Assembly (NCBI GenBank): GCA_964491455.1 | Contig: CAZBFM010000001.1 | Coordinates: 3,053 to 67,052 of the forward strand | Direction: 5' to 3' | Length of the DNA stretch: 64,000 nt | Source: an uncultured Candidatus Saccharibacteria bacterium | GTDB lineage: Bacteria; Patescibacteriota; Minisyncoccia; 2-02-FULL-40-12; GWA2-44-9 | In this document: in pieces, positions 1 to 64,000 of the stretch | How the letters are laid out: each line of letters opens with the position of its first letter | How positions within the stretch are numbered: position 1 is the stretch's first letter | The notes under the pieces: generated by a model | The model's database searches: none | Seen by the model: the letters and a program-made list of their open reading frames with translations, nothing else | What the model was told of the DNA's origin: nothing | Program-made: the position numbers and the translations under genes

Positions 1-281
1 CCAAGGGTAAGGGATTTGCGGGTGCGGTGAAGCGCCATGGATTCCATGGAGCTCCTGCTTCGCACGGTCACCACCATGTGCTTCGTCACGTCGGTTCGAT
101 CGGACAGCGCTTCCCACAGCACACGCTCAAGGGCAGCCGTGGTCCTGGTCGCGATGGACAGGAGCGTATTGCAGTCCGTGGCTTAAAAGTAGTCGCCGTC
201 GATGTTGAGGCGGGATTGCTTGCAGTTCGTGGCGCCGTTCCTGGTGCCAAGGGTACAATCTTAGAGGTCACCGCAAAATAA
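1..281 (+). CDS. rplC: 50S ribosomal protein L3, C-terminal part (gene starts upstream of window)
   Basis: ORF 27-281 translation matches L3 C-terminus (…GSIGQRFP…KGxxMxG…AVRGAVPGAKG); position before rplD. Confidence 0.8.
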   Translation, partial: KGKGFAGAVKRHGFHGAPASHGHHHVLRHVGSIGQRFPQHTLKGSRGPGRDGQERIAVRGLKVVAVDVEAGLLAVRGAVPGAKGTILEVTAK

Positions 282-285
282 TTCT

Positions 286-945
286 ATGGAGATCAAAGTA
301 TACAACCAGTCAGGCAAAGCCAGTGGCGCAACGGATGCATCCGATGCAGTCTTTGGCGCGGCAATGAACGCCGACCTCGTCTGGCAGGTTGCGACCTCGC
401 AGATGTCCAACAAGCGCCAGGTGTTGGCGCACGCCAAGACTCGCGCAGAAGTGCGTGGTGGTGGAAAGAAGCCATGGAAGCAGAAGGGTACTGGGCGCGC
501 ACGTCACGGTTCTATCCGCAGCCCGATCTGGATTGGTGGTGGAGCCGCGCATGGTCCATCCAAAGATGTGAATTTCAAGAAGACCGTCACCAAGGTTGCC
601 GCACGCGGCGCATTGGCCTCTGTCTTGTCTGCTCGCGTCACCGATGGCAATTTGCTCGTCGTTGATGCATTGGATTTGTCATCTGGCAAAACCAAAGACG
701 GCGTCAAGGCGATTTCAGCACTCACCAAATCGTTCAAGGGCTTCAAGGATGCCAACCGTGTCCTCGTGGTGCTTGCTGGTGGCAAGGACGATGCGATGAC
801 TTTGCGTGCATTGTCGAATCTTCAGAACGTTCAGGCAATCCGTGCACAGGACCTCAATGTGCTCACGGTGCTTGCATTCAGCTACGTGATTGCAACCAAA
901 GAAGCAATTGCGATTGCATCGAAGACATTTTCAATCAAAAAATAA
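286..945 (+). CDS. rplD: 50S ribosomal protein L4
   Basis: 219 aa; L4-like (KRQVLAHAKTRAEVRGGGKKPWKQKGTGRAR); operon order. Confidence 0.9.
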   Translation: MEIKVYNQSGKASGATDASDAVFGAAMNADLVWQVATSQMSNKRQVLAHAKTRAEVRGGGKKPWKQKGTGRARHGSIRSPIWIGGGAAHGPSKDVNFKKTVTKVAARGALASVLSARVTDGNLLVVDALDLSSGKTKDGVKAISALTKSFKGFKDANRVLVVLAGGKDDAMTLRALSNLQNVQAIRAQDLNVLTVLAFSYVIATKEAIAIASKTFSIKK

Positions 946-948
946 GCC

Positions 949-1341
949 ATGGCCTTCAACCTATTCAACAAATCAAAGAAAGAGCCAAAGGCGCCAAAGA
1001 AAGCAGTGGAGGCTGTTGAGGCAACCGAAATCGCATCCACTGACACTGTTTCTATCACCGCACCAGTCGGTTCGGTGTTGAAGCGTTACTTCGTCAGCGA
1101 GAAGAGTGCACGTGGCTTCGCAGTCAACCAGTACACCTTTGTCGTTGATGCCAAAGCTACCAAGACCGAAGTTCGCGATGCAGTCGAGCTCGGATTCAAG
1201 GTTGATGTCGTTTCTGTGAATACGATCAAGCTTCCCGCAAAGAAGATCACGCTTGGACGTTTCAAGGGCACCAAGGGTGGCATTAAGAAGGCAATCGTAA
1301 CCTTGAAGGCAGGGCAGACGATCGCACAAGCACAACCATAA
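949..1341 (+). CDS. rplW: 50S ribosomal protein L23 (with N-terminal extension)
   Basis: 130 aa; C-terminal ~90 aa L23-like (…VSEKS…YTFVVD…KTEVRDAVE…VVSVNT); between L4 and L2. Confidence 0.85.
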   Translation: MAFNLFNKSKKEPKAPKKAVEAVEATEIASTDTVSITAPVGSVLKRYFVSEKSARGFAVNQYTFVVDAKATKTEVRDAVELGFKVDVVSVNTIKLPAKKITLGRFKGTKGGIKKAIVTLKAGQTIAQAQP

Positions 1342-1351
1342 GCGCGAACCC

Positions 1352-2182
1352 ATGATTAAGGATTACAAGCCAACAACTCCATCACGTCGTCATGCACAAG
1401 GCTATGACTTCAGCGATCTCACCAAGGGTGTAAAGCCGCTCAAGAAATTGACGCACGGCAACTTCCGCAGTGTTGGTCGCAACAACCAGGGACGCATCAC
1501 ATCGATGCACCGTGGCGGGGGCGTGAAGCGCTTGTATCGCGACGTCGATTTCAAGCAGAACAAGAAAGACATCCCAGCCAAGGTTGCTACCATTGAATAC
1601 GATCCAAACCGCACGTCACGCATCGCATTGCTCAACTATCGCGACGGAGAGAAGCGCTACATCCTTGCACCAGTCGGCATGGCCGTTGGTGACACCGTGA
1701 TGACCGCAGAAAAGACTCCTGTTCGCCCCGGCAACCGCATGAAGCTCGGCAACATGCCACAGGGTACCATGGTCCACAACGTCGAGATTCGTCTCGGGCA
1801 GGGTGGTATCATCGTCCGCTCGGCAGGTACGGGCGCGATTGTCATGGCACACGACGGTGGCAACACACAGCTCCAGCTCCCATCATCCGAAATGCGTATC
1901 GTTTCCAGTGAGTGCTTTGCATCGATTGGTCAGCTTTCCAACGCAGAGCACGCAAAGGTGTGGCTCGGAAAAGCAGGACGCTCACGCTGGCTCGGTCGCC
2001 GACCAAAGGTGCGCGGAACTGCACAAAACCCCGTTGATCACCCCTATGGTGGAGGAGAAGGTCGCCAAGGTCGTGGTACACGCCGTCCAAAGACGCGTCA
2101 CGGAAAAGTCACGGGTGGACACAAGACCCGCGATCGCAAGAAGAAGTCTTCCTTGTTTATTGTTCGTCGTCGCGTGAAATAA
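1352..2182 (+). CDS. rplB: 50S ribosomal protein L2
   Basis: 276 aa; strong L2 motifs (GRNNQGRITSMHRGGG, VATIEYDPNRTS). Confidence 0.95.
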   Translation: MIKDYKPTTPSRRHAQGYDFSDLTKGVKPLKKLTHGNFRSVGRNNQGRITSMHRGGGVKRLYRDVDFKQNKKDIPAKVATIEYDPNRTSRIALLNYRDGEKRYILAPVGMAVGDTVMTAEKTPVRPGNRMKLGNMPQGTMVHNVEIRLGQGGIIVRSAGTGAIVMAHDGGNTQLQLPSSEMRIVSSECFASIGQLSNAEHAKVWLGKAGRSRWLGRRPKVRGTAQNPVDHPYGGGEGRQGRGTRRPKTRHGKVTGGHKTRDRKKKSSLFIVRRRVK

Positions 2183-2200
2183 TCATACTTACTAAACCCC

Positions 2201-2551
2201 ATGTCACGAAGTCTCAAAAAAGGTCCCTACGTCGACGAGAAGCTCCTCAAAAAGGTTACTGCTTCTAAGGCGGGAGATAAGAAGGTCATCAAGACCTGGG
2301 CGCGAGCATGCACGATTATTCCAGAGTTCATTGGCTTTACCTTCGGTGTTCACAATGGTAGAGTCCACGTTCCGGTCTTGGTCACAGAAGATATGGTTGG
2401 ACACAAGCTCGGCGAATTTTCACACACCAAGAAGTTTACCCGCCACGGTGGAAAGATGCAGAAAGAAGTAGAGATGGCAGCAAAGCAAAAGGAAGTTGAT
2501 GCAGCAAAGGCGGCAAAAGAGCCAGCAGTCGCTGCAGCACCCAAGAAATAA
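2201..2551 (+). CDS. rpsS: 30S ribosomal protein S19 (Lys/Ala-rich C-terminal extension)
   Basis: 116 aa; [12 protein letters not shown]…[17 protein letters not shown]. Confidence 0.9.
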
Positions 2552-2557
2552 CACCCC

Positions 2558-2995
2558 ATGACACTCGTTACCGCACAACTCAATGGCCTCCGTATGAGCC
2601 CTCGCAAGGTGCGATTGCTCGTCGGTCTTATCAAGAATCGTTCCGTTGCGATTGCTATTGATCAGCTCCAGAACATGACCAAGCGCGCCAGTGGACCATT
2701 GGTGAAGCTTATTGAATCCGCCGTCGCCAACGCTCGCAACAACTTCAAGATCGATGCCGACCGCCTGTTCATCAAGGATATGTGGGTAGACGAGGGTATT
2801 AAGCTCCGCCGTTTCCGCCCGAAGGGATTCGGTCGTGCCAACCCAATCGAGAAGAAGACGAGCCGCGTCAACGTTGTTCTTGAAGATCGCGCACCAAAAG
2901 CTGCTACACCCGTTGCAGTCGAGGCGGACGCGGTTGCCAAGCCAGCTGCGAAGAAGGCGGCACCAAAGAAGCGCACGGTACCAAAAAAAGCATAA
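2558..2995 (+). CDS. rplV: 50S ribosomal protein L22 (C-terminal extension)
   Basis: 145 aa; SPRKVRLLVGLIKNRSV…; operon order. Confidence 0.9.
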   Translation: MTLVTAQLNGLRMSPRKVRLLVGLIKNRSVAIAIDQLQNMTKRASGPLVKLIESAVANARNNFKIDADRLFIKDMWVDEGIKLRRFRPKGFGRANPIEKKTSRVNVVLEDRAPKAATPVAVEADAVAKPAAKKAAPKKRTVPKKA

Positions 2996-3004
2996 CCAAC
3001 GACT

Positions 3005-3655
3005 ATGGGACAGAAAGCATCACCAATATCAATGCGTCTGGGAATTAATCGAGACTGGTCGTCCCGCTGGTTTGGCGGCGCCAAATACCCGATGTTCTTG
3101 CGCGATGACCTCGCGATCCGCGATTTTCTCGCCAAGCGCTTGAAGAATATGGGTGTTGATTCCGTGCTCATCGAGCGTGGCAACAATGCTATTCGTGTCA
3201 CTATTCACTCCGCACGTCCTGGTCTTATCATCGGTCGTGGCGGTGCTGGCATCCAAGAGCTCAACCAGAAGCTCGGCAAGCTCCTCAAGTTCAAATTCCC
3301 CGTGCAGCTCGAAGTCACAGAAGTAAAGAACCCGGATGCATCTGCCGCTGTTGTTGCAGAGCACATCATTGAGCAGATTGAGAAGCGCACACCGTATCGT
3401 CGTATCTTGAAGATGACCATGCAGAAGATCATGGCGAGCCGCGATGTCAAAGGTGCCAAGCTTCAGATGTCTGGTCGTTTGGATGGTGCTGAAATCGCAC
3501 GCTTGGAGCACATGGAAGAGGGGGCTCTCCCATTGCAGACGCTCCGCGCCAATGTTGATTTCGTTCGGGCAACAGCACACACCACCTACGGAACGATCGG
3601 TATCAAGGTGTGGATTTATAAGGGCAACATTTTTGATAGCGAAGCTCATTCCTAA
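3005..3655 (+). CDS. rpsC: 30S ribosomal protein S3
   Basis: 216 aa; MGQKASPISMRLGINRDW…KH domain. Confidence 0.95.
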   Translation: MGQKASPISMRLGINRDWSSRWFGGAKYPMFLRDDLAIRDFLAKRLKNMGVDSVLIERGNNAIRVTIHSARPGLIIGRGGAGIQELNQKLGKLLKFKFPVQLEVTEVKNPDASAAVVAEHIIEQIEKRTPYRRILKMTMQKIMASRDVKGAKLQMSGRLDGAEIARLEHMEEGALPLQTLRANVDFVRATAHTTYGTIGIKVWIYKGNIFDSEAHS

Positions 3656-3667
3656 GCAACTACTACC

Positions 3668-4072
3668 ATGTTACAGCCAAGCCGCGTAAAACACACAAAA
3701 GTACACAAGGGACGTCTGAAGACGCAGTCTTCACGCGGGACGACACTTGCCTTTGGATCCTACGGACTCAAAGCAATGGAATCCTCCTGGGTACGTGCCA
3801 ATCAGCTCGAGTCTGCTCGTCGTGCAATGTCACGCTTGTTTGCTCGCGCCGGTAAGGTGTGGATTCGCGTCTTCCCCGATTTACCTCGTACAGCGAAGTC
3901 CGCTGAGGTCGGTATGGGAGGTGGACGTGGTGCATTGAGTCACTTCGTTGCAGTGGTTGAGGCAGGCCGCGTGCTCTTCGAGGTGGATGGCGTCACCGAG
4001 CAGGTTGCTCGACAGGCACTCCGTCTTGCAGCGCACAAGCTTCCGATTAAGACGCAGTTCGTGAAGCGATAA
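3668..4072 (+). CDS. rplP: 50S ribosomal protein L16
   Basis: 134 aa; MLQPSRVKHTKVHKGR…. Confidence 0.95.
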   Translation: MLQPSRVKHTKVHKGRLKTQSSRGTTLAFGSYGLKAMESSWVRANQLESARRAMSRLFARAGKVWIRVFPDLPRTAKSAEVGMGGGRGALSHFVAVVEAGRVLFEVDGVTEQVARQALRLAAHKLPIKTQFVKR

Positions 4073-4081
4073 TTTTGAATC

Positions 4082-4267
4082 ATGAAGAACATCAAGCTCA
4101 CAACCCTTAGCGCAACCGAACTCCAGACCATGCTGGCCGATGCACGCGCGAAGATTTCCCAGATGCGATTTGACCTTGCAGACAAGAAGCTCAAGCGCAC
4201 CAGCGATATGCAGGCGACTCGTCGTCTTGTCGCACGCGTGATGACCGCTTTGAAGACTGCAAAATAA
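4082..4267 (+). CDS. rpmC: 50S ribosomal protein L29
   Basis: 61 aa; helical, operon position between L16 and S17. Confidence 0.85.
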
Positions 4268-4275
4268 TTACGACT

Positions 4276-4536
4276 ATGACCAAAGAATCTGTACAACCCA
4301 AGAAGATCCGTACCCTCAAGGGTCTTGTCGTGAGTGATAAGATGACCAAGACGGTTGTCGTCGAGGTGACGCGCTTGAAGAAGAACGCAAAGTACCAGAA
4401 GTACTTCAAGGTCTCCACTCGCTACAAAGCACACGACGAAAAGGGCGAGTATCACACGGGTGATAAGGTCGTCATCAGCGAGACCAAGCCTATGTCACGA
4501 GACAAGCGCTGGATTGTAACCGAGAAGATTTCGTAA
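4276..4536 (+). CDS. rpsQ: 30S ribosomal protein S17
   Basis: 86 aa; …[18 protein letters not shown]…. Confidence 0.9.
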
Positions 4537-4546
4537 ATTTACCGCC

Positions 4547-4912
4547 ATGCTACAACCACGATCAATTGTAAATGTTGCAGATAACACCGGAGCAAAGCGC
4601 GTCGGAGTGTTCAAGGTGCTCGGTGGTACGCGACGTCGCTACGCCCAGATCGGCGATATCGTTGTTGTGTCAGTCAAAGTTGCTGAGCCACGCAAGGCAG
4701 TAAAGAAGAAGGACATTCTCAAGGCAGTGGTGGTCCGTCAGAAAGCGCCATGGCGCCGGAAGGACGGCACCGTCATTCGATTCGATGATAACGCCGTTGT
4801 TATCTTGGATGGAAAAGAGCCAAAGGGTGGACGTATTTTCGGACCCATACCCCGTGAGATTAAGGACAAAGGATTCCAAACGATTGCATCGCTTGCACCT
4901 GAACTCGTCTAA
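4547..4912 (+). CDS. rplN: 50S ribosomal protein L14
   Basis: 121 aa; [17 protein letters not shown]…. Confidence 0.95.
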
Positions 4913-4922
4913 TATTGAACAC

Positions 4923-5234
4923 ATGAAGATCAAGAAAGGAGACAAAGTAATAATGTTGGGAGGCAAAGACCGATCAAAGACCGGTTCGGTGATGCGCACC
5001 GATCCATCGACGAATCGCGTGATTGTCGAAGGGCTCAACATGGTGAAGCGTCACAAGCGTGCAACGAAGCAGGGCCAGAAGGGACAGATCGTTGCCGTCG
5101 AGCGTTGGGTGGCTGCAGCAGGCGTCGCGGTGGTCAACAAAGACACCGGTAAGCCAGCACGCATCGGTTGGGAAGTGTCCAAGGATGGCTCAACGAAGAC
5201 CCGTATCGATCGCAAAACCAAAACGGTTCTCTAA
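4923..5234 (+). CDS. rplX: 50S ribosomal protein L24
   Basis: ATG at 4923 (MKIKKGDKVIMLGGKDRSKTG…, KOW motif) inside longer ORF 4785-5234. Confidence 0.85.
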   Translation: MKIKKGDKVIMLGGKDRSKTGSVMRTDPSTNRVIVEGLNMVKRHKRATKQGQKGQIVAVERWVAAAGVAVVNKDTGKPARIGWEVSKDGSTKTRIDRKTKTVL

Positions 5235-5279
5235 GAGAATCTTTACAGAATCATAAAAGCTAGTATACTATATCCTCGC

Positions 5280-5819
5280 ATGCCACGTTTACTCGACAAC
5301 TACCGAAAGACCGTCGCTCCCGCCCTGCGGAAGGAGTTTAGCATTGCCAATGTTATGGCGGTGCCAAAGATTTCCAAGATCACCGTCAACATCGGTGTGG
5401 GCAAGGCATCCAAGAATTCTGGTGCAGTCGAGAAGATCGAACGAGATCTCGCCATGATTACGGGACAGAAGCCATCTGCTCGCAAAGCGAAGAAGTCTAT
5501 TGCTAGCTTCAAGCTGCGTGAGGGTACGGTGGTTGGCTACACGGTCACCTTGCGTGGCACTCGTATGTGGGATTTCTTGGATCGATTTATGTCGTTGGCG
5601 CTTCCATTGTCACGTGACTTCCGCGGTATTGATGCGAAGAACTTTGATCGCGACGGTAACCTCAATATTGGTATTCGCGAGCACAGCATCTTCCCCGAGG
5701 TCAACCTTGAGAACGTCAAAGATATTTTTAGCCTCCAAGTAACCATCACAACCACCGCAGGAAATCGCGAGCAGGGAATTGTATTGCTCCGCGGCCTCGG
5801 TTTCCCTTTGAAGAAATAA
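5280..5819 (+). CDS. rplE: 50S ribosomal protein L5
   Basis: 179 aa; L5 signature. Confidence 0.95.
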
Positions 5820-5823
5820 TCAC

Positions 5824-6009
5824 ATGGCCAAGACTTCATCTACAGCACGCAGTAATAAGAAGCCAAAGTTCAGTACCCGCAAGGTGAACCGTTGTTTCCG
5901 TTGCGGTCGTTCACGCTTCTACATTGGCAAGGTTCAGTTGTGCCGTATTTGTTTCCGAGAGTTGGCCAATGATGGTTTGCTCCCCGGTATTCGTAAATCG
6001 TCTTGGTAA
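5824..6009 (+). CDS. rpsN: 30S ribosomal protein S14 type Z (zinc-binding, CxxC…CxxC)
   Basis: 61 aa; RCFRCGR…CRICFRE. Confidence 0.9.
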
Positions 6010-6023
6010 TATATTTTTGAACT

Positions 6024-6422
6024 ATGGACCCTATTTCTGACATGATGAATCGGATCAAGAACGCTCAGGCGGTAGATCATGAGCGCGTCTCGATCCCATT
6101 CTCCAACGTAAAGCTCCAGATCGCACAGATTCTTAGCGATGCAGGTTTTGTCGCGGGATTCGAGCGCACCAAGAAGAAGGCAAAGCGCGCAGAGCTCGAC
6201 TATATTGAGGTCGTACTCAAATACAACGCAGGCGAGGGTGCAATCTCTGGTCTTCGTATCATCAGCCGACCAAGCCGCCACATCTACATCAAGGCAAGTG
6301 AGATCAAGCCTGTGCGCTCGGGATACGGCTCCGCAATTGTTTCTACTTCCCAAGGCATCATGACATCACAGGCAGCACGCAAGGCTGGCTTGGGTGGAGA
6401 AGTACTGTTTGAAATCTGGTAA
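6024..6422 (+). CDS. rpsH: 30S ribosomal protein S8
   Basis: 132 aa; MDPISDMMNRIKNA…. Confidence 0.95.
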   Translation: MDPISDMMNRIKNAQAVDHERVSIPFSNVKLQIAQILSDAGFVAGFERTKKKAKRAELDYIEVVLKYNAGEGAISGLRIISRPSRHIYIKASEIKPVRSGYGSAIVSTSQGIMTSQAARKAGLGGEVLFEIW

Positions 6423-6464
6423 CGTTGGAGGCCAACAGAAATCCCCACTTTATTCCATACACTC

Positions 6465-7013
6465 ATGTCTAAAATCGGAAAAAAACCTATCGCAATCCCA
6501 TCCGGCGTCACCGTCGAGCTCAACGACGCTTCCATCGTGGTGAAGGGTCCCAAGGGAACGCTCTCTCGCACACTCTCCAAGGGTGTTAGCGTTGAGGTCA
6601 AAGACAATATGGTGCTCGTCTCGCTTCCGATGGAGAATCCAACGCGCGATGACGGTGCTCAGTGGGGTCTCTGGCGTGCACTCATCAACAACATGCTCAT
6701 TGGTGTCAGTACGGGTTGGTCTACGGATCTTATCTTCCAGGGTGTTGGATACAAGGCCATCGTGAAGGGCAATGATCTTGAGCTCTCGCTCGGCTACAGC
6801 CACACGATTGATATCAAGGCACCAGAAGGCATCACCTTTACCGTTGAGAAGACCAACATCAAAGTATCCGGCATCGACAAAGAGCTTGTTGGCCACGTTG
6901 CATCACTCATCCGTTCCAAGCGCTTGCCCGAGCCATACAAGGGAAGTGGTATCCGCTATGCTGATGAGATCATCAAGAAGAAAGCCGGTAAGAAAGCTGC
7001 AACCGCTGCATAA
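6465..7013 (+). CDS. rplF: 50S ribosomal protein L6
   Basis: 182 aa; MSKIGKKPIAIPSGVTV…. Confidence 0.95.
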   Translation: MSKIGKKPIAIPSGVTVELNDASIVVKGPKGTLSRTLSKGVSVEVKDNMVLVSLPMENPTRDDGAQWGLWRALINNMLIGVSTGWSTDLIFQGVGYKAIVKGNDLELSLGYSHTIDIKAPEGITFTVEKTNIKVSGIDKELVGHVASLIRSKRLPEPYKGSGIRYADEIIKKKAGKKAATAA

Positions 7014-7027
7014 CACAACGCGAATCC

Positions 7028-7384
7028 ATGACTGACATCAATATCTCAAAACGCAATAATCGCAGTCGTCGCCAGGCCCGTGGGCGTGCAAAGCTTTCTG
7101 GCACCGCCGAGCGTCCTCGCGTGACGGTGTTCAAGAGCAACACGCATGTGTATGCGCAGGCCGTCGATGATGTCACAGGTGTTACGCTCGCCGCAGTCAA
7201 CGATGCACACGTTGCAAAGAAGGGAACCAAGACAGAACGAGCAACCATCGCAGGCACGAAGCTCGCAGAATTATTGAAAGAGAAGAAGATCACCACCGTT
7301 ATTTTCGACAAAGCAGGATTTACCTATCACGGCCGTATTAAAGCAGTCGCCGAGGCAATGCGCGCTGCGGGTATCACCGTCTAA
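7028..7384 (+). CDS. rplR: 50S ribosomal protein L18
   Basis: 118 aa; …RPRVTVFKSNTHVYAQ…. Confidence 0.9.
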   Translation: MTDINISKRNNRSRRQARGRAKLSGTAERPRVTVFKSNTHVYAQAVDDVTGVTLAAVNDAHVAKKGTKTERATIAGTKLAELLKEKKITTVIFDKAGFTYHGRIKAVAEAMRAAGITV

Positions 7385-7388
7385 TACT

Positions 7389-8006
7389 ATGGATGAGAAC
7401 ACGATCAACAACCAGCCAGTAGCTCCCGTCGCTGCACCAGCAGGGGACGCACCAACAGCAGCAGAACCAATGCGCCCAATGCGCGGTGGCCGCTTTGGCA
7501 CACGCGGTGGCCGCACCGGAGCTGGTGGTCGCCCAGGTGGCCGCGGTCCTCGTCGCGATCGTCCAACAGAGAAGCCTGAATTTGATCAGAAGACCCTCGA
7601 AATCGCACGCGTTGCTCGCGTTACCAAGGGTGGAAAGCGCTTTAGCTTCCGCGCAACCGTCGTTGCCGGCAACGGCAAGGGCAAGGTTGGCATCGGTACG
7701 GCCAAGGGTCGCGATGTGCAGCAGTCCATCCAGAAGGCATACCATCAGGCAAAAAAGAACCTTACTCCTGTTATCACCAAAGACGGCACCATCCCATACC
7801 AGGTGGAAGGCAAGTACTCGAGCGCAACGGTTATCCTCAAGCCATCTAAGTCTGGTATTAAGGCAGGAGGAGCTGTTCGTGTCGTGGCACAGATGGCTGG
7901 AATCAGTGGATTGACTGGTAAGCTCACAGGCCGCACCAACAACAAGATCAACATCGCGCGCGCAACGATGCTCGCATTGTCCAAGATCCGAACCAAGACC
8001 AAATAA
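7389..8006 (+). CDS. rpsE: 30S ribosomal protein S5 (Arg/Gly-rich N-terminal extension)
   Basis: 205 aa; …VARVTKGGKRFSFRATVVAGNGKGKVG…. Confidence 0.9.
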   Translation: MDENTINNQPVAPVAAPAGDAPTAAEPMRPMRGGRFGTRGGRTGAGGRPGGRGPRRDRPTEKPEFDQKTLEIARVARVTKGGKRFSFRATVVAGNGKGKVGIGTAKGRDVQQSIQKAYHQAKKNLTPVITKDGTIPYQVEGKYSSATVILKPSKSGIKAGGAVRVVAQMAGISGLTGKLTGRTNNKINIARATMLALSKIRTKTK

Positions 8007-8016
8007 TTATTCACCC

Positions 8017-8493
8017 ATGCAGCTTTCTACTCTCAAAGCAAAACATCCCCGCAAGAGTCCAAAACGTATTGGACGCGGTGGAAAGCGCGGTACAACGTCC
8101 GGTAAGGGAACCAAAGGTCAGTCTTCACGTGCCGGTGCGAGCACTCGCGCAGGATTTCGTGGTGGCGACAACCGTATCTGGCAGTTGTTCCCCAAGCAGC
8201 GTGGTGCATCATCCAAGCCCGGCAACAAGAGCCCTCACCGCAAGCATCGCTACTATTCTATCCGCCGCTACAAGCCATGGGAGCTCAACCTCCGCGCGCT
8301 TGAAGTATTCAAGGATGGCGATGTCGTTTCTCTCGCATCGTTGATTGAAAAGAAAGTACTTCCTGAAGCAGCAACCGTGGTAAAGATTCTCGCCACCGGT
8401 GAGCTCAATCGCAAATTGTCATTCTCGGGTGTGCTCATGTCGGCAACGGCCCGTGCAAAGATCGAAAAAGCAGGCGGCACCATTCTCGAGTAA
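8017..8493 (+). CDS. rplO: 50S ribosomal protein L15
   Basis: 158 aa; starts 11 nt after rpsE stop, so no L30 gene lies between them. Confidence 0.9.
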   Translation: MQLSTLKAKHPRKSPKRIGRGGKRGTTSGKGTKGQSSRAGASTRAGFRGGDNRIWQLFPKQRGASSKPGNKSPHRKHRYYSIRRYKPWELNLRALEVFKDGDVVSLASLIEKKVLPEAATVVKILATGELNRKLSFSGVLMSATARAKIEKAGGTILE

Positions 8494-8542
8494 GCTAGTC
8501 AACTTGCGAGCCTGTGCCGGTTCAGTATCATAGCCACATTCT

Positions 8543-9802
8543 ATGAACATTATTTCTCAGATATTCCGTCGCCCAGAAATTCGCAACAAGGTGCTGTTCA
8601 TTCTTGCGTTGCTTGCCGTCGCGCAGCTCGCACACAGCATTCCTATTCCTGCTGTTGATACCACGAAGCTCCGTGACTTCATGAGCCAAAATGCGCTCTT
8701 CGGTTTGTATGGAACCTTCACCGGTGGCTCGCTTTCGACGTTGTCGATTGCAATGCTCGGTCTTGGACCTTACATCACCGCTAGCATCATCATGCAGTTG
8801 TTGACCATGATTTTTCCGTCACTTGAGCAGATGTACAAGTACGAAGGAGAGGCGGGTCGCACACGTTTTAATCAATTCAGTCGCTTACTTACCGTTCCGC
8901 TCGCCATGGTGCAGGGGTATGGTTTTTTGGCGATTCTCCAGCGACAAGATGTTATTGCTGGTCTCTCGGGTCTTCACATGCTTTCGTCGCTGATCATTAT
9001 CACCGCAGGTAGTGTGTTCTTGATGTGGCTCGGAGAGCTCATCACCGAGAAGAATCTTGGCAACGGAACCTCGCTGCTCATCTTGGCGGGTATCGTATCG
9101 CAGTTCCCACAGAGTATTCAGCAGGCGATCTTCACCTACACACCGGATCAGTTGTTTACCTACATCGCATTCGTGTTGGTCGGCCTAGCGGTCATCGCAG
9201 GCGTTGTCTTTATCTCCGAAGCTCAGCGCAATATCCCCATCAACTACGCACGTCGTGTCCGTGGCATGAAGCAGTACGGGGGAGTATCGACGTATCTTCC
9301 GATGCGCGTCAACAACGCCGGTGTGATTCCAATCATCTTCGCGCTTTCGCTCCTCTTGTTCCCTGGCATCATCGCCAACTTCTTGACCGCATCGAAGATC
9401 GTCTCGGTGGCTAAGGTTGCAACGATGGTGAGTCAGGTCCTTCAGAACCAGCTCGTCTACGGTATCTTCTACTTTGTATTGGTGGTCTTGTTCACGTATT
9501 TCTACACCGCCATCACCTTTGATCCCAAGAGTATCGCCGAAAACATCCAGAAGCAGGGAGGTTACATTCCTGGCATCCGCCCTGGTGCACAGACGACGCA
9601 GTTCTTACATCATCTCCTCAATCGAGTCACGCTCGTCGGTGCAATCTTCTTGGGCACTATTGCTGTCTTGCCAAATGTGGTCCAAGGATTCACTGGTATC
9701 ACTGCCTTCACAGTAGGAGGTACTTCGATCTTGATTGTAGTCTCCGTCGCTTTGGAAATCATGAAGCAAGTGCAGGCCCAGCTGTCGCTGTATGAGTATT
9801 AA
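8543..9802 (+). CDS. secY: preprotein translocase subunit SecY
   Basis: 419 aa, 10 TM-like segments, SecY motifs; follows rplO. Confidence 0.95.
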   Translation: MNIISQIFRRPEIRNKVLFILALLAVAQLAHSIPIPAVDTTKLRDFMSQNALFGLYGTFTGGSLSTLSIAMLGLGPYITASIIMQLLTMIFPSLEQMYKYEGEAGRTRFNQFSRLLTVPLAMVQGYGFLAILQRQDVIAGLSGLHMLSSLIIITAGSVFLMWLGELITEKNLGNGTSLLILAGIVSQFPQSIQQAIFTYTPDQLFTYIAFVLVGLAVIAGVVFISEAQRNIPINYARRVRGMKQYGGVSTYLPMRVNNAGVIPIIFALSLLLFPGIIANFLTASKIVSVAKVATMVSQVLQNQLVYGIFYFVLVVLFTYFYTAITFDPKSIAENIQKQGGYIPGIRPGAQTTQFLHHLLNRVTLVGAIFLGTIAVLPNVVQGFTGITAFTVGGTSILIVVSVALEIMKQVQAQLSLYEY

Positions 9803-9818
9803 GTAGCTCTCGCTCGAA

Positions 9819-9842
9819 AAGGCCCCGAAAGGGGCTTTTTTG
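9819..9842 (+). terminator. intrinsic terminator after secY (ggccccgaaaggggc + T-run)
   Basis: GC hairpin followed by 7 T. Confidence 0.6.
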
Positions 9843-9880
9843 GTGGAAAAATGGGGTTTGGAGGGGATATTGACAAAATG

Positions 9881-9911
9881 GTTTTAGTATGCTATCATGT
9901 ATCTACCAAGC
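9881..9911 (+). promoter_or_regulatory. sigma70-like promoter (TTGACA-N17-TATCAT)
   Basis: consensus -35 and near-consensus -10 about 50 nt upstream of AAGAAAGAGAGAG RBS and the ATG at 9964. Confidence 0.5.
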
Positions 9912-9963
9912 TCGGGTTAGGCATCCCGTCGAAACCCCTTGAAAACCAAGAAAGAGAGAGAGT

Positions 9964-10530
9964 ATGCTCACCGAAACCGCCGTTGTTGTGGCCCCGATCA
10001 CGGTCGCGCCTCTGCTCGTGGACACCAAGTGTGCCCGGCAGGAGTGCAGCGCCCGCATCGAGCGGGGATCCGGGTTCGTTCCCGAGCTCTCCCGTCTGTA
10101 TCGCGCCGTGCGCGGCACCGGCGTCGACCTCTCCGCCCCGCTCACGCGGGAGGAGGTCCTCAGCAAGGAGCTCTGTCATAAGTGCTCCAAGCTCGCTGCG
10201 TTCCGGACGTACCGGACGCAGGCGACGATCGCGTTCATGGAGCGGACTGTCGAGGATAACGAGTTCTACGCCGAGAAGCGTCGTCAGGCGCAGCTCGACT
10301 ACGCGGACATGCGGAACTCGCACCCCAAGAGCCCGGTGAGTCACATCGCCGAGGCCGCGGAGCGGGCCCGTCGTCAGGCGGTGACGCACCACAAGCGTGG
10401 GAAGCGTTTGCCCGCTGCGGAGCGCCGGCGTCTCGCGGAAACGCGGGCGTCGCGCCCCTTCGCTTCCATCAAGCCCGAAAAGAAGGGCAAGAAGAAGGAG
10501 CAGGGCGGCGGCAAGAAGGGTCGCAAGTAG
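9964..10530 (+). CDS. hypothetical protein; high-GC (about 65%) gene with four Cys (CxxxxC…CxxC) and a Lys-rich tail; likely horizontally acquired
   Basis: 188-aa ORF with own promoter and RBS; GC3-rich codon usage unlike flanking r-protein genes. Confidence 0.5.
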   Translation: MLTETAVVVAPITVAPLLVDTKCARQECSARIERGSGFVPELSRLYRAVRGTGVDLSAPLTREEVLSKELCHKCSKLAAFRTYRTQATIAFMERTVEDNEFYAEKRRQAQLDYADMRNSHPKSPVSHIAEAAERARRQAVTHHKRGKRLPAAERRRLAETRASRPFASIKPEKKGKKKEQGGGKKGRK

Positions 10531-10650
10531 TCTTCAAAAGCCGGGGGCAGGCGCGAAAGCCCTGCACCTCTCACTGCCACTGGCGGTGGGTACGAGCTGA
10601 TGTGTTCGTAGGCGCACCACTTGTCGTCAAGAAATACCTGGTACCAAGAA

Positions 10651-10849
10651 AGGCAATAATGCTGCAGTCCTAGAGTGCTGAGGGGTGCTCGACCAAAGGA
10701 AGGGCCCAAAAGCTCACCACCCTCGCGTATCTCGCCGTAAACTGCAGTCGGCCATGCGGCCAGAGAGAGGCAATAGTGCTTATAGAAAAGAGCGCGAGGG
10801 GCGCTCGAAAAAAAGGAAGGGGGGCTCCGGCCCATTACCCACCACCCTC
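10651..10849 (+). repeat. two tandem imperfect copies (about 75-80 nt each, 10651-10724 and 10768-10849) of a structured element (candidate ncRNA or leader), upstream of adk
   Basis: units share aggcaataRtgct…agagYgcKgaggggYgctcga…ggaaggg…caccaccctc; internal stem (gagcgc/gcgctc) with compensatory GU changes between copies. Confidence 0.4.
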
Positions 10850-10852
10850 ACA

Positions 10853-10882
10853 GGGGGAGTCTACGGGCTCCCCCTTTTTTTG
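10853..10882 (+). terminator. intrinsic terminator (gggggagtctacgggctccccc + T7)
   Basis: hairpin plus T-run immediately after the tandem repeat. Confidence 0.55.
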
Positions 10883-11008
10883 TCTTGTATAAGACAAATC
10901 AAAATACCCAGAGGAGCCGCGGCTTTGCAGCTTGGCGACGTGGGGTTTTTCATATATCTGAGTTTCATTTTTTATACTGCGTGCTACGATGCACTCATGG
11001 AGGGAAAC

Positions 11009-11698
11009 ATGAACAAGCAAGTAGTGATTCTTGTTGGTCCACCGGGATCGGGTAAAGACACGCAAGCCGAGCGGCTCGTGCAAGAGTTTGGATTTGTGCA
11101 GGTGCCAAGCTCACGCATTATCCGTGCCAAGTTTGCGGAGAATCCGAATGATCCAGTGATTCAAGAAGAGAGGCGTAAATTCGATGCAGGCCTTCTCAAT
11201 GATCCGTTGCTCGTTGGAGAGTGGATCATGGAGTTCGTTCGTCCACTTGCGGAAGCAGAGAAGAGCTTGGTGTTTTCTGGCTCACCTCGTACGCCGCATG
11301 AAGCGCAAGTCGAGTACCAGGCGATCGTCGATCTGTATGGGCGAGAGCATGTTGTGCTCATCTACTTGGACATTGATATACAGGAGGCGAGTCGCCGTAT
11401 CGCAGGGCGACGCTTCTGCCAGTTGCATGGGCATGTCATTTCGGGAGCACCCGAGTTTGCTTATTTGGTGGTGTGTCCGCAAGATGGAAGTGCATTAGCA
11501 GCACGAGAACTTGATGATGCATCGCTCATTCCAACGCGGTACCACGAGTTCAATACGCTGACGCTTCCTGTTGTTGAGATTGCGGCAACATTTGCAATTG
11601 CCACGTTTCATCTCGACGGCAAAAAGACTATCGAGGGCGTGCATCACGATATTGCCGAGATTGTGGAGCGGCGTCATGCGCCTGTGTCAGAGCAGTAG
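11009..11698 (+). CDS. adk: adenylate kinase
   Basis: MNKQVVILVGPPGSGKDTQAERL… P-loop; GGAGGG RBS; canonical position after secY. Confidence 0.9.
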   Translation: MNKQVVILVGPPGSGKDTQAERLVQEFGFVQVPSSRIIRAKFAENPNDPVIQEERRKFDAGLLNDPLLVGEWIMEFVRPLAEAEKSLVFSGSPRTPHEAQVEYQAIVDLYGREHVVLIYLDIDIQEASRRIAGRRFCQLHGHVISGAPEFAYLVVCPQDGSALAARELDDASLIPTRYHEFNTLTLPVVEIAATFAIATFHLDGKKTIEGVHHDIAEIVERRHAPVSEQ

Positions 11699-11704
11699 CA
11701 TCCA

Positions 11705-11733
11705 AGCCCGGAATTCGTTCCGGGTTTTTTGTT
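11705..11733 (+). terminator. intrinsic terminator after adk
   Basis: cccggaattcgttccggg + T7. Confidence 0.6.
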
Positions 11734-12138
11734 TCTACTTGAAACGGCTTCGATGGCATATCGCTGGTCAGACACGGCGTCTTTGTCTGGTGACAAAGCG
11801 CCTCCGCTCTCGTCCCGTCGGACTCCGAGATGGTCTTCCCGGCGACATGCCATCTTTGCGTAGTGGATGGAATAATAAGTGTGGCAGCGAAGCACGCCGA
11901 TGCTGTCGAAGGTAAGGGAAGCATCCCCAAGAGCCGAGTCAGACTGGAGCCGATGCTATTCCGTTGTATGAGCGAAAATTGATGATTTTCATTGAGAGCG
12001 AGTTCGGAATACATCGCGCTCTCACGCTGACGAGGCTGGGATGATGATCCTTGCAAGACAGCACGGAGGGCGAAGCAATACGGAGCATTCAATATATATG
12101 GCTGGAAAATAGCAGAACAATCGTGTACACTGTCGTCA

Positions 12139-12897
12139 ATGGTCACCCTGAAGACACCACAACAGATTGAAGCGATTCGTGCTGGCGGCAAAATCCTTGC
12201 CGCCATTTTGCGTGACCTGGCCGCGATGGCGAAGCCCGGCATGCAGACTAAGGAGTTGTCTGCACGAGCAGCACAACTTATCAAAGAGTCGGGTGCGAAA
12301 CCGAGCTTCTTGGGCTACAACAAATATCCCGACGTCATCTGTCTGTCGGTCAATCACCAGGCAGTGCACACTCCAGGGTCAGCATATGCATTACAAGACG
12401 GTGATTTGCTCAAGCTTGATTTTGGCATTGTAGTAGACGGCATGCATAGCGACTCGGCGATTACCGTACTGGTCGCGCATGATCCGAAAGCGCCAGAGCA
12501 TCAGAAGAAGCGACAGCTCATGCAGGTCACGAAAGAAGCGCTCGACAAAGGCATCGCGCAGTGTCGCGTGGGTAACACGCTTGGCGACATCGGAGCAGCA
12601 GTGCAGCAGCACGTCGAAAAAAATGGATTCACCATCGTGCGAGAGTTGGGTGGGCATGGCATCGGTACCAAGCTCCACGAAGAGCCGTGGGTTGCGAATT
12701 TTGGCAAAGCGGGGGACGGCATGAAGCTCGAAGCTGGCATGGTGCTCGCTCTTGAGCCAATCACCTGCATGGGCAAGTGGCAGATCAAAGACGGCGCCGA
12801 TGGTTTCACCTATGATATGAAAGACGGATCGCTCTCTGCTCACTTCGAACACTCAGTGGCGATCACTGAAGCTGGTCCGGATATATTGACGAGATAA
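12139..12897 (+). CDS. map: methionine aminopeptidase type I
   Basis: 252 aa; MetAP fold motifs (…DFGIVVDGMHSDSA…HGIGTKLHEEP…). Confidence 0.9.
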   Translation: MVTLKTPQQIEAIRAGGKILAAILRDLAAMAKPGMQTKELSARAAQLIKESGAKPSFLGYNKYPDVICLSVNHQAVHTPGSAYALQDGDLLKLDFGIVVDGMHSDSAITVLVAHDPKAPEHQKKRQLMQVTKEALDKGIAQCRVGNTLGDIGAAVQQHVEKNGFTIVRELGGHGIGTKLHEEPWVANFGKAGDGMKLEAGMVLALEPITCMGKWQIKDGADGFTYDMKDGSLSAHFEHSVAITEAGPDILTR

Positions 12898-13126
12898 CAG
12901 TTTCGTGCTATTGTAATTCTGATCGGAGGATCAATGTACAGAGTCTTAGTGACTGTCGTGTTTTCTCACTCGTCGTTTACTCCCCCTGAACCTATGGTTA
13001 AGGTGTGCTCCGGACATACATCCGAGGAGCTCGAGCTTTCAGTGGGAAAGTTTCTGGTTGACTGTGCTGCAAAAGGTCGGATTCTGCATCAAACCGTTAC
13101 CGATATTTGCCGATAATCGAGGCACT

Positions 13127-13155
13127 ACGCGGGGGCGAACGCCCCCGTTTTTCTT
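13127..13155 (+). terminator. intrinsic terminator (gcgggggcgaacgcccccg + TTTTTC)
   Basis: GC hairpin plus T-run upstream of the rRNA promoter. Confidence 0.6.
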
Positions 13156-13170
13156 TGGGGCTAGGGGGTG

Positions 13171-13199
13171 TTGACTTATTTAGGCCGATTTGCTAATCT
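13171..13199 (+). promoter_or_regulatory. putative rRNA promoter (TTGACT-N17-TAATCT)
   Basis: about 290 nt upstream of the 23S 5' end. Confidence 0.45.
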
Positions 13200-13484
13200 T
13201 TACAGCACGAAATGGTTACGTACACACAAAGCTTCAATCCCTCGCCGAGCGTGAGTTAGTGCGTGCCTCAAGGCCCCCACTCCACGCGCCGCGAAAGCGG
13301 CGTTTCTGTTTCAAAAAAGTGTAGCATTCTTGGCAGTCCAGAGGTGTTTCTCCAAAACGGGAAGTACCTCTGGGAAGCAAAGATAGACCAGGTTGCATAC
13401 GGCCAGACCCTTGAAAACTTACGGGTAATAAATTGCATAAAATCACCGCATGTGACCCTTGTTTTATAAGGGATCAATGCAACA

Positions 13485-16655
<3,171 letters not shown>

Positions 16656-16749
16656 TGTTGTCGGAGATCCCTTATAAAATCAAGTTCAGATGCAGTGATA
16701 TATGGTGCGATTTATTACCCGTAAGAAAACCGAAGCTGTTGTGGCTTTC

Positions 16750-16863
16750 GGTAAGGTGGCATTGCCACGAGTGCTCCACCCGTTCCCATCTCGAACACGG
16801 AAGTGAAATCTCGTAGGGCCCATGATAGTCGTTTACTCGGCGAAAGTAGGTCGCCGCCTTACC
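16750..16863 (+). rRNA. rrf: 5S ribosomal RNA
   Basis: ccacccgttcccatctcgaacacggaagtgaaat…; terminal helix ggtaagg/ccttacc. Confidence 0.85.
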
Positions 16864-16879
16864 GAAGTCCACAAACACA

Positions 16880-16907
16880 ACGACCCCGCAAGGGGTCTTT
16901 GTTGTTC
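16880..16907 (+). terminator. intrinsic terminator after 5S (gaccccgcaaggggtc + T-rich)
   Basis: hairpin plus tttgttgttc. Confidence 0.5.
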
Positions 16908-16942
16908 TGGTGCGGTGTGGTATACCGACGAGGGAGGATCCC

Positions 16943-17221
16943 ATGAGCGAGGTGGTGAAGTTTCAAAAGCCGTCACTTGAGGATGAGATTCGAACCGCGA
17001 AGGAGTTTATCGAGGGAACAAGAGGTTCGTTGCAGTATTTTATACTTCAGCGGGCATCTCTCGTGGGTATTCGCGCATCGCTCCATCGTCATAAAGAGGG
17101 TCGTTTGCTTGAATTTCTGGATGAGCATATTGCCAAGTGCGATCAGGAAGTTGATGCAATCGAAGAATCGATTCATCTGTGGGAGAGAATCTTGGAGGTT
17201 CTCGAGCATAAGTCATCATAA
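16943..17221 (+). CDS. hypothetical protein (92 aa, helical)
   Basis: GAGGGAGGA RBS then ATG at 16943; followed by strong terminator. Confidence 0.5.
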   Translation: MSEVVKFQKPSLEDEIRTAKEFIEGTRGSLQYFILQRASLVGIRASLHRHKEGRLLEFLDEHIAKCDQEVDAIEESIHLWERILEVLEHKSS

Positions 17222-17229
17222 CTGGCAGT

Positions 17230-17258
17230 ACGAGACCATGGGGTCTCGTTTTTCTTTG
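17230..17258 (+). terminator. intrinsic terminator (gagaccatggggtctc + T-run)
   Basis: perfect hairpin followed by TTTTTCTTT. Confidence 0.6.
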
Positions 17259-17290
17259 CGACGCAACGTGGAACGCGCTACAATACTTTT

Positions 17291-18103
17291 ATGAATCGTC
17301 TCGCTAAGCAGTCCATTATCGCAGGCATATTTCTCATTATTGTTGGTGCGTTGGGGTGGCTGCTCTATCGTGTGGTAGTGCCCGCTCCAACCTGTTCTGA
17401 TGGCATACAAAACGGGGCAGAAGAAGGCGTTGACTGTGGTGTCTCGGCGTGCACAACTCTGTGCGCTTCTCCTGTGCTGCCGATCGTCGTTCGTACGCCG
17501 CTACTGCTGTCTGCGGGTGCTGGCTCTGATGTTCTCGTCGAGCTTCAAAACCGAAATCCACTCTACGGCGCTTCGGTCGTTCCTTACACTCTTACCGCCT
17601 TTGATACAATGGGCACCATACTGACTACTCGGCGTGGAGTTGAGTACGTTAACCCGGGCGTGTCGAGATATATACTTTTCCCCCTGGGGGCGCTGTCCAA
17701 GGAGATTGCGCGTGCAGAGCTGAGTTTGGATTCGTCCGCGATTACATGGGCGACTCTAACGCAGGATGTGAAGGGGGATGTGCAGTTTGGTGTACGAAAT
17801 GAAGCTTTGAATGTCACGACCGACGAGGTCCGTTACTCTGCTTCGGTGCTCAATAAGAGCAAGTTTGCATTCGACACCGTTGATGTGATCGTGCTCCTCA
17901 TTGATAAAAATAATACTATCGTGAGCGCCAATAGCACGGTTCAGCGCACTCTTCTGCCTGGAGAAGAGCGTGCCTTCGTGATGACATGGCCGTTTGCAGT
18001 CGCTGATGCCGTGCGTGCGCAGGTGATTGTCACGACGAATATTTTTGCCAACGATAATTTTATCCGCGCGTATGGATCTCAGACGCCTACTCAGGGCTTT
18101 TAG
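17291..18103 (+). CDS. membrane-anchored extracytoplasmic protein, N-terminal TM plus Cys-rich CSDGIQNG…DCGVSAC motif
   Basis: 270 aa; single N-terminal TM helix. Confidence 0.55.
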   Translation: MNRLAKQSIIAGIFLIIVGALGWLLYRVVVPAPTCSDGIQNGAEEGVDCGVSACTTLCASPVLPIVVRTPLLLSAGAGSDVLVELQNRNPLYGASVVPYTLTAFDTMGTILTTRRGVEYVNPGVSRYILFPLGALSKEIARAELSLDSSAITWATLTQDVKGDVQFGVRNEALNVTTDEVRYSASVLNKSKFAFDTVDVIVLLIDKNNTIVSANSTVQRTLLPGEERAFVMTWPFAVADAVRAQVIVTTNIFANDNFIRAYGSQTPTQGF

Positions 18104-19187
18104 CGTCGGATGTACGAGGATACTCTTTGGCATTGATCGCACATTGTTTGTGGTGGTCCTTATTGTGTGTGGCATCGCTGCGCTCAATCTGTACGGGATA
18201 GGTGGTGCTGATCATACGCTGTTTCGTCGGCAAATAGTTCTTTCGGTCGTAGGCATAGGCGTAATGCTGCTCGTCTCGAAGGCAAATTACCGCGTCCTCA
18301 AGGATAACTCCATGTCCGTACTCGCATTTTACGGCGCATCACTTGTGCTCTTGGCATCGACGCTTCTGTTTTCTGAGATCCGCAACATCCGTGCATGGAT
18401 TTCGATCGGAGGACAGCAATTTGAACCTTCGGAGCTCATGAAATTGGGTTTGGTAATATTGTTGGCGAAGTATTTTAGTCAGCGCCATGCCAATATCGGT
18501 CAGTTTCGGCATATTCTCGTGTCGGGAGTGTACGCTGGCTTGCCTGCTCTGGTCGTACTTCGTCAGCCGGACCTTGGTTCCGCCGTCATTATTATTCTTG
18601 TATGGATAGTCCTGTTGCTCTCCATCGGTATTCGAATGAGGCACTTCTTCCTCATCGTGATGACGGGCTGTATCGGGGCATATCTGGCATGGATTTGGGC
18701 GCTTGCTCCCTATCAAAAGGATCGCATCTTAGCGTTCATTAATCCCTACTCAGATCCTACTGGCTACGGGTATCATATTATTCAGAGTCAGGTTGCCATT
18801 GGCTCGGGCGGTGTCTGGGGGAGGGGTCTTGGAAGTGGGAGTCAGGCAACACTGGGATTTTTGCCTGAGCCGTATAATGATTTTGCTTTCGCAGCTCTCT
18901 CAGAGCAATTCGGTTTTGTGGGTTCATCGATATTCTTGATTAGCATGGGGGTCATTGTCTGGCGGGTCCTTCGCGTTGGTCGCGAGTCGAGTAATAATTT
19001 TGCTCGCCTGCTGTGTATTGGAGTTGCGACGATCATTGGCGCACACACGGTCATTAGCGTATCAGTCAATGCGGGCCTTATGCCGATCACCGGCATTCCA
19101 CTTACCTTTTTGTCGTATGGCGGGAGTCATTTACTTTCGGTCATGATAGGGTTAGGATTCGTGCAAAGTGTTCATCGCTATGGATAA
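18072..19187 (+). CDS. SEDS family peptidoglycan glycosyltransferase (RodA/FtsW)
   Basis: multi-TM; …GGQQFEPSELMKLGLVILLAKY…PEPYNDFAFAALSEQFGF…LMPITGIPLTFLSYGGS; start may be 18027. Confidence 0.85.
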   Translation: MDLRRLLRAFSVGCTRILFGIDRTLFVVVLIVCGIAALNLYGIGGADHTLFRRQIVLSVVGIGVMLLVSKANYRVLKDNSMSVLAFYGASLVLLASTLLFSEIRNIRAWISIGGQQFEPSELMKLGLVILLAKYFSQRHANIGQFRHILVSGVYAGLPALVVLRQPDLGSAVIIILVWIVLLLSIGIRMRHFFLIVMTGCIGAYLAWIWALAPYQKDRILAFINPYSDPTGYGYHIIQSQVAIGSGGVWGRGLGSGSQATLGFLPEPYNDFAFAALSEQFGFVGSSIFLISMGVIVWRVLRVGRESSNNFARLLCIGVATIIGAHTVISVSVNAGLMPITGIPLTFLSYGGSHLLSVMIGLGFVQSVHRYG

Positions 19188-19458
19188 AACGCTCACCGTA
19201 CGCATCGATATGCCAGCGCCGGATCTCTTGACGTTTGAGCTCGTTGACGGCAATGGGAGCGTCATTGCGAGCCAAACATGCGCCTACGAACGGCCTGTGG
19301 ACAACCTGCTCTTGACGACTGTTGACAATCTGCTCAACCGGAGTAGACTTGATAGGTTAGCGCTCAACGACGTCGTGCTGGGAGAGGGGATTGACAAGAA
19401 CTCATCTTTGTATAGAATTGTTCAATCCTTCGCCGCAGCCATCGCGGCCGCACAGTGA
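19180..19458 (+). CDS. TsaB-like N-terminal domain protein (short or truncated)
   Basis: weak resemblance to YeaZ/TsaB N-terminus (LTVRIDMPAPDLLTFELVD…) but only 92 aa and lacks GPGSFTG motif. Confidence 0.3.
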   Translation: MDKTLTVRIDMPAPDLLTFELVDGNGSVIASQTCAYERPVDNLLLTTVDNLLNRSRLDRLALNDVVLGEGIDKNSSLYRIVQSFAAAIAAAQ

Positions 19459-19637
19459 CAATGCTGTGACGGTTTGCCAGGGCAGTCGTCTGGACTATCC
19501 GCATTGTCGGAGTCCCGGACATCACCCATCCACCCTGTGCAGGTACTACAATCATATATCAAATAGCATTGGTCGCGGCACCACCGTAGTGGGGCCGTGT
19601 TTTGTCGTCTAAGGGCATTCTAATTTTTCATTACGAT

Positions 19638-22600
19638 ATGAGTAGCACCTCACGTACCGTTCTGAGCAAGTATGAGAATCTGCATCAGTTTGACGCGCCA
19701 AACTTGGTGCAGGTCCAGTTGGATTCGTATGAGTGGTTTTTAAAGCACGGGCTCAAGGAGCTTTTGCGTGATGTGAGTCCCGTGGAGGATTGGACGAGCA
19801 ATGAGCTCGAACTTTCATTCCTCGATTTTCGCATGGACGAGGCCAAGTACACCGAGCGTCAGGCGGTGGAGAAGAACGTAACGTACGAGGCGCCTCTCAA
19901 GTTTAAGGTGGGTCTTCGCAACAAGCGCACCGATCAGTACCGCGAGCAGGAGTTGTTCGTTGCTGATCTTCCATTGATGACGCCGCGCGGTACGTTCATC
20001 GTGAATGGTGTCGAGCGCGTTGTTATCTCGCAGCTCATCCGCAGTCCCGGTACATTTTTCCAGCTCTCAAGCGCTTCAAAGTTCAAGCGCTATTTTGCCG
20101 CAAAGCTCATCCCCAGCAGAGGTGCCTGGCTTGAGTTCGAGACCGAATCAAACGGCGTTATTTCAGCGCGCATCGATCGAAAGCGCAAAGTGCCAGCAAC
20201 GGCATTACTTCGCGCATTTGGAATCGCAAACGACGATGAGATTAAGAAGCTTTTTGCCGACGTCGATACCGATCCCAATGTAAAATTCATTCTCGCGACT
20301 ATTCTTCAGGACCCGTCATCCAACGAGGGTGAAGGTATGATCGAAATCTACAAGCGCATTCGTCCTGGCGATCCTGCAACGGTAGACACCGCAAAGCAGA
20401 TGGTGCAGAACATGTTCTTCAATGCGGCCCGTTACGATCTCTCAAAGGTTGGACGCCACCGCATGAACCAGCGCTTCCAGGAGGATTTGGATATCGATGC
20501 CAAGGAGCTTCGTGTTCTTCGCAAGGAAGATATCGTCAACATTCTTCGCGAGATTATCCGTCTCAATAATGACCCAACGGCACAAGCGGACAACATCGAC
20601 CACTTGGGCAACCGTCGCGTGAAGACGCTTGGAGAGCTCCTCCAGGATCGTTTGCGTGTCGCATTTGCTCGTATGGAGCGCATCATCAAGGATCGTATGT
20701 CGACCTCTGATCTTGCGACTGTGTTACCGAGTCAGCTCATCAATGCTCGTCCATTCGTGGCAGCGCTCAAGGAATTTTTCTCCTCGGGGCAGTTGTCGCA
20801 GTTCATGGACCAGCACAATCCGTTATCGGAGTTGGAGCACAAGCGTCGTTTGTCTGCGATGGGACCTGGTGGTCTCACCAAAGAGCGAGCATCGCTTGAA
20901 GTTCGTGATGTGCACCCAAGTCACTACGGGCGTATTTGTCCAATCGCTACTCCAGAAGGTCCAAACATCGGTTTGGTTGGACACTTGGCGTTGTACGCAA
21001 AGATTTCTCCCCTTGGATTCATTTTGACTCCGTATATTCGAGTCACCAATGGCAAAGTAACCGACGAGGTGTTGTACATGGATGCTACTGAAGAGGAGCG
21101 CTACATTATCGCGCAGTCCGGAGCACCTACCGATGCATCAGGTCGGATGGTTGGCGACAAGATCGTTGCTCGTATTAAGGGTGAGGCTGGTATTGCCCAT
21201 CCAGACGAGATCCAGTTTATGGATATCTCAGCTCGTCAGCAGTTTTCTGTGCAGACATCGCTCATTCCATTTTTGGAACATGATGATGCCAACCGTGCAT
21301 TGATGGGTTCGAACATGCAACGTCAGGCTGTACCGTTGATCATGCCTGAGTCGCCCTACGTTGGCACGGGTCTTGAGGGCAAGGTTGCCATCGATTCCGG
21401 TCTCGTTCTCGTCGCTCCCGAAGCTGGCGTCGTCAAAGAAGTTGATTCTGCTCACATCGTGATCGAAGGCGACAAGTCCGGTACGAAGCACGAATTTAAG
21501 TTGCTCAAGTTTACACGTTCAAACGCGTTCACCGCCATGAACCAGCGCCCATTGGTAACCAAGGGTGCAAAGGTAAAGAAGGGTGAGCCTATTGCTGATG
21601 GTCCATCGACACAAGGAGGCGAGCTCGCATTGGGGCGCAACTTGATGGTGTCGTACATGAGCTTTGAGGGTCTTACGTTTGAGGACTCCATCGTGCTTTC
21701 TGATCGTATGGTGAAGGAGGATGTCCTCTCCTCAATTCACATTCATGATTATGTCGTGGATGTTCGCGAGACTAAGCTCGGACCAGAGGTTATGACCTAC
21801 GATATTCCAAACGTCGCCGCAGAGCGTTTGGCTGATTTAGACGGCGAAGGAATTGTGCGCGTCGGTGCTGAAGTCCGCTCGCAGGATATTTTGGTCGGTA
21901 AGATTTCGCCAAAGGGTGAGTCTGATCTGACTGCTGAAGAGCGTCTCTTGCGCGCCATCTTCGGCGACAAGTCTCGCGACGTCAAAGATACGTCACTTCG
22001 CTTGGATTACGGCAAGCAGGGCCGCGTCGTTGGCGTGAAAATTTTCAGTCGCGATGCAGGTGACAAGCTCGACGCCGGTGTTATCAAGCGCATTCAGGTT
22101 TCCGTCGCACAGCTTCGTAAGATTCAAGTGGGTGACAAGCTCGCAGGACGCCACGGAAACAAGGGTGTTATTTCATCGATTCTTCCAACGGAGGATATGC
22201 CATTCTTGGCCGATGGTACGCCCGTGGATATCATTCTCAACCCATTCGGTGTGTTCTCTCGTATGAACATCGGCCAGATTTACGAGTCGCACCTGGGTCT
22301 TGCTTCGAAGAAGCTTGGTCGCAAAGTTGCTACCCCCGTTATGGCGGGACCATCGGAGGCGCAGGTTATTTCTGCACTCACGGACGCTGGGTATCCAGCT
22401 GATGGACGCATGCAGCTCTATGACGGAAAGTCTGGTTTGCCGTTTGATATGAAGTGTCACGTTGGTTTGACGTACTTCATGAAGCTTATTCACATGGTGG
22501 AAGACAAGATCCACATGCGATCCACTGGACCGTACTCACTTATTACGCAGCAGCCACTTGGTGGAAAGGCGCAATTTGGAGGACAGCGCTTTGGAGAAAT

Positions 22601-22811
22601 GGAAGTCTGGGCCTTGGAAGGATATGGCGCAGCGCACACATTGCAAGAGATGCTTACCATCAAGTCCGATGATGTGTTGGGACGCGCAAAGACGTACGAA
22701 TCGATCGTCAACAGCGAGGAGATTACGGCGCCACATTTGCCAGAGTCATTTAAGGTCTTACTTTCAGAAATCAAAGGTCTCGGTCTCGATATCGAGCTCA
22801 TTGAGCGCTAA
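19638..22811 (+). CDS. rpoB: DNA-directed RNA polymerase subunit beta
   Basis: about 1057 aa; conserved rpoB blocks; start could be 19602. Confidence 0.95.
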   Translation: MSSTSRTVLSKYENLHQFDAPNLVQVQLDSYEWFLKHGLKELLRDVSPVEDWTSNELELSFLDFRMDEAKYTERQAVEKNVTYEAPLKFKVGLRNKRTDQYREQELFVADLPLMTPRGTFIVNGVERVVISQLIRSPGTFFQLSSASKFKRYFAAKLIPSRGAWLEFETESNGVISARIDRKRKVPATALLRAFGIANDDEIKKLFADVDTDPNVKFILATILQDPSSNEGEGMIEIYKRIRPGDPATVDTAKQMVQNMFFNAARYDLSKVGRHRMNQRFQEDLDIDAKELRVLRKEDIVNILREIIRLNNDPTAQADNIDHLGNRRVKTLGELLQDRLRVAFARMERIIKDRMSTSDLATVLPSQLINARPFVAALKEFFSSGQLSQFMDQHNPLSELEHKRRLSAMGPGGLTKERASLEVRDVHPSHYGRICPIATPEGPNIGLVGHLALYAKISPLGFILTPYIRVTNGKVTDEVLYMDATEEERYIIAQSGAPTDASGRMVGDKIVARIKGEAGIAHPDEIQFMDISARQQFSVQTSLIPFLEHDDANRALMGSNMQRQAVPLIMPESPYVGTGLEGKVAIDSGLVLVAPEAGVVKEVDSAHIVIEGDKSGTKHEFKLLKFTRSNAFTAMNQRPLVTKGAKVKKGEPIADGPSTQGGELALGRNLMVSYMSFEGLTFEDSIVLSDRMVKEDVLSSIHIHDYVVDVRETKLGPEVMTYDIPNVAAERLADLDGEGIVRVGAEVRSQDILVGKISPKGESDLTAEERLLRAIFGDKSRDVKDTSLRLDYGKQGRVVGVKIFSRDAGDKLDAGVIKRIQVSVAQLRKIQVGDKLAGRHGNKGVISSILPTEDMPFLADGTPVDIILNPFGVFSRMNIGQIYESHLGLASKKLGRKVATPVMAGPSEAQVISALTDAGYPADGRMQLYDGKSGLPFDMKCHVGLTYFMKLIHMVEDKIHMRSTGPYSLITQQPLGGKAQFGGQRFGEMEVWALEGYGAAHTLQEMLTIKSDDVLGRAKTYESIVNSEEITAPHLPESFKVLLSEIKGLGLDIELIER

Positions 22812-22825
22812 CCCCACCTACATCC

Positions 22826-25800
22826 ATGGAACCTCTTACATCTATCAAGATCAAGCTAGCATCTCCCGAGGATATTCTCGGTTGGTCATTTGGTGAAGTC
22901 ACGAAGCCGGAGACAATCAACTATCGAACCCAGAAAGCGGAGCGCGAAGGTCTCTTCTCGGAAGCAATTTTCGGTCCTACAAAGGACTGGGAATGTTACT
23001 GTGGTAAATACAAGCGCGTACGCTACAAGGGAATCATTTGTGATCGTTGTGGCGTTGAAGTCACGCGCGCTATTGTTCGTCGCGAACGCATGGGGCACAT
23101 CAAGCTTGCCGCTCCTGTTGCGCACATTTGGTTCTTGCGCGCCGTCCCCTCGAAGATTGCGGCAATTCTCGGCGTCTCACTTCCTGAGCTCGAACGTGTT
23201 ATTTACTTTGCGTCCTATGTGGTCATGCGCGTCAACGATGACTTGAAGACCGAGGCAATGAAGCGCATTGAGGCGGAGTTTAAGAGTCGCATCAAGAACA
23301 CGACCGACGAGGAAGAGATCGAGAGCCTCAAGGATATGAAGGACCAGGAGCGCAACAACCTCAAGAACTTGCGCAAGTATCAGATTCTCTCTGAACTCGA
23401 TTACCGCGATCTTTCCATGAAGTATGGTGAAGTCTTTGAAGCTGGTATTGGTGCAGAGGCCATCCGTCGTCTTTTGGAGGGCATTGATCTGGTTGAGCTT
23501 GCCAAGGGTATCGAAGCTGATTACAAGCACGAATCCAATCCTCTCGAGGCTCGCAAAACAAGCCGACGCTTGAAGTTGGTCAGTAATATGATTCGAGCAA
23601 GTGTTCGTCCAGAGTGGATGATCATGACGATCTTGCCTGTCATTCCGCCATCACTTCGTCCGATGGTTCCATTGGAAGGTGGACGGTACGCGACATCTGA
23701 CCTCAACGATCTCTATCGCCGCGTCATCAATCGCAACAACCGCCTCAAGCACCTCTTAGAGCTTCACGCTCCTGAGGTTATCGTCAAAAACGAGAAACGT
23801 ATGTTGCAGGAAGCGGTCGATGCGCTCATCGACAACTCAATGCGTCGTGGATCGGCAACAACTGCCGCCACAACGGGTGCCAAGCGTGCGCTCAAGTCGC
23901 TCGCCGACATGCTCAAGGGTAAGGGCGGACGATTCCGTCAGAACTTGCTCGGAAAGCGCGTCGACTATTCTGGCCGCTCGGTTATCGTCGTCGGACCAAA
24001 GCTCGGCATGGGAGAATGTGGTATGCCAAAGCGCGTTGCCTTAGAGCTTTTCAAGCCATTCGTTATTGGAAACCTTATCCGTAAAGCGCTCGCTCACAAC
24101 ATCAAGTCATCCAGTCGTCTCATTGAGCAGGAGCTTCCTGAAGTATGGACCGCATTGGAAGAGGAAATCGAGGGAAAGCTCGTGCTTCTCAACCGCGCAC
24201 CAACGCTTCACCGTCTCTCGGTGCAGGCATTCAAGCCAATCCTCATCGAAGGAAAGGCAATTCAGCTCCCTGCGCTTCCAACAACTGCATTCAACGCTGA
24301 CTTCGATGGAGACCAGATGGCCGTTCACTTACCGCTCACCAAAGAAGCACAGAAAGAAGCGCATGACCTCATGCTTGCAACGCATGGCATTTTGAAGCCA
24401 GCAACAGGCGAGCCTGTGGCAGCTCCAAAGCAGGACATGGTCTTCGGTTGCTACTATCTCACGAGTGTATCGCCAGGTGCGAAGGGAGAGGGCAAAGTGT
24501 TTGGTTCGTTCTCTGATGTTCGTCTTGCTTACGACAACGGTGCAGTCGATTTGCGAGCAATGATCAAGGTGCCATACGAGCTCGACGAGAAGATTACTCG
24601 CCGAAGCCCCATCAAGGACACGATCTCAGAGGCGGGTATCATTGAGACCACTGCAGGACGCATCATCTTTAACGCAAACATTCCCGCGGGCTACCCATTC
24701 GTCAATAAAGTCATGAATGCTACCGACATCAAGATGTTGGAGGGCAGTATTCTCGATGAATACGGCGAGGATGACACCGTGAAATTCCTCAACCGTATCT
24801 CAACACTTGGATTCGGCTACGCAACTGTTTCGGGAATTTCATTGAGTATTGGTGATATCACGTCGCCTGAGGCAAAGCATGAAATCATCGACGAAGCGGA
24901 TGTGATCGTTGAGGGAAATCGCAAGCTCTTCGAAGAGGGTATGTTGACGGAGTACGAGCGCAAATCAAAAGCCATCGAAACGTGGAATGCTGCAAAGGCA
25001 AAGATTTCAGTACTCATCAAGAAGAGCATGGATCCAACGGGAGCTATGTTCATGATTGTCGACTCGAAGAGTCGTGGAAACTGGAGCACACTCGATCAGA
25101 TGTTGGGTATGCGTGGTATTTTCGCCAATCCATCCGGTGAGCTCATTGAGTTGCCGGTGAAGAGCTCGTTCCGTGAGGGTCTCGCGCCACTGGAATACTT
25201 CATTTCAAGTCACGGAGCACGTAAGGGTTTGGTAGATACAGCACTCAAGACCGCATCGGCCGGTTATCTCACGCGACGTCTCGTTGATGCCGCGCAGGAT
25301 ATCGTCGTTCTCGACGAGGATTGTGGCGATAAAGAAGGATATGACATCTGGGCAGAGGATGGTAAGTTCTCGGGAGAACCATTTGCCAAGCGTGTTCGTG
25401 GCCGCACAGCACTCGAGGATGTCAAGGACGAGCAGGGTGAGGTCATCGTGAAGAAGGGTAAGATCATCGAAAAAGATGCAGCACGTCGCATCCAAGAAGC
25501 GGGGATTAGTCGTGTTCGCATTGCTTCAGCTATCACGTGCAATTCATTGGGTGGTATTTGCCGCAAGTGCTATGGCTATGATTTGTCCAAGAATGCGGTC
25601 GTGAAAGTTGGTGAGGCAGTTGGTATTGTTGCTGCACAGGCTATCGGAGAGCCTGGTACTCAGCTGACCATGAAATCCTTCCACACCGGAGGTGTTACGG
25701 GAGGCGCTGATATCACTATGGGATTGCCTCGTGTTGAAGAAATCTTCGAGGCTCGCCCACCGCAATTCAAGGCGCTTATCTCAGAAGTTGAGGGTTCCGT

Positions 25801-26431
25801 GCTGGCAATCGAGGAGCGCGGCAAGCACAAGGCCGTCATTATCGAAGATGGCGAGACCCTCGAGAAACATGAGTATCTCGTTTCTCCAAACGTCGCAATT
25901 GCGGTTCAGCCAGCTGATAAGGTGACGCGTGGTCAGCGACTCTGTGAGGGTCACGTTGACCTCAAGGAGCTCTTTGCTACTACCAACGACCTGAATACCG
26001 TTGCTCGCTATATTATCCGCGAAGTTCAGGCGATTTACTTCCCAACGGGTGATACGATCAACGACAAGCACGTCGAAATCATCGTGCGCCAGATGTTCAG
26101 TCGCGTGAAGATTCTCGATTCAGGTGAGACGGACTTGCTTGCTGGCGATCTCGTTGAGAAGCGCAAGATGCAGTTGGCCAACGTCAATGCACGCGCCGCA
26201 ACGAAGACCGAAGCTACCTATGAGCAGCAGGTTATGGGAATCACCAAGGTGTCGCTCAGTACTGAATCGTTCCTCTCATCGGCATCGTTCCAGGAAACAG
26301 CGAAGGTGCTCATCGAGTCATCGATTGCAGGAAAAGAGGATATTCTCCGTGGATTGAAAGAGAACGTCATCATTGGTCATTTGATCCCAGCAGGAACAGG
26401 ACTCAAGGCGAAGACCGACGTAACGCTCTAA
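22826..26431 (+). CDS. rpoC: DNA-directed RNA polymerase subunit beta prime
   Basis: 1201 aa; zinc finger CxxC…Cxx[13 protein letters not shown] catalytic motif. Confidence 0.95.
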
Positions 26432-26445
26432 TCGTTACCAACAAA

Positions 26446-26475
26446 AAGACATCCCCTGGGGATGTCTTTTTGTTG
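26446..26475 (+). terminator. intrinsic terminator after rpoC (gacatcccctggggatgtc + T-run)
   Basis: hairpin plus tttttgtt. Confidence 0.6.
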
Positions 26476-26494
26476 CCAGTGGGATATACTACTT

Positions 26495-28726
26495 ATGTAT
26501 TCTCACGCATTTCACGTGGCCAAACACAAGAAAAAGGGGAAGCGAGGAGACGGAGCTGATGACGAGGGTGGTTTTGAGATAGGAATATCGCAGGAGACTC
26601 GCAATTCGATTGCCGGTATTTTTTGCTTTCTCATTGTCATTGTTAGTATTCTGGCGTTTGCGGGTAAGGCCGGAAGTGCTGGTATTTATTTTGATATTAC
26701 GATTCGTAGTCTGTTCGGTTGGGGATTTTTCATAGTTCCCATTGCGTTTACGATGTTAGGTGTCGCCTTCATCAAATCAATTCACCGTCAGGTCGCAACG
26801 TCAGCACTGTTTGGAACGCTCCTTTTTGTACTTTCCGTGTTGGGCGTGTTCTATAGCATTGGTGAGGGGGACAGTGCTCGTCGGTTGTTGCAGGGTGGAT
26901 ATCTCGGACTCGGACTTGGGTGGCCACTCTTTACCTTCGTGGGATTTTGGGCGGCCATGGTTATCCTCGTTGGCCTCGTCGTCGTGTCCGTACTCCTTAC
27001 CCTCGATGTGCCAATCTATCAACTGTTTGTCCGATCAACAGAGGAAGAGGACTTTGCAAAAGAAAAAGAGATGTCTGAAAAGGATATCAAAGAGCTTGTC
27101 GTGAAATCAGGCGGCAAACCAATTGAAGAGCGGCCAATGGTGGCGGCAGCCCCCGTCGCAAAGCCGCGTGAAGAAGTGAAGCAGAGCGAATTCGTTATTA
27201 AGGCGCTGAAATCAGGCAATTGGAAGACGCCACCAACGGAATTTTTGAGTGAAGACCAGGATCACGCATCAAGTGGCGATATTAATGCGTCAGCCGCGAT
27301 CATCAAGCGCACACTTGCGAACTTTGGCATTGAAGTTGAAATGGGAGAGGTTTCTGTGGGGCCGACGGTTACACAGTACACCATGCGTCCTGCGGTTGGC
27401 GTAAAGCTCTCTCGCATCACCACACTGACATCCGATCTTTCCCTTGCGCTTGCGGCTCATCCGCTGCGTATCGAGGCTCCAATCCCGGGTAAATCTCTTG
27501 TGGGCATCGAGGTGCCAAATAAGAAGGTTTCCTTGGTGGGTATGCGCAACATGCTCGAGCACGAGGAATTCAAGAAGTCGAAATTTATGTTGCCGCTCGC
27601 ATTAGGTCGTGACGTATCTGGTGAGGCTATCTTTGCAGGACTCGATAAGATGCCACATATCGTGATCGCTGGGCAGACCGGCTCTGGTAAATCGGTCACC
27701 ATTCACGACGTCATCTTGTCGATGTTGTACAAGTATAGTCCTGAGCTTCTCCGGTTCATCATGGTTGATCCGAAGCGTGTTGAGCTTACGCTGTATGATG
27801 GTATACCGCACTTGCTCAAGCCTGTTATCACGGAAAATAAAAAGGTCCCGCCAGTTCTCAAGCAGCTCGTGATGGAGATGGACCAGCGCTATCAGCTTTT
27901 CTCGGAGGCGAAAGTCCGAGATGTCGTTGGGTATAATGATTGGGCGTCCAAGAAGGACAAGCAAATCATGCCGTTCATCGTTGTTGTCATCGACGAAATG
28001 GCAGACCTCATGAAGACGTATGGCAAAGAGGTGGAGCCTGCCATCGTTCGTTTGGCGCAAATGGCACGCGCCGTTGGTATTCACCTTGTTCTTGCGACGC
28101 AACGGCCTGAGGTTTCAGTGCTCACAGGATTGATTAAGGCAAACGTCAATGCTCGTATCGCGCTTCGCGTGGCCAACCAGCTCAACTCTCGCATTATTAT
28201 TGATACCAATGGTGCGGAAGCACTTCTTGGAAATGGTGACATGCTTTTTGTTGGTTCTGATACGGCAATGCCACGACGCCTACAGGGTCCGTTTGTTGCC
28301 ACGCATGAGATTGAGGCGGTGGTGCGATTTATCAAGGAGCAAGCAGAGGAGTTAGGAATCCAAGCCGAGACGGATCAGCTGGCTGAATCATTCGATAAGC
28401 CAGCCCAGGCGGGAGGTGCGATGCTTGGGAATATGGGTGATTCTGATGACGTAGAGGATGAGCGTTTTGAAGAGGCAAAGCTACTCGTCATTGAGCTCCA
28501 GAAGGCATCTGCTTCGCTGCTGCAGCGTCGCATGGGCCTCGGTTATGCTCGTGCAGCCCGCATGCTTGATATCTTGGAGTCCAAGGGCATCATCGGGCCA
28601 GGAGACGGAGCCAAGCCTCGGCAGGTCTACCTTAGTAAAGAGGGCGCACTCGTAGGGGGACCGGCGCTGCAGGTTGAGTCTGGTATGCACGCGGATACGC
28701 CGGAGTCAGAGCAGCTAAATCCATAA
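26495..28726 (+). CDS. ftsK: DNA translocase FtsK/SpoIIIE
   Basis: N-terminal TM segments; Walker A IAGQTGSGKS, Walker B VVIDEMADL, C-terminal gamma-like winged helix (LLQRRMGLGYARAARMLDILESKGIIG). Confidence 0.9.
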   Translation: MYSHAFHVAKHKKKGKRGDGADDEGGFEIGISQETRNSIAGIFCFLIVIVSILAFAGKAGSAGIYFDITIRSLFGWGFFIVPIAFTMLGVAFIKSIHRQVATSALFGTLLFVLSVLGVFYSIGEGDSARRLLQGGYLGLGLGWPLFTFVGFWAAMVILVGLVVVSVLLTLDVPIYQLFVRSTEEEDFAKEKEMSEKDIKELVVKSGGKPIEERPMVAAAPVAKPREEVKQSEFVIKALKSGNWKTPPTEFLSEDQDHASSGDINASAAIIKRTLANFGIEVEMGEVSVGPTVTQYTMRPAVGVKLSRITTLTSDLSLALAAHPLRIEAPIPGKSLVGIEVPNKKVSLVGMRNMLEHEEFKKSKFMLPLALGRDVSGEAIFAGLDKMPHIVIAGQTGSGKSVTIHDVILSMLYKYSPELLRFIMVDPKRVELTLYDGIPHLLKPVITENKKVPPVLKQLVMEMDQRYQLFSEAKVRDVVGYNDWASKKDKQIMPFIVVVIDEMADLMKTYGKEVEPAIVRLAQMARAVGIHLVLATQRPEVSVLTGLIKANVNARIALRVANQLNSRIIIDTNGAEALLGNGDMLFVGSDTAMPRRLQGPFVATHEIEAVVRFIKEQAEELGIQAETDQLAESFDKPAQAGGAMLGNMGDSDDVEDERFEEAKLLVIELQKASASLLQRRMGLGYARAARMLDILESKGIIGPGDGAKPRQVYLSKEGALVGGPALQVESGMHADTPESEQLNP

Positions 28727-28735
28727 TATAACCAC

Positions 28736-29197
28736 GTGATGTCGTATCTTTTTTCAATCGTTCTTGCGCAAGGCATCGGAGGATTGGGTGCGCTGTTTAC
28801 GTCGTCCAAGATCGCAACATGGTACGAGACGCTTCTCAAGCCTACGTGGACGCCTCCAGGTTGGGTGTTCGGTCCCATCTGGACGACGCTGTATCTGCTG
28901 ATGGCAATTGCGGCTGCGCGCATCTGGAATGTTCGTGGTTCTTCTGCGCTCGTTCGAGGTGCCCTCGTGCTCTATGGTCTCCAGCTGCTACTTAATCTCC
29001 TTTGGTCGATACTCTTTTTTGGACTCGAGTCACCAGCACTAGGCTTACTCGGTATTGTGTTGCTTTGGATTGTTATCGTTGCGACCATTATTGTGTTTTG
29101 GCGTATCGATACGATATCTGGTGTGCTGTTGTTACCGTACATCGTGTGGGTAAGCATTGCGATGACCCTCAACTACAGGATATTTGTACTTAATTAA
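28736..29197 (+). CDS. tspO: TspO/MBR family tryptophan-rich sensory protein
   Basis: 153 aa; 5 TM; W-rich motifs (WYETLLKPTWTPPGWVFGPIWTTLY). Confidence 0.8.
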   Translation: MMSYLFSIVLAQGIGGLGALFTSSKIATWYETLLKPTWTPPGWVFGPIWTTLYLLMAIAAARIWNVRGSSALVRGALVLYGLQLLLNLLWSILFFGLESPALGLLGIVLLWIVIVATIIVFWRIDTISGVLLLPYIVWVSIAMTLNYRIFVLN

Positions 29198-29208
29198 TTC
29201 ATACAAAC

Positions 29209-29637
29209 ATGACGATTTCATGGAATGAATCGCTAGCGATGGGTCTGCCCGTTATCGATGAACAGCACAAGCGCTTTGTTGAGTTACTAGCAAAGTTGGA
29301 GAGCGCTATCGATACGCGCAACGAATCGACCCACCTCATTGACGTGTTCGATGAATTAGCGCTCTACGTGCGATATCATTTTTCTGAAGAAGAGCAGCGT
29401 TTTAATGAATTCATGTGCTATGAACACGCTCAGGAGCACCGTGCCGTTCATGAGGCATTTACGAAGCACGTGCAAGAGCTACGTTACCAATTTCTGGATG
29501 ATAGCTTTCACGGTGCTCAAGCACTTGCAAAGACGATGTTTGATTGGCTTCGCGAGCACATCGCAAAAATGGATCGCGAATACGAGGCGTGTTTCCGTGC
29601 TCATGGAATGGGCGAGTCCTCTATACCGAAGGCTTAA
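29209..29637 (+). CDS. hemerythrin-like metal-binding protein (bacteriohemerythrin)
   Basis: 142 aa; W…GLPVIDEQHKRF…H…H…EE…H…H pattern. Confidence 0.7.
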   Translation: MTISWNESLAMGLPVIDEQHKRFVELLAKLESAIDTRNESTHLIDVFDELALYVRYHFSEEEQRFNEFMCYEHAQEHRAVHEAFTKHVQELRYQFLDDSFHGAQALAKTMFDWLREHIAKMDREYEACFRAHGMGESSIPKA

Positions 29638-30329
29638 TTGGCTTGCGCCTTGAGTGCAGCCACTTGCGACTCAGTGAGAGCGCGGAAAGCGCCCGGCTTG
29701 AGGTCTCCAAGTGTTATTGGGCCAATGCGAAGGCGTCGAAGTTGTACGACGGTGAGATGGAGAAATTCACACATGCGACGAATTTGATGCTTGCGCCCTT
29801 CGCGGATGATGATACGAAATCGATGTGGTCCGATAAGCTTGGTTTGGCAGGGGAGTGTTGGGCCGTCTTCAAGTGTGATGCCAGGTTCAAGTTTCTTGAG
29901 TCGTCCAGCGTTCACATCTTCGCGAACGGTAACTTCATATTCTTTTTCAACTGCGTGGGCATCCCCGGTGACAGCCTTTGCGATGACGCCGTCTTCGGAG
30001 AGGAGGAGGAGGCCTTCGCTTGCCTTGTCGAGACGACCGATGATGTCGAGATTTTCAAATTGAGGAAAGAGATCGTATACGTTCTTGCCTTCGGACGCTA
30101 TGCGGGATGATGCGATGCCGCGGGGTTTGTAGAGAATAATAGATTGCTTCTTTGCTATTTCACGCTGACCGAATGGGAGTACGGTGACTGTATCGGTGCT
30201 AGGATTCATCTGGACGCCCATTTCGCGCACCACAACCCCATTGAGCGCCACAAGGCCCCTCTTGATGAGGTCTTCGGCTTCACGGCGGGAGCAGATGCCT
30301 TGTTCGGAGAGATACTTCTGAATACGCAT
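29634..30329 (-). CDS. pseudouridine synthase, RsuA/RluB family (S4 domain plus catalytic domain)
   Basis: MRIQKYLSEQGICSRREAEDLI…; GRLDKASEGLLLL catalytic Asp motif; GRKHQIRRM. Confidence 0.85.
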   Translation of the reverse strand: MRIQKYLSEQGICSRREAEDLIKRGLVALNGVVVREMGVQMNPSTDTVTVLPFGQREIAKKQSIILYKPRGIASSRIASEGKNVYDLFPQFENLDIIGRLDKASEGLLLLSEDGVIAKAVTGDAHAVEKEYEVTVREDVNAGRLKKLEPGITLEDGPTLPCQTKLIGPHRFRIIIREGRKHQIRRMCEFLHLTVVQLRRLRIGPITLGDLKPGAFRALTESQVAALKAQAN

Positions 30330-30428
30330 AGTTATATAATATAATAAAATTAAGGAATAGTCAATAATGTTACCCTCATCAACAGCATGGTTCTTGCTGG
30401 TCAGGAAGCGTAGGTATATTGTATCTCT

Positions 30429-30893
30429 ATGGCTCTCATCGCATCGTTTATCGCACCACAGGAATGGGAGGTATTCATCCGACTCTTCGCCGCGATGGTG
30501 TTGGGCGTGGCGATTGGTTTAGAGCGAGAACGCTGGGGGAAAATTGCTGGGCTACGCACGCACACTCTGGTGTCGCTCGGTGCGGCCTTGTTTACGATTA
30601 TTTCATTGAAGCTCTACGAATCGTTTCCGTCATTGGGCGGCGTGCAGGGATTTGATTATCACATTATTGCCAATATTATCGTAGGAATCGGATTTATCGG
30701 CGCGGGTACTATTCTGCGTCTCGACGATCGTATTGTCGGTACAACCACGGCTGCGTCTCTGTGGGTTGTCGCGGCAATCGGCATTGCATGCGGCCTCGGA
30801 TTCTTCTGGGAAGCCATGATCACCGCTGGTATGTCGTATCTCGTACTGGCGGTGCTTGGAAGGCTCGAAAAGCGCATGCATTCGCATCGCTAG
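30429..30893 (+). CDS. MgtC/SapB family membrane protein
   Basis: 154 aa; GLERE…AGLRTHTLVSLGAA signature. Confidence 0.8.
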   Translation: MALIASFIAPQEWEVFIRLFAAMVLGVAIGLERERWGKIAGLRTHTLVSLGAALFTIISLKLYESFPSLGGVQGFDYHIIANIIVGIGFIGAGTILRLDDRIVGTTTAASLWVVAAIGIACGLGFFWEAMITAGMSYLVLAVLGRLEKRMHSHR

Positions 30894-30958
30894 GATTGCG
30901 CGGGGTGTCGTTCGCCGAGGCTTGCAAAAACCTCGGTTTTGTAGTATAATGGGTACCT

Positions 30959-32047
30959 ATGAAATCAACCTTAGCTACCTACTTTCATGAGGCAGAAAAG
31001 GCGGGCTTATCACTGTCTGAGGCTGCTCGTGCTCTTGAGCAGTCAGGCTGGACGGTGCAGCTCGTGGCCAATGAACTTCGTTCTGCGAGCGTGGCCGCAC
31101 CCGTTGTGGCACCACTTGCACCTGCTGCCGACTCGATGGTCATTCGCGTGCAGGGTCTCTCGAAGCGGTACGGAACCTTTACGGCCGTCAACGACATCTC
31201 CTTTGATGTGCGTCGCGGTGAGATATTCGGCATCCTTGGACCAAACGGTGCAGGCAAGACGACTACACTGGAAATGATTGAAGGTCTTCGGTTGCCGACA
31301 ATGGGAACTGCAATCATCGATGGTATCGATGTGGTGCGCTGCCCACACGATGTCAAAGCGATTATCGGGGTTCAACCACAAGCATCCGCATTTTTTGAAG
31401 GGTTAACACTTCGGGAAACGTTGGAGATGTTCGCGGCACTCTACGACCGAACGGTTGACCCCATGGTAATGCTTGCTGAGGTTCAGCTCACTGAAAAGGC
31501 CGATGCGCAGGTCAAGGAGCTTTCTGGTGGTCAAAGGCAGCGCTTCTCGATCGCGGTGGGACTGGTGAATGAGCCAACGGTTCTCTTTTTGGATGAACCG
31601 ACGACAGGATTGGACCCTCAGGCGCGACGAAATCTTTGGGAGCTGGTCCGTCAGATTAATGCGCGTGGCACCACGGTTGTGCTCACCACGCACTATATGG
31701 ATGAAGCCGAAGAGCTCTGCGATCGTATCGCAGTCATGGATAACGCACATATTGTTGCTCTTGATACGACCGAGCGATTGCTTGCTGATCATGGTGGTGA
31801 TGCGGCGATTGAGTTTACCGCGCCCGCCTCGGTACAGACGGATGTATTAGCAGGCCTTGCCGGTGTAACGCATGTGACGCAGCATGACGATCAGCACATC
31901 TTGCGTACATCGGATCCAAAACAAACGCTTGATCAGCTTTTTGGAGCCGGCCGCACACATGGATTTGCTATCGACGGATTAGCGTTTAAGCGCGCTACGC
32001 TCGAAGACGTATTCCTAAAGCTAACCGGTCACGCATTACGCGACTAA
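30959..32047 (+). CDS. ABC transporter ATP-binding protein (ABC-2 exporter type) with about 60-aa N-terminal UBA-like extension
   Basis: Walker A GPNGAGKTT, signature LSGGQRQR, Walker B LFLDEPTTGLD. Confidence 0.9.
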   Translation: MKSTLATYFHEAEKAGLSLSEAARALEQSGWTVQLVANELRSASVAAPVVAPLAPAADSMVIRVQGLSKRYGTFTAVNDISFDVRRGEIFGILGPNGAGKTTTLEMIEGLRLPTMGTAIIDGIDVVRCPHDVKAIIGVQPQASAFFEGLTLRETLEMFAALYDRTVDPMVMLAEVQLTEKADAQVKELSGGQRQRFSIAVGLVNEPTVLFLDEPTTGLDPQARRNLWELVRQINARGTTVVLTTHYMDEAEELCDRIAVMDNAHIVALDTTERLLADHGGDAAIEFTAPASVQTDVLAGLAGVTHVTQHDDQHILRTSDPKQTLDQLFGAGRTHGFAIDGLAFKRATLEDVFLKLTGHALRD

Positions 32048-32052
32048 CACCT

Positions 32053-33147
32053 ATGAACACATTCATCGCACTTCTCAAGTCCTCTGCTCGCATCTTCGTT
32101 CGCAGTAAGCAGGCACTCTTCTTTAGCCTCTTTATGCCATTGGTAATCATGGTTATTTTTGGCATGGTTGGCTTCGATAAGGCACAGCAATACGATGTTG
32201 GCCTCGTCGTGGATGCGCCAGCGCCACAGACTGCCGCGTATGTTGCGCAGCTCAAGGACTTCGGATTATTCAAGATTCATGACGGATCACTAGTGGATGA
32301 GCAGAAAGCACTCAAAGATGGCGACCGTAGTGTCGTGGTGGTGATGCCATCGAATTTTATCGATGCCGCGGTCCAGTCACCGCAACAGTTGACCGTATAC
32401 GTGAATGAATCACAGCCGGCGCAGTCACAGGCAATTTTGTCGATTCTCAACCAAACACTTGATAAGACAAGCATTGCACTCGCGGGTGGTCATCAATATT
32501 TTTCGGTGATTCAAGAAAAGGTTGATTCTCGTAATTTGCGATACATCGATTTCTTGTTGCCAGGACTCATCGGTATGTCGGTCATGCAGATGTCCGTGTT
32601 TTCGGTCGCCTTCTTGTTTGTACAGTATAAGGAGAAGGGAGTCTTGCGCCGCCTTTCTGCTACGCCGATGAAGCCATTCCAGTTCGTTGCCGCAAATGCA
32701 GTCACGCGCCTTGCAATGTCCGTCGTGCAAACAATCATCTTCATTGTGATGGGTGTCATCATGCTGGATGCGACCGTTGTTGGTTCCTATTGGTTGATTC
32801 TCTTAAGCGTTCTCTTGGGGGCCTTGATGTTTTTGGGCATGGGCTTCACCATTTCGGGTGTCGCCAGGACAGTCGAATCGGTCCCTGCGTTGGCAAATCT
32901 CATTGTGTTCCCCATGCTTTTCTTGGGCGGTACCTTTTTCCCAATCTCGGGCATGCCATCATGGCTGCAATCGATTGCAAAGTTCTTGCCATTGTCATTT
33001 TTCTCTACGTCGTTGCGTGAAGTGATGACAAAGGACGCCGGATTCGGGGCAATCAAGTATGACTTACTTGGTATGGTTGTGTGGAGTGTAGTCTTGATCA
33101 CTGCCGCTACATTCACATTCGGTTTTCAGGAGCGCGAGAACGCGTAG
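32053..33147 (+). CDS. ABC-2 family transporter permease
   Basis: 364 aa; 6 TM; adjacent to ATPase. Confidence 0.8.
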   Translation: MNTFIALLKSSARIFVRSKQALFFSLFMPLVIMVIFGMVGFDKAQQYDVGLVVDAPAPQTAAYVAQLKDFGLFKIHDGSLVDEQKALKDGDRSVVVVMPSNFIDAAVQSPQQLTVYVNESQPAQSQAILSILNQTLDKTSIALAGGHQYFSVIQEKVDSRNLRYIDFLLPGLIGMSVMQMSVFSVAFLFVQYKEKGVLRRLSATPMKPFQFVAANAVTRLAMSVVQTIIFIVMGVIMLDATVVGSYWLILLSVLLGALMFLGMGFTISGVARTVESVPALANLIVFPMLFLGGTFFPISGMPSWLQSIAKFLPLSFFSTSLREVMTKDAGFGAIKYDLLGMVVWSVVLITAATFTFGFQERENA

Positions 33148-33162
33148 GTGAGTATGATAAAG

Positions 33163-33222
33163 GGGAGCCACATGGCTCCCCTTTGAAGTCTGGCTACGCT
33201 ACATGGTGTAGCCAGACTTCGA
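33163..33222. terminator. two adjacent hairpins forming a bidirectional terminator region
   Basis: ggggagccacatggctcccc and agtctggctacgctacatggtgtagccagact, between convergent genes. Confidence 0.5.
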
Positions 33223-33321
33223 GTGCTTCTTGCGACGACCCTTGCGGCGGGCAGCCCGCTTGGCCGCCCAGCCAGAACCGATCTTGTTGGGCCCGCGCTT
33301 GAGGCGGGCCATACGTGCCTT
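33199..33321 (-). CDS. small highly basic protein (41 aa, MKARMARLKRGPNKIGSGWAAKRAARRKGRRKKHSKSGYTM), not in ORF track
   Basis: own TTGACT-N17-TATTAT promoter (about 33380-33410, minus strand), AAAGGAGA RBS 5 nt before ATG, terminator hairpin downstream; ribosomal-protein-like composition but no confident family. Confidence 0.4.
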   Translation of the reverse strand, partial: KARMARLKRGPNKIGSGWAAKRAARRKGRRKKHSKSGYTM

Positions 33322-33461
33322 CATGACTTCTCCTTTCACCTGCTCGCCATGAGCAGCGTGAACTTATAATAGCATAGTATGATATAAAAGTCAATAGTCG
33401 AGATGTGGGCGGCTATGCATGCAGTTAAAAGCGTGGTATAATAGGTATTTGCACATCAACA

Positions 33462-34175
33462 ATGGAGGTAGTCGTGAATCTACTTGTGGTCGTACTGCTC
33501 CAGTCAGCGATTCTGACGGTTCCACCGGAGACATCAGTTGAGGTGGTTCGCTTGGCAATGATGGGTCGCCTTCAGCGCGATGTGCATCGCCAAATCCGCG
33601 GTGCGCGGTGGATCAAAGAGCGTATTGATAAGGATATAACAAATCCCAACACTCCCCGCATCGAGCATCGAGAGCGGTATGACGTGTATGGAGATGGATC
33701 GCGCATGGTGCAGCGCAAAACAATGCGAGACGGCGTGGTGGTGCGTGAACAGTCGCAGCAGCTTCCATTCTTCATTGAACCATCCCTGCTCGAGAAGTTT
33801 GAATTTACGTTCACGGAGCCATTCAATGTGCCCTGCGGCGAGCATGAATGTTGGCGTCTGTCGTTTGCTCCGAAGCCGAGTCTCACAGAGCGTACGGATG
33901 ATGAAGATCGAAAGATGTTTGCCACCTCTGCTGGGACCCTCTTGGTAGAAAAGTCGACGAATGCCATTGTTCGCGTCGATGCTCATATGACGCAACCACT
34001 CCGCACCTGGCTCTACACGGTCGCCTGGTCAACAGTGACTATCACACAATCATTTCATGAGGGAGTCGCTGTGGTGGCGACGATAGAGATGAGCTATGCG
34101 TATAGTACGTTCTTCAGTCATAAGGTGAAGCGTCGCTTCTACCGTACCGTCGATGTCCGCATGCCCCCGTCGTAA
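33462..34175 (+). CDS. hypothetical protein with hydrophobic N-terminus (possible secreted/lipoprotein)
   Basis: 237 aa ORF followed by terminator. Confidence 0.45.
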
Positions 34176-34195
34176 GACGGGGGTTGTTCTTTGTT
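34162..34195 (+). terminator. intrinsic terminator (cccccgtcgtaagacggggg + T-rich)
   Basis: hairpin plus ttgttctttgtt. Confidence 0.55.
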
Positions 34196-34242
34196 GCGCG
34201 ATTTTACCTGCTTGCTATGCTGGCGGAACTAATCCTCCAACC

Positions 34243-35310
34243 ATGGCAAAGAAAAAAGAAGAAAAGGTCGTTGAAGACATGAGCAGCAATAAGAACGTAT
34301 CCCTTGCGATACGTGAGATTCAGGAGAAATACGGCGAGGGCAGCATCATGAAACTCGGTGATGGGCGTCGCGTTGACGTGGATGTGATCCCAACAGGGTC
34401 AATCTCGCTTGATATCGCGCTGGGCGTGGGCGGTGTGCCTCGCGGACGTATTGTGGAGGTCTATGGACCAGAGTCATCGGGCAAGACCACCTTGGCGCTC
34501 CATTTGGTGTCAGAGGTGCAGAAGATGGGCGGTACCGCGGCATATGTGGATGCAGAGCACGCGTTGGATCCAGAGTATGCCAAGAAAATTGGCGTGAAGA
34601 TTCAGGACTTGCTTATCTCGCAACCTGACAATGGGGAGCAGGCACTCGAAATCGTAGAGACGCTCGTGAAGTCTGGCGGTGTTTCGTTGGTGGTTGTTGA
34701 TTCCGTCGCCGCATTAACTCCTCGTGCTGAAATCGAGGGCGAAATGGACCAGCAGCACGTGGGTCTCCAGGCGCGCTTGATGAGCCATGCGCTTCGCAAG
34801 CTCACCGGTGTGGTATCAAAGACTAACACGACGGTGCTGTTCATCAACCAACTTCGCATGAAGATTGGTGTTATGTTTGGCAATCCAGAGACTACCACGG
34901 GTGGTTTGGCATTAAAGTTTTATGCATCTGTGCGAGTTGAGATTCGACGAAGTGCGCAAATCCAGTCAGGCGAAAAGATAGTGGGCAATCGCATTAAGAT
35001 CAAGATTGTTAAAAACAAAGTAGCCGCACCGTTCCGCACTTGTGAGTTCGATATCCTCTACAATGAGGGTATCTCGGGACACGCCGATACGGTCAATGCT
35101 GGTATTCAGTTTGGTGTCGTAGAAAAGCAGGGGAGCTGGTATAGCTACAATGGCGAGAAGCTCGGGCAAGGCATGGAGGGTGCACGCAATTTCTTGAAAG
35201 AAAATCCGAAGATTGAAAAGGAAATCCGTACCAAGATCTATGCAGCATCTGCTGTTGTCGATGCGGAGCCCATGAAGGGTGAAATGGGCCCCAAGGTGTT
35301 CAAGCGATAG
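34243..35310 (+). CDS. recA: recombinase RecA
   Basis: …[28 protein letters not shown]… Walker A; full RecA core. Confidence 0.95.
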
Positions 35311-35321
35311 TACGAGTAATC

Positions 35322-35349
35322 AAAAAGAGCCCCGAGGGGCTCTTTTTGA
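35322..35349. terminator. bidirectional intrinsic terminator (agagccccgaggggctct) between recA and rpsR
   Basis: hairpin with A-run 5' and T-run 3'. Confidence 0.6.
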
Positions 35350-35356
35350 TGAGTGC

Positions 35357-35581
35357 TTAGAACTGCACCTTCTTGACGGTCTGGTTGCGAGTGAATGGCA
35401 TGAGGGCCATGAAGCGGGCAACTTTGATTGCGTTGGCGACGCGACGCTGATCTTTGTCGGACAAGCGTGTGCGTGCTGCGGCTTTGATTTTGAATTCGGA
35501 GGTGACGAACTTGCGCAGGAAGGCTACATCTTTGTAGTCGACTTTGACGAGGTTCTCACCGTGAAGAATGGTTCTTTTCAT
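35357..35581 (-). CDS. rpsR: 30S ribosomal protein S18
   Basis: 74 aa; …DYKDVAFLRKFVTSEFKI…. Confidence 0.9.
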   Translation of the reverse strand: MKRTILHGENLVKVDYKDVAFLRKFVTSEFKIKAAARTRLSDKDQRRVANAIKVARFMALMPFTRNQTVKKVQF

Positions 35582-35584
35582 GGG

Positions 35585-36091
35585 TTAGAATGGTAAATCT
35601 GCGTCGTTAATTGGTTTTGGCTCTTCATCCATGCCTGCCACAGTGAGCTCATCTTCGTTGATGACAGGGATTTCTGGTTCTGCGGAGCGCATCGGTGCTG
35701 TCGACGGCGCACGACGTACATCTGCAACGGGTGCCCCTGCTTGATATGGCGCCCCAGTTGGTCGTGGGCCGATCTGCATGTTCTCGGCTACGATTTCGGT
35801 GGTGTAGCGCTTCTGACCGGAGGTCTTATCATCCCAGCTGCGAGTCTGAAGGCGACCCTCAAAGAAGGCGAGGCTGCCCTTCTTCAGGTACTGGCCACAG
35901 ATTTCACCAAGGCGTCCCCAGCATACAATCGTGTGGTATTCGGTCGCTTCCTTTTTCTGGTGAGTGACCTGATCATTCCAGACACGATTCGTTGCGAGCT
36001 TGACGGTCGTCACGGACTGTCCGCCAGGCGTTGAGCGCATCTCTGGATCTTGTGTGAGTCGTCCGATGAGTACAACTTTGTTGAGATTCAT
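35585..36091 (-). CDS. ssb: single-stranded DNA-binding protein
   Basis: MNLNKVVLIGRLTQDPEMR… OB fold; acidic tail DADLPF. Confidence 0.9.
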   Translation of the reverse strand: MNLNKVVLIGRLTQDPEMRSTPGGQSVTTVKLATNRVWNDQVTHQKKEATEYHTIVCWGRLGEICGQYLKKGSLAFFEGRLQTRSWDDKTSGQKRYTTEIVAENMQIGPRPTGAPYQAGAPVADVRRAPSTAPMRSAEPEIPVINEDELTVAGMDEEPKPINDADLPF

Positions 36092-36102
36092 AGTGCGAGC
36101 GA

Positions 36103-36561
36103 TTAGAGATTTCCAATCACGTCTTCGACCTGTTTGTCGAGCTTGCCGCTATCAACTGCAGGCGTCTCGCTGGTCGTCTTCTTGGCGGCGGTACCTTCGC
36201 GAGCTGCTTTGGCAGCCTTGCGCTCAAGATGCTCTGCCTGCTTGATGGCGCGCTTATCTGATTCCGGTTCTAGCTTCAGGATGACGTAGCGGAGCACCTC
36301 GGTGTTGAGGCGAGCCCACTCATCAAGCTCCGACAACAGCGCATCGCTGTCTGTCGTGAACTGCATCCATGCAAAAAAGCTCTGGGTCTGATGCTTGATT
36401 GCATACGATAGCTTCCGTCGCTCGGGCTGCTGTTCAGAGGTGATAATGCCTCCGTGCTTCTGTACGAGTCCAGCTGCTTCTTGATGAATAGCTGGAACCT
36501 TTGCCTCATCCAACACCGTAGTGATGTGATAGGCGAACTCATAGTTTCGTGATTCTACCAT
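36103..36561 (-). CDS. rpsF: 30S ribosomal protein S6 (Lys/Ala-rich C-terminal extension)
   Basis: start at internal Met (MVESRNYEFAYHI…) of ORF 36103-36615; forms rpsF-ssb-rpsR operon. Confidence 0.8.
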   Translation of the reverse strand: MVESRNYEFAYHITTVLDEAKVPAIHQEAAGLVQKHGGIITSEQQPERRKLSYAIKHQTQSFFAWMQFTTDSDALLSELDEWARLNTEVLRYVILKLEPESDKRAIKQAEHLERKAAKAAREGTAAKKTTSETPAVDSGKLDKQVEDVIGNL

Positions 36562-36670
36562 GTGGTAAGTCGTCTGTTCCTTTCGGAATCGACGTTTTTG
36601 CCCCTTTCGGAGCATGGTTTATACGCTTGAAATAATAGCAAATATCTCACAAAAGTCAACGTGCTGAATA

Positions 36671-36735
36671 TTGACAATAGGTAAGAAAGAGTGTATTATA
36701 GCAACACCAGCATCGCTGGAGAAAGGACGTTTACA
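36671..36735 (+). promoter_or_regulatory. promoter (TTGACA-N17-TATTAT) plus conserved leader hairpin ACCAGCATCGCTGGAGAAAGGA overlapping the RBS
   Basis: same promoter plus leader architecture recurs at 37381-37443 upstream of the next gene. Confidence 0.5.
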
Positions 36736-37329
36736 ATGTCTGAGCAAAAGAAGTCCGGACCGCCGATTGACGATCTGAGATCGTTGGAAATGGAAGCGAA
36801 AAGCAAGAGAGCGTCTCCTGCTCTGAAGATGATGATAATGTTCATCACAATCTTCCTGGCATCCTGGGTGGGTGCCGGGGTGATGGTGCTCCTCGTGCCG
36901 GTGCTTGCGTATTTCTCGTATGACCCGACAACTGTCCGTGAATTCCCCTTGGCACTCAGTTCCTTCATTACCGGGTGGCTTGGGTACTGGATGTATCGAT
37001 GTGCCGATGAGTTCGACAAGTTACTCGCCAACGAGGGTCTTGCCAAGCGAGCCGAGCGCATTAACACCGAGGCGCAATTCTGGGGTCTCTTGAGAGATCA
37101 TGTCAGTCCGTTAGGCGTCGCAGGTATTCTTCGAGAGAAGGCCCGCATCATTCAGAGCGCCGAACGGAACATCGAGGAGCTTACGCCCATGGGTGGTCCC
37201 ATCGATCAACTCAATGAGATGAAAGATCGCATGGAAAGTGATTTCGATGCTCTTCGGGAATTTCTGATTCGGCAGTATCCCGACATGAAGGACTCGTTAG
37301 AGCACCCGAGCTACGTGTACTATCTTTAG
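36736..37329 (+). CDS. hypothetical membrane protein (2 TM plus coiled coil)
   Basis: RBS GGAGAAAGGA then ATG 36736; terminator follows. Confidence 0.55.
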   Translation: MSEQKKSGPPIDDLRSLEMEAKSKRASPALKMMIMFITIFLASWVGAGVMVLLVPVLAYFSYDPTTVREFPLALSSFITGWLGYWMYRCADEFDKLLANEGLAKRAERINTEAQFWGLLRDHVSPLGVAGILREKARIIQSAERNIEELTPMGGPIDQLNEMKDRMESDFDALREFLIRQYPDMKDSLEHPSYVYYL

Positions 37330-37337
37330 GTGCCGCG

Positions 37338-37370
37338 CAGGGGGTTCATTCGTGAACCCCTTTTTGTTTG
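37338..37370 (+). terminator. intrinsic terminator (gggggttcattcgtgaacccc + T-run)
   Basis: perfect hairpin plus TTTTTGTTTG. Confidence 0.6.
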
Positions 37371-37380
37371 CAGAAAGAAA

Positions 37381-37443
37381 TTGACACAACGAAGAAGTGA
37401 TGTATTATTTTCCTACCAGCATCGCTGGAGAAAGGATGTTCCC
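37381..37443 (+). promoter_or_regulatory. second copy of the promoter plus ACCAGCATCGCTGGAGAAAGGA leader
   Basis: TTGACA-N16-TATTAT then the identical 22-nt leader motif. Confidence 0.5.
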
Positions 37444-37824
37444 GTGGCAGAAGTTACAGAAGTAGATACTGCGGTATTGTCTGGCAAGGCGCGGCTCTTT
37501 GATGAGTTCCTGCCCGACCAGAGGGCGGTCACCACAAAACTCGAGGCCCTCGCCCTGCAGGTTGAGGTGATGTTTAAGGCCTTGAAGGCAGCTGATGTGC
37601 AGGTTGGACGATGCTCCCTGGATAGGATCGATGCGGCAATCGCGTCGCTCGAATCTGCAGGGAGTCACTACCACGAGCGACTTCGAGAGTTCACGGTCGT
37701 GTATTCGTTGATCCGAGATAACGTCGCAGGCGTGTCGCTCCTTGCCTCGTGGCAGGAGTATGCGAAGCGATATCACGAACAGGTGGAGTCGAGAGCGCCT
37801 TGGCTTGAGAATGAAGGCAGGTAG
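37444..37824 (+). CDS. hypothetical helical protein, probable GTG start
   Basis: leader RBS 8 nt upstream of GTG at 37444 (spacing as in 36736 gene); terminator follows. Confidence 0.45.
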   Translation: MAEVTEVDTAVLSGKARLFDEFLPDQRAVTTKLEALALQVEVMFKALKAADVQVGRCSLDRIDAAIASLESAGSHYHERLREFTVVYSLIRDNVAGVSLLASWQEYAKRYHEQVESRAPWLENEGR

Positions 37825-37828
37825 CGGG

Positions 37829-37858
37829 TGGGGCTCTTTCGGGAGCCCTTTTTATTTA
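37829..37858. terminator. bidirectional terminator (gggctctttcgggagccc) between 37444 gene and ychF
   Basis: hairpin plus T-run. Confidence 0.55.
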
Positions 37859-38946
37859 CCGACGAGGACTTCGACGACGTCACCATCTTGGACGACGTAG
37901 TCTTTGCCGACCACACGCACGAGTCCTTTCTGGCGCGCTACACCGTAGCCGCCGCATTCGAGGAGTTGGTTGCAAGGTATGACTTCAGCGCGAATGAAGA
38001 GGCGTTCAAAGTCGGTGTGAATGGCGCGCGATGCACGGGGCATCAGATCGCCACGATGACAGGTCCACGCGCGCGTCTCGTCGGGTCCCGTGGTCAAAAA
38101 CGAAATGAGACCAAGCGTATGGTACGCCTCGCGAATGAGGCGATCCAGCCCACTCTCGGGAAGTCCGAGCTCGGTGAGAAAGCCCGCTTTTTCCTCGCGC
38201 GACATTTCTGAGAGCTCAAGTTCGAGCTTGTTGCACATAGCCACGTATTCAGAGCCATTCATCGCCGCGAGGAGCTCGGGTGATGGTTTCCAGTCCGAGG
38301 CGAGTTGAGAATCGGACACGTTGATGACGTAGATAAACTTCTTTGCCGTCAGGAGGCTCAATTCTTTGGCCAGCGCCTGTTCGTCGTCAGAAAGCTCGAG
38401 TTGACTGATGAGCGAGCCACGCTGAAGTGCGTCGGCGAGCTTCTGAAGAAGGGGGATCTGCTCACGAATAATTTTGTCGTTGCGTGCCTTGGCTTCTGAG
38501 GTGACGATACGCTTGGAGACGGTGTCTAGATCGGCGATGATGAGCTCGGCGTTGATAATGCCGATGTCCCGGATAGGATCCACGGTCTCGTGGACGTGAA
38601 TGATGTCGCCGCCATCGAATGCACGCACGACTTGTGCGATTGCATCGACTTCACGGATGTTGGCGAGGAACTTGTTTCCCAGTCCTTCTCCTTGGCTAGC
38701 ACCTTTGACGAGGCCTGCGATGTCGGTGAATTCGATGGTCGCATATATTTGCTTTGCGGATTTTGAGAGCTCAGCCAGTTTTCCGATGCGTTCATCGGGT
38801 ACCTCAACCACGCCGACATTGGGCTCAATGGTTGTGAAGGGGTAGTTTTGGATGTCGATCTGTTTGTTGGTGACAGCCTTAAAGAGTGTGGATTTGCCCA
38901 CATTGGGAAGGCCGACGATACCGATCGCTAGTTTTGTACTCGACAT
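37852..38946 (-). CDS. ychF: ribosome-binding ATPase YchF (Obg-family GTPase)
   Basis: MSSTKLAIGIVGLPNVGKSTLF…FTTIEPNVGVV…; TGS C-terminal domain. Confidence 0.9.
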   Translation of the reverse strand: MSSTKLAIGIVGLPNVGKSTLFKAVTNKQIDIQNYPFTTIEPNVGVVEVPDERIGKLAELSKSAKQIYATIEFTDIAGLVKGASQGEGLGNKFLANIREVDAIAQVVRAFDGGDIIHVHETVDPIRDIGIINAELIIADLDTVSKRIVTSEAKARNDKIIREQIPLLQKLADALQRGSLISQLELSDDEQALAKELSLLTAKKFIYVINVSDSQLASDWKPSPELLAAMNGSEYVAMCNKLELELSEMSREEKAGFLTELGLPESGLDRLIREAYHTLGLISFLTTGPDETRAWTCHRGDLMPRASRAIHTDFERLFIRAEVIPCNQLLECGGYGVARQKGLVRVVGKDYVVQDGDVVEVLVGK

Positions 38947-40558
38947 AATTTGATGGTATTGGCAGGTAACCAGATACTTCCAACCGTTCCTGGGTAGCTA
39001 CAACTTTATCTAAAACGTTTAATATTATGCCTCTTTTTGCGTCGAAACTCAAGTTGCTGAGACTTTTCGATGCTTTCATCGCGAATGCCTTCATTTGTTC
39101 ATTGCTGGGCAATCCATCAAATCCCATTTGGTTTCCATTTCGCTTTGCAGTCTCCGCCTGTGTCTCAAGAGATGCGATCTGGGCCCTGAGCGGTACGGTG
39201 TATTCCTTTAGTTGTTCCATGGTGAACAAGCCAGCCCCGTATGCCTTGCTGTAGCGCTCCTCCTGGATCTTTAACTTTTCGATTTCCTTTTGGATAACCT
39301 CTAAGTCACCAATTGATGATTTTGATTTGCCTTGTTGTGCGCGTATCCAGCGTTTAACCTGGGCCAACATTAACTCGGGAGAACTCATCAGGCTGGAGAC
39401 TTTCTTCCATACTAAATCATCAGCGATCCTGGCGTTTACCCCTTTTTCTTGGCATCGAGGTGGAAGGGGGAAGCTATAGATCCTATCACTGCACCGATAG
39501 TAGAGATGTTTTCCGTGTTGAGGCCCCTCTCCATGCCTTTTGATCCCACATGTGCAGTAAATTCTGCCACCCAGGAGATACTCATTCTTTTTATTTCGAT
39601 CACAGAGCGCGAAGTTGCTATCAAGTTGTTTACGGGCCCGTGCAAATAATTCTGGCTCAATGATTGCAGGGACGGGAATGTTGGATGCGATCCATTCTTC
39701 TTCTGGTTTTTGTTTGCGACTGCTCTTCTTCATCTTGCGGTACTTCTCTGTGTTGGTCGGATTTTCTGGAATAACAGCATACGAGCTACCCCAATGGGCC
39801 TGTCCAATATAGGCCTTGTTCCTGAGTAGAGTGCTCAGCGTAGAAGTACTCCAGACGCCACGCTTACTCTTTCGGGGACGGATGTCGAGTTCTTGTAGCC
39901 TCCTCACAACCTTTCTTATTGTGAAAGCTTCGTCGGCAATCCATTCAAAGATCATTTTGATGACGCGAGCTTCTGCTGGGTTGATTTCATAATACCCATG
40001 AGTTTTTACTCCATTCGCTTCTCGTTGGTTGGGCACGTATGTGTAGCCATAGAGGGCTTCGCTCACGAGAATATGCCCATCTCGTACTTTCCTAAGTTTT
40101 CCTAAGCGGAAGCGCTCAGAGATTTTTGCTCGTTCATATTCAGCAAACAGACCACGTACTCCGTGAAGGATTTTATCTTCAGGATTTTTGGGAGCAGTAA
40201 CCGTGACGAAAATTACCTCAATTCCTCCCTCCTTTAACTCATCCATTACCAACTCCTGATATGAGTATCGGCGGGCAAGGCGATCTGGGTCATAAATCAG
40301 GACGGCTTCCCAGAGTTTCGCTTTGGCATCCTGACGCAGTTGATCCAGGGCGGGTCGCGCAAGCACATCTCCACTCCAGCCGTCATCGGTATATTCACGG
40401 ACAATAGTATAGCCGTTCTTGGTAGCGAACTCACGCAGAGTGTTGAGTTGGATTTGGATGGTCTGCTCCTCTTCCTGTCGCGATGTCGATACTCGCGCGT
40501 AGATTGATATGAGTTTTGTCATGTTGTTTGGCATCTTCTTGGCGGAGTACTTCTTCAA
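38879..40558 (-). CDS. large serine recombinase (resolvase catalytic domain, recombinase domain, zinc ribbon, coiled coil)
   Basis: …ISIYARVSTSRQ… catalytic Ser; CTCGIKRHG…YYRC zinc ribbon; 3' end overlaps ychF start by 67 nt. Confidence 0.9.
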   Translation of the reverse strand: MKKYSAKKMPNNMTKLISIYARVSTSRQEEEQTIQIQLNTLREFATKNGYTIVREYTDDGWSGDVLARPALDQLRQDAKAKLWEAVLIYDPDRLARRYSYQELVMDELKEGGIEVIFVTVTAPKNPEDKILHGVRGLFAEYERAKISERFRLGKLRKVRDGHILVSEALYGYTYVPNQREANGVKTHGYYEINPAEARVIKMIFEWIADEAFTIRKVVRRLQELDIRPRKSKRGVWSTSTLSTLLRNKAYIGQAHWGSSYAVIPENPTNTEKYRKMKKSSRKQKPEEEWIASNIPVPAIIEPELFARARKQLDSNFALCDRNKKNEYLLGGRIYCTCGIKRHGEGPQHGKHLYYRCSDRIYSFPLPPRCQEKGVNARIADDLVWKKVSSLMSSPELMLAQVKRWIRAQQGKSKSSIGDLEVIQKEIEKLKIQEERYSKAYGAGLFTMEQLKEYTVPLRAQIASLETQAETAKRNGNQMGFDGLPSNEQMKAFAMKASKSLSNLSFDAKRGIILNVLDKVVATQERLEVSGYLPIPSNYVEYKTSDRYRRPSQCGQIHTL

Positions 40559-40723
40559 AGAGGAGATCGAATGCCCTATCTACTGCATCCGAAGGGGCAC
40601 TTATCGGCTCATAGCACAAAGAGGGACAACGAAGTGATGCTTTGTTGCTACACAAAAGCGTTCGTTGCCCCTCTTCAAGTTCGAGGTTATCGGCATCATA
40701 TTCACTTTTGTGTAGCAAGTCCA

Positions 40724-41335
40724 TTATACTCTTTTTCGCTTATTAAGTCGCGAGAACATCCCATAACTCAGGGTTGCGCGCCGATAAAGCGTCTCTAATT
40801 TCCTCTGCTTTTTTGTTGGTCGGCCAGCATAGTAGGGGCGTTTGATCTGTTGGCTCAGTTTTTCGATCTTGTCTTCGATGCGGATTGCGTCGAAAAGGGG
40901 AGCGTATGAGAAGTTGCGGTTTTCATTTCGCGAGTTGTAGGTCAGGTTGTAACAATGGCGACAGGCAAAATAGTCACCGTCTTTGTACAAGACTCCCACT
41001 CGTCGGCCGCAGTACACGCCACCTTTGTACCAAGGGCATTGGAACCAATATCGCTTCCCTCCATAACGGCACGGAGTTGTAACGAGAGGGATCTGGTAGT
41101 CAAACTCCTTTTTCTCGCCATCCGAGTCGGTTTGTGTGTAGTGGAAGCGTGCATGGCTTTGTCCTTGCATGGTTGCAACAACGATGCCTATGCTGCTTTT
41201 ATCACCCCATGCGCTTGTCCACTCGATCGTTCCAGATCTCCAGCCACAAAAATACTGGTGCCTCCTGAGAAAGCTCACCGATACTTTTTTTAGGCCATCT
41301 GCCTCTGTTTTTCCTCCATAACTCCATCGTCCCAT
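40724..41335 (-). CDS. hypothetical Cys-rich protein (putative zinc finger), island-borne
   Basis: 203 aa; multiple CxxC pairs (CRYGGKRYWFQCPW…CRHCYN). Confidence 0.45.
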   Translation of the reverse strand: MGRWSYGGKTEADGLKKVSVSFLRRHQYFCGWRSGTIEWTSAWGDKSSIGIVVATMQGQSHARFHYTQTDSDGEKKEFDYQIPLVTTPCRYGGKRYWFQCPWYKGGVYCGRRVGVLYKDGDYFACRHCYNLTYNSRNENRNFSYAPLFDAIRIEDKIEKLSQQIKRPYYAGRPTKKQRKLETLYRRATLSYGMFSRLNKRKRV

Positions 41336-41467
41336 GGTGGTATCTGTTATTTACCGAAATCATTTGAGATTGCGGGGGTCGTTTTTCACTAAACGATTGT
41401 ATTTCCTTGATTTTTACAATGAGTTTTCGGACATTTCCGACAACCATAATGTTAACTTTTGTTAACC

Positions 41468-43672
41468 TCAGAAGGGCAGTTCGGTGCCCTGATCTTGCCC
41501 TGTTTCCTCGTCATCCTGTTGGGTCACGTTAGTAGTTACCCCACCCTGCGTATCACTATATTCAGTGCCATCCGAAAGCTGCTTTGGGGAGGATGGGTAA
41601 ATCAACATCTTGCGTTTATCCGACGGGTCCTGCTCCTGGATAATGAGGCCCGCCGTTTCCAGCATTGGCAGGATTTGTTGGCGAAGTTGGTTGGAGTTCA
41701 GTATTCGGCCATACACTGTTAAATGCTTATCCAGCACCTCTTGTCGCGTAAGACCAGCTTTGCTCGCCAGGAGCGTGTAATCGGTGCCCTGGCCCGCGTT
41801 TTTGGCGTTCCAGAGGGGTACGATGACCTCGGTATAGAGGTTATAGATATAGGGTGGCAGGTTGAGTTCTTGGCTAACTGCGATTTTCTCCCAGAGTTTA
41901 AATGCGGCATCGATGTCAGCATCGTTGGCGGTGATCGTTGAGCCGCTACGCTCTCGCCACCACACATTGAGAAGTGCGAACGATTTGACGATCGACAGGA
42001 GGCGCTTGATGTCTCGCTGGTGGCGTGGCTTGAGTGTCTTGTTGTCGCGCAAATACTTCTCTTGGATGCGGTCTTTGGATGCGATGTTGATGTCTTTGAT
42101 CTTCTCCAGCTTGATAGCGTGGATGCGCTTTTTTAGGAGCATGCGATCGGGATTTTCCTCGAGCCAACTCACGAAGTCTTTGCTATTAGCTTCTTTACTG
42201 ATGATCGCACTGATGCTTTGCTGGATTTTCTCTTGATTGACTTCGGGCGAGAGAAGCAGAAAGCGGGTCGCCTCTTGTTCATCAATTTTCAGGCCTGCAG
42301 TGCAGAAAATAACGGAGGGGAAGCCACGCAAAAGAATATTCTTCGTTTTGAGACCAGCTTTCTGGGACTTATCAGTAATCTTGAGGGTGATCTCCTTTTT
42401 GTCGTGCGAAAGGAGGGGGCGAAGACGGGCCAAGAGTTCGTTGTGGGGCATGTCCAAGAAGATGAGGATCTTGTTGGATAGATCGACGAGGTACTGGTTC
42501 TTTTCTTTATCGTACTGCCCCGCATCGTGGAAGAAGGCGGTGGGGCTACAGTAAGCGATTTCCATGACATCATCCTGCGGGAAGAGACGAGCGATTTCAG
42601 TGGGAATATAACTCTTACCCGTTGAGCTTGGTGCGTTATAACTAATATTAAATTGGCTGTTTTCGGTGTACGCCGAGAGCTCACAAAGGAATGTGGCGAG
42701 CTTGTTTTCGGCATCGTATTTGATGGTCAGCCCCAGTGTCTCGATGAGTTGATCGGCAGTAAGCGGTTGGAACTGAGAGGTATCAATCCGTTCTGGGTAA
42801 GGCTTAGCATATTTGTCGAACAGGTCTTCGCCAATACCATTGAGGCTTGTGAAGTAATCGGTGATGTCGCCATGCTCTCCGACTTCCGTTGGCAGCGTGA
42901 TGAGGTGCGTTTCACGTCCACCATTGTCCACCATTTCGGCGACTCGTGACGCCCCTTTTCGGCCCGCTTCGTCATTATCGAAGCAAACGTAAATAGCTTT
43001 GATTGTTTGATTTTTAATCAGTTTTTCAACCCATTCATCTTTGAAGGTTCCAGCGCCGTGGGTTGAAGTAATGGCGGGGATACCATGAGTCACCAAAAGC
43101 AGACGATCCAGTTCTCCTTCGCAGATTACCAGGCGATCGTGAGCTTCTTCGAGTGTAGTCCAGTCATATAGCTGAGCCTGAGCACCCTTGGGATAGGTGA
43201 TCTTGTCATCGCCCATGACTGGATCTTGGCGCAGTTTGAAAAACGAGTAATTGCCAAAGGCATCCTTGATAGGGATAGTAATCCAGGATTTGCGGTAATA
43301 ATGACCATAACCGATCTTATATGTATCGATGATGGCATCAGAAAGACCGCGCTTGTGAAGGTACTCGCGAATGTGTGGAGGAAGAGCTCGGTGGCAATTT
43401 TCTACAGTTTCGGCATTGAAGACTTGTATCTTGCGCGGGCGCGTTAAGGTGTCTCCAAAATGCTTGGCCAGAGTGACCAGATTACCGCGTTCACCGCATT
43501 TCTTGCAGTCGTATTGGCCTGTTTCAGCATTGAAATACAGGTGGGCCTCGTTGCGTCGGCTGTCTTCATCGCATCCATTGAATACACAGTGAGTGATGAG
43601 CTCATTGCCGTGCTCGCGAAATTCAATGCCTTTCTGTGTCAGATAATCACGGATAGTAATAGTATGTGTCAT
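41468..43672 (-). CDS. DNA primase (CHC2 zinc finger plus TOPRIM) fused to P-loop NTPase (D5/SF3-like), mobile-element replication protein
   Basis: N-terminal HCxFxxC…CxxCG zinc finger; TOPRIM ICEGELD…CFDNDEAG; Walker A APSSTGKS; C-terminal wHTH. Confidence 0.75.
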   Translation of the reverse strand: MTHTITIRDYLTQKGIEFREHGNELITHCVFNGCDEDSRRNEAHLYFNAETGQYDCKKCGERGNLVTLAKHFGDTLTRPRKIQVFNAETVENCHRALPPHIREYLHKRGLSDAIIDTYKIGYGHYYRKSWITIPIKDAFGNYSFFKLRQDPVMGDDKITYPKGAQAQLYDWTTLEEAHDRLVICEGELDRLLLVTHGIPAITSTHGAGTFKDEWVEKLIKNQTIKAIYVCFDNDEAGRKGASRVAEMVDNGGRETHLITLPTEVGEHGDITDYFTSLNGIGEDLFDKYAKPYPERIDTSQFQPLTADQLIETLGLTIKYDAENKLATFLCELSAYTENSQFNISYNAPSSTGKSYIPTEIARLFPQDDVMEIAYCSPTAFFHDAGQYDKEKNQYLVDLSNKILIFLDMPHNELLARLRPLLSHDKKEITLKITDKSQKAGLKTKNILLRGFPSVIFCTAGLKIDEQEATRFLLLSPEVNQEKIQQSISAIISKEANSKDFVSWLEENPDRMLLKKRIHAIKLEKIKDINIASKDRIQEKYLRDNKTLKPRHQRDIKRLLSIVKSFALLNVWWRERSGSTITANDADIDAAFKLWEKIAVSQELNLPPYIYNLYTEVIVPLWNAKNAGQGTDYTLLASKAGLTRQEVLDKHLTVYGRILNSNQLRQQILPMLETAGLIIQEQDPSDKRKMLIYPSSPKQLSDGTEYSDTQGGVTTNVTQQDDEETGQDQGTELPF

Positions 43673-43684
43673 GTTGGGTAATAG

Positions 43685-43972
43685 TTATTCTGAGTACAGC
43701 TGATTTTTGAGAGCCTTAATGGTGTCGAAGAAGGCCCGTGCCTTTACGGTAAGTTGATCCAGGAAGTATTGATTTGCACGATCTTCAATTCCATCCTGTC
43801 TTTTGAAGATAAACAGGGCCTTTCGGGGGTCGTCTTTGTTCAGCGATAGTAGTTCGAAGCCACTGCACGCGAGGGCAGCGCTAACGCCGAGGTCATAGGT
43901 CGTGAAGACCAGTGATGGGTCATCTAACGGTATATACTGATATTCCTTGGGCCGACTTTTATTTTTGGGCAT
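43685..43972 (-). CDS. hypothetical small protein (island-borne)
   Basis: 95 aa ORF directly upstream of primase on same strand. Confidence 0.4.
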   Translation of the reverse strand: MPKNKSRPKEYQYIPLDDPSLVFTTYDLGVSAALACSGFELLSLNKDDPRKALFIFKRQDGIEDRANQYFLDQLTVKARAFFDTIKALKNQLYSE

Positions 43973-44119
43973 TGTAATGGGGTGATATTTTAATTGATGA
44001 GAGATCGACCATGACCCTCGCTATATGTGCTGAAAGGTCAGCGCAAGAAAAAACCTTGTCGTAAAACAAGGCTTTTCTCGGCTTGATTGGCCAAATAAAC
44101 CTCCTGATTTTTCAGGAGG

Positions 44120-46405
44120 CTATTCCTCTGAGTCGTCTATGGCGAGCTGATTCTCGTTGAGCCTACCTCCCTGTCGCCAAATGTCATTTTGTCGCAAACC
44201 TGGTACTGGTAATAATTTGAATTTAGGATCGTAATAATCGCTTCTTGCGTGGAACGGATCATCGTCCGTTTTGAAGATAGAGCGCATGCTTTTTACAAGT
44301 AATCGTTTAATCTGGTATACATTTCCCAATTTTAGGGAGATGTTTGATCTTGCAGCAACCATACGCGTCATTTGCTGCGCTGTAGCGGTGTGAATATCGG
44401 TTGCGGCGAGCGCAGATAGTGCCTCTAGGAAATTCCATTCACGAGTTGGTTTTTGCTGTTTTTTACCCCTGGAGAACCCTAGCTGTACGTAATCTGGGGC
44501 GGCGATGTATTTCCCGTCGTAATAGATCTCAATCTCTTTGGCTCCTTCTTTAAATTTAATTTCAACTTTCTCGAATTTAACTACCTCGGGGAAGACGAGG
44601 TCAATTGAGTGTCGCTTTTTTACCGCGCGCCTGATGCCGAATATTTCTGGCGGAGATGCTATGGGTATGAGCGCGTTGCCAGGTACAATGTAGTAGTCTT
44701 GCGACTCTGGTTTGGTCGTTTTCTGAGCACGCGCTTCCGCTTTATCTTGAGGTTTCCGCGGTTGGCGTTTGAGTAAGTATGGTGAGAGATTTCCCTTAAT
44801 CTCATCTCGTTGGATGTGTACATCAGTTCTTCGTTGGTGCAGATAATATCCAATGAGGTTCATTTCTGGTGACGTTGCATTGAGTGCATTTTCGATATGG
44901 CCCTGGATGACAGGACTCCTCAAGCCATCAAATGTGTTGAGCAAGAAGAAAGAGTAAAGGGACTTTTCTACTCCACTGCTCGCTTCTTTCATTGATCGCT
45001 TAACGAGCTCAATGTCTATGTCCTGTTCTCGAATGGCTTTATGGTATAGGGCAACAACCTTGAAGATTGTTGTTTCCTTCTCACTCAGGATACGGTCGAT
45101 TTCCTGGTCTAGCTCACCAATGATGATGCTTTTGTTTGACGCTAGCAGTTTGAGTATCCAGAATTTCGACCAGTCGGTGACCTCACTGTTATTGTACGCT
45201 TCCCAAAGTGCGCTATCGATGGTTATGGCATCGAGTGGGTCGCCAAAAATATCGAGCATTACCATAGAGTCGGCAATGTATTGAATGATTGGCACTGTCA
45301 GTGAGGGTCGGATCGGGATGATCTTGATAAGGTCAAGGATCAAATTAAGGTTGAAGATTACGCTGGCCTTCAGATAGTACTTAAGACCGCGAATTTCTAG
45401 CTTCTCAACCTTTTCACCGCTGATTATTGCACCGATGATTCGGGGGATTGTGGCGGTGATACGCGCAAAATCGTCCTCGGGTATTTCGGGGGTGCTGTAG
45501 TCATAATCGGAGCTGATGCGCATGGCCTCAATCGCTTCAGTATCCTGAAGCTCGGTAACTTTTGTTTTCTCGTTGAGATTTAGGTTGTGACCTCGAAGAA
45601 AGCGTACTATTTTTTCTGTCGCTTTGAGCACATCTTCTTTGCTCCTGCCCATCAGCACAAGATCGTCCACGTATCGTAGATAGCGGAAGTTTTTCCCAGC
45701 CAGTTCTTCTTCGATATATTCATCAAGAGACGCAAGATATGCATTAGCGAGAACCGCTGATGGGCCAGGGCCTTGGGGCAATCCTTTTGGTAGGTCAGGA
45801 AACTCGGTCCATGTTCTCAGTTGTGTGTCGAGTATGGATAGAATTTTTTCATCCTTAATGCCAAAGTCGTTTTTGATTTTCTCCATTAACTTTCCGATTG
45901 GGATATGCTCGTAATATTGCTGAACATCAACCTCCAACTTCCAGACCAGCCCCTTTTCAAATGCTTTCTTTTGCCCTTCGCAGAACTTATCCCAATCATT
46001 GAAATATGGGGCGATAAAGGCTGGTGTTTCTGCATTATCATGAACTCGATTACCAAAACAGCTTTTGTCGGAGAGCTGATTGTCGATTTTGTATCCAAGG
46101 ATTTCTTGGTTGAAGATGGCTTGGAATACGATTCGATCGATCATCGACATTACGTAGACGGGCCGAAGGGCTAGATTGTCTTTAGGTATGTAAACGAAGA
46201 ACCCCTTTTCGGGGGCATAATTACCGTCTCGGATCTGTTTCTCTAGGGCAACAAAGAATTCGCCACCAAGGGCATCAATGGCAGTAGTGGCAGGATGATT
46301 AATTGGGTTTACGGAAAGTGTCGAGTGTGAGAGCTCGTGTTGAACGTGTGTGTATGCCAGCTTTAGGTTTTCTCGCGATGAGAACCGCTCAAAAAGAGTC
46401 GCCAT
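44120..46405 (-). CDS. reverse transcriptase, Abi/UG (defence-associated RT)-like, with about 450-aa helical C-terminal extension
   Basis: RT motifs: …LRPVYVMSMIDRIVFQA…; GLPQGPGPSAVLANAYL; YVDD (RYVDDLVLMG); 761 aa; no intron/retron context; neighbours are R-M and nuclease genes. Confidence 0.8.
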   Translation of the reverse strand: MATLFERFSSRENLKLAYTHVQHELSHSTLSVNPINHPATTAIDALGGEFFVALEKQIRDGNYAPEKGFFVYIPKDNLALRPVYVMSMIDRIVFQAIFNQEILGYKIDNQLSDKSCFGNRVHDNAETPAFIAPYFNDWDKFCEGQKKAFEKGLVWKLEVDVQQYYEHIPIGKLMEKIKNDFGIKDEKILSILDTQLRTWTEFPDLPKGLPQGPGPSAVLANAYLASLDEYIEEELAGKNFRYLRYVDDLVLMGRSKEDVLKATEKIVRFLRGHNLNLNEKTKVTELQDTEAIEAMRISSDYDYSTPEIPEDDFARITATIPRIIGAIISGEKVEKLEIRGLKYYLKASVIFNLNLILDLIKIIPIRPSLTVPIIQYIADSMVMLDIFGDPLDAITIDSALWEAYNNSEVTDWSKFWILKLLASNKSIIIGELDQEIDRILSEKETTIFKVVALYHKAIREQDIDIELVKRSMKEASSGVEKSLYSFFLLNTFDGLRSPVIQGHIENALNATSPEMNLIGYYLHQRRTDVHIQRDEIKGNLSPYLLKRQPRKPQDKAEARAQKTTKPESQDYYIVPGNALIPIASPPEIFGIRRAVKKRHSIDLVFPEVVKFEKVEIKFKEGAKEIEIYYDGKYIAAPDYVQLGFSRGKKQQKPTREWNFLEALSALAATDIHTATAQQMTRMVAARSNISLKLGNVYQIKRLLVKSMRSIFKTDDDPFHARSDYYDPKFKLLPVPGLRQNDIWRQGGRLNENQLAIDDSEE

Positions 46406-46700
46406 AGTAATAGTAATGTTGGTGGCATCCTACTCCCCAAGAGGGCTTATATCAAGGTATCGATGAGGCTTCCAATTAACCATCAATAGTGGTAATTTAT
46501 GCTTAACAATTTATCGCCTAACCCTTGTGAGCTTGTTGTCACAAGATATGGCGAAAAAATCCCCATCCCTGATACTGAACCCCTCGTTCAGCGCACTCAG
46601 GGATGGGTCATGCCCGAAAGGGTATGTGAGTCGCAAGACTCAACGCTAGCGGGGGGCTTTGTGTTTCCCGTTTGCGACATAGGTTTTACCCATCCCTACT

Positions 46701-47588
46701 ATGTCGAAAAAACTTCATCGGTTTGCCATTGCCGACCTTTTTGCTGGCATTGGCGGTTTCCATCTTGCCTTCCATCGTCTTGGTGCGGAGTGTGTTTTTG
46801 CAAGTGAATGGGATGAACACGCTCGAAAAACATACGAGCACAACTTTAAGAAAATCAGTCCCGACCTCTTTGAGAGTGGGAACTTTGCGGGAGATATAAC
46901 AAAAGTTTCTGCCAGCGCAGTACCCGATTTCGATATTCTCACAGGTGGTTTTCCGTGTCAGCCGTTTAGCCAGGCTGGCTTCAAGAAGGGATTTCAAGAT
47001 GCACGAGGGACTTTATTTTTTGATATTGCTCGCATCATTAGAGCGAAGCGACCCGTAGCGTACTTTATTGAGAATGTTCGGCATCTCCAGAAGCATGATG
47101 ATGGTAAGACGTTCGCTGCAATAAAAAGAATTATCGAGGACGACCTCGGTTACTCTTTCCATGCAAAAATCGTGAAGGCATCAGATTTCGGTTTGCCCCA
47201 GCATCGTCCGCGTCTTTATATGGTTGGTTTCAGGGATAAGGACGTTCCGTTCAAGTTTCCTGATCCCGTGCCATTAAAGATGAGTATGTCGGATGTGTTT
47301 GGAGGAGAGTGCGCGCGGAATGTTGGTTTCACTCTTCGCCTGGGAGGGCGTGGCTCTGGGCTCAACGATAGGAGGAATTGGGATACCTACCTTGTTGATG
47401 GAAAACAAAGAAGGCTGTCGCCTTTGGAAGGCAAGAAGATGATGGGCTTTCCGAATAGTTTTCATTTTCCTGTCACTGAAACCCAGGCGATGCGTCAGTT
47501 GGGTAATAGCGTTGCTGTGAATGCAATACGGGCAACCGCTCGAGAGATTATTAGTTCGCTTAATCATTACTATGGCAAAGGGAAATAG
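46701..47588 (+). CDS. DNA (cytosine-5)-methyltransferase
   Basis: motif I DLFAGIGGF, motif IV GGFPCQPFSQAG, motif VI ENV, QLGNSV. Confidence 0.9.
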   Translation: MSKKLHRFAIADLFAGIGGFHLAFHRLGAECVFASEWDEHARKTYEHNFKKISPDLFESGNFAGDITKVSASAVPDFDILTGGFPCQPFSQAGFKKGFQDARGTLFFDIARIIRAKRPVAYFIENVRHLQKHDDGKTFAAIKRIIEDDLGYSFHAKIVKASDFGLPQHRPRLYMVGFRDKDVPFKFPDPVPLKMSMSDVFGGECARNVGFTLRLGGRGSGLNDRRNWDTYLVDGKQRRLSPLEGKKMMGFPNSFHFPVTETQAMRQLGNSVAVNAIRATAREIISSLNHYYGKGK

Positions 47589-48651
47589 GGGTGAATGGAG
47601 TGAATTCTATGCCTTCATCAAACTCCTTTCGGAGAGACAGTTGAGTGCGGCTGATGATAACCTCCAGAAAATAAAAGACATTTTTTACCCAGTCCTACGA
47701 GTTATTCGCGAAGAGGCTACTGGAGTAACGGATTACGAGTTTGCTGAAGAGGGAAAGGTGAGAGTGCTCCAGGCTGGTACTGAAATCGCCCTGGTAGATA
47801 GTTCTGACCTAAAATCAAAGGTCTTGGATATATTTCAGGCAATCCAAGATAGTAGTGAAACTACTTTTGAAGTATCAGTTGCAGATGAGTTGATGACGCG
47901 TTTTCATGCTACTCGTCTTAATGCGGGCAATGGACGGAAAGAGGACATCGTCCTAAAAATACATGATCGCATGACTGGCACAGAGCCAGATGTGGGCTTT
48001 AGTATCAAATCGATGCTTGGCAACCCTGCTACTCTTCTCAATGCGTCTAGCGCCACAAACTTTATATATAAAATTTCGGGCCTTGGTGATGACCAGATCG
48101 AACGCATAAATTCAATTGATACACACTCAAAGGTTCGCGATCGCCTCTCTGCAATTGTTGCATCAGGAGGAGCTTTTACTTTTCAGGGTATGAGTTCGGG
48201 GGTTTTCACGAAGAACCTTCGACGAATTGATGCGGTTTTGCCAGAGATTTCAGCGCAGCTACTTCTGGCATTTTATATGGGCAAGGGGAGCCTCTTGCCA
48301 GATCTGGTTGCTAACCTGGGGGATGATGAGACGAATATACTTACATTCGATTTAGATCGCTCCGACTACGAGTTTAAGGTGAAAGGCTTGCTATACAATA
48401 TAGCCCTCGGCATGGTGCCCAATACGCCCTGGGATGGCCTTACGCGGGCCCACGGAGGGTATATTATCGTGCGTGAGGATGGAGAGATCGTTGGGTATCA
48501 TCTATCGAACGCAGATACTTTCAGGGGCTACCTGTACAAGAATGCACGTTTTGACACTCCGAGCACCACGCGTCACGGTTTCGGTTTGATCTACCAGGAG
48601 AATGGGGAGTCTTTTATCAAGTTGGCGATGCAGATTCGTTTTATTCGCTGA
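47572..48651 (+). CDS. putative Type II restriction endonuclease (HpaII-family-like) partnered with the C5-methyltransferase
   Basis: overlaps methyltransferase stop by 17 nt; N-terminus MAKGNRGEWSEFYAFIKLL resembles HpaII-type REases (recalled from memory, not searched). Confidence 0.5.
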   Translation: MAKGNRGEWSEFYAFIKLLSERQLSAADDNLQKIKDIFYPVLRVIREEATGVTDYEFAEEGKVRVLQAGTEIALVDSSDLKSKVLDIFQAIQDSSETTFEVSVADELMTRFHATRLNAGNGRKEDIVLKIHDRMTGTEPDVGFSIKSMLGNPATLLNASSATNFIYKISGLGDDQIERINSIDTHSKVRDRLSAIVASGGAFTFQGMSSGVFTKNLRRIDAVLPEISAQLLLAFYMGKGSLLPDLVANLGDDETNILTFDLDRSDYEFKVKGLLYNIALGMVPNTPWDGLTRAHGGYIIVREDGEIVGYHLSNADTFRGYLYKNARFDTPSTTRHGFGLIYQENGESFIKLAMQIRFIR

Positions 48652-48720
48652 CAGAAGACCAGTCGATGAGTGTCATAAAGCCTTGTTATTGTTCGATTTT
48701 TATAATAAAATCCCTCGGTT

Positions 48721-49467
48721 ATGTTTCAGGCAAAGACCCAACGAATATCAGAGCTGGCTGCAAAGTATCCAGATCGCATTATGGAAATGGAGTCGATTTT
48801 GAGCGCGTCGGCCAATGTCTATGTAGATTATGCGAATGTTCGTCCCTGGTCTGAGCGCCTCAAGTGGCACGTTGAACCGAAGCGGCTCAAGCAATTTTTA
48901 GACTCCTTCTCAAATTTTAAGTCCATCCGCTTTTATTCTGGTGAATTAAAGGGAGATGTTGACTCCGAAGCTTCTACTCAGGAGTTAAAGCGGATTTTCA
49001 ATTCTGGTCTCGTTACCAAGCCCGTTAAGATTATGCGACTCCCAATCAATGTTTCGAGCATTCCCAAGAATGATCCTGCTATCCTAAAGGATTTTATTCG
49101 TAAGCCGCTACTACAGAAATTAACGGTTCAAACCGTCGAATTATTAAATGGAGAGTTGGAGAAACTTAACCAGCAGGGTACGGCTTTCCTTGAGGATAGG
49201 AAGTGTAACTTCGACGTTGAGATAGGGACTGACATTCTTTTGGATCTTGAAAGGGGAAGTGCTGATGTCTTTGTGCTCTGGAGTGGAGATAGTGACTTTG
49301 CGGATCCTATTAGTAAGTTGCTTGCTGCGGGGAAAAAGGTCTACCTATTTGCTACTGCTCGCAGGATTGCTAGCGAGCTTAATACCCTTACGACTAGTGG
49401 ATTGGTAATTTTTGATATTCAGAAGATAAGGGACTTTATATGCTGGGCTCGTGAAATAACCCCGTAA
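48721..49467 (+). CDS. NYN/LabA-like domain protein (putative nuclease)
   Basis: …VYVDYANV…DVEIGTD…VLWSGDSDF… Asp pattern typical of NYN/PIN-like domain. Confidence 0.6.
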   Translation: MFQAKTQRISELAAKYPDRIMEMESILSASANVYVDYANVRPWSERLKWHVEPKRLKQFLDSFSNFKSIRFYSGELKGDVDSEASTQELKRIFNSGLVTKPVKIMRLPINVSSIPKNDPAILKDFIRKPLLQKLTVQTVELLNGELEKLNQQGTAFLEDRKCNFDVEIGTDILLDLERGSADVFVLWSGDSDFADPISKLLAAGKKVYLFATARRIASELNTLTTSGLVIFDIQKIRDFICWAREITP

Positions 49468-49476
49468 AATCAAGCA

Positions 49477-49508
49477 AAAGGGGCCCCTTGCGGGGCCCCT
49501 AAGCTTTA
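49477..49508 (+). terminator. hairpin terminator (aggggccccttgcggggcccct)
   Basis: 10-bp GC stem; weak T-run. Confidence 0.45.
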
Positions 49509-49640
49509 GAGTTCGTGATTGTTTCCAATCAGGGACATGATACCATACCCTGCTCCATTTTGTCCACATGGCCTGAAAAAGTCGTGAAACCTATTATAAT
49601 GACTCTTGGGGGAGTAATTAAGAAGCTATGACAGGGATAT

Positions 49641-49669
49641 TGACTTATCAGTATAAAACTGCTATAATG
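49641..49669 (+). promoter_or_regulatory. sigma70-like promoter (TTGACT-N17-TATAAT) for DGR target gene, about 165-nt leader
   Basis: consensus hexamers. Confidence 0.5.
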
Positions 49670-49834
49670 TAGGTAGGATATAGCTCTTTTCATCCATATA
49701 ACTTGCAGGTTTTGCTACAGCAGAGAGCGCCTATTGTGGGCCCTGTCTACTGTGGCAAAACCATGAGGTAGCGCCCAACAGTGCAACCGATGTGTCCCGC
49801 AAGGGATGTGTCACCAAACAGGAGATGCGTAGCT

Positions 49835-50425
49835 ATGGCTACTCCGTCTGATGTCAGCGTGGGCCTGGCCCACGAACTCACCATCACCACCACGAAGGCG
49901 GGATGGGAACCCAAGGACTTCGCAACCCTCGCCCACAGCGAGGACAAGGCCCGCGAGATCCTCGCGTACCTGCGCGGTCTCTCCGAGATCAAGCAGGTCA
50001 CGCACGCCATCGACTGCGATGCCGACCCCTTCCTGCCCAACGGCTGGCGGGTGGAAGAGCACCGCAAGGACGGCGTGATCGTCTGGGACCTCACCAAGGT
50101 CTCCCTTTATCTCTCCAAGGGGCAGAAGGGCGACAAGCGTATCGTCGGCAACGACCTCCGCAAGGAGCTCGCCAAGAAGCCCACGATGAACGCCAACGTG
50201 CTGGACTACCTGCTCAAGAACCCCCACCTCATTCCCGAGGACTGGAAGAAGGACGACCGTGGCAACACGCGCTACATCTTCTTCTGGGGGACCATCTACC
50301 GCGGCTCCGGCGACGGCCTGTACGTCCGCTATCTGTGCTGGGACGGCGGTGCGTGGAGCTGGGACGTCGGCTGGTTGGGCCGCGTCTTCGTCGGCGACCG
50401 CCCCGCTGCGTTGCGTGCAAGTTAG
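49835..50425 (+). CDS. DGR target protein 1 (196 aa, no signal peptide, C-terminal variable region); high-GC gene
   Basis: start at ATG 49835 (AGGAG 11 nt upstream; aligns with paralog N-terminus MAAKSAFSIVGLAHKL); VR at 3' end; conserved motifs IDCDADPF, MNANVLDYLLKNPHLIPEDWK, TRYIFFWGTIY. Confidence 0.75.
   Translation: MATPSDVSVGLAHELTITTTKAGWEPKDFATLAHSEDKAREILAYLRGLSEIKQVTHAIDCDADPFLPNGWRVEEHRKDGVIVWDLTKVSLYLSKGQKGDKRIVGNDLRKELAKKPTMNANVLDYLLKNPHLIPEDWKKDDRGNTRYIFFWGTIYRGSGDGLYVRYLCWDGGAWSWDVGWLGRVFVGDRPAALRAS
50298..50420 (+). repeat. DGR variable region (VR1)
   Basis: 123-nt homolog of TR; about 23 mismatches, 22 at positions where TR has A; 3'-terminal 20 nt identical to TR. Confidence 0.75.
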
Positions 50426-50487
50426 GTCCTTGGACCTGGTTCCTTAGGCCCCGTTGGCCTCTGAACCTTAGTCCTTCGACCCCGTTC

Positions 50488-50528
50488 GATGCCCTGTGTG
50501 CGAAAGCGCATGGGGCATCTTTTTTTGT
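50488..50528 (+). terminator. hairpin (gatgccc…ggggcatc) plus T7 downstream of VR1
   Basis: inverted repeat plus T-run. Confidence 0.5.
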
Positions 50529-50762
50529 GCTAAAATTAAATTGGAATTAGGCGAATATGCGGGCGACTACGGTTTCCTGCTGCCGAACCCAGTATCCATA
50601 CAACCCAGAATATCTCCGACTACGGTTTGAGGTAGCGTGGTGTATGTAGAAACTTCAAAAAATGAAGATACTTGGTAGGGGGTGCTATAGCATTGCGATG
50701 CCGAATACGATACAGCCCTGAGAGTACTCGAAGGGCAGTGGCACGGAAGGCACTCACTACAC

Positions 50763-50885
50763 ACCGCAACTCCGACGACAACCTGTACGTCCGCTATCTG
50801 TACTGGAACGACGGTGCGTGGAACTGGAACTACAACTGGTTGGACAACGACTTCAACGGCAACAACCCCGCTGCGTTGCGTGCAA
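50763..50885 (+). repeat. DGR template region (TR), adenine-rich (many AAC codons)
   Basis: aligns to VR1 with A-specific mismatches; located upstream of RT. Confidence 0.75.
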
Positions 50886-50891
50886 CTCTCC

Positions 50892-51287
50892 TCATTTCTC
50901 TCCCTTCGCGGGAGAGTTTTGTTTTTGCAGTTGGCCGTTCCATCCACCCATCATTTTGCCGATCTCATCCATCTTTAGAGATAGCGCGGCATACTTCTGG
51001 CTGTTCAATGATTTCGTCTCCCAGAGTACCAAGAGTAGTACTTTGAGCGTGTCTGTCTTTCGTATGGCGAGCCGAACATACGGGAGTTTCTCGTTGCGTG
51101 GAAGGAAGCTGGCAGTTGCCAGAGCTTCGATCAGTTCAATAAACAGGGCATCTATTCGTAGTCCAAGTGAGTGTCGGTGTGTCTTTGGGAGTGTTTGGAG
51201 ATAGCTATACCAAAGAATATAGGCACTTTTTGTGCTTTGAAGTAGTGGTATCAGCGGGGGGGGGGTATTATAGGAAGAATGGCTCAT
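50892..51287 (-). CDS. avd: Avd-like four-helix-bundle protein (accessory variability determinant), opposite strand
   Basis: …LPKTHRHSLGLRIDALFIELIEALA…LAIRKTDTLKVLLLVLWETKSL…EIGKMMGGW resembles four-helix-bundle/Avd family; start could be at 51431 (179 aa). Confidence 0.5.
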   Translation of the reverse strand: MSHSSYNTPPPLIPLLQSTKSAYILWYSYLQTLPKTHRHSLGLRIDALFIELIEALATASFLPRNEKLPYVRLAIRKTDTLKVLLLVLWETKSLNSQKYAALSLKMDEIGKMMGGWNGQLQKQNSPAKGEK

Positions 51288-52286
51288 AAGCAGTTCAAAT
51301 ATCCATACCAGAGTATCATTTCTTTGGAAAATCTCCTCCAGGCGTGGAGGGAGTTTCTTGTTGGTAAGCGGAGCCGAAAAGACGTTCAAGATTTTGAGCG
51401 TAATTTCATGGACAATGTTATTGCGCTGCACAGCGACTTAAGAGACAAGACATACTCTCATTCGGCGTATGAAAGTTTCAACATTTCCGACCCTAAGCCA
51501 CGGCACATTCATAAGGCGACCGTGCGAGATCGGTTATTGCACCACGCACTCTACCGAAATCTCTATCCATTCTTTGCGAGAGCGTTTATTTCGGACTCCT
51601 ATTCCTGTCAGCTCAATAAGGGGACGCATCGAGCGATGGATCGTTTTCGATCGTTTGAGCGTCAGGTATCCCGCAACCACACTCGCACAGCATGGGTGCT
51701 CAAGTGTGATGTGCGAAAGTTCTTTGCTTCTATAGACCAGGCAGTTCTTTTGGGGATTTTAAAGCAGTACATTCCAGATCAAGATACTCTCTGGCTGCTC
51801 TCGCAGATCATTGGAAGCTTTTCTTCGACCAAACCTGGTTTGGGGTTACCTCTGGGAAATCTCACCTCTCAACTCCTGGTGAATATCTATATGAACGAGC
51901 TGGATCAATTCGTGAAACACTCCCTGGGGGCTAAGCACTATATCCGCTATGCTGATGATTTTGTCGTTATGTCCCACGACAGGTCTTGGCTCGAAGAGTT
52001 GTTGCCTAGAATAGCTGACTTTTTAAATGAAAGGCTGTGCCTGGAACTTCATCCCAATAAAGTTTCTATTCAAGCTCTTGCCTCGGGAGTCGATTTTCTC
52101 GGTTGGGTGCACTTCTCTGACCATAGGGTGTTGAGAACGGTAGCAAAAAGGAGGATGTTTAGAGGTCTTGGGTCGCGAGGAGGCAATTCTCAAACCGTGC
52201 AGGCGTATTTGGGACTCATAAGCCATGGAAATACCAAAAAGCTCGAGCAACGAGTGCGCCAGCTTTCTTCCGAATATAGTGAGTAG
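51279..52286 (+). CDS. DGR reverse transcriptase
   Basis: 335 aa; RT motifs incl. LPLGNLTSQLLVNIYMNELD (DGR-type (I/L)GxxxSQ) and IRYADDFVV (YADD). Confidence 0.9.
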   Translation: MAHKQFKYPYQSIISLENLLQAWREFLVGKRSRKDVQDFERNFMDNVIALHSDLRDKTYSHSAYESFNISDPKPRHIHKATVRDRLLHHALYRNLYPFFARAFISDSYSCQLNKGTHRAMDRFRSFERQVSRNHTRTAWVLKCDVRKFFASIDQAVLLGILKQYIPDQDTLWLLSQIIGSFSSTKPGLGLPLGNLTSQLLVNIYMNELDQFVKHSLGAKHYIRYADDFVVMSHDRSWLEELLPRIADFLNERLCLELHPNKVSIQALASGVDFLGWVHFSDHRVLRTVAKRRMFRGLGSRGGNSQTVQAYLGLISHGNTKKLEQRVRQLSSEYSE

Positions 52287-52571
52287 CGGGGTAGGGTGAC
52301 TATCGAATAACTCCTGGAACTGTCTGAAAGTTAGGAGGTGGGAGTTTTATGGTGAACTGGAAGGGGATCAGCTTGAGATTTTCACTGTCAGCATGTCGGG
52401 TAGTGTTCATACCATGCCAATAGAGAGTGCCATAGGGTGTCAGTGTAGCACTGGACGAGGTTCAATTCTAGACCTTGTGAAATTAAAGTATTGTGATATA
52501 ATATACTTGTTCGTTAAGAATACTCAAGCGACAAGATCCGCAAGGATAGTCGCGCAAACAAGGAGGGCCGT

Positions 52572-53165
52572 ATGGCCGCAAAATCCGCGTTTTCAATAGT
52601 GGGGTTAGCCCACAAGCTCTGTTTAGCTTTCGAAGCACAGGGCTTCACGCCTGAACTTCTGAACGCACTTGCTGAAAGTCCGCATATCTTGGCTGAGCTG
52701 CGCAATGTCCAACGTGGCTATTCGGAGATCAAACCGATTACCTACGTTATCGACTGTGACGCCAAACCATTTGTACCTGATGAGTTGGAAGTCTTCGAGC
52801 ATATGCCAGGTGGTGTAGTCGTTTGGGACCCAACGAAGATTTGCCTGTTTCTCTCAGAGCGACAGAAGTGTGGTGCACTCGTAGTCGGAAACAAGCTGCG
52901 TAAGGAGCTCGCTCGAAGTCCGACGATGAACGCCAACGTCTTGAGCTTTCTGCTCAAGAACCCGCACCTCATTCCGGAGGACTGGAAGTACGACGAGCGT
53001 GGCAACACGCGCTATATCTTTTTCTGGGGCACAATCTACCGCGACGTTAGTGGACAACTGTGCGTTCCGTATCTGTGCTGGAACAGCTCAGTGTGGGTCC
53101 AAAATTATCACCGGTTGAAATACGTATTCACTTATATTCATCCCGCTGCGATGTACGTGCACTAG
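52572..53165 (+). CDS. DGR target paralog 2 (197 aa) with diverged VR
   Basis: about 50-60% identity to target 1 across length; C-terminus retains …YLCW… and cccgctgcg but mismatches vs TR not A-specific. Confidence 0.7.
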   Translation: MAAKSAFSIVGLAHKLCLAFEAQGFTPELLNALAESPHILAELRNVQRGYSEIKPITYVIDCDAKPFVPDELEVFEHMPGGVVVWDPTKICLFLSERQKCGALVVGNKLRKELARSPTMNANVLSFLLKNPHLIPEDWKYDERGNTRYIFFWGTIYRDVSGQLCVPYLCWNSSVWVQNYHRLKYVFTYIHPAAMYVH

Positions 53166-53180
53166 CACTGCTCAGCTTTC

Positions 53181-53210
53181 AGCCGACACACATGTGTCGG
53201 CTTTTTTGTT
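53181..53210 (+). terminator. hairpin agccgacacacatgtgtcggct + T6
   Basis: same hairpin repeats after paralog 3. Confidence 0.6.
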
Positions 53211-53312
53211 GGCGGCAGTGCTTGCATTATGGAGAATTCGTTGTATAATATATTTGTTCGTTAAGAATTCGAAGGCAAGTAGACTGACGAGCGAGAATTT
53301 AAAGGAGTACGC

Positions 53313-53771
53313 ATGAGGACTATGTTGAAGCGCCAATCTGGGAGTCGGGCGCATACGCGAGCTGAACATTCAATCGACTGTGACGCAGATCCGTATGGGC
53401 CCAGTGGCTGGAGCGTGAGGGCGCATCGTAGACGGGGCATTGTGCTCTGGGACTGCGGTAAGGTGGCACTGTTTCACTCTGATCGGCAAATGGGTGACGC
53501 GTGTATCACCGGGTTTGAGCTCCTCAAAGAGCTCAGCACGAACCAATCGATGAATGCCAACGTACTGGACTTTCTTCTGACTCATCCGCAATACATCCCG
53601 AAGAGTTGGAAAGGAAAGTACGTGTTTTTCATGGATACGATCTACGACGATGATGAAGGCGACGGATGCGTTCGCTGTCTCGCGTTTAGCGGCATGCATT
53701 GGTTTTGGTCGCACGGTTATTTGCGCGACAAATTTAGTGCGAATAACCCCGTCGCTGTCCGTGTAGTATAA
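53313..53771 (+). CDS. DGR target paralog 3 (N-terminally shorter, 152 aa) with diverged VR
   Basis: shares IDCDADP, MNANVLDFLL, NNPVAVR-type C-terminus; own TATAAT promoter copy. Confidence 0.65.
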   Translation: MRTMLKRQSGSRAHTRAEHSIDCDADPYGPSGWSVRAHRRRGIVLWDCGKVALFHSDRQMGDACITGFELLKELSTNQSMNANVLDFLLTHPQYIPKSWKGKYVFFMDTIYDDDEGDGCVRCLAFSGMHWFWSHGYLRDKFSANNPVAVRVV

Positions 53772-53791
53772 GACTTATTTGCTTCATCGGC

Positions 53792-53820
53792 AGCCGACAC
53801 ACGTGTGTCGGCTTTTTCAT
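53792..53820 (+). terminator. hairpin agccgacacacgtgtgtcggct + T5
   Basis: near-identical to 53181-53210 element. Confidence 0.6.
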
Positions 53821-53853
53821 ACTCTAGATACGGCGGTGGTATACTAATGAGGC

Positions 53854-55077
53854 ATGTCGAGTGCTCGTGATTCAATTTTTCGATCATATGATATTCGAGG
53901 ATCCTATCCGGGTGATTTTGATACGCAGTTTGCGCAGCGTCTCGGTGCTCGTGTGACTCAGTGGCTGCCAACAGGGCCGATAATTATCGGTCGCGATGCG
54001 CGTGCAACGAGTGATGGGCTTGCCTATGCCGTCGTTGATGGAGCGCTCCATGCTGGCGCCCAGATTATTGATGTGGGTGTCGTGTCGACACCGCAATTCT
54101 ATTGGGCGATACGGTCTCGTGGCGCCACGGGCGGTATTATGATCACTGCTTCGCATAATCCTGCACAGGACAATGGATTTAAAGTTATTGCTATCCGTGG
54201 AGGCGTGTTGGAGGTGGTTGGAGGGGATGTATTGCGGCAAATAGTTGACGTGCATGAGCATGGCGCAGCTACAACAGGGACGATAGAATTCGCGTCAGTG
54301 CTGGAGGGGTATACTGCGGCTGTTGCGTATGCGGCGCGCTGGCAAGGAGGGCGCGAGCTCGTGACCTCTTGCGATGGCCCACGGGCCGTACAAGCCGTCC
54401 TGGAGCGTCTGGGCCCTATTGCTACGAGCGATACGCTGGCGGTACGATTTGACGCCGATGGTGACCGCGTCAATTTCTTTGAGTCTGGTCAGCAGATTCC
54501 ATCAGACTTTATCTTTCTTCTCCTGGCGGAATACTACGGCTACGCGCCATTGGTGTTTGATCTGCGATTTTCGAAAACGGTACGACAGCGACTTGATGCA
54601 CGTCAGGTCTCCTATGAGGTGTCTGCGGTGGGGCGTGTGCAATTGACGCAGGCCATGCATCGCCTCGGTGCGCAATTCGGGGGAGAGACGAGCGGACACT
54701 TCTATTGGAAAGAGTTTGGTGGTATGGAGTGTCCCGAGCTCACGATGTTGCGTGTGCTCGAAATTATGCGGTCCAGCAAGCAGTCGCTAACATCGCTCAC
54801 TGCTCCTTATCGACTGTATGCGAAAAGCGAGGAGCTTACGGTGCCATTGGCAGATCGAAAACATGCGGCTTCTCTCATGCGCGTATTGCAGCAAAAATAT
54901 GAGGATGCGCACATCACGCATGTTGATGGTGTCACGATTGAATATGAGGAATGGTGGTGCACAGTGCGCCCATCAAACACGGAGCCCCTCTTGCGAATTG
55001 TCGTCGAGGCTATCAATAAAAAAATCCTCGATCAAGCGATCGAGGAGGTGATGACAATTCTTCATCAGGGAAGGTGA
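53854..55077 (+). CDS. phosphoglucomutase/phosphomannomutase family protein
   Basis: …IRGSYPGDF…; active-site TASHNP. Confidence 0.85.
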   Translation: MSSARDSIFRSYDIRGSYPGDFDTQFAQRLGARVTQWLPTGPIIIGRDARATSDGLAYAVVDGALHAGAQIIDVGVVSTPQFYWAIRSRGATGGIMITASHNPAQDNGFKVIAIRGGVLEVVGGDVLRQIVDVHEHGAATTGTIEFASVLEGYTAAVAYAARWQGGRELVTSCDGPRAVQAVLERLGPIATSDTLAVRFDADGDRVNFFESGQQIPSDFIFLLLAEYYGYAPLVFDLRFSKTVRQRLDARQVSYEVSAVGRVQLTQAMHRLGAQFGGETSGHFYWKEFGGMECPELTMLRVLEIMRSSKQSLTSLTAPYRLYAKSEELTVPLADRKHAASLMRVLQQKYEDAHITHVDGVTIEYEEWWCTVRPSNTEPLLRIVVEAINKKILDQAIEEVMTILHQGR

Positions 55078-55297
55078 GACTTGTAGACAATACTAATCGA
55101 TGCGATCTCCTCGCCGGGCACGGGGGTCGTTTGACCATCGGCGTGGAGTGCTTGTCGCAGGGTCGACGAGAGCTCGCCGATTTCAAGCGTGCACTTACGA
55201 GTTGCGCTTCTTGCAACAGTGCCACTGGGGCGATTGAAATTATCGATAACCCACCGCGGAGGCGGAGGGACGTTCTCTGCTGTCATACCATAGCTCC

Positions 55298-56296
55298 TTA
55301 TCGCAACCCCATGCGGCTGAAGGCCTCTTCGAGGTTTTGCGACGCAATAGTTCTAGCTTTTTCTTCTGACTCGGTCAATATTTTCTGCACACGCTGTGGA
55401 TCGGCCACGAATGCGGCACGACGCGCTTGGAGTGGCTCAAGGAAGGCCACGACGCAGTCGGCGATTTCCTGCTTAAAGACGGAATATGACTTTCCCGCAA
55501 AGTGCTCCTCGAGCGATGCTATTGGTGTGTTCGAGAGCGTTGCCATGAGGGTGAGCAAATTGGAAACCGCCGGCTTGGCCTCTTCGTCAAAACGGATTTC
55601 GTTGCCTGAATCGGTGACGGCGCGCTTAATTTTGCCACGCACAATGTCTGGTTCGTCGGTGAGTGCGATACCATCATCGCCGGTCTTCGACATTTTCTTT
55701 GTGGGGTCTTGGAGGCTCATAATGCGGGCGCCGGTGGCAAGATGGGGTTTGACGCGAGGGAATAGCTCTCCGAAGAGGTGATTAAATTTGCCTCCGACTT
55801 CGTTAGTGAGCTCAATGTGGACGACCTGATCTTCGCCAACCGGTACGAGATCGGCTTTGTAGAGAAGGATGTCGGCCGCCATCAGAACAGGGTAGGATAG
55901 TAGTCCAAGATTGTTCTGGTAGCTGGCGCCGCGGTCACCCATGGCATTAACCTGGTCAACTTTCTCGCGCCAGTTTGGCAGACGCTCCAGCCAGCCGACG
56001 GGAGTAATCGTCGACAGCAGCCACATAAGCTGGGTGTGCTGTGGAATGCGCGATTGGCGGACGAGAAGTGCTTTTTCGGGGTTAATGCCGGCGGCGAGGT
56101 AGTCGAGGATGACGTCATCAATCTGTGTCTGAAATGACGCAGGCTCAAATGGCGTCGTAATACCATGGAGATCGACAACTCCAAAGATTGCCAGCTCCGC
56201 CGAGTCTTGGAGTTCAATCCAGTTTTTGATGGCACCGATATAATTGCCCAGATGAAGCTTTCCACTGGGGCGCATGCCACTAAAGATACGAGTCAT
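55298..56296 (-). CDS. trpS: tryptophan--tRNA ligase
   Basis: start at internal Met MTRIFSGMRPSGKLHLGNY (HIGH-type); KMSKT motif (KKMSKTGDDG). Confidence 0.9.
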   Translation of the reverse strand: MTRIFSGMRPSGKLHLGNYIGAIKNWIELQDSAELAIFGVVDLHGITTPFEPASFQTQIDDVILDYLAAGINPEKALLVRQSRIPQHTQLMWLLSTITPVGWLERLPNWREKVDQVNAMGDRGASYQNNLGLLSYPVLMAADILLYKADLVPVGEDQVVHIELTNEVGGKFNHLFGELFPRVKPHLATGARIMSLQDPTKKMSKTGDDGIALTDEPDIVRGKIKRAVTDSGNEIRFDEEAKPAVSNLLTLMATLSNTPIASLEEHFAGKSYSVFKQEIADCVVAFLEPLQARRAAFVADPQRVQKILTESEEKARTIASQNLEEAFSRMGLR

Positions 56297-56382
56297 GCGT
56301 ATAGTGTACGATGCGATGAGAAAAATCGATATATTGACTAAGAGTATATAATAATGTAATATAATAATCGAAAGGAGTGCCA

Positions 56383-56676
56383 ATGAGCACTGTTGAAAGC
56401 AGGTTGTACCTGCATGACGAGCCGACGATTCGTGACATTATGGATATGATTGCGAAGCATCGTCGGGCGTGGGATGGATACCGAGTCACGCTCAATATTC
56501 ATCTGATTCCGGGGCGTGAGGAGTCGCTACCCAATGAGTTTCCGCATCCGGAGCTGCTTGATCAGCTTCGCGAGCGACTCAGAGATGCCGCCAGCGTGGA
56601 GACATGCATTCGTAGCTGGGTGGACCCCGAGCGTGAGGAGGATCAAGCAGCTTGGGTCATTGTTGTTCGTTGCTAG
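56383..56676 (+). CDS. hypothetical protein (97 aa)
   Basis: TTGACT-N17-TAATAT promoter, AAAGGAG RBS, strong terminator downstream. Confidence 0.5.
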   Translation: MSTVESRLYLHDEPTIRDIMDMIAKHRRAWDGYRVTLNIHLIPGREESLPNEFPHPELLDQLRERLRDAASVETCIRSWVDPEREEDQAAWVIVVRC

Positions 56677-56681
56677 TCGTC

Positions 56682-56711
56682 AGGCGCCCGCACAGCGCGG
56701 GCGTTTTTTAT
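56682..56711 (+). terminator. intrinsic terminator (cgcccgcacagcgcgggcg + T-run)
   Basis: hairpin plus TTTTTTA. Confidence 0.55.
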
Positions 56712-56713
56712 AC

Positions 56714-56740
56714 AAAAAACCGCCTCCGAAGAGGCGGGGA
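56714..56740 (-). terminator. minus-strand terminator copy 1 (ccccgcctcttcggaggcgg + T-run)
   Basis: one of three near-identical hairpins, each at the 3' end of a zinc-ribbon paralog. Confidence 0.6.
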
Positions 56741-56744
56741 GCGC

Positions 56745-57131
56745 TTACGCTGGGCGAAGACCAGAACCCTTGCACGTTGGGCAGTCTTGTAGTGTGGAAT
56801 CTATGGGACTTCCAATGTACCGTTCACCGTCGCCATAACAATCAGGGCAAAGTCTTTTAAGAATACTCAATTGCGCCGATTGCATGAGAGCTTCCTGTGA
56901 TTTAAGGAGGCCTTCAGCAAGTGTCTTGCGATGCGTTAGGACTGGCTCTAGGCCTTCGGTACACGGATGGAGCGTCACTCCCGCAGCAATGAGTCGTTTG
57001 CTCAGTTCTTGATAGACAAGTAGATCGTCAGACGCTGCCCTGAAGTCTTCTCGCAGTCGCTCAATGCTGCTTCTCCCAATTCGTCTCAAATTTGTTAGCT
57101 CAAGAGCTTCATCAGCTTGTCCGTTTATCAT
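56745..57131 (-). CDS. small helical protein with C-terminal DnaJ-like double CxxCxGxG zinc ribbon (paralog A)
   Basis: start at internal Met (AAGGAG RBS); C-terminus CPDCYGDGERY…CPTCKGSG; own TTGACA-N17-TATATT promoter. Confidence 0.55.
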   Translation of the reverse strand: MINGQADEALELTNLRRIGRSSIERLREDFRAASDDLLVYQELSKRLIAAGVTLHPCTEGLEPVLTHRKTLAEGLLKSQEALMQSAQLSILKRLCPDCYGDGERYIGSPIDSTLQDCPTCKGSGLRPA

Positions 57132-57187
57132 GGCAACTCCTTGGTAGCGTTCTAATGAAATATACATTGATATGCTTAATATGTCAA

Positions 57188-57214
57188 TAAAAACCGCCTC
57201 CGAAGAGGCGGGGA
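57188..57214 (-). terminator. minus-strand terminator copy 2 (same hairpin)
   Basis: aaaaaccgcctccgaagaggcgggg on plus strand. Confidence 0.6.
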
Positions 57215-57217
57215 ACG

Positions 57218-57640
57218 TCAGCAGCCGTTGGGCTGCGGTGTATACGAAGGCTTTGCAGAAATGCTCACGCCTTTGCAGTCGGGGCAGATCGTGGTGACGG
57301 GAGTCGTCTGGTCGCGCCCATCGGCTGAATATGTCACTGAATGAATGCCTTTGCACGTGGCACAGGTGCGTGTTTTCAGCGCATTCAGCTTCGCGACGAG
57401 CGCGAGCAGTTCATCGAGCTGAAAATGGAGCCGATTAAGCTCTTCCTGCAGCGCGAACTCGATGCATGACTGCTGCTGAGTGCCTCCGGAGGGAGCTCCC
57501 TCAAGATCCGTGATGATTCGGTGCGATTCGCGAACGGTGGTTAACATTTTCTCCTTATCGCGAATGAGCGACTTGAGCGTTGTTTGGTGGATCTCAAGAT
57601 CGTCAATGATCCAGTAGACGCGATTCAGTGGCATGCTCAT
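57218..57640 (-). CDS. small helical protein with C-terminal CxxCxG…CxxCxG zinc ribbon (paralog B)
   Basis: 140 aa; CATCKGIH…CPDCKGVS; own TTGACT-N17-TATAGT promoter and AAAGGAG RBS. Confidence 0.55.
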   Translation of the reverse strand: MSMPLNRVYWIIDDLEIHQTTLKSLIRDKEKMLTTVRESHRIITDLEGAPSGGTQQQSCIEFALQEELNRLHFQLDELLALVAKLNALKTRTCATCKGIHSVTYSADGRDQTTPVTTICPDCKGVSISAKPSYTPQPNGC

Positions 57641-57705
57641 ACATTTCTCCTTTGAAATGAACGTGAGTATACTATAACAAAAAAATATAAAGTAGTCAAT
57701 ACAAC

Positions 57706-57730
57706 AAAACCGCCTCCGAAGAGGCGGTGA
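57706..57730 (-). terminator. minus-strand terminator copy 3 (same hairpin)
   Basis: aaaaccgcctccgaagaggcggtga on plus strand. Confidence 0.6.
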
Positions 57731-57733
57731 GTA

Positions 57734-58114
57734 CTACCAGCGCATGCCGGTCCCGTTGCAGTCGGCGCAGGTCACGAGATTGACTCCGTTTGGATACGGT
57801 GCCAGTCGCTGGAACTGCTTACCCTGCCCGTTGCAGGAACGGCAGACCTTACTGGCGATACGTTTATGAAACTCGTCCGTAACTCTGCGGAGTCGAGTGA
57901 CGCGAGCGTACATTTTCTTGTGCAGCGCTTTGAGCTCGCGCAGATGCGTTGCGGTACGTGCTGTGATGCCGAGAGCGCGATACATCTTCGCACTCTGTTC
58001 GTAGAACTGTATCTCGGAACTTACGGTTGAGAGCTGGGCACTGGCACTATTGAGAGCATTGCCTCCGCTTGCCAATACAGCCAGCACGTCTTGGCCTGCG
58101 AAGGGGAAGTGCAT
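57734..58114 (-). CDS. small helical protein with C-terminal double CxxCxGxG zinc ribbon (paralog C)
   Basis: CRSCNGQGKQF…CADCNGTG; start 58114 or 58129 (3 nt after stop of upstream gene, translational coupling). Confidence 0.55.
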   Translation of the reverse strand: MHFPFAGQDVLAVLASGGNALNSASAQLSTVSSEIQFYEQSAKMYRALGITARTATHLRELKALHKKMYARVTRLRRVTDEFHKRIASKVCRSCNGQGKQFQRLAPYPNGVNLVTCADCNGTGMRW

Positions 58115-58132
58115 TTTCGATCGTCTCATGCG

Positions 58133-58468
58133 TTACTCCGATTTCTGCGCAGCTTCAGCGAACATCTCTTCGAGCTTACTCTTCATTGCTGTGAGCGCCA
58201 TTATGCAAGTGTCTATTTCGTCGAGTTGGCGATTCGCATCAAGGAGGGCGCGCGAGGCGATCGTTTGCCATTCTTCCGTGTGAACGATAAGGCGCGTCTC
58301 TCTTATCAAGAAGTCTTTGCGATGATTGATAAGCGTCCAGAAGCGCAGTCTCTCCTTGCTAGCCTGCTGAGTCAAATAGATCTCGCCTCGGATTTTACGT
58401 GCAAGATCGATGTCCGCGTTGACGGCTTCAATGCTGGTGTATCGAGTACTAATATACTGTAAATCCAC
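58133..58468 (-). CDS. small helical protein, zinc-ribbon-less member of the same array (paralog D)
   Basis: probable GTG start with AAGGAG RBS 6 nt upstream; coiled-coil-like. Confidence 0.45.
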   Translation of the reverse strand: MDLQYISTRYTSIEAVNADIDLARKIRGEIYLTQQASKERLRFWTLINHRKDFLIRETRLIVHTEEWQTIASRALLDANRQLDEIDTCIMALTAMKSKLEEMFAEAAQKSE

Positions 58469-58570
58469 GGGATGCTCCTTGTAAATGAACAAAGAGATTA
58501 TACAGCAATATCATGATACATCAACATCCCGCATGTGCGGGATGTTGGGTGAGAGCTATGGAGATTCGTT

Positions 58571-60667
58571 TTAGACCTCGATGATGACAGGAAGAATCAT
58601 AGGACGACGCTCTGTTTTCTGGAACAAGAACTGTCCGATGTCGTCGCGGATTTCGTCTTTGAGATACGTTAGGTTGAGCGGTCGCGCCTTCTCACCTTCG
58701 ATGATAGTGCGCACGCGTTTGCGTACCTGCATGAGGAGCTCTTTTTGCTCTTTGAGGTAGATGAAGCCGCGACTGATGATGTCGGGGCTGGCGCGCATAC
58801 GACCGGTCTTTGGCTCCACAACGCAGATGATGGTAAACATACCATCTTCTGCGAGCGCTTGGCGATCGCGAAGTACGACGTTGCCGATGTCACCGATACC
58901 CAAGCCGTCCACCATGATGAGATTCGATGGTGCTACTTTCTTATCGAACCACCAGGTATCCGGGGTGAGGTGAATAATCTGACCGTTATCTGCGATTACG
59001 ATGTTTTCTTCGGGGATGCCGACAGCTTTACCGAGCTCACCGTTGGAAACCATCATGCTGTACTGGCCATGGTGGGGGATGAGAAACTTTGGACGTGTCA
59101 GAAGCATGATTTCCTTGAGATCTTCCTGACGTGCGTGTCCTCCTGCGTGGATGTCCATCATGGCGTAGTGGTACACTTTGACGCCACCACGGTAGAGCAT
59201 GTCTTTGAGGTACTGCACGGATCGCTCGTTGCCTGGAATGACGGAGCTTGAAAAGATAACGGTATCCTTTCGCTGCATCTGGATGTGACGATGTTCGCCA
59301 TTGACTATACGCATGAGTGAGGCACCTTCCTGTCCCATGGCACCTGTGGCAACCACAGTGATTTGCTCGCGAGGATAGTCCTTAATCTGTTCCATCGAGA
59401 TCTGGGTACCCTTTTGCATCTTGATGTAGCCCATCTCTTTGGCGATTTCGACATTACTCTTGAGGGAGTAGCCATCGAAGATCACTTTGCGGCCATACTT
59501 TTCAGACAGCTGGACGAGCTGCTGCATGCGGTTGATCATCGAGCTAAAGGTACCGACGATGAGCATGCCGGTGGCATCCTTGAAGATGATGTCCATGTTC
59601 TCATAGATGGTCTGCTCGGAAACGGAGTGTCCCGGGCGCTCAGCATCGGTGGAGTCCACCATGAGAGCGAGTACGCCACGATCGCCGAATGAGCGAATCT
59701 TCATGAGGTCGACCGGCTTGTCGTTGATAGGGGTCGCATCAAACTTGAAGTCGGCTGTGTGGATGAAGTTGCCCGCTGGGGTCTCGATGAACGTTCCCAA
59801 GTCATCAGGAATGTTGTGGTTCATGTGGAAGAATTCCACCTTGAAGTAGTCGCCCATCTGTACGACGTCGCCATCTTTGACCACGTGAATGGGGAGCTTC
59901 GGGAGCTGAGGGAACTCACTGTGACGCTTGAGAACCAGGTTCTTGGTGAGCTCGGCGGTGTAGATGTCTGGGTTGCCGAGTTTCTGTTGCAAGTATGGTA
60001 CAGCTCCTACGTGGTCCATGTGGCCGTGCGTGAGGATGAGGCCGCGAATGCGGTCGGTCTTGCCCTCGAGGTATCCGACGTTCGGGATGATAAAATCAAT
60101 GCCTGGCATGGACTCGTCGGGGAACTTAATACCCACATCAATAATAATGATGTCGTCTTTGTACTCGAGCATGTAGGCGTTCTTTCCGATTTCGCCTAAT
60201 CCACCAAGTGCAATGACTTTGAGCGTATCGTCGCCCGCTGACTCGCCGAGCTCTTTGGGAGCGCCAATGCGACCCTCGTGAAGCTGGGTGGGCATGAGAC
60301 GGCGCTGGCTTGGCAATTTCTTACGAGGCATGCCGAGTCGTCGATCGCGCTTGCCGCGCTTTGGTGTTTCGTCTGCTGCTGCAGATGTTGCGCTTGCGCC
60401 AGGTGCTGGAGGCTCATCTTCCTTGCGAGGAGGATGGCTTGCGAATTGCTGTGGGCGAGGAGTGCTCCCCGGTGCCTGTGGTTGTCGACGCTGGAAGCGA
60501 TTGCGACGATGTCCTCCCTGCGGATGTCCACCGGCGTGGTATGCGCGTTGAGCAATAGGCTCCTTTTTTTGAGGAGCAGAGGCGAGAGTTGCTGTGGGTG
60601 CTGGCACTGGGTCAAGACCGGGGCCAAATCCTGTTGGTACGGGTTTCGTGTCTGGGGTATCTGACAT
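58571..60667 (-). CDS. rnj: ribonuclease J (metallo-beta-lactamase/beta-CASP) with about 140-aa disordered Pro/Arg/Gly-rich N-terminal extension
   Basis: …LTHGHMDHVGAVPYL… HxHxDH motif; beta-CASP region; 698 aa. Confidence 0.9.
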   Translation of the reverse strand: MSDTPDTKPVPTGFGPGLDPVPAPTATLASAPQKKEPIAQRAYHAGGHPQGGHRRNRFQRRQPQAPGSTPRPQQFASHPPRKEDEPPAPGASATSAAADETPKRGKRDRRLGMPRKKLPSQRRLMPTQLHEGRIGAPKELGESAGDDTLKVIALGGLGEIGKNAYMLEYKDDIIIIDVGIKFPDESMPGIDFIIPNVGYLEGKTDRIRGLILTHGHMDHVGAVPYLQQKLGNPDIYTAELTKNLVLKRHSEFPQLPKLPIHVVKDGDVVQMGDYFKVEFFHMNHNIPDDLGTFIETPAGNFIHTADFKFDATPINDKPVDLMKIRSFGDRGVLALMVDSTDAERPGHSVSEQTIYENMDIIFKDATGMLIVGTFSSMINRMQQLVQLSEKYGRKVIFDGYSLKSNVEIAKEMGYIKMQKGTQISMEQIKDYPREQITVVATGAMGQEGASLMRIVNGEHRHIQMQRKDTVIFSSSVIPGNERSVQYLKDMLYRGGVKVYHYAMMDIHAGGHARQEDLKEIMLLTRPKFLIPHHGQYSMMVSNGELGKAVGIPEENIVIADNGQIIHLTPDTWWFDKKVAPSNLIMVDGLGIGDIGNVVLRDRQALAEDGMFTIICVVEPKTGRMRASPDIISRGFIYLKEQKELLMQVRKRVRTIIEGEKARPLNLTYLKDEIRDDIGQFLFQKTERRPMILPVIIEV

Positions 60668-60762
60668 GCTGTCGTGTGTGCTATCGATGTCGCGCAGTTG
60701 AGCGCGGTGGCGATGCAGTTAGGTTAATAGTTGATATGCTACTTGTCCTCACATGAGGTCAA

Positions 60763-60849
60763 TGGTGGGCGAAAGAGGATTTGAACCTCCACGGGATTGC
60801 TCCCACTACGCTCTGAACGTAGCGCGTCTGCCGGTTTCGCCATTCGCCC
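60763..60849 (-). tRNA. tRNA-Leu (anticodon CAG), 87 nt, long variable arm, CCA encoded
   Basis: GGGCGAA acceptor pairs with TTCGCCC; D-arm GCGAAACCGGCAGACGC; anticodon loop TTCAGAG; T-arm GAGGTTCAAATCCTC. Confidence 0.8.
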
Positions 60850-60863
60850 GATTCGGGGTACGT

Positions 60864-61790
60864 CTAGCTGGTGGCTTTCAGTCGCTTAAATGCATCTAAC
60901 AACTCTGTAGTCTGCGAATCAATTCCGAGCGATGCCGCTACGGCGTAGCTCGTCCAAAGTGACAGCGTATAGCTAGTGAGAGCCTTTTCTATGAGTGAGT
61001 CTCCCGAGAGCGCTACAGTAGTAACAGTATATCCCTTTTCACCGAGTATGGCAAGAAGTGCATCAAAATTCTTTGCGTAGTGTGTGGGCTCATTGTTGTC
61101 ACGAAAGAGCACGATTGCTGTGGATGATTGGTAGGCGCCTTCCCAGCCGACGACTTCGTTGTGTGCGCCGGAGGGGAACCAATTTACCATCACCTGGCGC
61201 TTTGCAGTTTCGGAATAGACCATCTTCCAGATGCCGGTCAGCTTGCGCCAGGGATAGGACGTATAGAGCGAAAGAATGCGATTGCCAATAATTCCTGCCA
61301 GCGATGCCCCTTGTGCTTCGAGCGAGGCTGCGTCAAATGACATGGGGATGTGCTGCGCCATCGAGAGCGATCCAAAAAGAGCCGACGTCATGAGGGCGAC
61401 ATTGACCCGAGGGATCGCATTGGCTGCAGGCAACACGATACGAGGAGAATTGTCGTCTGTCGCTAGTTTTGCGAGTGAGCCACCAGATGTGATGACGAGT
61501 GTTGATGCCCCCAGAGCGCGTGCTGCCTTATATGATGATATGGTCTCTTCGGTGTTACCAGACCATGACGTGCAAATGACGAGATCCTGGCTGGTCGCTC
61601 CTGATGGGAGATCGTAGTCCCAATGCACGAGTACGCGTTCTCGGACCATCGATAACAATTCACCGGCAACAGATGAGCCTCCCATGCCACAAGAAATGAT
61701 ACGACCCGATGGTGTGGGCATGGCGTGAGCGGATCCAAGTGCAACGCCAGTTCGTAACTGCTCGGGGATGCTAAGAATGTAGTCTCGCAT
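60864..61790 (-). CDS. bifunctional phosphoglucose/phosphomannose isomerase family (SIS domain)
   Basis: 308 aa; GMGGSSVAGE…TSWSGNTEET SIS motifs. Confidence 0.7.
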   Translation of the reverse strand: MRDYILSIPEQLRTGVALGSAHAMPTPSGRIISCGMGGSSVAGELLSMVRERVLVHWDYDLPSGATSQDLVICTSWSGNTEETISSYKAARALGASTLVITSGGSLAKLATDDNSPRIVLPAANAIPRVNVALMTSALFGSLSMAQHIPMSFDAASLEAQGASLAGIIGNRILSLYTSYPWRKLTGIWKMVYSETAKRQVMVNWFPSGAHNEVVGWEGAYQSSTAIVLFRDNNEPTHYAKNFDALLAILGEKGYTVTTVALSGDSLIEKALTSYTLSLWTSYAVAASLGIDSQTTELLDAFKRLKATS

Positions 61791-61793
61791 GGG

Positions 61794-63581
61794 CTATTTG
61801 AAGTCTCGTTCGGTGTCGATGTACCAATCCACGATATCAGTGAAGCGTCCCTCAGGGGTTGCGATTAATTCAGTTGGGTAGCCCTTCACGTCTTTTGAGA
61901 GTCCGTAGAGGTAGTGTGGGCTATAGAGGAACACAGCGGGGATGTCTTCCAAGAGTATTTTTTGGAAGTCGTCGTATTTTTGCATGCGCTCAAGAGGATT
62001 GAGCGTGCTTCGCGCCTCCTCGATGAGACGATCAGCTGTGTCATTTTTGTAGAGCGCGAGGTTGAGTCCTGGCTCTTGACGCTGGCTTGAGTGCCAAGTG
62101 GTGAATGGATCGGGATCAATCGTCATAATTTCACCGAAGAGCAAGACCTGGTAGTTGCGATCCTTGATTACTTGCTGGAGTTGCGAGATGGGGAGCGCGT
62201 CGATGGTGACTTTGATGCCGAGTTTTTCCCACTGTGTTTTGATTTCCGATGCTACCGTGGCCAGCTCTGACCAATTGGAGGTTGTAATTTTGAGCTCGAT
62301 AGGATCCTTCCCTTTTGCAAGGATGCCATCACCATTGGGCGTCCATCCACCGGCCTTGAGGACTGATTTCGCCTTAGCGAGATCATAGTCGTATGCGCGA
62401 ACGTTGGGATTGATGTCTAAGACACCACCCATCATAGGTGAATCTATTAGGAACGCGTTGCCGTCCATCGCTTCGTTGATGATTGAGATGCGATCGGTCG
62501 CATAGTTGAGTGCGAGGCGAACGTTTTTATCCGATAGTGCCTTTGATTGATTCTGATTGAAGAACAGTGCGTAATACCGTGGCATTTTTAGCTGCTCAAC
62601 GGTGATTCGCGAAGGATACTTGATGTCACGCGCTTTCATTCCCGATATGGAGCCAATACTATCGATGTCGTGCTTATTGAACGCTTCGATGAGCTGATCT
62701 TCGGTTCCATAAAACGAAAACGAAAGTGAGTCGATGTGCGCGCGACCGCCATAGAATTTGTCCCACGCCGTGAGCTTGTAACTGGTGATGCGACCTGTGT
62801 CGTCTTTTGTGAGTGATGAAAATGTATATGGGCCGGAACCAATTGGTTTTAAGTTGAGCTCGCTGAGCGAGAAGTTGCTGGGACGAATATCAGCCCAGAT
62901 GTGTCGAGGGAGGATGCCGAGTGTGAGTATGAGAGGGAACTGCGCGTACTTATTTTTCAGGTGGAAAATAACGACACGGTCGCTTATTTTTTCAGCCGTA
63001 ACGCCCTGCCAGTTTGCACGGATGCCAAGGGGGACTCCATAGTCAGAGTTTTGAGCTATCGCTACGGTGAAGAGGATGTCATCGGCTGTTACCGGTGTAC
63101 CATCGTGCCAGAGAGCATCCTGGCGTACGGTGACGCTTAGCGAGAGGCCATCGGTTGTGGTCTCTGGGAGGCTTTCAGCCAGATCGGGTACGAGTTTGCC
63201 CTTGCCGTTGTAGCGATACAGACCAGAAAATACGAGTGAAGCAATATCCCGATCCGTGTCGCTTGGAAGGGCAAGTAGTGGATTGATGAGGCGAGGGGCG
63301 CCGAGTATACCCTCGGTGAGGTTGCCCCCATTGGAAGGAACCTCAACGGTGTAGTGTCGATAGGTGGTTATGGGGAGAGACGCAAGCGAGCCCAGAAAAA
63401 TCAGTGCTAAGGCGAGAATAAGGTACCGCTCATTCTTGCTAAGTACTTTTGGTAGTAAGCGAAGTCGGCTTCGAAGGGGTAGCTTGCGCGCAAGTGAGTC
63501 TTTGATGCTCTCTCGCTCCGCTCCACCACCACCGGTGTTCATACCAAAGAAGTCCTCGAGCTGATTGTCGTACTTGTGCAT
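61794..63581 (-). CDS. ABC transporter substrate-binding protein, family 5 (oligopeptide/nickel OppA-like), N-terminal membrane anchor
   Basis: 595 aa; typical SBP_bac_5 architecture. Confidence 0.8.
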   Translation of the reverse strand: MHKYDNQLEDFFGMNTGGGGAERESIKDSLARKLPLRSRLRLLPKVLSKNERYLILALALIFLGSLASLPITTYRHYTVEVPSNGGNLTEGILGAPRLINPLLALPSDTDRDIASLVFSGLYRYNGKGKLVPDLAESLPETTTDGLSLSVTVRQDALWHDGTPVTADDILFTVAIAQNSDYGVPLGIRANWQGVTAEKISDRVVIFHLKNKYAQFPLILTLGILPRHIWADIRPSNFSLSELNLKPIGSGPYTFSSLTKDDTGRITSYKLTAWDKFYGGRAHIDSLSFSFYGTEDQLIEAFNKHDIDSIGSISGMKARDIKYPSRITVEQLKMPRYYALFFNQNQSKALSDKNVRLALNYATDRISIINEAMDGNAFLIDSPMMGGVLDINPNVRAYDYDLAKAKSVLKAGGWTPNGDGILAKGKDPIELKITTSNWSELATVASEIKTQWEKLGIKVTIDALPISQLQQVIKDRNYQVLLFGEIMTIDPDPFTTWHSSQRQEPGLNLALYKNDTADRLIEEARSTLNPLERMQKYDDFQKILLEDIPAVFLYSPHYLYGLSKDVKGYPTELIATPEGRFTDIVDWYIDTERDFK

Positions 63582-63601
63582 CGGTAGTAACCGCAGCTAC
63601 G

Positions 63602-63823
63602 TTAGGCGCCGAGTATCAGGCGCGCAATGGAAACACCCAAGAAAACAATGGTCAGAACAATGGTCGCATAGAAAACGCCACGCTCAACCCCGCGCTTGGT
63701 GCTGTACTCCATGCCCGTTCCGCCGATACCCGCTCCTAAGCCTTGTCCGCGTTGCTGCAATAATATGGATACGATAAGCAATAGCGCTGAACCGACTTGT
63801 ACATAGGTAAGAATGTTTGTCAT
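63602..63823 (-). CDS. secG: preprotein translocase subunit SecG
   Basis: 73 aa; 2 TM; LLQQRGQGLGAGIGG glycine-rich loop. Confidence 0.7.
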   Translation of the reverse strand: MTNILTYVQVGSALLLIVSILLQQRGQGLGAGIGGTGMEYSTKRGVERGVFYATIVLTIVFLGVSIARLILGA

Positions 63824-63840
63824 AAGTGATTAGGAATTGT

Positions 63841-64000
63841 GTCCCTTGGGTGCTAGCACTGTGGTTATAGCGCTAATGATGAGCGTAGACCAGAGGAGCG
63901 ACCAAAGGCCAGAAATATAGACACGATCAACGAGCTCGGAAACAATCCATAGGATGCCAGCGTTTAGGATAAAGGTAAAGAGGCCGAGGGAAATGAGGAG
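63841..64000 (-). CDS. C-terminal part of membrane protein (DUF360/holin-4-like), runs off window
   Basis: …NAGILWIVSELVDRVYISGLWSLLWSTLIISAITTVL…. Confidence 0.3.

Follow-up and report, generated by a model that had tools for sequence, protein, structure and literature searches.

A GC-rich gene between secY and adk in one Saccharibacteria-like clade keeps its deviant composition as a maintained state

Is the GC-rich gene that parts secY from adk in the window (the whole stretch of 64,000 nucleotides analysed here) a recent foreign insert, or an old resident whose composition is held away from that of its host? A preliminary description of the window had reported a GC-rich block of about 700 nt between the two genes and had read it as a foreign gene inserted into a conserved operon. 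The block is present, with 63.2% GC at 9850–10560, and lies in a secY-adk gap of 1206 nt. It contains the reported near-consensus promoter and an ORF, here called gene X, for the reported protein of 188 aa, which has four cysteines in two pairs (C23/C28 and C71/C74) and a basic tail (KKGKKKEQGGGKKGRK). The locus is made up as follows:

8543–9802, + strand: secY (419 aa; Pfam SecY, E=7e-103), final gene of the ribosomal-protein operon segment
9816–9841, + strand: terminator-like hairpin 3′ of secY, GGCCCC-GAAA-GGGGC and then T6, read from the sequence
9870–9898, + strand: gene X promoter, TTGACA-N17-TATCAT with the TG of an extended −10, 11 of 12 consensus positions matched
9914–9945, + strand: 5′ leader hairpin GGGTT...AACCC, then a conserved TTGAAAA box, then a purine-rich SD-like stretch
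9964–10530, + strand: gene X, 188 aa (family of ~45 clusters; dN/dS 0.27–0.31; GC3 0.857)
10531–10640, + strand: conserved GC-rich hairpin block directly 3′ of the gene X stop codon
10641–10851, + strand: RNA motif in two tandem copies with a spacing of 117 nt (repeat family D3)
10852–10882, + strand: intrinsic terminator closing the gene X transcription unit, 10-bp stem with 7 GC pairs and a T7 tail
10949–11008, + strand: adk promoter-like site (9 of 12 positions) and leader, containing TGCTACGATGCACTCATGGAGGG
11009–11698, + strand: adk (229 aa; Pfam ADK, E=3e-15)
12139–12897, + strand: map, methionine aminopeptidase (Pfam Peptidase_M24, E=1e-46)

The window keeps the order of the canonical end of the spc operon (rplO-secY-adk-map), with S5-L15-secY ... 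adk-map. L30 is missing between S5 and L15, which fits its reported lack in the candidate phyla radiation. The locus differs from the canonical operon end in that a 1.2-kb autonomous unit separates secY, which has its own terminator, from adk, which has its own promoter. We conclude that gene X forms a self-contained transcription unit between the secY terminator and the adk promoter, which runs from a consensus promoter through a leader hairpin and the ORF to a structured 3′ region closed by a terminator. Three promoter-like sites were found in the region, compared with a mean of 0.4 in shuffled sequence, and a promoter of the type TTGACA-N17/18-TGnTA(T/C/A)AAT precedes gene X in all ten other loci with recovered upstream sequence (in L007 and L011 the secY 3′ hairpin lies before it as well). 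Nine of ten leaders carry a hairpin of 8–12 bp at the same position with differing stem sequences, with individual folding z-scores of −0.8 to −4.6.

The conserved 3′ region extends over 345 nt from the stop codon of gene X to the intrinsic terminator, with a modest folding score (z=−2.25). Its first part (10531–10640) is almost identical among the window, L001 and L003, yet dS of the flanking genes there is 0.3–1.4. Compared by eye, this part looks like the 5′ end of gene Y, a small membrane-protein gene 3′ of gene X in L007, L008 and L097; a tblastn search of the window for remnants of the small accompanying genes, gene Y included, found none at E≤0.01. The tandem RNA motif consists of a hairpin (GAGCGC-GAGGG-GCGCTC), AAGGAAGGG, a second hairpin and CCACCACCCTC, with compensatory changes at two of the six pairs of P1. 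It occurs only 3′ of gene X (in the window, L001, L003, L012 and L005), and the terminator of L012 is a compensatory variant, GAGGGAG...CTCCCTC. Rfam covariance models run with permissive thresholds over 9780–11100 gave no significant match (best E=4.2). We rejected an adk riboswitch made of the 3′ motif and the terminator: the adk promoter and leader sit downstream of the terminator, and the motif is absent from the X-carrying loci L010, L011 and L014. The adk leader (TACGATGC..CATGGAGG) is kept in L010 and L014, both of which lack the 3′ motif.

Relatives of the window SecY fall into two sets with respect to gene X. Among 80 relatives whose SecY is 48–76% identical, gene X is absent from all, and in most of them adk lies within ~120 nt of secY or overlaps it; adk does normally come right after secY, as the preliminary description had it, and gene X is an addition to the junction. 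By contrast, gene X stands in the secY-adk slot of all recovered relatives with SecY identities of 82% or more (82–99%). It was found there in at least 11 independent assemblies, with 31–83% identity to the window copy, and the order secY-X-adk(-map) was seen in L001, L003, L007, L010, L011, L012, L014, L095, L096 and L097. The absence from the 80 distant relatives, most with adjacent secY and adk, points to a clade-specific gain in a slot for accessory genes. We conclude that gene X was acquired by the ancestor of the clade in which SecY shares at least 82% identity with that of the window, and that it has kept its slot since.

The slot houses gene X in 11 of 13 recovered contexts. In L013 the gene is found beside L21, tRNA-Glu and SMC; the tRNA-Glu follows gene X only there, and no tRNA was found at the slot in L001, L011, L012 or L014. 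In L008/L009 it lies in a contig of 64% GC, where its neighbours have a GC3 of 0.83–0.87. The small ORFs around gene X differ between genomes, and the secY-adk slot of this group also takes unrelated accessory genes such as a HicAB-like pair. The preliminary description called an insertion into this conserved operon unusual; in this group the slot is not inviolate, and accessory genes recur there.

What does the gene encode? Searching 1.84 billion representatives gave 45 family members at E≤1e-3 (~45 clusters), all of 140–236 aa, with a single architecture and a pI of 9.2–10.8. In protein X (pI 10.3) a variable Ala/Val/Pro N-terminus is followed by a four-cysteine domain, three helices and a polybasic tail. 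Across 37 aligned members, C23, V39, P59 and C71 are invariant and C28, G37, Y46, R50, L60, E64, E69, M92 and N99 are nearly so. The two cysteine pairs (C-x4-C, 42 residues, C-x2-C), putative zinc ligands, are conserved through the family, with C28 present in at least 90% of the 37 members and C74 in most but missing in a few. The last 30 residues are Lys/Gly-rich with a net charge of +5 to +12 and are conserved in composition rather than in sequence. Paired cysteines and a polybasic tail, first noticed in the window copy, are thus features of the whole family. A C-terminal motif (RLPAAERRRLAETRASRPFA) is unchanged between homologues of 42% identity, with several synonymous differences underneath, and a second tail type (PNAPKKYGDE) is found in the wider family. 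A translation-arrest peptide, suggested by this invariant motif and the secY neighbourhood, was set aside because the body of the protein forms a conserved, well-folded domain and because the motif is not shared by the whole family.

An AF2 model of protein X had a mean pLDDT of 83, and of 97–98 for residues 20–110 (a model built on only four sequences, with a pLDDT of 54, was not used). It places C23/C28 between predicted strands at 20–22 and 31–33, and C71/C74 at the start of a predicted helix at 72–77 (pLDDT 97–98 for both). The homology of the protein was checked by family, profile and structure searches. Pfam, PHROGs, NCBIfam and PADLOC gave no match (Pfam searched with the 37 members stayed at noise level), a profile search of PDB sequences yielded only noise (E>1), and Foldseek of the confident model against PDB and BFVD returned nothing below E=1. 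Neither a nucleic-acid-binding protein nor a known zinc-finger family was matched in the Pfam, PDB profile and Foldseek searches, and the literature held nothing relevant on the gene or on Patescibacteria-specific ribosomal proteins. We conclude that gene X truly encodes a protein, of an uncharacterised family with no known relative that is restricted to one Patescibacteria (Saccharibacteria-like) clade of ultra-small bacteria.

The strongly non-native composition and codon usage of gene X were borne out, its codon table departing from those of both ribosomal-protein and housekeeping genes. Its ORF has 67.0% GC and a GC3 of 0.857, compared with a window mean of 51.1% GC and with 0.52–0.64 for the host GC3, and it is the GC maximum among all 567-nt stretches of the 64 kb (0.675, z=4.7). 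The shift extends to GC1 and to the amino-acid composition, which is rich in Ala and Arg. The rise in GC coincides fairly well with the limits of the ORF (5′ leader 51%, 3′ region 59%). The only other stretch with at least 0.60 GC is the target gene of a DGR near 50 kb; that DGR, at 49.8–52.3 kb, is complete, and the window contains two RT genes.

If this composition were the mark of a recent arrival, it should be fading. At 12 loci, the GC3 of gene X (0.70–0.95) is higher than that of the flanks (0.38–0.74) in every case, and it tracks host GC3 (Pearson r=0.80, p=0.002; logit slope 1.09, offset 1.4±0.4), the 12 loci being phylogenetically non-independent, with the window, L001 and L003 close to each other. 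An offset above 1.0 was found in just 7 of 806 ORFs (counted from 100 aa upwards, in the window and in recovered loci of at least 4 kb), and five of these seven are gene X. Polarised third-position changes in gene X comprised 20 S→W and 13 W→S; on these 33 changes, the ~5:1 S→W excess of amelioration is rejected (p=0.0016) and 1:1 is not. Since silent changes are near equilibrium and GC3 tracks the host with a constant offset, we conclude that the high GC of gene X is a maintained state and not the waning trace of a gene lately imported.

Taken as a whole, the explanation that we consider just on the probable side is that gene X is a long-term resident of the clade, that its GC is kept by a locus-specific bias and that its product binds nucleic acids. 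A fixation bias towards GC at this locus would most likely lie behind the shift in composition, and GC-biased gene conversion (gBGC) would be its first-choice cause, since the slot appears to be a hotspot of recombination and gene turnover; mRNA-level selection against A-ending codons would be the alternative. Non-optimal GC-ending codons are enriched in recombining bacterial genes (Lassalle et al. 2015, PMC4450053), and gene X resembles these genes in that it lies in a mosaic, apparently recombining region and exceeds its neighbours in GC3 through such codons. Unlike gBGC-type enrichment, however, the effect is confined to a single gene and is very large (~1.4 logit units, +0.2–0.3 GC3), far beyond the differences between genes that bacterial gBGC is usually held to cause. 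It is also strand-asymmetric: at four-fold sites, gene X has 3.8% A instead of 15% (a fourfold drop) and 14% T instead of 23% (1.6-fold). This difference counts against gBGC, which predicts symmetry and does not by itself account for a stronger depletion of A. A strand-symmetric depletion of A and T reaching into the flanking non-coding DNA was not found, and the close fit of the GC rise to the ORF argues in the same direction.

Under selection on the transcript, A-ending and partly T-ending codons would be avoided for one of two reasons: the mRNA may have to be both GC-rich and structured as a protection from AU-directed RNases, or non-optimal codons may slow the translation of a strongly transcribed and potentially harmful basic protein. 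Ribosomal-protein genes favour GCA (.51), CCA (.56) and GGT (.41), with CGG being rare (.02), whereas gene X uses no GCA and no CCA but CGG at.42. This opposite preference indicates that the GC3 excess is not translational optimisation, and the codons avoided are exactly those that ribosomal-protein genes prefer. The consensus promoter, the conserved leader hairpin and the structured 3′ region also suit a selected transcript, as do the asymmetric silent depletion on the sense strand and the coincidence of GC rise and ORF. However, the shift in GC1 and in amino-acid composition suggests a pressure on all positions, and the 3′ region folds only modestly. We regard transcript selection as unlikely, although well worth weighing.

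Alternatively, an anciently gained cassette may have been replaced repeatedly by homologous recombination through the secY and adk flanks, and would stay GC-rich and divergent by circulating among related lineages that include the GC-rich L008/L009. Identity and dS are mosaic along the locus, with the window nearer to L003 in some genes and to L001 in others (few close sequences were available) and dS spanning 0.009–1.43 within 5 kb. Between the window and L001, ribosomal-protein genes are 96–100% identical, gene X 69–81% and adk 71–83%; between the window and L007, gene X is 41% identical and SecY 94%. The GC-rich context with neighbours of GC3 0.83–0.87, the variable accessory ORFs near gene X and its other site beside a tRNA in L013 fit this explanation too. 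On the other hand, the GC3 of gene X scales with that of the host with a slope of about 1, which is unexpected from a common GC-rich pool, and no mobility genes were found. Moreover, the identity of gene X declines in roughly the order of SecY, as expected from mostly vertical descent with fast evolution. The protein diverges ~ten times faster than its neighbours (at 100% identity of L15 and 98.8% of SecY, it is 75% identical), with a dN/dS of 0.27–0.31 compared with 0.02–0.06 and a similar dS. We find repeated allele replacement rather improbable as the source of the composition.

With respect to the product, the likeliest role of protein X, judged from its composition and predicted architecture, is that of an abundant binder of nucleic acids. 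Its four cysteines probably hold zinc in a treble-clef-like knuckle-plus-helix, with one pair predicted to sit on a knuckle flanked by short strands and the other where a helix begins, and the long helices and the conserved Lys/Gly-rich tail that follow the cysteine domain would contact RNA or DNA. Candidate partners are the ribosome, the nucleoid or the gene's own conserved UTRs. Small size, high pI and two cysteine pairs are shared with bL36, uS14, bL31 and the C4 zinc fingers of DksA/TraR, and the predicted long helices recall DksA, although the domain order differs; no sequence or structural similarity to any of these proteins was detected, and protein X has its own cysteine spacing. Lysine-rich tails are also known from nucleoid proteins, namely chlamydial Hc1 with its histone H1-like tail and the C-terminal domain of mycobacterial HupB. 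The low-complexity Lys/Gly-rich tail of protein X is like these in being conserved in composition but not in sequence. There is no homology to Hc1 or HupB, and the folded part bears no relation to the folds of HU or H1.

Could protein X instead be a clade-specific ribosomal or ribosome-associated protein, encoded in the ribosomal-protein/secY cluster for that reason? Its position between secY and adk, the strong promoter and the small, basic product with a four-cysteine motif and basic tail, features that several ribosomal proteins of the zinc-ribbon type share, would suit such a role. Yet the secY terminator together with the gene's own promoter and terminator insulates it from the operon, its codon usage is opposite to that of ribosomal-protein genes, and it evolves ~ten times faster than its neighbours. 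In addition, sister lineages lack it, unrelated genes such as the HicAB-like pair occupy the same slot, and no sequence or fold match to PDB ribosomal chains was found. We consider a ribosomal protein quite improbable.

The obvious reading of the locus was a gene from a high-GC donor, lately inserted and not yet ameliorated. It would account for a GC content of 67% and a GC3 of 0.86 in a window of 51% GC, for codons resembling those of a high-GC genome (CGG.42, GCA and CCA unused), for the gene's own promoter and terminators and for its lack in more distant relatives. However, the same gene, slot and anomaly recur in relatives down to 31% identity of protein X, the gene is absent only at SecY identities of 76% or less rather than patchily as recent transfer would have it, and its dS between close relatives (0.5–0.8) matches that of its neighbours. 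The equilibrium of silent changes, where amelioration would drive 5:1 towards AT, and the tracking of host GC3 point the same way. Searches of 15 billion proteins, phages, plasmids and IMG/VR (phage and plasmid collections by tblastn) turned up neither a donor nor any homologue beyond the clade, and the window locus showed no integrase, no tRNA and no att-like repeats on its flanks. Like horizontally acquired genomic islets, gene X deviates in composition and codons, is absent farther out and sits in an accessory-gene slot; unlike them, it has no mobility genes or flanking repeats, is conserved in place clade-wide and has a stationary deviation that scales with host GC3 and does not decay. The recent-import reading is thus largely refuted, and we consider it very improbable. 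What remains of the supposed foreign insert is an odd composition and an addition to the junction; it is neither recent nor unique, and is without donor, mobility genes or amelioration. By the preliminary description, relatives with the gene in native composition would have spoken against a foreign insert: relatives do carry gene X, but its composition is non-native in all of them.

A more speculative cause, to which we attach very little credence, is that gene X and the DGR target were shaped by strand-specific, transcript-directed removal of adenine, for instance by retro-conversion of mRNAs. One or more resident adenine-mutagenic RTs might occasionally retro-convert whole mRNAs. Gene X and the DGR target gene (49835–50425) are the only genes in the 64 kb with a GC3 near 0.86 and almost no silent-site A, and the depletion of A on the sense strand, the fast evolution of protein X and the two RT genes in the window are compatible with the idea. 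If so, protein X would be hyper-evolving by mechanism and not by relaxed selection. Finally, an artefact, either a chimeric assembly or a GC-rich non-coding RNA with an accidental ORF, has next to no chance and is refuted by the comparative data: GC-rich DNA does leave several frames open, and ORFs of 162 aa (+) and 165 aa (−) overlap gene X, but the recurrence of these junctions in independent NCBI, ENA, JGI and Logan assemblies excludes a chimera, no Rfam match was found, and the gene shows protein-level conservation with synonymous turnover, a deep family and a high-confidence predicted fold.

Atypical GC content and codon usage are routinely taken as signs of recent transfer. Gene X keeps this signature at equilibrium, at a fixed place and clade-wide, scaled to the base composition of each host, so that foreign and locally biased composition can be told apart cleanly in a natural setting. 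Gene-specific fixation bias, by gBGC or mRNA-level selection, could also be measured with it in bacteria with reduced genomes. The lineage-specific biology of Patescibacteria is almost entirely uncharacterised; here, a recurrent accessory-gene slot at the secY-adk junction, adjoining the ribosomal-protein cluster, houses a gene with a strong promoter, conserved UTR structures and a confidently predicted fold without known relative.

Between secY and adk lies a gene, here called X, which the preliminary description had reported as a high-GC foreign gene wedged into a conserved junction. Its observations on the GC-rich block, the promoter, the 188-aa ORF, the cysteine pairs and the tail were right in every detail. 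The distance from secY to adk is 1206 nt, and the region is arranged as follows.

7389-8006: S5, at the end of the ribosomal-protein cluster that opens the window
8017-8493: L15, same cluster
8543-9802: secY (Pfam), last of the S5-L15-secY run
9816-9841: secY terminator hairpin
9870-9898: X promoter TTGACA-N17-TATCAT with TG (11/12 positions match), followed by a leader of ~60 nt
9964-10530: X ORF, 188 aa, followed by 345 nt of conserved non-coding sequence with a terminator at its end
10531-10640: hairpin block, almost identical in the window and the relatives' loci L001 and L003
10852-10882: strong terminator, with adk's own promoter-like site and leader downstream
11009-11698: adk (Pfam)
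12139-12897: map (Pfam), after adk

The GC content of the X ORF is 67% (9850-10560: 63%; window mean: 51%), higher than anywhere else in the window (z=4.7). The protein carries the cysteine pairs C23/C28 and C71/C74 and ends in KKGKKKEQGGGKKGRK. A separate local GC peak (0.645) arises from a Gly/Arg-rich N-terminal extension of S5 (7389-7700); the window's S5 is 27 residues longer than the otherwise nearly identical S5 of L001.

Searching 5.8 billion clusters with a word index gave four proteins, one with the same sequence as X and the others 86%, 78% and 42% identical to it. With a profile of these four, a search of 1.84 billion representatives without word index yielded 45 proteins (E<=1e-3), all of 140-236 aa and sharing a single architecture. 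In a 37-sequence alignment, C23, V39, P59 and C71 were invariant and C28, G37, Y46, R50, L60, E64, E69, M92 and N99 near-invariant. After the core motif GxGFVPxLxxLYxxxRG...PLTRxEVLSxExCxxC come TxxTLxLMExWAxxN, a charged helical stretch and a tail rich in Lys and Gly. No family match was found in Pfam for X or any of the 37 members, or in PHROGs, NCBIfam and PADLOC for X. The profile matched no PDB sequence, and phage and plasmid collections and IMG/VR held no relative. Between the window and close relatives, dN/dS was 0.27-0.31 at a dS of 0.54-0.76, and RLPAAERRRLAETRASRPFA is unchanged in the 42%-identical homologue even though several of its codons differ synonymously. This demonstrates protein-level selection in the X frame, and overlapping ORFs in other frames are therefore by-products of high GC. 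We conclude that X is a genuine gene and belongs to an uncharacterised family.

AlphaFold with a deep alignment modelled X at a mean pLDDT of 83 (97-98 for residues 20-110), with three short strands, small helices and then longer helices at 85-119, 124-143 and 151-162; the tail is disordered. Foldseek comparison of the model with PDB and BFVD gave no match. In the model, a knuckle flanked by short strands bears one cysteine pair and a helix N-terminus the other, which we read as a treble-clef-like arrangement by analogy with zinc fingers. The family is uniformly basic (pI 9.2-10.8), and the net charge of the last 30 residues lies between +5 and +12. The first 20 residues, acidic to neutral in character, contain no basic n-region, making a Sec signal peptide unlikely. 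Taken together, pI, charged tail, modelled cysteine geometry and N-terminus favour the prediction that X is an abundant, zinc-stabilised nucleic-acid-binding protein. A ribosomal protein is a possible but disfavoured alternative: X has transcription signals that insulate it from the operon, shows rapid evolution, has codon usage opposite to that of ribosomal-protein genes and is absent from sister lineages, and ribosomal chains gave no match to it.

Including the window, 11 of the 13 recovered contexts place X in the same slot between secY and adk. The relatives' loci are as follows.

L001, L011, L012, L014, L095: secY-X-adk-map
L003, L010, L097: X-adk-map
L007: secY-X, contig ending there
L096: secY C-terminus, then X-adk-map
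L013: X elsewhere, between L21 and tRNA-Glu/SMC
L008/L009: X elsewhere, on short contigs of 64% GC

NCBI labels of the carriers conflict (Saccharibacteria, Paceibacterota, Yanofskybacteria, 'Patescibacteria group'). In SecY, however, they are 82-99% identical to the window, and we therefore treated them as one Patescibacteria clade. An hmmsearch of all ORFs found no X in 80 metagenomic loci with SecY identities of 48-76%; in most of these with adk recovered, adk either overlaps the secY stop or begins no more than ~120 nt from it. Among the loci lacking X that are nearest to the window (~70-76% SecY identity), several have unrelated small ORFs in the gap, including membrane proteins. The gap of L033 (58% SecY identity) holds a HicB/HicA-like pair (5326-5819); further examples are L093 (5539-6427) and L077 (979-2093), the latter with two small genes of raised GC3 (0.78, 0.82). 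Within the X clade, variable small genes, among them an 'A' and a 'Y' family, also occupy the slot. Y proteins show DxGQYD and then a membrane helix. A proteins, ending in ...AIEAYELGK, accompany X in several genomes, in some as tandem copies (L012 5965-6810; L095 1910-2326; L014 12410-13214; L008 2-157); in the low-GC genome L095, GC3 of the A gene, too, is strongly raised (0.76 vs 0.38). The window's copy of X has neither flanking repeats nor mobility genes. We conclude that X is a clade-specific gain at a junction repeatedly used for accessory genes in this group, and not a one-off breach of an inviolable operon.

SecY identity to the window was 98.8% for L001, 93.6% for L007, 94.0% for L011, 82.1% for L012 and 83.5% for L014; the corresponding values for X were 75, 41, 37, 36 and 31%. 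X thus diverges far faster than SecY, but ranks the relatives broadly alike, as expected under mostly vertical descent. Between the window and L001, identity was 96-100% in ribosomal-protein genes, 85-98% in secY, 69-81% in X, 91-93% in the non-coding region 3' of X, 71-83% in adk and 87-92% in map. Values of dS ranged from 0.009 (L15) to 1.43 (adk) within 5 kb. The locus appears to be a recombination mosaic with its peak of divergence at X-adk. The non-coding stretch 3' of X is conserved beyond the silent sites of both flanking genes, which argues for a function.

In each of the 12 measurable loci, X had a higher GC3 than its flanking housekeeping genes (0.70-0.95 vs 0.38-0.74); in the host with the lowest GC3 (0.38), X was at 0.70. 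The two values were correlated (r=0.80, p=0.002; logit slope 1.09, offset 1.4±0.4), indicating that X follows the host background plus an approximately constant GC push, as a long-term resident would. We polarised third-position changes with the window, L001 and L003, using only codons with the first two bases unchanged. In X, 20 changes went from GC to AT and 13 from AT to GC, and 24 were GC-to-GC. The ~5:1 ratio expected from amelioration of a gene with GC3 0.86 towards ~0.55 was rejected (p=0.0016), and 1:1 was not (p=0.30). Changes in adk and map were balanced, as expected at equilibrium. Of the 806 ORFs with a minimum length of 100 aa that the window and recovered loci of at least 4 kb contain, only seven had a GC3 offset >1.0 logit, five of them X. 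The sole such ORF outside the X and A families encodes a 150-aa putative membrane protein (L060 4089-4538; GC3 0.71 vs locus median 0.35). We conclude that the composition of X is maintained and not fading.

The window's ribosomal-protein genes prefer GCA (0.51), CCA (0.56) and GGT (0.41), and CGG is very rare in them (0.02). In X, GCA and CCA are absent, CGG reaches 0.42, and AAG and CAG are used to the exclusion of their synonyms. Lassalle et al. found non-optimal GC-ending codons over-represented in recombining bacterial genes and attributed this to GC-biased gene conversion (gBGC; PMC4450053). The non-optimal GC-ending codons of X match this pattern and the mosaic structure of the locus fits, and we rank gBGC first among the candidate causes. 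Pooled four-fold sites from 13 loci were A 3.8%, C 46%, G 36% and T 14% in X, and A 15%, C 33%, G 30% and T 23% in the flanks. Simple gBGC is at odds with this fourfold loss of A beside a merely 1.6-fold loss of T, and with a GC rise that tracks the X ORF quite closely. The same two features suggest some transcript-level selection (RNA stability or structure, or deliberate slow codons), which is a close second. Host-optimal codon usage is ruled out by the ribosomal-protein preferences.

A near-consensus promoter of the type TTGACA-N17/18-TGnTAnAAT precedes X in every other locus with upstream sequence recovered. Nine of ten leaders contain a hairpin of 8-12 bp with differing sequence, then (G)TTGAAAA and a Shine-Dalgarno site; the structure is kept through sequence change, with modest individual folding z-scores. 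Between secY and the X promoter, L001 (7704-7900), L003 and L007 (4726-4900) share a conserved non-coding block (…CTGGAGGGGCCTCG.GA.TACACTCGCACCCTTCCAG… plus a terminator-like hairpin) that is deleted in the window. Judged by eye, the 10531-10640 block is similar to the 5' end of Y, a gene that lies 3' of X in L007, L008 and L097. It is followed by a motif consisting of the hairpin GAGCGC-GAGGG-GCGCTC, AAGGAAGGG, a second hairpin and CCACCACCCTC. The window and L001 have two copies of the motif, and L003, L012 and L005 have one each; its position is invariably right after X, with a terminator at its end. Its loop GAGGG is complementary to a downstream CCCTC, suggesting a possible pseudoknot, judged from few sequences. 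The RNA elements of the window matched no Rfam family. An adk riboswitch was ruled out, as the adk promoter and leader lie past the terminator and the motif is missing from other X loci. We conclude that the motif is either an element of the 3' UTR or a small RNA derived from the 3' end.

The remainder of the window contains the following features.

13486-16862: 23S rRNA and 5S rRNA, directly after map
38879-40558, minus: large serine recombinase
41468-43672, minus: Toprim/primase-like protein
44120-46405, minus: second, larger reverse transcriptase (RT) gene, 761 aa (RVT_1, E=1e-14)
46515-46642, plus: LOOT RNA (Rfam RF03000, 77.8 bits)
46701-48651: probable methyltransferase/restriction pair
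49835-52286: complete diversity-generating retroelement (DGR)
near 49641: DGR target's own promoter, TTGACT-N17-TATAAT
49835-50425: DGR target gene, 196 aa, with the variable repeat (VR, 50298-50420) at the C-terminus
near 50490-50525: DGR target terminator
50763-50885: template repeat (TR); 22/23 TR/VR mismatches on TR adenines
51279-52286: DGR RT gene (Pfam RVT_1, E=2e-21)

The 23S rRNA measures 3171 nt against a model of 2925 positions. No 16S rRNA lies within the window, and the usual infA-rpmJ-rpsM-rpsK-rpoA run past map is missing; the corresponding region of L011 holds LAGLIDADG homing-endonuclease genes. Apart from X, the DGR target alone among the window's genes has such a composition (GC3 0.856, with four-fold sites at A 3, C 65, G 23, T 10); its paralogue at 53313-53771, sharing an IDCDADP..GW motif, and the RT gene of the DGR have ordinary GC3 (0.595 and 0.515). 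The start of the second RT gene lies 110 nt from the LOOT RNA, an adjacency suggestive of a non-coding RNA that partners this RT. The lower-GC stretch that holds this RT gene together with the serine recombinase, the Toprim/primase-like protein and the methyltransferase/restriction pair (about 38900-49500; 0.45-0.47) probably represents an integrated element, mobile or defensive, next to the DGR.

The GC-rich X is real and statistically exceptional, and not an artefact. The notion of a foreign gene stands insofar as X was added to an ancestral junction and looks compositionally foreign; it fails in that X is fixed as a resident throughout the clade and its high GC is actively maintained. New are the uncharacterised protein fold and family, the conserved UTR structures, and a persistent, host-scaled and strand-asymmetric GC3 excess for which current explanations account only in part.

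Follow-up and report, generated by a model that had tools for sequence, protein, structure and literature searches.

Genes and features of the locus

The window (the whole stretch of DNA that was analysed, 64,000 nucleotides) carries at the 5' end of the host gene ychF a leftward-reading series of genes headed by a reverse transcriptase (RT), a divergent operon that is headed by the LOOT RNA and encodes a restriction-modification (R-M) system, and a diversity-generating retroelement (DGR). These features, and the attachment sites at the two ends, are as follows.

37852-38946, minus strand: ychF, host GTPase and integration target (Pfam MMR_HSR1 and YchF-GTPase_C; the alignment with locus L092 of a relative holds to 38925)
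38918-38925: core of attL, ATACCGAT; CC at 38921-38922 is the proposed crossover (three-way alignment and attP dyad symmetry)
38879-40534, minus strand: large serine recombinase, 551 aa from ATG (ORF opening at a TTG at 40558, 38879-40558)
40724-41335, minus strand: Cys-rich (zinc-ribbon-like) 203-aa backbone protein, found at this position in related elements too
41468-43672, minus strand: primase/P-loop NTPase, 734 aa (Toprim_2, 6e-11; phrog_239 primase/helicase; DnaG matches in the PDB)
43685-43972, minus strand: DUF5659 protein, 95 aa (Pfam PF18903, 2e-10)
44030-44115: conserved RT/DUF5659 spacer, in which a 12-bp palindrome is present twice, in inverted orientation
44120-46405, minus strand: RT, 761 aa, class 1 UG/Abi type (RVT_1, 1e-14; PADLOC RT_UG19, 3.5e-52; YVDD intact)
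46515-46642, plus strand: LOOT RNA (Rfam RF03000; cmscan match over the whole model, 77.8 bits, gathering score 46.4)
46701-47588, plus strand: C5 cytosine DNA methyltransferase, M.HpaII-like, 295 aa (Pfam DNA_methylase, 3e-77; PADLOC MTase_II, 5e-97; TIGR00675)
47572-48651, plus strand: HpaII-type restriction endonuclease, 359 aa from MAKGN in an ORF opening at 47521 (RE_HpaII, 1e-105; PADLOC REase_II, 1e-95)
48721-49467, plus strand: NYN-domain protein, 248 aa (Pfam NYN, 2.6e-12; VDYAN and GDSDF motifs)
49835-50425, plus strand: DGR target gene, 196 aa, with its variable repeat (VR) at 50298-50420
50763-50885, plus strand: DGR template repeat (TR; blastn and aligned comparison with VR)
50892-51431, minus strand: bAvd-like DGR accessory protein (Pfam bAvd PF22296, 8.8e-11; 42.7 bits, cutoff 40)
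51279-52286, plus strand: DGR reverse transcriptase, 335 aa, YADD (RVT_1, 2e-21)
52414-52433: attR, its core (52414-52421) being ATGCCAAT and its crossover CC lying at 52417-52418; homology with L092 resumes

The genes named in the preliminary description are all on the strands given for them there (ORF list), intact, and supported by domain matches where a family exists. Its view of the locus as an integrated mobile element with a recombination and replication module stands, the large serine recombinase and primase/NTPase both being intact, and so does its reading of the latter as a primase (CHC2 + TOPRIM) fused to a P-loop NTPase. Its Abi/UG-like RT proves to be a class 1 enzyme with UG19 as nearest PADLOC profile, and its C5-methyltransferase and putative HpaII-like endonuclease form a complete type II R-M system. 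The defence-profile check that it called for returned PADLOC matches to RT_UG19, MTase_II and REase_II; of the three anti-phage functions that it proposed, the R-M system and the RT are supported, and the NYN protein is not, its PADLOC matches (NYN and HEC-09) being marginal at about 1e-5.

Integration into ychF

The insertion lies inside ychF, at codons 5-6 (Ile-Gly) just before the P-loop, and not next to the gene as originally described. The element rebuilds the N-terminus of YchF, with seven new codons, MSSTKLA (38923-38946), replacing MALS, and the native start codon is kept at the far junction; ychF is an essential-type GTPase gene, and its coding frame is kept by the surrogate start. 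The recombinase ORF overlaps this start, as had been noted, by 68 nt (38879-38946) rather than 67, and the final 14 codons of the frame consist of host ychF DNA; read from the TTG at 40558, the protein is 559 aa long in the integrated state and would be 584 aa long in the excised form (tail reconstruction).

An empty ychF site, which the preliminary description had proposed to seek in relatives, exists at L092 (GCA_017992005.1): the flanks are 93-95% identical, the element is absent, and ychF, a 152-aa gene and PGM are contiguous. The blastn breakpoints are at window positions 38925 and 52411, and L092 9305-9415 aligns to 52411-52521, where host homology restarts. The comparison sets the element at 38,923-52,418 (13,496 bp), so that the end formerly placed at 49510, for a length of about 10.6 kb, moves to 52.42 kb, for a length of 13.5 kb, and the adjacent DGR therefore belongs to the element. 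The GC content is 47.6% in the element and 52-53% in its flanks.

Three-way alignment of attB, attL and attR identifies an 8-bp core common to the junctions, around a CC dinucleotide. In the reconstructed attP the strongest dyad symmetry is centred on this CC, with an inverted ATGTCG(G/A)GTA at -24 to -15; the symmetry points to CC as the exact crossover dinucleotide inside the core. Beyond the crossover at 38921-38922 the left side is host DNA, and the P' arm of attL extends to about 38952 and includes the surrogate ychF ATG. At attR the displaced native ychF start comes next (52417-52433); its reverse complement, ATGGCACTCTCTATTGG, encodes MALSIG. Next to CC, attL and attR each show a single-base difference from attB of the relative, which we attribute to strain polymorphism. 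No direct repeats of at least 9 nt flank the element ends. Long repeats are not expected for a serine recombinase, and their absence is not evidence against mobility; the search for repeats at 38.9 and 49.5 kb that had been suggested is unsuited to this class of enzyme. No excised circular form was seen, and there is no circular contig among the related ones.

Four further elements occupy the same ychF position in distant hosts, whose YchF proteins are only 45-52% identical; three have a recombinase 52-64% identical to this one, and the fourth (L116) is a decayed copy with a recombinase remnant only. The recombinase/ychF-start overlap is 53-64 nt in L101, L119 and L141. Symmetry with P' (18/30 and 20/30) locates the far ends of L101 and L119, and a native ATG..MSLKV-GG remnant stands before each, in the same layout as attR here.

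The recombinase matches Resolvase (1e-30), Recombinase (2e-20) and Zn_ribbon_recom (6e-5) in Pfam and the phrog_95 integrase in PHROGs (2.5e-93); the catalytic YARVSTSRQ is present, and the frame is intact. Its clade has 4249 homologues, and other recombinase clades overlap tRNA genes. Serine-recombinase systems include phiC31, Bxb1, A118, SPbeta, the Ccr enzymes of SCCmec, Tn4451/Tn5397 and XisF of the fdxN element. The present element shares with such elements and prophages the Resolvase, Recombinase and zinc-ribbon architecture, a specific site within a gene, flanks that have no long direct repeats, and an attP whose dyad symmetry about the 2-bp crossover is imperfect. NCBIfam similarity is to CcrB and XisF, with no curated equivalog cutoff approached (CcrB, 103 bits against 900). 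It differs from these systems in its target, the 5' end of ychF, which stays intact with its N-terminal codons replaced, in having attP within the recombinase's own 3' coding end, and in its host, a Patescibacterium.

The backbone and its presumed replication protein

The primase is a fusion of a DnaG-type part (CHC2 zinc finger and Toprim) and a P-loop NTPase, with a winged-helix-like region at the C-terminus. The CHC2 finger, Walker A (APSSTGKS) and Walker B (IFLD) are invariant across 26 homologues, and the AF2 model resembles DnaG, Twinkle and T7 gp4; since its C-terminal half is of low confidence (pLDDT 30-60), the NTPase half is a candidate helicase only. There are 2683 homologues, the best 120 of which are 66-76% identical, and the protein is presumed to be the replication protein of the element. 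The DUF5659 gene lies just upstream of the primase gene in all related loci. The Cys-rich protein is 31-59% identical among related elements and has no match in Pfam, the PDB or PADLOC. In the spacer, one palindrome copy, CTGAAAAATCAG, lies at 44104-44115, inside the RT terminator hairpin, and the other, CTGAyyTTTCAG, at 44030-44041, ahead of the DUF5659 start; in alignment A1, which covers five elements whose proteins are 50-60% identical, the motif columns are invariant, and the palindromes are candidates for an operator or origin.

The UG/Abi reverse transcriptase

The RT consists of an RT domain (residues 1-300, with YVDD), an alpha-helical repeat (310-545), a disordered linker and an alpha/beta domain (610-740). 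Its AF2 model (pLDDT 83.5) has Foldseek matches to group II RT, UG15/DRT4, DRT6, Abi-P2, AbiK and DRT9. UG19 is the top PADLOC profile for 28/28 members of the family, although the score is moderate (176 bits) and UG21 is close (149 bits). The succession of YVDD domain and alpha-helical repeat is that of class 1 UG/Abi RTs (UG19, DRT4/UG15, DRT6, AbiK, Abi-P2); unlike them, this RT has an extra C-terminal alpha/beta domain of ~170 aa and is tied to one slot in the backbone of a mobile element. The extra domain, which is also found alone in roughly 300-aa proteins, has no Pfam match and, on reading the sequence, no Rx4-6H (HEPN) motif. UG19 is predicted to be defensive (PMC9226505), and the RT here is most likely an abortive-infection or defence polymerase, active to judge by its intact motifs.

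LOOT RNA and the restriction-modification operon

The LOOT RNA lies 58 nt upstream of the methyltransferase start, heading the cargo operon and divergent from the RT gene. It occupies the same position and orientation in 10 loci (this one and nine related ones), 15-75 nt ahead of the first ORF. That ORF is a DNA methyltransferase in 8/10 loci (by Pfam or sequence motifs), of four unrelated types; of the two exceptions, one is an SNase gene and the other an ORF of no recognised family that is cut by the contig end. LOOT is most likely a 5' leader that would control expression of the cargo, mainly methyltransferases. The match to the Rfam motif is full-length and well above the gathering score; the Rfam entry describes an sRNA with no assigned role, whereas LOOT here has a fixed place, leading the cargo operon in one family of mobile elements. 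No published description of LOOT in this context was found, and the main text of PMC5737381 is silent on it. The preliminary description did not include the RNA at 46515-46642.

The methyltransferase has the motifs FAGIGG, GFPCQ, ENV, QHRPR and GNSV, and the endonuclease covers positions 1-359 of 359 of the RE_HpaII profile. The NYN gene is the last of the operon, which a strong terminator follows (49479-49500). The HpaII site, CCGG, is found a single time in the element, where 23.3 copies would be expected (0/11.4 in the backbone, 0/4.7 in the R-M segment and 1/7.1 in the DGR segment, observed over expected), and the sole copy sits in the hypervariable VR. The flanks have 27/34 and 30/28.6, so that the depletion ends at both junctions, and other 4-mer palindromes have normal counts. 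The specificity of the R-M system is probably CCGG. A full-length RE_HpaII endonuclease adjoining a C5 methyltransferase, and the scarcity of CCGG, are as in HpaII type II R-M; the short methyltransferase (295 aa), the LOOT RNA before the operon and the NYN gene after it are not.

The diversity-generating retroelement

TR and VR differ at 23 positions, 22/23 of them at TR adenines. The bAvd-like ORF has a maximum of 179 aa, its true start probably being internal, and a bAvd homologue adjoins the DGR RT of L101. The C-terminal VR, adenine-specific TR, bAvd and YADD RT are those of Bordetella phage BPP-1-type and Patescibacteria DGRs; here, unlike in those, the DGR is cargo of a serine-recombinase element and bAvd is on the opposite strand. 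Two target paralogues lie just outside attR, in host DNA (52572-53165 and 53313-53771), and neither has an adenine-specific match to this TR. The DGR would be self-contained cargo that moves with the element, and may have been acquired earlier.

Alternative explanations

A 10.6-kb defence island beside ychF, ending near 49.5 kb, with RT, R-M and NYN as independent anti-phage cargo and the DGR as host DNA, would have the right gene content, would close at the terminator of the R-M/NYN operon and would accommodate the accessory behaviour of the RT. It is very improbable: host DNA is continuous with L092 only from 52,411, the native ychF start remnant is at 52417-52433, CCGG depletion extends over 49.5-52.4 kb, the insertion is within ychF coding sequence, and the NYN defence matches are marginal. 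Successive or nested insertions, with the DGR cassette arriving separately from an RT/primase/recombinase element that alone is now mobile, would fit the frequency and mobility of DGRs in Patescibacteria, the target paralogues just outside attR and the lack of a DGR in most family members. The P arm, however, lies beyond the DGR RT and is dyad-paired with the P' arm beside the recombinase, CCGG is avoided in the DGR segment as in the rest of the element, except for the one site in VR, and L101 also has a DGR (RT 46% identical) near its far end, all of which makes this history quite unlikely. P4-like satellites and PICIs are of comparable size, with an integrase and primase/NTPase core and variable defence cargo, and the present 13.5-kb element, with its PHROGs matches for integrase and primase and its slots for R-M and RT-type defence genes, resembles them and integrative mobilisable elements. 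Its integrase is nevertheless a serine and not a tyrosine recombinase, the DUF5659 and 203-aa Cys-rich backbone proteins are uncharacterised, and no helper-exploitation, oriT, conjugation, relaxase or virion functions were recognised in it, nor capsid, terminase, portal or packaging-redirection genes by Pfam and PHROGs. RT and primase have no relatives in 2.9 million IMG/VR contigs, and deposited phages and plasmids match the generic primase domain only, at 25-32% identity. Since Patescibacteria phages are poorly sampled, a cryptic prophage or a satellite dependent on a helper phage for transfer is no more than unlikely.

The RT might instead be non-defensive, serving replication, maintenance or transfer of the element by protein-primed or RNA-templated DNA synthesis with the primase, perhaps with LOOT as RNA partner. 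Its homologues, which range in identity from 70% to 29%, keep without exception the position ahead of DUF5659 and primase; defence cargo that is exchanged freely does not usually stay linked in this way, and the RT may have a role specific to the element. In 8 loci with an RT, LOOT lies 110-310 nt upstream of that gene, and several UG/Abi RTs need a neighbouring ncRNA (PMC9226505). Against this, four elements with the same backbone (L137, L138, L139 and L141) hold unrelated genes in the RT slot, three of them with a close primase (70-75% identity), so that the RT behaves as an accessory. LOOT is also present in the RT-less L138 and L141 and is transcribed toward the cargo and away from the RT; the RT, with about 60 full-length homologues where the primase has 2683, forms a small family, and fold and profiles group it with defence-associated UG/Abi RTs. 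A non-defensive function is distinctly improbable.

A family of integrated elements

The stretch from 38,923 to 52,418 is in all likelihood a single integrated mobile element of 13.5 kb in a Patescibacteria (Paceibacteria-like) chromosome, a judgement that covers the element and the roles of RT, LOOT, R-M and DGR together. By its intact motifs the recombinase, whose gene spans attP with its 3' end, would catalyse integration by attP x attB recombination, and the excised circle would be replicated by the primase/P-loop NTPase with the help of the DUF5659 and Cys-rich proteins. The R-M system, its endonuclease presumably active, would protect the host and stabilise the element, which has probably purged CCGG from its own DNA. 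The ad hoc island of the preliminary description gives way to a conserved family: the backbone of DUF5659, primase-NTPase, 203-aa Cys-rich protein and large serine recombinase recurs in many Patescibacteria contigs, with synteny kept in L082-L091 and 44 metagenome loci. Accessory DNA is accommodated at two variable points, one being the opening gene of the backbone operon and the other the divergent cargo operon, and the cargo beside the variable slot consists in most elements of R-M systems of types I, II and III-like. The element is thus a member of a large, apparently undescribed family in the ultra-small Patescibacteria.

The element is inserted within ychF

The element is 13,496 bp long, running from the CC at 38,921-22 to the CC at 52,417-18, and lies inside ychF; insertion within the gene follows from a three-way alignment of attachment sites and from the dyad symmetry of attP around CC. 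The empty site is provided by L092, a locus of a Candidatus Pacebacteria MAG (GCA_017992005.1) reached through the sequences that cluster at 90% identity or more with the downstream phosphoglucomutase (PGM). Its ychF, a 152-aa gene and PGM are contiguous, and its identity to the flanks of the window is 93-95%. On the ychF side, homology with L092 breaks off at window position 38,925. It restarts at 52,411 with 111 nt that comprise the ychF start and upstream spacer of L092, and a third block of homology starts at 53,244. The GC content of the element (47.6%) is below that of its flanks (52-53%).

The preliminary description had placed a 10.6 kb defense island next to ychF. The integrative element with defense cargo is real, every gene listed between 38,879 and 49,510 is recovered in the ORF map and profile searches, and the empty ychF site that it proposed to seek among relatives exists, with att junctions that align. 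Its limits do not hold: comparison with L092 yields 13.5 kb, DGR included, and the three-way alignment puts the insertion in the ychF coding sequence rather than adjacent to it. The overlap of recombinase and ychF that it reported exists, and amounts to 68 nt instead of 67.

In the alignment, the empty site (attB) reads GACGATGCCGAT followed by AGAGAG, the recombinase-side junction (attL) GACGATACCGAT followed by CGCTAG, and the far junction (attR) CATACCATGCCAAT followed by AGAGAG; only an 8-bp core is common to the three. attB spans GGCCGACGAT(A/G)CCGATAGAGAGTGCCAT. The reconstructed joined-end site, attP, contains GTTCATACCATGCCGATCGCTAGTTTTG; its best dyad symmetry is centered exactly on the core CC, with inverted ATGTCG(G/A)GTA motifs 15-24 nt to each side. 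The flanking direct repeats that had been suggested as a check at both ends are absent, in line with expectation for a serine recombinase: comparison of the junction regions turned up none of 9 nt or longer, and an 11-nt inverted match between these regions is at chance level.

Among the matches listed, a YchF scan of reference genomes returned homologues of at most 54% identity and no empty site. Exact look-up of the window's 364-aa YchF found no record, because gene callers place the start later. The Logan contig L081 comes from the window's own genome, differing by 1 mismatch.

The recombinase and its target

The recombinase has an intact reading frame, a Resolvase domain (PF00239, 1.2e-30, residues 19-161) with the intact catalytic motif YARVSTSRQ, a Recombinase domain (PF07508, 2.1e-20) and a zinc ribbon (PF13408) that scores 23.7 bits, slightly under the 25.3 cutoff; it matches the phrog_95 integrase at 2.5e-93 over residues 5-527. 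The gene is intact; a pseudogene here was an outcome that the preliminary description had said would undo its proposal. Domain order and att-site features assign the protein to the large serine recombinases, with catalysis predicted. Its clade has 4,249 homologues.

The YchF of L092 begins MALSIGIVGLPNVGKS and that of the window MSSTKLAIGIVGLPNVGKS; the old ychF start, encoding MALSIG, is kept, inverted, at 52,417-52,433. The start of ychF is rebuilt upon insertion, and presence or absence of the element at this conserved site is precise. The same site is occupied in distant hosts. Three comparison loci with recombinases 52-64% identical to the window's (L101, L119 and L141), and a decayed one (L116), all adjoin ychF, with host YchF proteins just 45-52% identical to the window's. 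The three intact recombinases overlap ychF by 53-64 nt, and the YchF starts are element-supplied or short: MSNCSHT in L101, MSSHTLR in L119 and MSLR in L116. The far ends of L101 and L119 were placed by symmetry with the P' arm, on the attL side (18/30 and 20/30 matches); a remnant of the native ychF start, ATG...MSLKV-GG, lies just before each, and the resulting sizes are 13.6 kb and 16.8 kb. L116 (10001-13631) holds an RT of 37% identity covering residues 1-556 only, a C-terminal recombinase remnant and then ychF, and appears to be a decayed, immobilized element at the ychF site.

A promoter-like sequence (TTGAGT, 17 nt, CATAAT) is located at window 39024-39052 on the minus strand, in the 3' end of the recombinase gene; the rebuilt start of ychF is ~80 nt downstream. 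With it the element may supply a promoter for ychF; the scan for promoters and terminators was not enriched over shuffles and is used descriptively only.

The recombinase module is exchangeable between elements of the family. Most family elements carry a different recombinase clade, with the 3' end of the gene overlapping an opposite-strand tRNA gene, and no direct repeats of 14 nt or longer were found around these tRNA-site elements. In Bradyrhizobium diazoefficiens (AP014685.1, 4434065-4455879; L140), a recombinase sharing 63% identity with that of the window lies in the chromosome among IS elements. It was considered as another ychF-site case and rejected, the locus not being ychF. So high an identity between a proteobacterium and Patescibacteria suggests that the integrase clade has been transferred between phyla.

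CCGG avoidance and the DGR

A complete DGR lies between the NYN terminator and attR. Its proteins include an RT with YADD (RVT_1) and bAvd (PF22296, above cutoff), and its repeats are:

50,298-50,420: VR, in the gene of the 196-aa DGR target
50,763-50,885: TR

TR adenines account for 22 of the 23 mismatches between TR and VR. The DGR belongs to the element, as the att limits establish and CCGG avoidance independently supports: the element contains 1 CCGG where 23.3 are expected (Poisson ~2e-9), while GGCC, GCGC, CGCG and GATC occur in it as expected. The nearest CCGG sites outside are at 38,569 and 52,974, so that the depletion brackets the att-defined unit.

CCGG sites in segments of the element and in its flanks
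Segment; observed; expected
Backbone; 0; 11.4
R-M segment; 0; 4.7
DGR segment; 1; 7.1
Left flank; 27; 34.0
Right flank; 30; 28.6

The sole CCGG of the element (window 50307) is inside the hypervariable VR. Mutagenic retrohoming could keep making VR sites for the element's own HpaII-type endonuclease.

The ychF-site relative L101 likewise has a DGR. On the host side of attR lie two paralogues of the DGR target (window 52572-53165 and 53313-53771), whose VR-like ends diverge from the TR of the element at every kind of base, adenine or other. The 197-aa paralogue, with its promoter (52522-53243), is missing from L092 and has a ~25-nt repeat at its flanks; it thus looks like a tandem duplication.

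A backbone shared by a family of elements

Contexts of RT homologues, together with 44 metagenome loci compared by tblastn, reveal a common gene order: RT, DUF5659, a small ORF, primase (63-75% identity), a ~180-aa protein, a homologue of the 203-aa Cys-rich protein (31-59%), large serine recombinase and host genes. On this evidence the window element is assigned to a large Patescibacteria element family. Literature on DUF5659, LOOT, UG19 and Patescibacteria serine recombinase/primase elements yielded no description of it.

The 734-aa primase matches Toprim_2 (6.4e-11), TIGR01391 and DnaG entries of the PDB, with a Foldseek match to 2au3 at 5e-13; it has CHC2 and Toprim domains of the DnaG type, with invariant cysteines and invariant EGELD and DxD motifs. 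The C-terminal half has invariant Walker A and Walker B motifs and no Pfam match, and is a candidate RecA-fold hexameric helicase domain of the T7 gp4/Twinkle kind. Its structural model is poor (pLDDT 30-60); Foldseek alignments of the primase to Twinkle and gp4 extend over 440-548 columns, next to weak matches to MCM/ORC (AAA+). Homologues of the primase number 2,683, with 66-76% identity for the best 120, and the backbone is far more widespread than the RT. The 203-aa protein has no match in Pfam or in PDB sequences; PDB sequence searches with the DUF5659 and NYN proteins, and Pfam searches with the NYN N-terminus and the DGR targets as sub-domains, were likewise negative.

Between RT and DUF5659, the spacer contains a 12-bp palindrome twice, in inverted orientation (44,104-15 and 44,030-41); both copies are invariant among elements whose proteins share only 50-60% identity. 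The copy at 44,104-15 forms the conserved core of the hairpin at the RT terminator. The palindromes are candidate operator or origin sites.

P4-like satellites and PICIs use a tyrosine integrase, whereas this element has a serine recombinase; Pfam and PHROGs detect in it no genes for exploiting a helper phage (capsid-size, packaging redirection). It is a variant of serine-recombinase integrative elements and defense-carrying islands. No circular contigs were found among the related loci, scans of IMG/VR with RT and primase profiles returned no relatives, and in deposited phage and plasmid collections the generic primase domain was the only match.

In L137, an RT-less element, a group I intron-like match (14279-14488; 47.2 bits, gathering 50) lies beside a LAGLIDADG gene directly downstream of the recombinase. 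In the window, the 23S rRNA match (13486-16656) is 3171 nt long for a model of 2925 positions, which suggests that the gene contains an insertion or intron; these are frequent in Patescibacteria rRNA genes.

The RT occupies a variable slot

The 761-aa RT matches RVT_1 (9.6e-15) and has YVDD at residues 245-248; across 28 homologues Y245 and D247 are invariant and D248 nearly so. Its best PADLOC match is RT_UG19 (3.5e-52), which is also the top match of all 28 aligned family members, at a moderate score (176 bits; UG21 scores 149). A defensive role, and a distant HEPN-like accessory domain, are predicted for UG19 in PMC9226505. The AF2 model (pLDDT 83.5) comprises the RT domain, a helical repeat (310-545), a disordered linker and an alpha/beta domain (610-740). 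Foldseek matches the RT domain to group II intron RTs and ~500 columns of the protein to UG15/DRT4, DRT6, Abi-P2, AbiK and DRT9. The helical and C-terminal sub-domains, run separately against Pfam, have no matches; neither does the C-terminal domain show an Rx4-6H motif on reading of its sequence.

Four elements have the backbone and no RT, with unrelated genes lacking a Pfam family in the RT position. Thus, the RT occupies a variable slot, as defense cargo does. Primases of three of these elements (L137, L138 and L139) are 70-75% identical to the window's. The RT profile does not match the slot proteins of the RT-less elements. The ~170-aa C-terminal domain of the RT also ends many proteins of ~300 aa without a Pfam family (P0386, P0389, P0390, P0397 and others). 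That slot proteins of RT-less elements share this domain was considered, and rejected after comparisons by blastp, phmmer and profile; the sole link is a 30% N-terminal match of L139's 309-aa slot protein to P0386, a hint that domains have been shuffled among slot genes.

Some 60 full-length RT homologues, at 42-62% identity, all come from Patescibacteria-type sources. The RT is a class-1 UG/Abi enzyme and, placed in a variable slot next to R-M cargo, most likely functions in defense, although even homologues of only 29% identity keep to the backbone. The original designation as an Abi/UG-like RT agrees with these class-1 domains and fold, UG19 being the best match; what changes is its status, now that of an occupant of an exchangeable backbone slot.

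The RT start codon has a short direct repeat, ATTACnATTACnATG, ahead of it (window 46406-46425; also L082, L086 and L090), and a similar sequence, AAATTACAATTACAAT, occurs in codons 2-8 of LOOT-linked methyltransferases (L097, L112, L115 and L121).

Restriction-modification cargo and its LOOT RNA

The region divergent from the slot gene is usually occupied by an R-M system. In the window, an endonuclease matching RE_HpaII over the full profile (1.1e-105, positions 1-359 of 359) adjoins a C5 methyltransferase (DNA_methylase, 2.9e-77), and PADLOC calls the pair REase_II and MTase_II, upholding the initial identification of both genes. The CCGG depletion of the element points to CCGG as the probable specificity.

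R-M cargo divergent from the slot gene
Type; loci
Type III-like N6_N4 methyltransferase and ResIII; L086, L100, L101, L129, L137, L139, L141
Type I R-M; L090
C5 methyltransferase, NgoFVII and Z1; L128
HpaII type; window

A LOOT RNA (RF03000), the only one in the window, lies at 46,515-46,642 (77.8 bits, gathering 46.4; model 1-121 of 121) and ends 58 nt ahead of the methyltransferase start. Nine further LOOT loci were located, by Rfam in L097, L111 and L138 and, with a covariance model based on three LOOT copies, in L112, L115, L121, L122, L132 and L141. In all ten, LOOT is on the cargo strand with the first cargo ORF within 15-75 nt, and in eight that ORF is a DNA methyltransferase, called by Pfam (window and L141) or from motifs such as DPPYN and KWAGGK. 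These methyltransferases are of four unrelated types (C5, Dam-like and two N6/N4 kinds). The exceptions are an SNase-domain gene in L138 and, in L122, an ORF of no recognized family cut by the contig end. Specificity of LOOT for the RT was considered and rejected: L138 and L141, two of the ten loci, are RT-less, so LOOT belongs to the head of the cargo operon rather than to the RT.

Directly 3' of the Rfam model, window 46643-46700 contains a further conserved stretch, GGGCUUUGUGUUU, also present in L097, L112, L115, L121 and L132; in some copies it is the loop of an extra hairpin just ahead of the cargo start codon. The Rfam model may therefore fall short of the full functional LOOT RNA.

Mechanism and implications

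The catalytic motifs are intact, the TR/VR divergence is adenine-specific, and the element has purged CCGG. In the mechanism that we propose, the serine recombinase would integrate and excise the element at CC, and the primase/NTPase would replicate an episomal form. The R-M system would serve as defense and as addiction module, the RT would be an abortive-infection-type polymerase, LOOT would be a leader controlling cargo expression, and the DGR would diversify the 196-aa binding protein. A joint reading that goes further is tentative and, taken whole, somewhat doubtful: DUF5659/primase/serine-recombinase elements would form a large undescribed Patescibacteria class that enters, and rebuilds, either housekeeping genes (ychF), at their most conserved 5' codons, or tRNA genes, with LOOT as a dedicated cis-regulator, leader- or riboswitch-like, timing incoming R-M or other defense cargo, or alternatively as a partner of the UG/Abi RT in the slot.

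Patescibacteria genomes are tiny, and to our knowledge almost none of their mobile elements have been characterized. The locus provides a precisely delimited one, with attL, attR, attB and a reconstructed attP. The ychF-targeting integrase clade recognizes a near-universal sequence, the codons for Ile-Gly ahead of the YchF P-loop, and repairs the gene that it enters, a site and a self-repair relevant to integrase-based genome engineering. With its fixed place ahead of cargo operons that open with a methyltransferase, the orphan RNA LOOT has a functional context that can be tested, the first found for it, and element-wide loss of CCGG shows that restriction-site avoidance can independently map mobile-element boundaries. 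With thousands of homologues, the family appears to be a main Patescibacteria vehicle for R-M systems, UG/Abi RTs and DGRs.

Follow-up and report, generated by a model that had tools for sequence, protein, structure and literature searches.

A class-1 UG/Abi-type reverse transcriptase with a predicted winged-helix tail in the conserved backbone of small integrative elements from CPR bacteria

Reverse transcriptases (RTs) of the UG/Abi (DRT) lineage are read as defence proteins largely through their nearness to other defence genes. Class-1 DRTs are described as untemplated in one report (PMC13174585), and DRT4 is an untemplated polymerase (PMC12783706). DRT4 (UG15), DRT6, AbiK and Abi-P2 are single-gene defence systems of variable hotspots rather than fixed backbone genes, and their polypeptide chains end after a repeat domain, without a DNA-binding tail. 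In UG19, the RT is followed by an alpha-helical repeat and then by an extra C-terminal domain with very distant similarity to HEPN, which is either fused to the RT or encoded separately as 'cluster 1465' (Mestre et al. 2022; PMC9226505). In that description, UG19 is not placed in the backbone of an element with a serine recombinase, and neither palindromic sites nor CPR hosts are mentioned for it. The class-1 RT UG32 is reportedly fused to a helix-turn-helix (HTH) and provides a precedent for the combination of an RT with a DNA-binding domain (PMC9226505). The mobile elements of CPR bacteria and their defence are poorly known.

The RT described here is encoded at 44120..46405 on the minus strand of the window, the 64,000-nucleotide stretch of DNA that was analysed. 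The ORF listing and translation, which runs from ATG to stop, bear out the 761-residue length and the exact coordinates given in a first-pass annotation of the sequence. Relatives that are 42-62% identical over the full length are found in about 55 clusters of metagenomic proteins, and the ORF is therefore a real gene rather than a chance reading frame. The RT domain comprises residues 1-300 (45506..46405), of which residues 73-284 match Pfam RVT_1 (E 1e-14). The YVDD and QGxxxS motifs previously placed in the first 300 or so residues are indeed there and are intact: YVDD (245-248) is part of R-Y-V-D-D at 244-248, and P-Q-G-P-G-P-S occupies residues 210-216. R244, Y245 and D247 do not vary among 41 family sequences, in which the conservation of D160 and D248 is 90% or higher. 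Two tyrosines, Y63 and Y72, are also conserved and are candidate priming residues only. Both catalytic aspartate motifs have been lost in one relative, P0054, so selection may not act on polymerisation in every member of the family.

The remainder of the protein, residues 300-761, has no match in Pfam, NCBIfam or PDB sequences, in line with the earlier statement that it lacks endonuclease, maturase and DGR features. It had been described as a long helical extension. Residues about 310-545 (44771..45478) form an alpha-helical repeat domain of 13 consecutive helices with high pLDDT in the AlphaFold model (mean pLDDT 81.9 for the 761-residue protein). A disordered linker (residues 550-600) leads from there to a predicted C-terminal winged-helix (wHTH) domain (residues about 605-740; 44186..44593).

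In a PDB profile search, group II intron RT domains come out on top (E 5e-20), with matches confined to residues 2-290, and the RT domain superposes on 5hhl/5irg with a TM of 0.66 (Foldseek). The RT domain and the helical repeat together can be superimposed onto DRT4 (9vdo; 497 columns, TM 0.59) and also onto DRT6, AbiK, Abi-P2 and AbiA. The best overall superposition of this two-domain body is given by the class-1 enzymes DRT4, DRT6, AbiK and Abi-P2 (target-normalised TM 0.41-0.59 over about 450-570 columns), with an identity of only 13-16%. The first-pass proposal of an Abi or UG/DRT-class RT is upheld by this fold and by the profile search. The best PADLOC profile is RT_UG19 (3.5e-52, 176 bits), which aligns residues 5-632 with profile positions 3-488 of 562; UG21 scores lower (149 bits). 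RT_UG19 matches all 41 of the 41 relatives (best E 1e-58) and has the lowest best E-value among the families, but because the PADLOC library has no curated cutoff, UG19 is a nearest-group assignment. The match of the RT_UG32 profile is confined to residues 71-297, within the RT domain. The protein is a member of the UG/Abi (DRT) lineage, class 1, with UG19 as the nearest profile, and the UG19 match is moderate and stops short of the profile end. A class-2, ncRNA-templated DRT was rejected, as Drt2 scored 44.6 against 390 and Drt3a 71.7 against 200.

The fold search predicts that the C-terminal domain is an OmpR/CadC-like winged helix and not HEPN. A HEPN or nitrilase fold had been raised as a candidate for this region; no HEPN, nuclease or nitrilase was detected in it by Pfam, PADLOC, NCBIfam or the fold search, and structure prediction gives an alpha-repeat and a winged helix instead. 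The domain does not match Pfam Trans_reg_C, and searches of PDB sequences and of BFVD with it were likewise empty. It lacks detectable sequence similarity to the effector domains of OmpR, PhoB, CadC and ToxR and has a conserved tail, YYxPKFxILP...LR, that has no counterpart in them. The order of domains is that of UG19, and the extra domain can again be encoded separately, in parallel to the 'UG19-large/small' split (PMC9226505), although its predicted fold here is OmpR-like and not HEPN. The domain is fused to the RT or separate, and it is also present without an RT at the same position of the element. The N-terminal part ahead of it is variable: it can be missing, about 130-160 residues long, about 460 residues long, or the RT and alpha-helical repeat (RT-alphaRep).

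The gene lies in a mobile island, as had been noted earlier. The island is an element of about 11 kb, inserted at the 5' end of ychF in the genome of a CPR bacterium (Paceibacteria/Yanofskybacteria-like). It starts with a serine recombinase near 38.9 kb and reaches to about 49.7 kb. The large serine recombinase (38879..40558, minus strand; Pfam Resolvase, Recombinase and Zn_ribbon_recom) abuts ychF: its 3' end overlaps the ychF start and constitutes the left end of the island. Its homologs in two other loci, L014 and L039, are 57-64% identical and also adjoin ychF. A long direct repeat that would mark the att sites was not found at the island ends. On the minus strand, the RT gene is followed by the gene of a DUF5659 protein (43685..43972, 95 residues; Pfam PF18903), which has 29 related ORFs in synteny and whose profile has no match in the PDB. 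Next comes a Toprim (DnaG-type) primase-like protein (41468..43672, 734 residues; Pfam Toprim_2) that matches the PHROG DNA primase/helicase family and DnaG structures in the PDB and is 62-75% identical between loci. A conserved backbone protein of 203 residues (40724..41335, minus strand), whose homologs occupy the same position in 11 loci, has no family match in Pfam, PADLOC, NCBIfam or PHROG. The cargo is on the plus strand and consists of a C5 DNA methylase (46701-47588), an HpaII endonuclease (ending at 48651) and a NYN-domain protein (48721-49467), all assigned by Pfam; the divergent restriction-modification (R-M) system of the first-pass annotation is real. Conserved blocks upstream of the RT were considered as RNAs but proved to be small HTH genes. 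Those on the cargo strand are excisionase/HTH_17-like, and those on the strand of the RT are Xre/C-protein-like.

The order of RT, DUF5659, Toprim primase (or an alternative), small genes and large serine recombinase is found in about 21 distinct RT-bearing loci and holds even for RTs that are only 26-30% identical. The pairwise identities of the RT and the primase co-vary (Pearson 0.93), to levels as low as about 28%, while recombinase and cargo have been exchanged. R-M systems adjoin the RT in nearly every locus, yet the cargo genes of the window are not conserved in the relatives, which have type I or type III R-M in their place; over all loci, R-M systems of types I, II and III are represented. 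The exchangeable cargo of the window comprises the HpaII R-M system, which is not a partner of the RT, and the NYN gene, whereas the RT belongs to the conserved backbone of a small CPR integrative element. The earlier label 'stand-alone' is apt in that the gene has its own terminators, but it does not fit a fixed backbone gene that co-diverges with the primase and is followed by DUF5659, primase and recombinase. These loci define a family of small integrative elements with R-M cargo that had not been described before. With an integrase, a primase, a variable R-M slot and no capsid or conjugation genes, the layout may resemble that of P4-like and PICI-like phage satellites and small integrative elements. 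It differs from them in its large serine recombinase, its CPR hosts and the conserved RT-wHTH gene; furthermore, neither a helper phage nor a packaging signal was identified here. Single-protein locus searches of genome and viral collections returned no loci, and a viral scan with the family alignment returned no matches, so nothing in these searches identifies the element as a known phage. No relevant literature was found on DUF5659 or on an RT/serine-recombinase element of CPR bacteria.

Two palindromes follow the end of the RT gene, both read on the minus strand. Site A is a hairpin (44100..44119) located directly after the RT stop codon, with the apex CTGAAAAATCAG at 44104-44115 and a T-run behind it. 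It is followed by a second, terminator-like hairpin with T6 (44054..44071), which is variable in sequence, and by site B, the palindrome CTGACCTTTCAG (44030..44041), situated 74 nt after site A and ahead of DUF5659. This spacing corresponds to seven helical turns. At the other end of the gene, a consensus scan gives a weak promoter-like site, TTGATA-17-TAGGAT (46427..46455, minus strand). Across 27 loci the apex of site A is invariant and its outer stem covaries. The pair of sites, with the common form CTGA-N4-TCAG, is found behind every wHTH-bearing gene in about 30 distinct loci, 73-76 nt apart, and is also kept in wHTH loci that lack the RT or DUF5659. In site B, GCTGA-N4-TCAGC is invariant wherever the wHTH domain is present. 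In the most divergent wHTH group, the two sites have changed together, and both are CTGAACTTTCAG. Conversely, L026 and L028 have kept the RT and DUF5659 and lack both the wHTH domain and the A/B sites; the corresponding position contains iteron-like TACGAAA direct repeats with a period of 10 nt.

Because of this strict co-occurrence, the CTGA-N4-TCAG palindromes are probably the binding sites of the wHTH domain. Counting against this, OmpR-type domains usually bind direct repeats and not inverted ones such as these. In addition, site A is an ordinary terminator hairpin as well, and DUF5659 or a host factor could be the palindrome binder instead. RNA pairing between the two sites was rejected, as two changes in site B of the window are not compensated in site A.

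The reading that we favour, though at no better than even chances, is that the protein is a class-1 untemplated, protein-primed polymerase, tethered by its wHTH domain at the regulatory region of the element. The polymerase active site is conserved, and the RT gene is a separate transcription unit that ends in two terminator-like hairpins. By analogy with AbiK, Abi-P2, DRT4 and DRT7, the enzyme would carry out untemplated, tyrosine-primed synthesis of ssDNA without an ncRNA, thereby sharing the mechanism of DRT4, DRT6, AbiK and Abi-P2 (PMC12783706). To judge by their co-occurrence, the wHTH domain would bind the pair of sites that follows its own stop codon. Sites A and B appear to overlap the likely promoter of the DUF5659-primase-recombinase operon, so that a wHTH domain bound there would hold the polymerase at the control region of replication and integration and couple it to that region. 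More speculatively, the output would respond to a phage or a competitor, either as abortive-infection defence from which the element profits or by switching the element's own operon. The mechanism is extrapolated from relatives with about 13-16% identity, and the templated group II intron RTs, to which the RT domain is nearest by sequence, count against untemplated synthesis. A defence role would follow from family membership; given the conserved position, a role in the element's own biology has at least as much in its favour. The RT, its predicted DNA-binding domain and the apparent adjacent sites suggest either a new wiring of an untemplated polymerase to the control region of an element or, as a caution, that 'defence association' can follow from nothing more than the architecture of an element. 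They also give the UG19-like group concrete parts that can be tested: a protein, its sites and an operon.

A possible but doubtful alternative is a self-contained, single-gene DRT/Abi defence system riding in the defence-cargo slot of the island, in which case the C-terminal domain would be an effector or a phage sensor with no role in the element. The class-1 UG/Abi affinity is consistent with it, as are the promoter-like site and terminators that belong to the RT itself and the R-M genes next to nearly every copy. Furthermore, all characterised class-1 members are antiphage (PMC9226505, PMC12783706), and a defence role for UG19 was predicted by Mestre et al. from inspection of its loci (PMC9226505). 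However, the neighbouring R-M systems change while the RT stays with the primase and the recombinase, and its co-divergence with the primase can be followed to about 28% identity. The C-terminal domain persists alone in RT-less elements, at the same position and with the same flanking palindromes, and a catalytically dead variant has been retained. A nuclease, HEPN or membrane effector is absent.

The same invariance can be taken further. In what we regard as an unlikely reading, the protein serves the life cycle of the element: the wHTH domain would serve the DUF5659-primase module as its master regulator or as an initiator that binds the origin. RT-alphaRep would then be an addition that supplies input or priming, as a phage sensor or by starting protein-primed DNA synthesis at the palindromes, and defence would not be the main role. 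What stays invariant is the unit made up of wHTH gene, A/B sites and downstream operon, with an interchangeable N-terminal part; site B has an operator-like position in the promoter of the primase operon, the A-B spacing is a whole number of helical turns (seven for 74 nt), the RT and the primase co-diverge, and the iteron-like TACGAAA repeats with their 10-nt period take the same place where RTs have a different C-terminus. However, the backbone can do without the RT, as the RT-less elements demonstrate, there is no known precedent for a UG/Abi RT in a replication system, the two hairpins with T-runs resemble ordinary terminators, and an origin has no direct evidence.

A related and still more speculative proposal, which we think rather improbable, makes RT-alphaRep the sensing or input module of a master wHTH regulator, and the whole an RT-based induction switch of a satellite-like CPR element. 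Constant synthesis of protein-linked ssDNA would report phage infection, by analogy with DRT4, which does so via a phage ssDNA-binding protein, and the DUF5659-primase-recombinase operon would be toggled through the CTGA-N4-TCAG operators. In a variant of this proposal, the protein would prime replication of the element at the palindromes. The LOOT RNA described below would be a separate RNA, encoded by the element and controlling the R-M genes of the cargo.

A cognate ncRNA had been suggested upstream of the RT on its own strand. This suggestion did not hold: the 109 nt in question (46406-46514) are unstructured (z +1.1) and have no Rfam match, the upstream spacer measures only 74-112 nt in several loci, and a conserved ncRNA co-oriented with the RT was not found across related loci. 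A structured RNA is instead encoded on the plus strand. It is a LOOT RNA (Rfam RF03000; 46515..46642), divergent from the RT and located 59 nt upstream of the methylase start, which scores 77.8 bits against a gathering score of 46.4 over the whole model (positions 1-121). It folds into the three-hairpin structure of the family (MFE -60.4 kcal/mol, z -8.9). In an alignment of five element-borne copies, compensatory changes are found at 25 of 43 pairs, and 87% of cells are paired compared to 32-42% in slid controls. The LOOT motif was reportedly described by Weinberg et al. in 2017; no function, organism or context was found for it in the literature.

At the Rfam gathering threshold, only L010 among 22 loci contains LOOT; with a home-made covariance model and with Rfam scans at relaxed settings, the only further loci were L026, L035 and L036. 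Of the about 21 loci that have an RT, 4 thus contain LOOT (the window, L010, L026 and L035), whereas in L036 it is about 6 kb from the wHTH gene, beside a bPH_2 gene and a recombinase. Two matches to the LOOT pattern in viral contigs were dismissed as chance matches inside coding regions. It is very improbable that LOOT is the cognate ncRNA of the RT, acting as a template or scaffold as in the class-2 systems DRT2 and DRT9 or in retrons. LOOT is highly structured with strong covariation, its function is so far unassigned in the literature found, and four copies lie in the RT-proximal spacer, but it is on the strand opposite to the RT, it is missing from about 17 of the 21 RT-bearing loci, including some with the 74-112 nt spacer, and the L036 copy is remote. 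Furthermore, it is always directly 5' of a cargo gene and on the strand of that gene, and the class-1 architecture speaks against templated synthesis. The orphan LOOT RNA has thus gained a genomic home: it resides in CPR integrative elements, on the 5' side of their cargo genes.

As reported in the first-pass annotation, the RT is not adjacent to an intron, retron or CRISPR: Rfam scans of the vicinity were negative for RNAs of group II introns and retrons and for CRISPR repeats, and repeat scans around the RT found no arrays. An identity as a group II intron maturase-RT, retron RT or DGR RT has a negligible probability, because in spite of an RT domain closest in sequence to group II intron RTs and a DGR in the neighborhood, PF08388, intron RNA domains, the maturase X domain and an endonuclease are absent, TIGR04416 scores 99.7 bits against a cutoff of 300, the retron models reach 25-50 bits against cutoffs of 235-600 with the RT-strand upstream region unstructured and free of Rfam matches, and the template and variable repeats with their adenine-specific differences, like the Avd protein, belong to another RT. 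That DGR, 5 kb away, is a genuine one, with its own 335-residue RT (51279-52286), a template repeat and a variable repeat.

The open reading frame of 761 codons at 44120-46405 of the minus strand, which starts with ATG, encodes a reverse transcriptase (RT). In a search of 5.8 billion proteins about 55 clusters align with the RT over its full length at 42-62% identity. Judging from these clusters and from the conserved catalytic residues, this is clearly a real gene. The Pfam domain RVT_1 covers residues 73-284. Both motifs named in the first-pass annotation are found in the translation, RYVDD at residues 244-248 and PQGPGPS at 210-216. In the family alignment three residues never vary (R244, Y245 and D247), and two more, D160 and D248, show conservation of at least 90%. 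One relative, P0054, is encoded on a 2.6-kb contig outside the window and retains the full architecture with changed catalytic residues: the Asp of motif A is replaced by Gly, PQG by PQE and YADD by YADR. P0054 appears to be an inactive RT kept together with its winged helix.

A profile search against the UG/DRT and Abi RT families, suggested at the first pass, gave RT_UG19 as the top defence-system profile (3.5e-52, residues 5-632); UG21 and other class-1 groups came next. All of the aligned relatives (41/41) likewise match RT_UG19 best. UG19, a group described by bioinformatics alone (PMC9226505), is the nearest named group by profile match, and the family may be 'UG19-large' or a sister group. 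No NCBIfam model comes near its cutoff for this protein, as the scores show: group II intron RT (99.7 against a cutoff of 300), Drt3a (71.7 against 200) and retron RT (25-50 against 235-600).

The AlphaFold model, calculated from a 41-sequence alignment with a mean pLDDT of 81.9, consists of an RT domain (residues 1-300), thirteen consecutive helices (310-545), a disordered linker (550-600) and a compact α/β domain (605-740). The tightest fold match of the RT part found by Foldseek in the PDB is with group II intron RT domains (TM 0.66, 23% identity). Over the protein as a whole, the class-1 UG/Abi enzymes DRT4/UG15 (497 columns, TM 0.59), DRT6, AbiK, Abi-P2 and AbiA superpose at the greatest length, so the protein has the class-1 'RT plus α-repeat' body described by Mestre et al. 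(PMC9226505).

Residues beyond 300 have no match among Pfam, NCBIfam or PDB sequences. Structure prediction, also called for at the first pass, points to a winged helix (wHTH) as the C-terminal domain and not to the HEPN domain that had been raised as a possibility. The wHTH is modular and is encoded in several forms among the related loci. It stands alone in L029 (150 aa), follows unrelated N-terminal regions of about 130-160 aa in L030, L033, L034, L035 and L039, and follows a region of about 460 aa in L032. A profile search of a library of 50%-identity representatives found the full RT-repeat-wHTH architecture in only about 5 of them, RT and repeat with a different or strongly diverged C-terminus in about 40, and stand-alone wHTH proteins in at least 35.

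The gene is part of an integrative element. The G+C content falls to 0.45-0.49 between positions 40 and 50 kb of the window. On the RT strand (minus), 3' of the RT gene, Pfam identifies a DUF5659 protein, a Toprim primase-like protein, a 203-aa unknown protein and a large serine recombinase adjoining ychF. The divergent genes encode a C5 methylase and an HpaII-type endonuclease, so that the R-M system reported earlier is indeed present, and an NYN protein. ORFs were clustered from 5 genome loci, 35 metagenome loci and 6 further contigs. A single order is invariant among them: the RT, or in its place a gene with the wHTH only, comes first, and after it DUF5659, in many cases a small ORF, the Toprim primase (an alternative protein in some loci), between one and three small conserved proteins (the 203-aa protein among them), the large serine recombinase, and a tRNA gene or ychF. 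The whole element, about 11.6 kb long, lies among housekeeping genes in the 281-kb contig behind locus L048.

Pairwise identities of the RT and the primase co-vary (Pearson 0.93), and the recombinase is exchanged. The RT and primase identities are 87% and 89% between L011 and L021, 77% and 87% between L012 and L013, and about 28% and 31% between L028 and all others. The genes upstream of the RT, usually divergent, vary by locus: type III Mod/Res, type I HsdM/S/R, type II HpaII in the window, and occasionally others. Because these genes vary while the RT order and its co-divergence with the primase are constant, the R-M system is cargo and the RT belongs to the conserved core of the element. 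The description of the RT as 'stand-alone' thus holds for its own transcription signals only; the gene is a core gene in a fixed order with DUF5659, primase and serine recombinase.

The recombinases of L014 and L039 are 57-64% identical to that of the window and are likewise inserted at ychF. In these three independent elements the recombinase gene ends in or beside the 5' end of ychF (window 38879-38946, L014 13866-13909, L039 13494-13555), so that the ychF start is a conserved attachment site for recombinases of this lineage. Elements of other lineages adjoin tRNA genes.

Alignment of the RT-to-DUF5659 spacers revealed a pair of palindromic sites in the same arrangement in every aligned locus. 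Site A (window 44100-44119) is a hairpin immediately after the stop codon, with an invariant apex, CTGA-A4/5-TCAG, and a T-run after it. Its outer stem covaries, one pair, for example, occurring as GC 7, UA 6 and AU 4 times. A second hairpin (44054-44071) is variable in sequence and has its own T-run. Site B (44030-44041), GCTGA-N4-TCAGC, precedes a CATATAGGGTGAGGG-like stretch and overlaps the likely promoter of the DUF5659-primase operon. The distance from A to B, start to start, is 73-76 nt in nearly all loci.

The pair is found behind every wHTH-carrying gene, in about 30 distinct loci, including the RT-less L029, L032, L033, L034, L035, L036 and L039. Both sites are altered together to CTGAACTTTCAG, with a spacing of 84-85 nt, in L035-L037, which form the most divergent wHTH group. 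From this co-occurrence, which is not proof, we infer that the C-terminal wHTH domain binds sites A and B. The sites could instead be bound by DUF5659 or a host factor, and site A also looks like a normal terminator. The pair is present in L030 and L039, which have no DUF5659, and absent from L026 and L028, which keep the RT and DUF5659 and are missing the wHTH domain. RNA pairing between the sites is unlikely because the changes in site B of the window are uncompensated in site A. Between the RT stop codon and DUF5659, L026 (~6675-6705) and L028 (~12110-12140) contain three TACGAAA direct repeats with a 10-nt period, which are iteron-like and occupy the place of the CTGA-N4-TCAG pair.

The cognate ncRNA proposed upstream of the RT was not borne out: on the RT strand the folding of the 109 nt 5' of the start is not better than that of shuffled sequence (z +1.1), and this stretch has no Rfam match on that strand. 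The plus strand carries a LOOT RNA (RF03000) at 46515-46642 (77.8 bits against a gathering score of 46.4), with an MFE of -60.4 kcal/mol (z -8.9) and GNRA-type loops on that strand only. Four more copies occur in related loci (L010 635-761, L026 3768-3894, L035 149-264, L036 16695-16809). The five copies together show compensatory changes at 25 of the 43 base pairs; paired cells make up 87%, compared to 32-42% in slid controls.

LOOT is an unlikely template or partner of the RT: about 17 of the 21 RT-bearing loci have no copy, some 6 kb separate it from the wHTH gene in L036 and, where the downstream gene is identifiable, it immediately precedes a cargo gene, on the strand of that gene. That gene is the C5 methylase in the window, type III Mod in L010 and L026, and a bPH_2 gene in L036. 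Several RT loci without LOOT have just 74-112 nt upstream of the RT, and many loci have small HTH genes in the RT-cargo spacer in its place. Since it is missing from most RT loci, lies 5' of cargo genes and shares its spacer position with HTH genes, LOOT is an accessory RNA of the element family. It is probably a leader or regulator of cargo expression, and may serve the R-M systems in this way; a literature search found nothing on LOOT function. In L013, L020, L005, L014, L044 and L046 the HTH gene upstream of the RT is Xre/C-protein-like, encodes 73 aa and runs in the same direction as the RT. An excisionase/HTH_17-like gene is on the cargo strand in L010, L032 and L009, and in L016 it is joined to the N-terminal end of type III Mod. 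In L009 a tRNA gene (5080-5150) lies inside the element between type III Mod and the RT, in the spacer that holds LOOT elsewhere.

As far as literature searches show, the winged-helix identity of the extra domain and its stand-alone paralogues, the palindromic site pair, the CPR element family with swappable R-M cargo and the placement of LOOT in these elements are all undescribed.

The intact polymerase site, class-1 architecture, DNA-binding-type C-terminal domain, backbone synteny, primase co-divergence and domain-linked invariant palindromes have direct support. AbiK, Abi-P2, DRT4 and DRT7 are reported to make untemplated, tyrosine-primed ssDNA (PMC12783706; PMC13174585). By family analogy, the RT most likely does the same and would need no ncRNA. 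The co-occurrence of the winged helix with the sites suggests that this domain would bring the enzyme to the control region of the replication/integration operon. The outcome might be abortive-infection defence that benefits the element, which the family affiliation favours. Control or priming of the element's own replication carries substantial weight as well, because RT-less elements keep the wHTH gene and its sites, P0054 is catalytically dead and the gene position is constant.

The NYN protein (window 48721-49467) accompanies the R-M cargo. A 29%-identical homologue is found inside the type I R-M operon of a related element (L030/L031 2146-2868), which suggests that it is an R-M-associated accessory nuclease. 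The host is a CPR bacterium, whose RecA shares 86% identity with proteins labelled Candidatus Yanofskybacteria and Paceibacterota. At window 13486-16862 its 23S rRNA gene, followed by 5S rRNA, probably contains an insertion because it spans 3171 nt compared to 2925 nt in the model; no 16S gene lies near these genes in the window. Such an rRNA layout is typical of CPR genomes.

A complete diversity-generating retroelement (DGR) adjoins the island at 49835-52286. The target gene (196 aa) has the variable repeat (50298-50420) at its 3' end. The template repeat lies at 50763-50885 and has an A at every mismatched position, in many cases within an AAC codon. The DGR RT (335 aa) is encoded at 51279-52286 of the plus strand, and a bAvd-like ORF (50892-51431) is called on the opposite strand, an unusual orientation.
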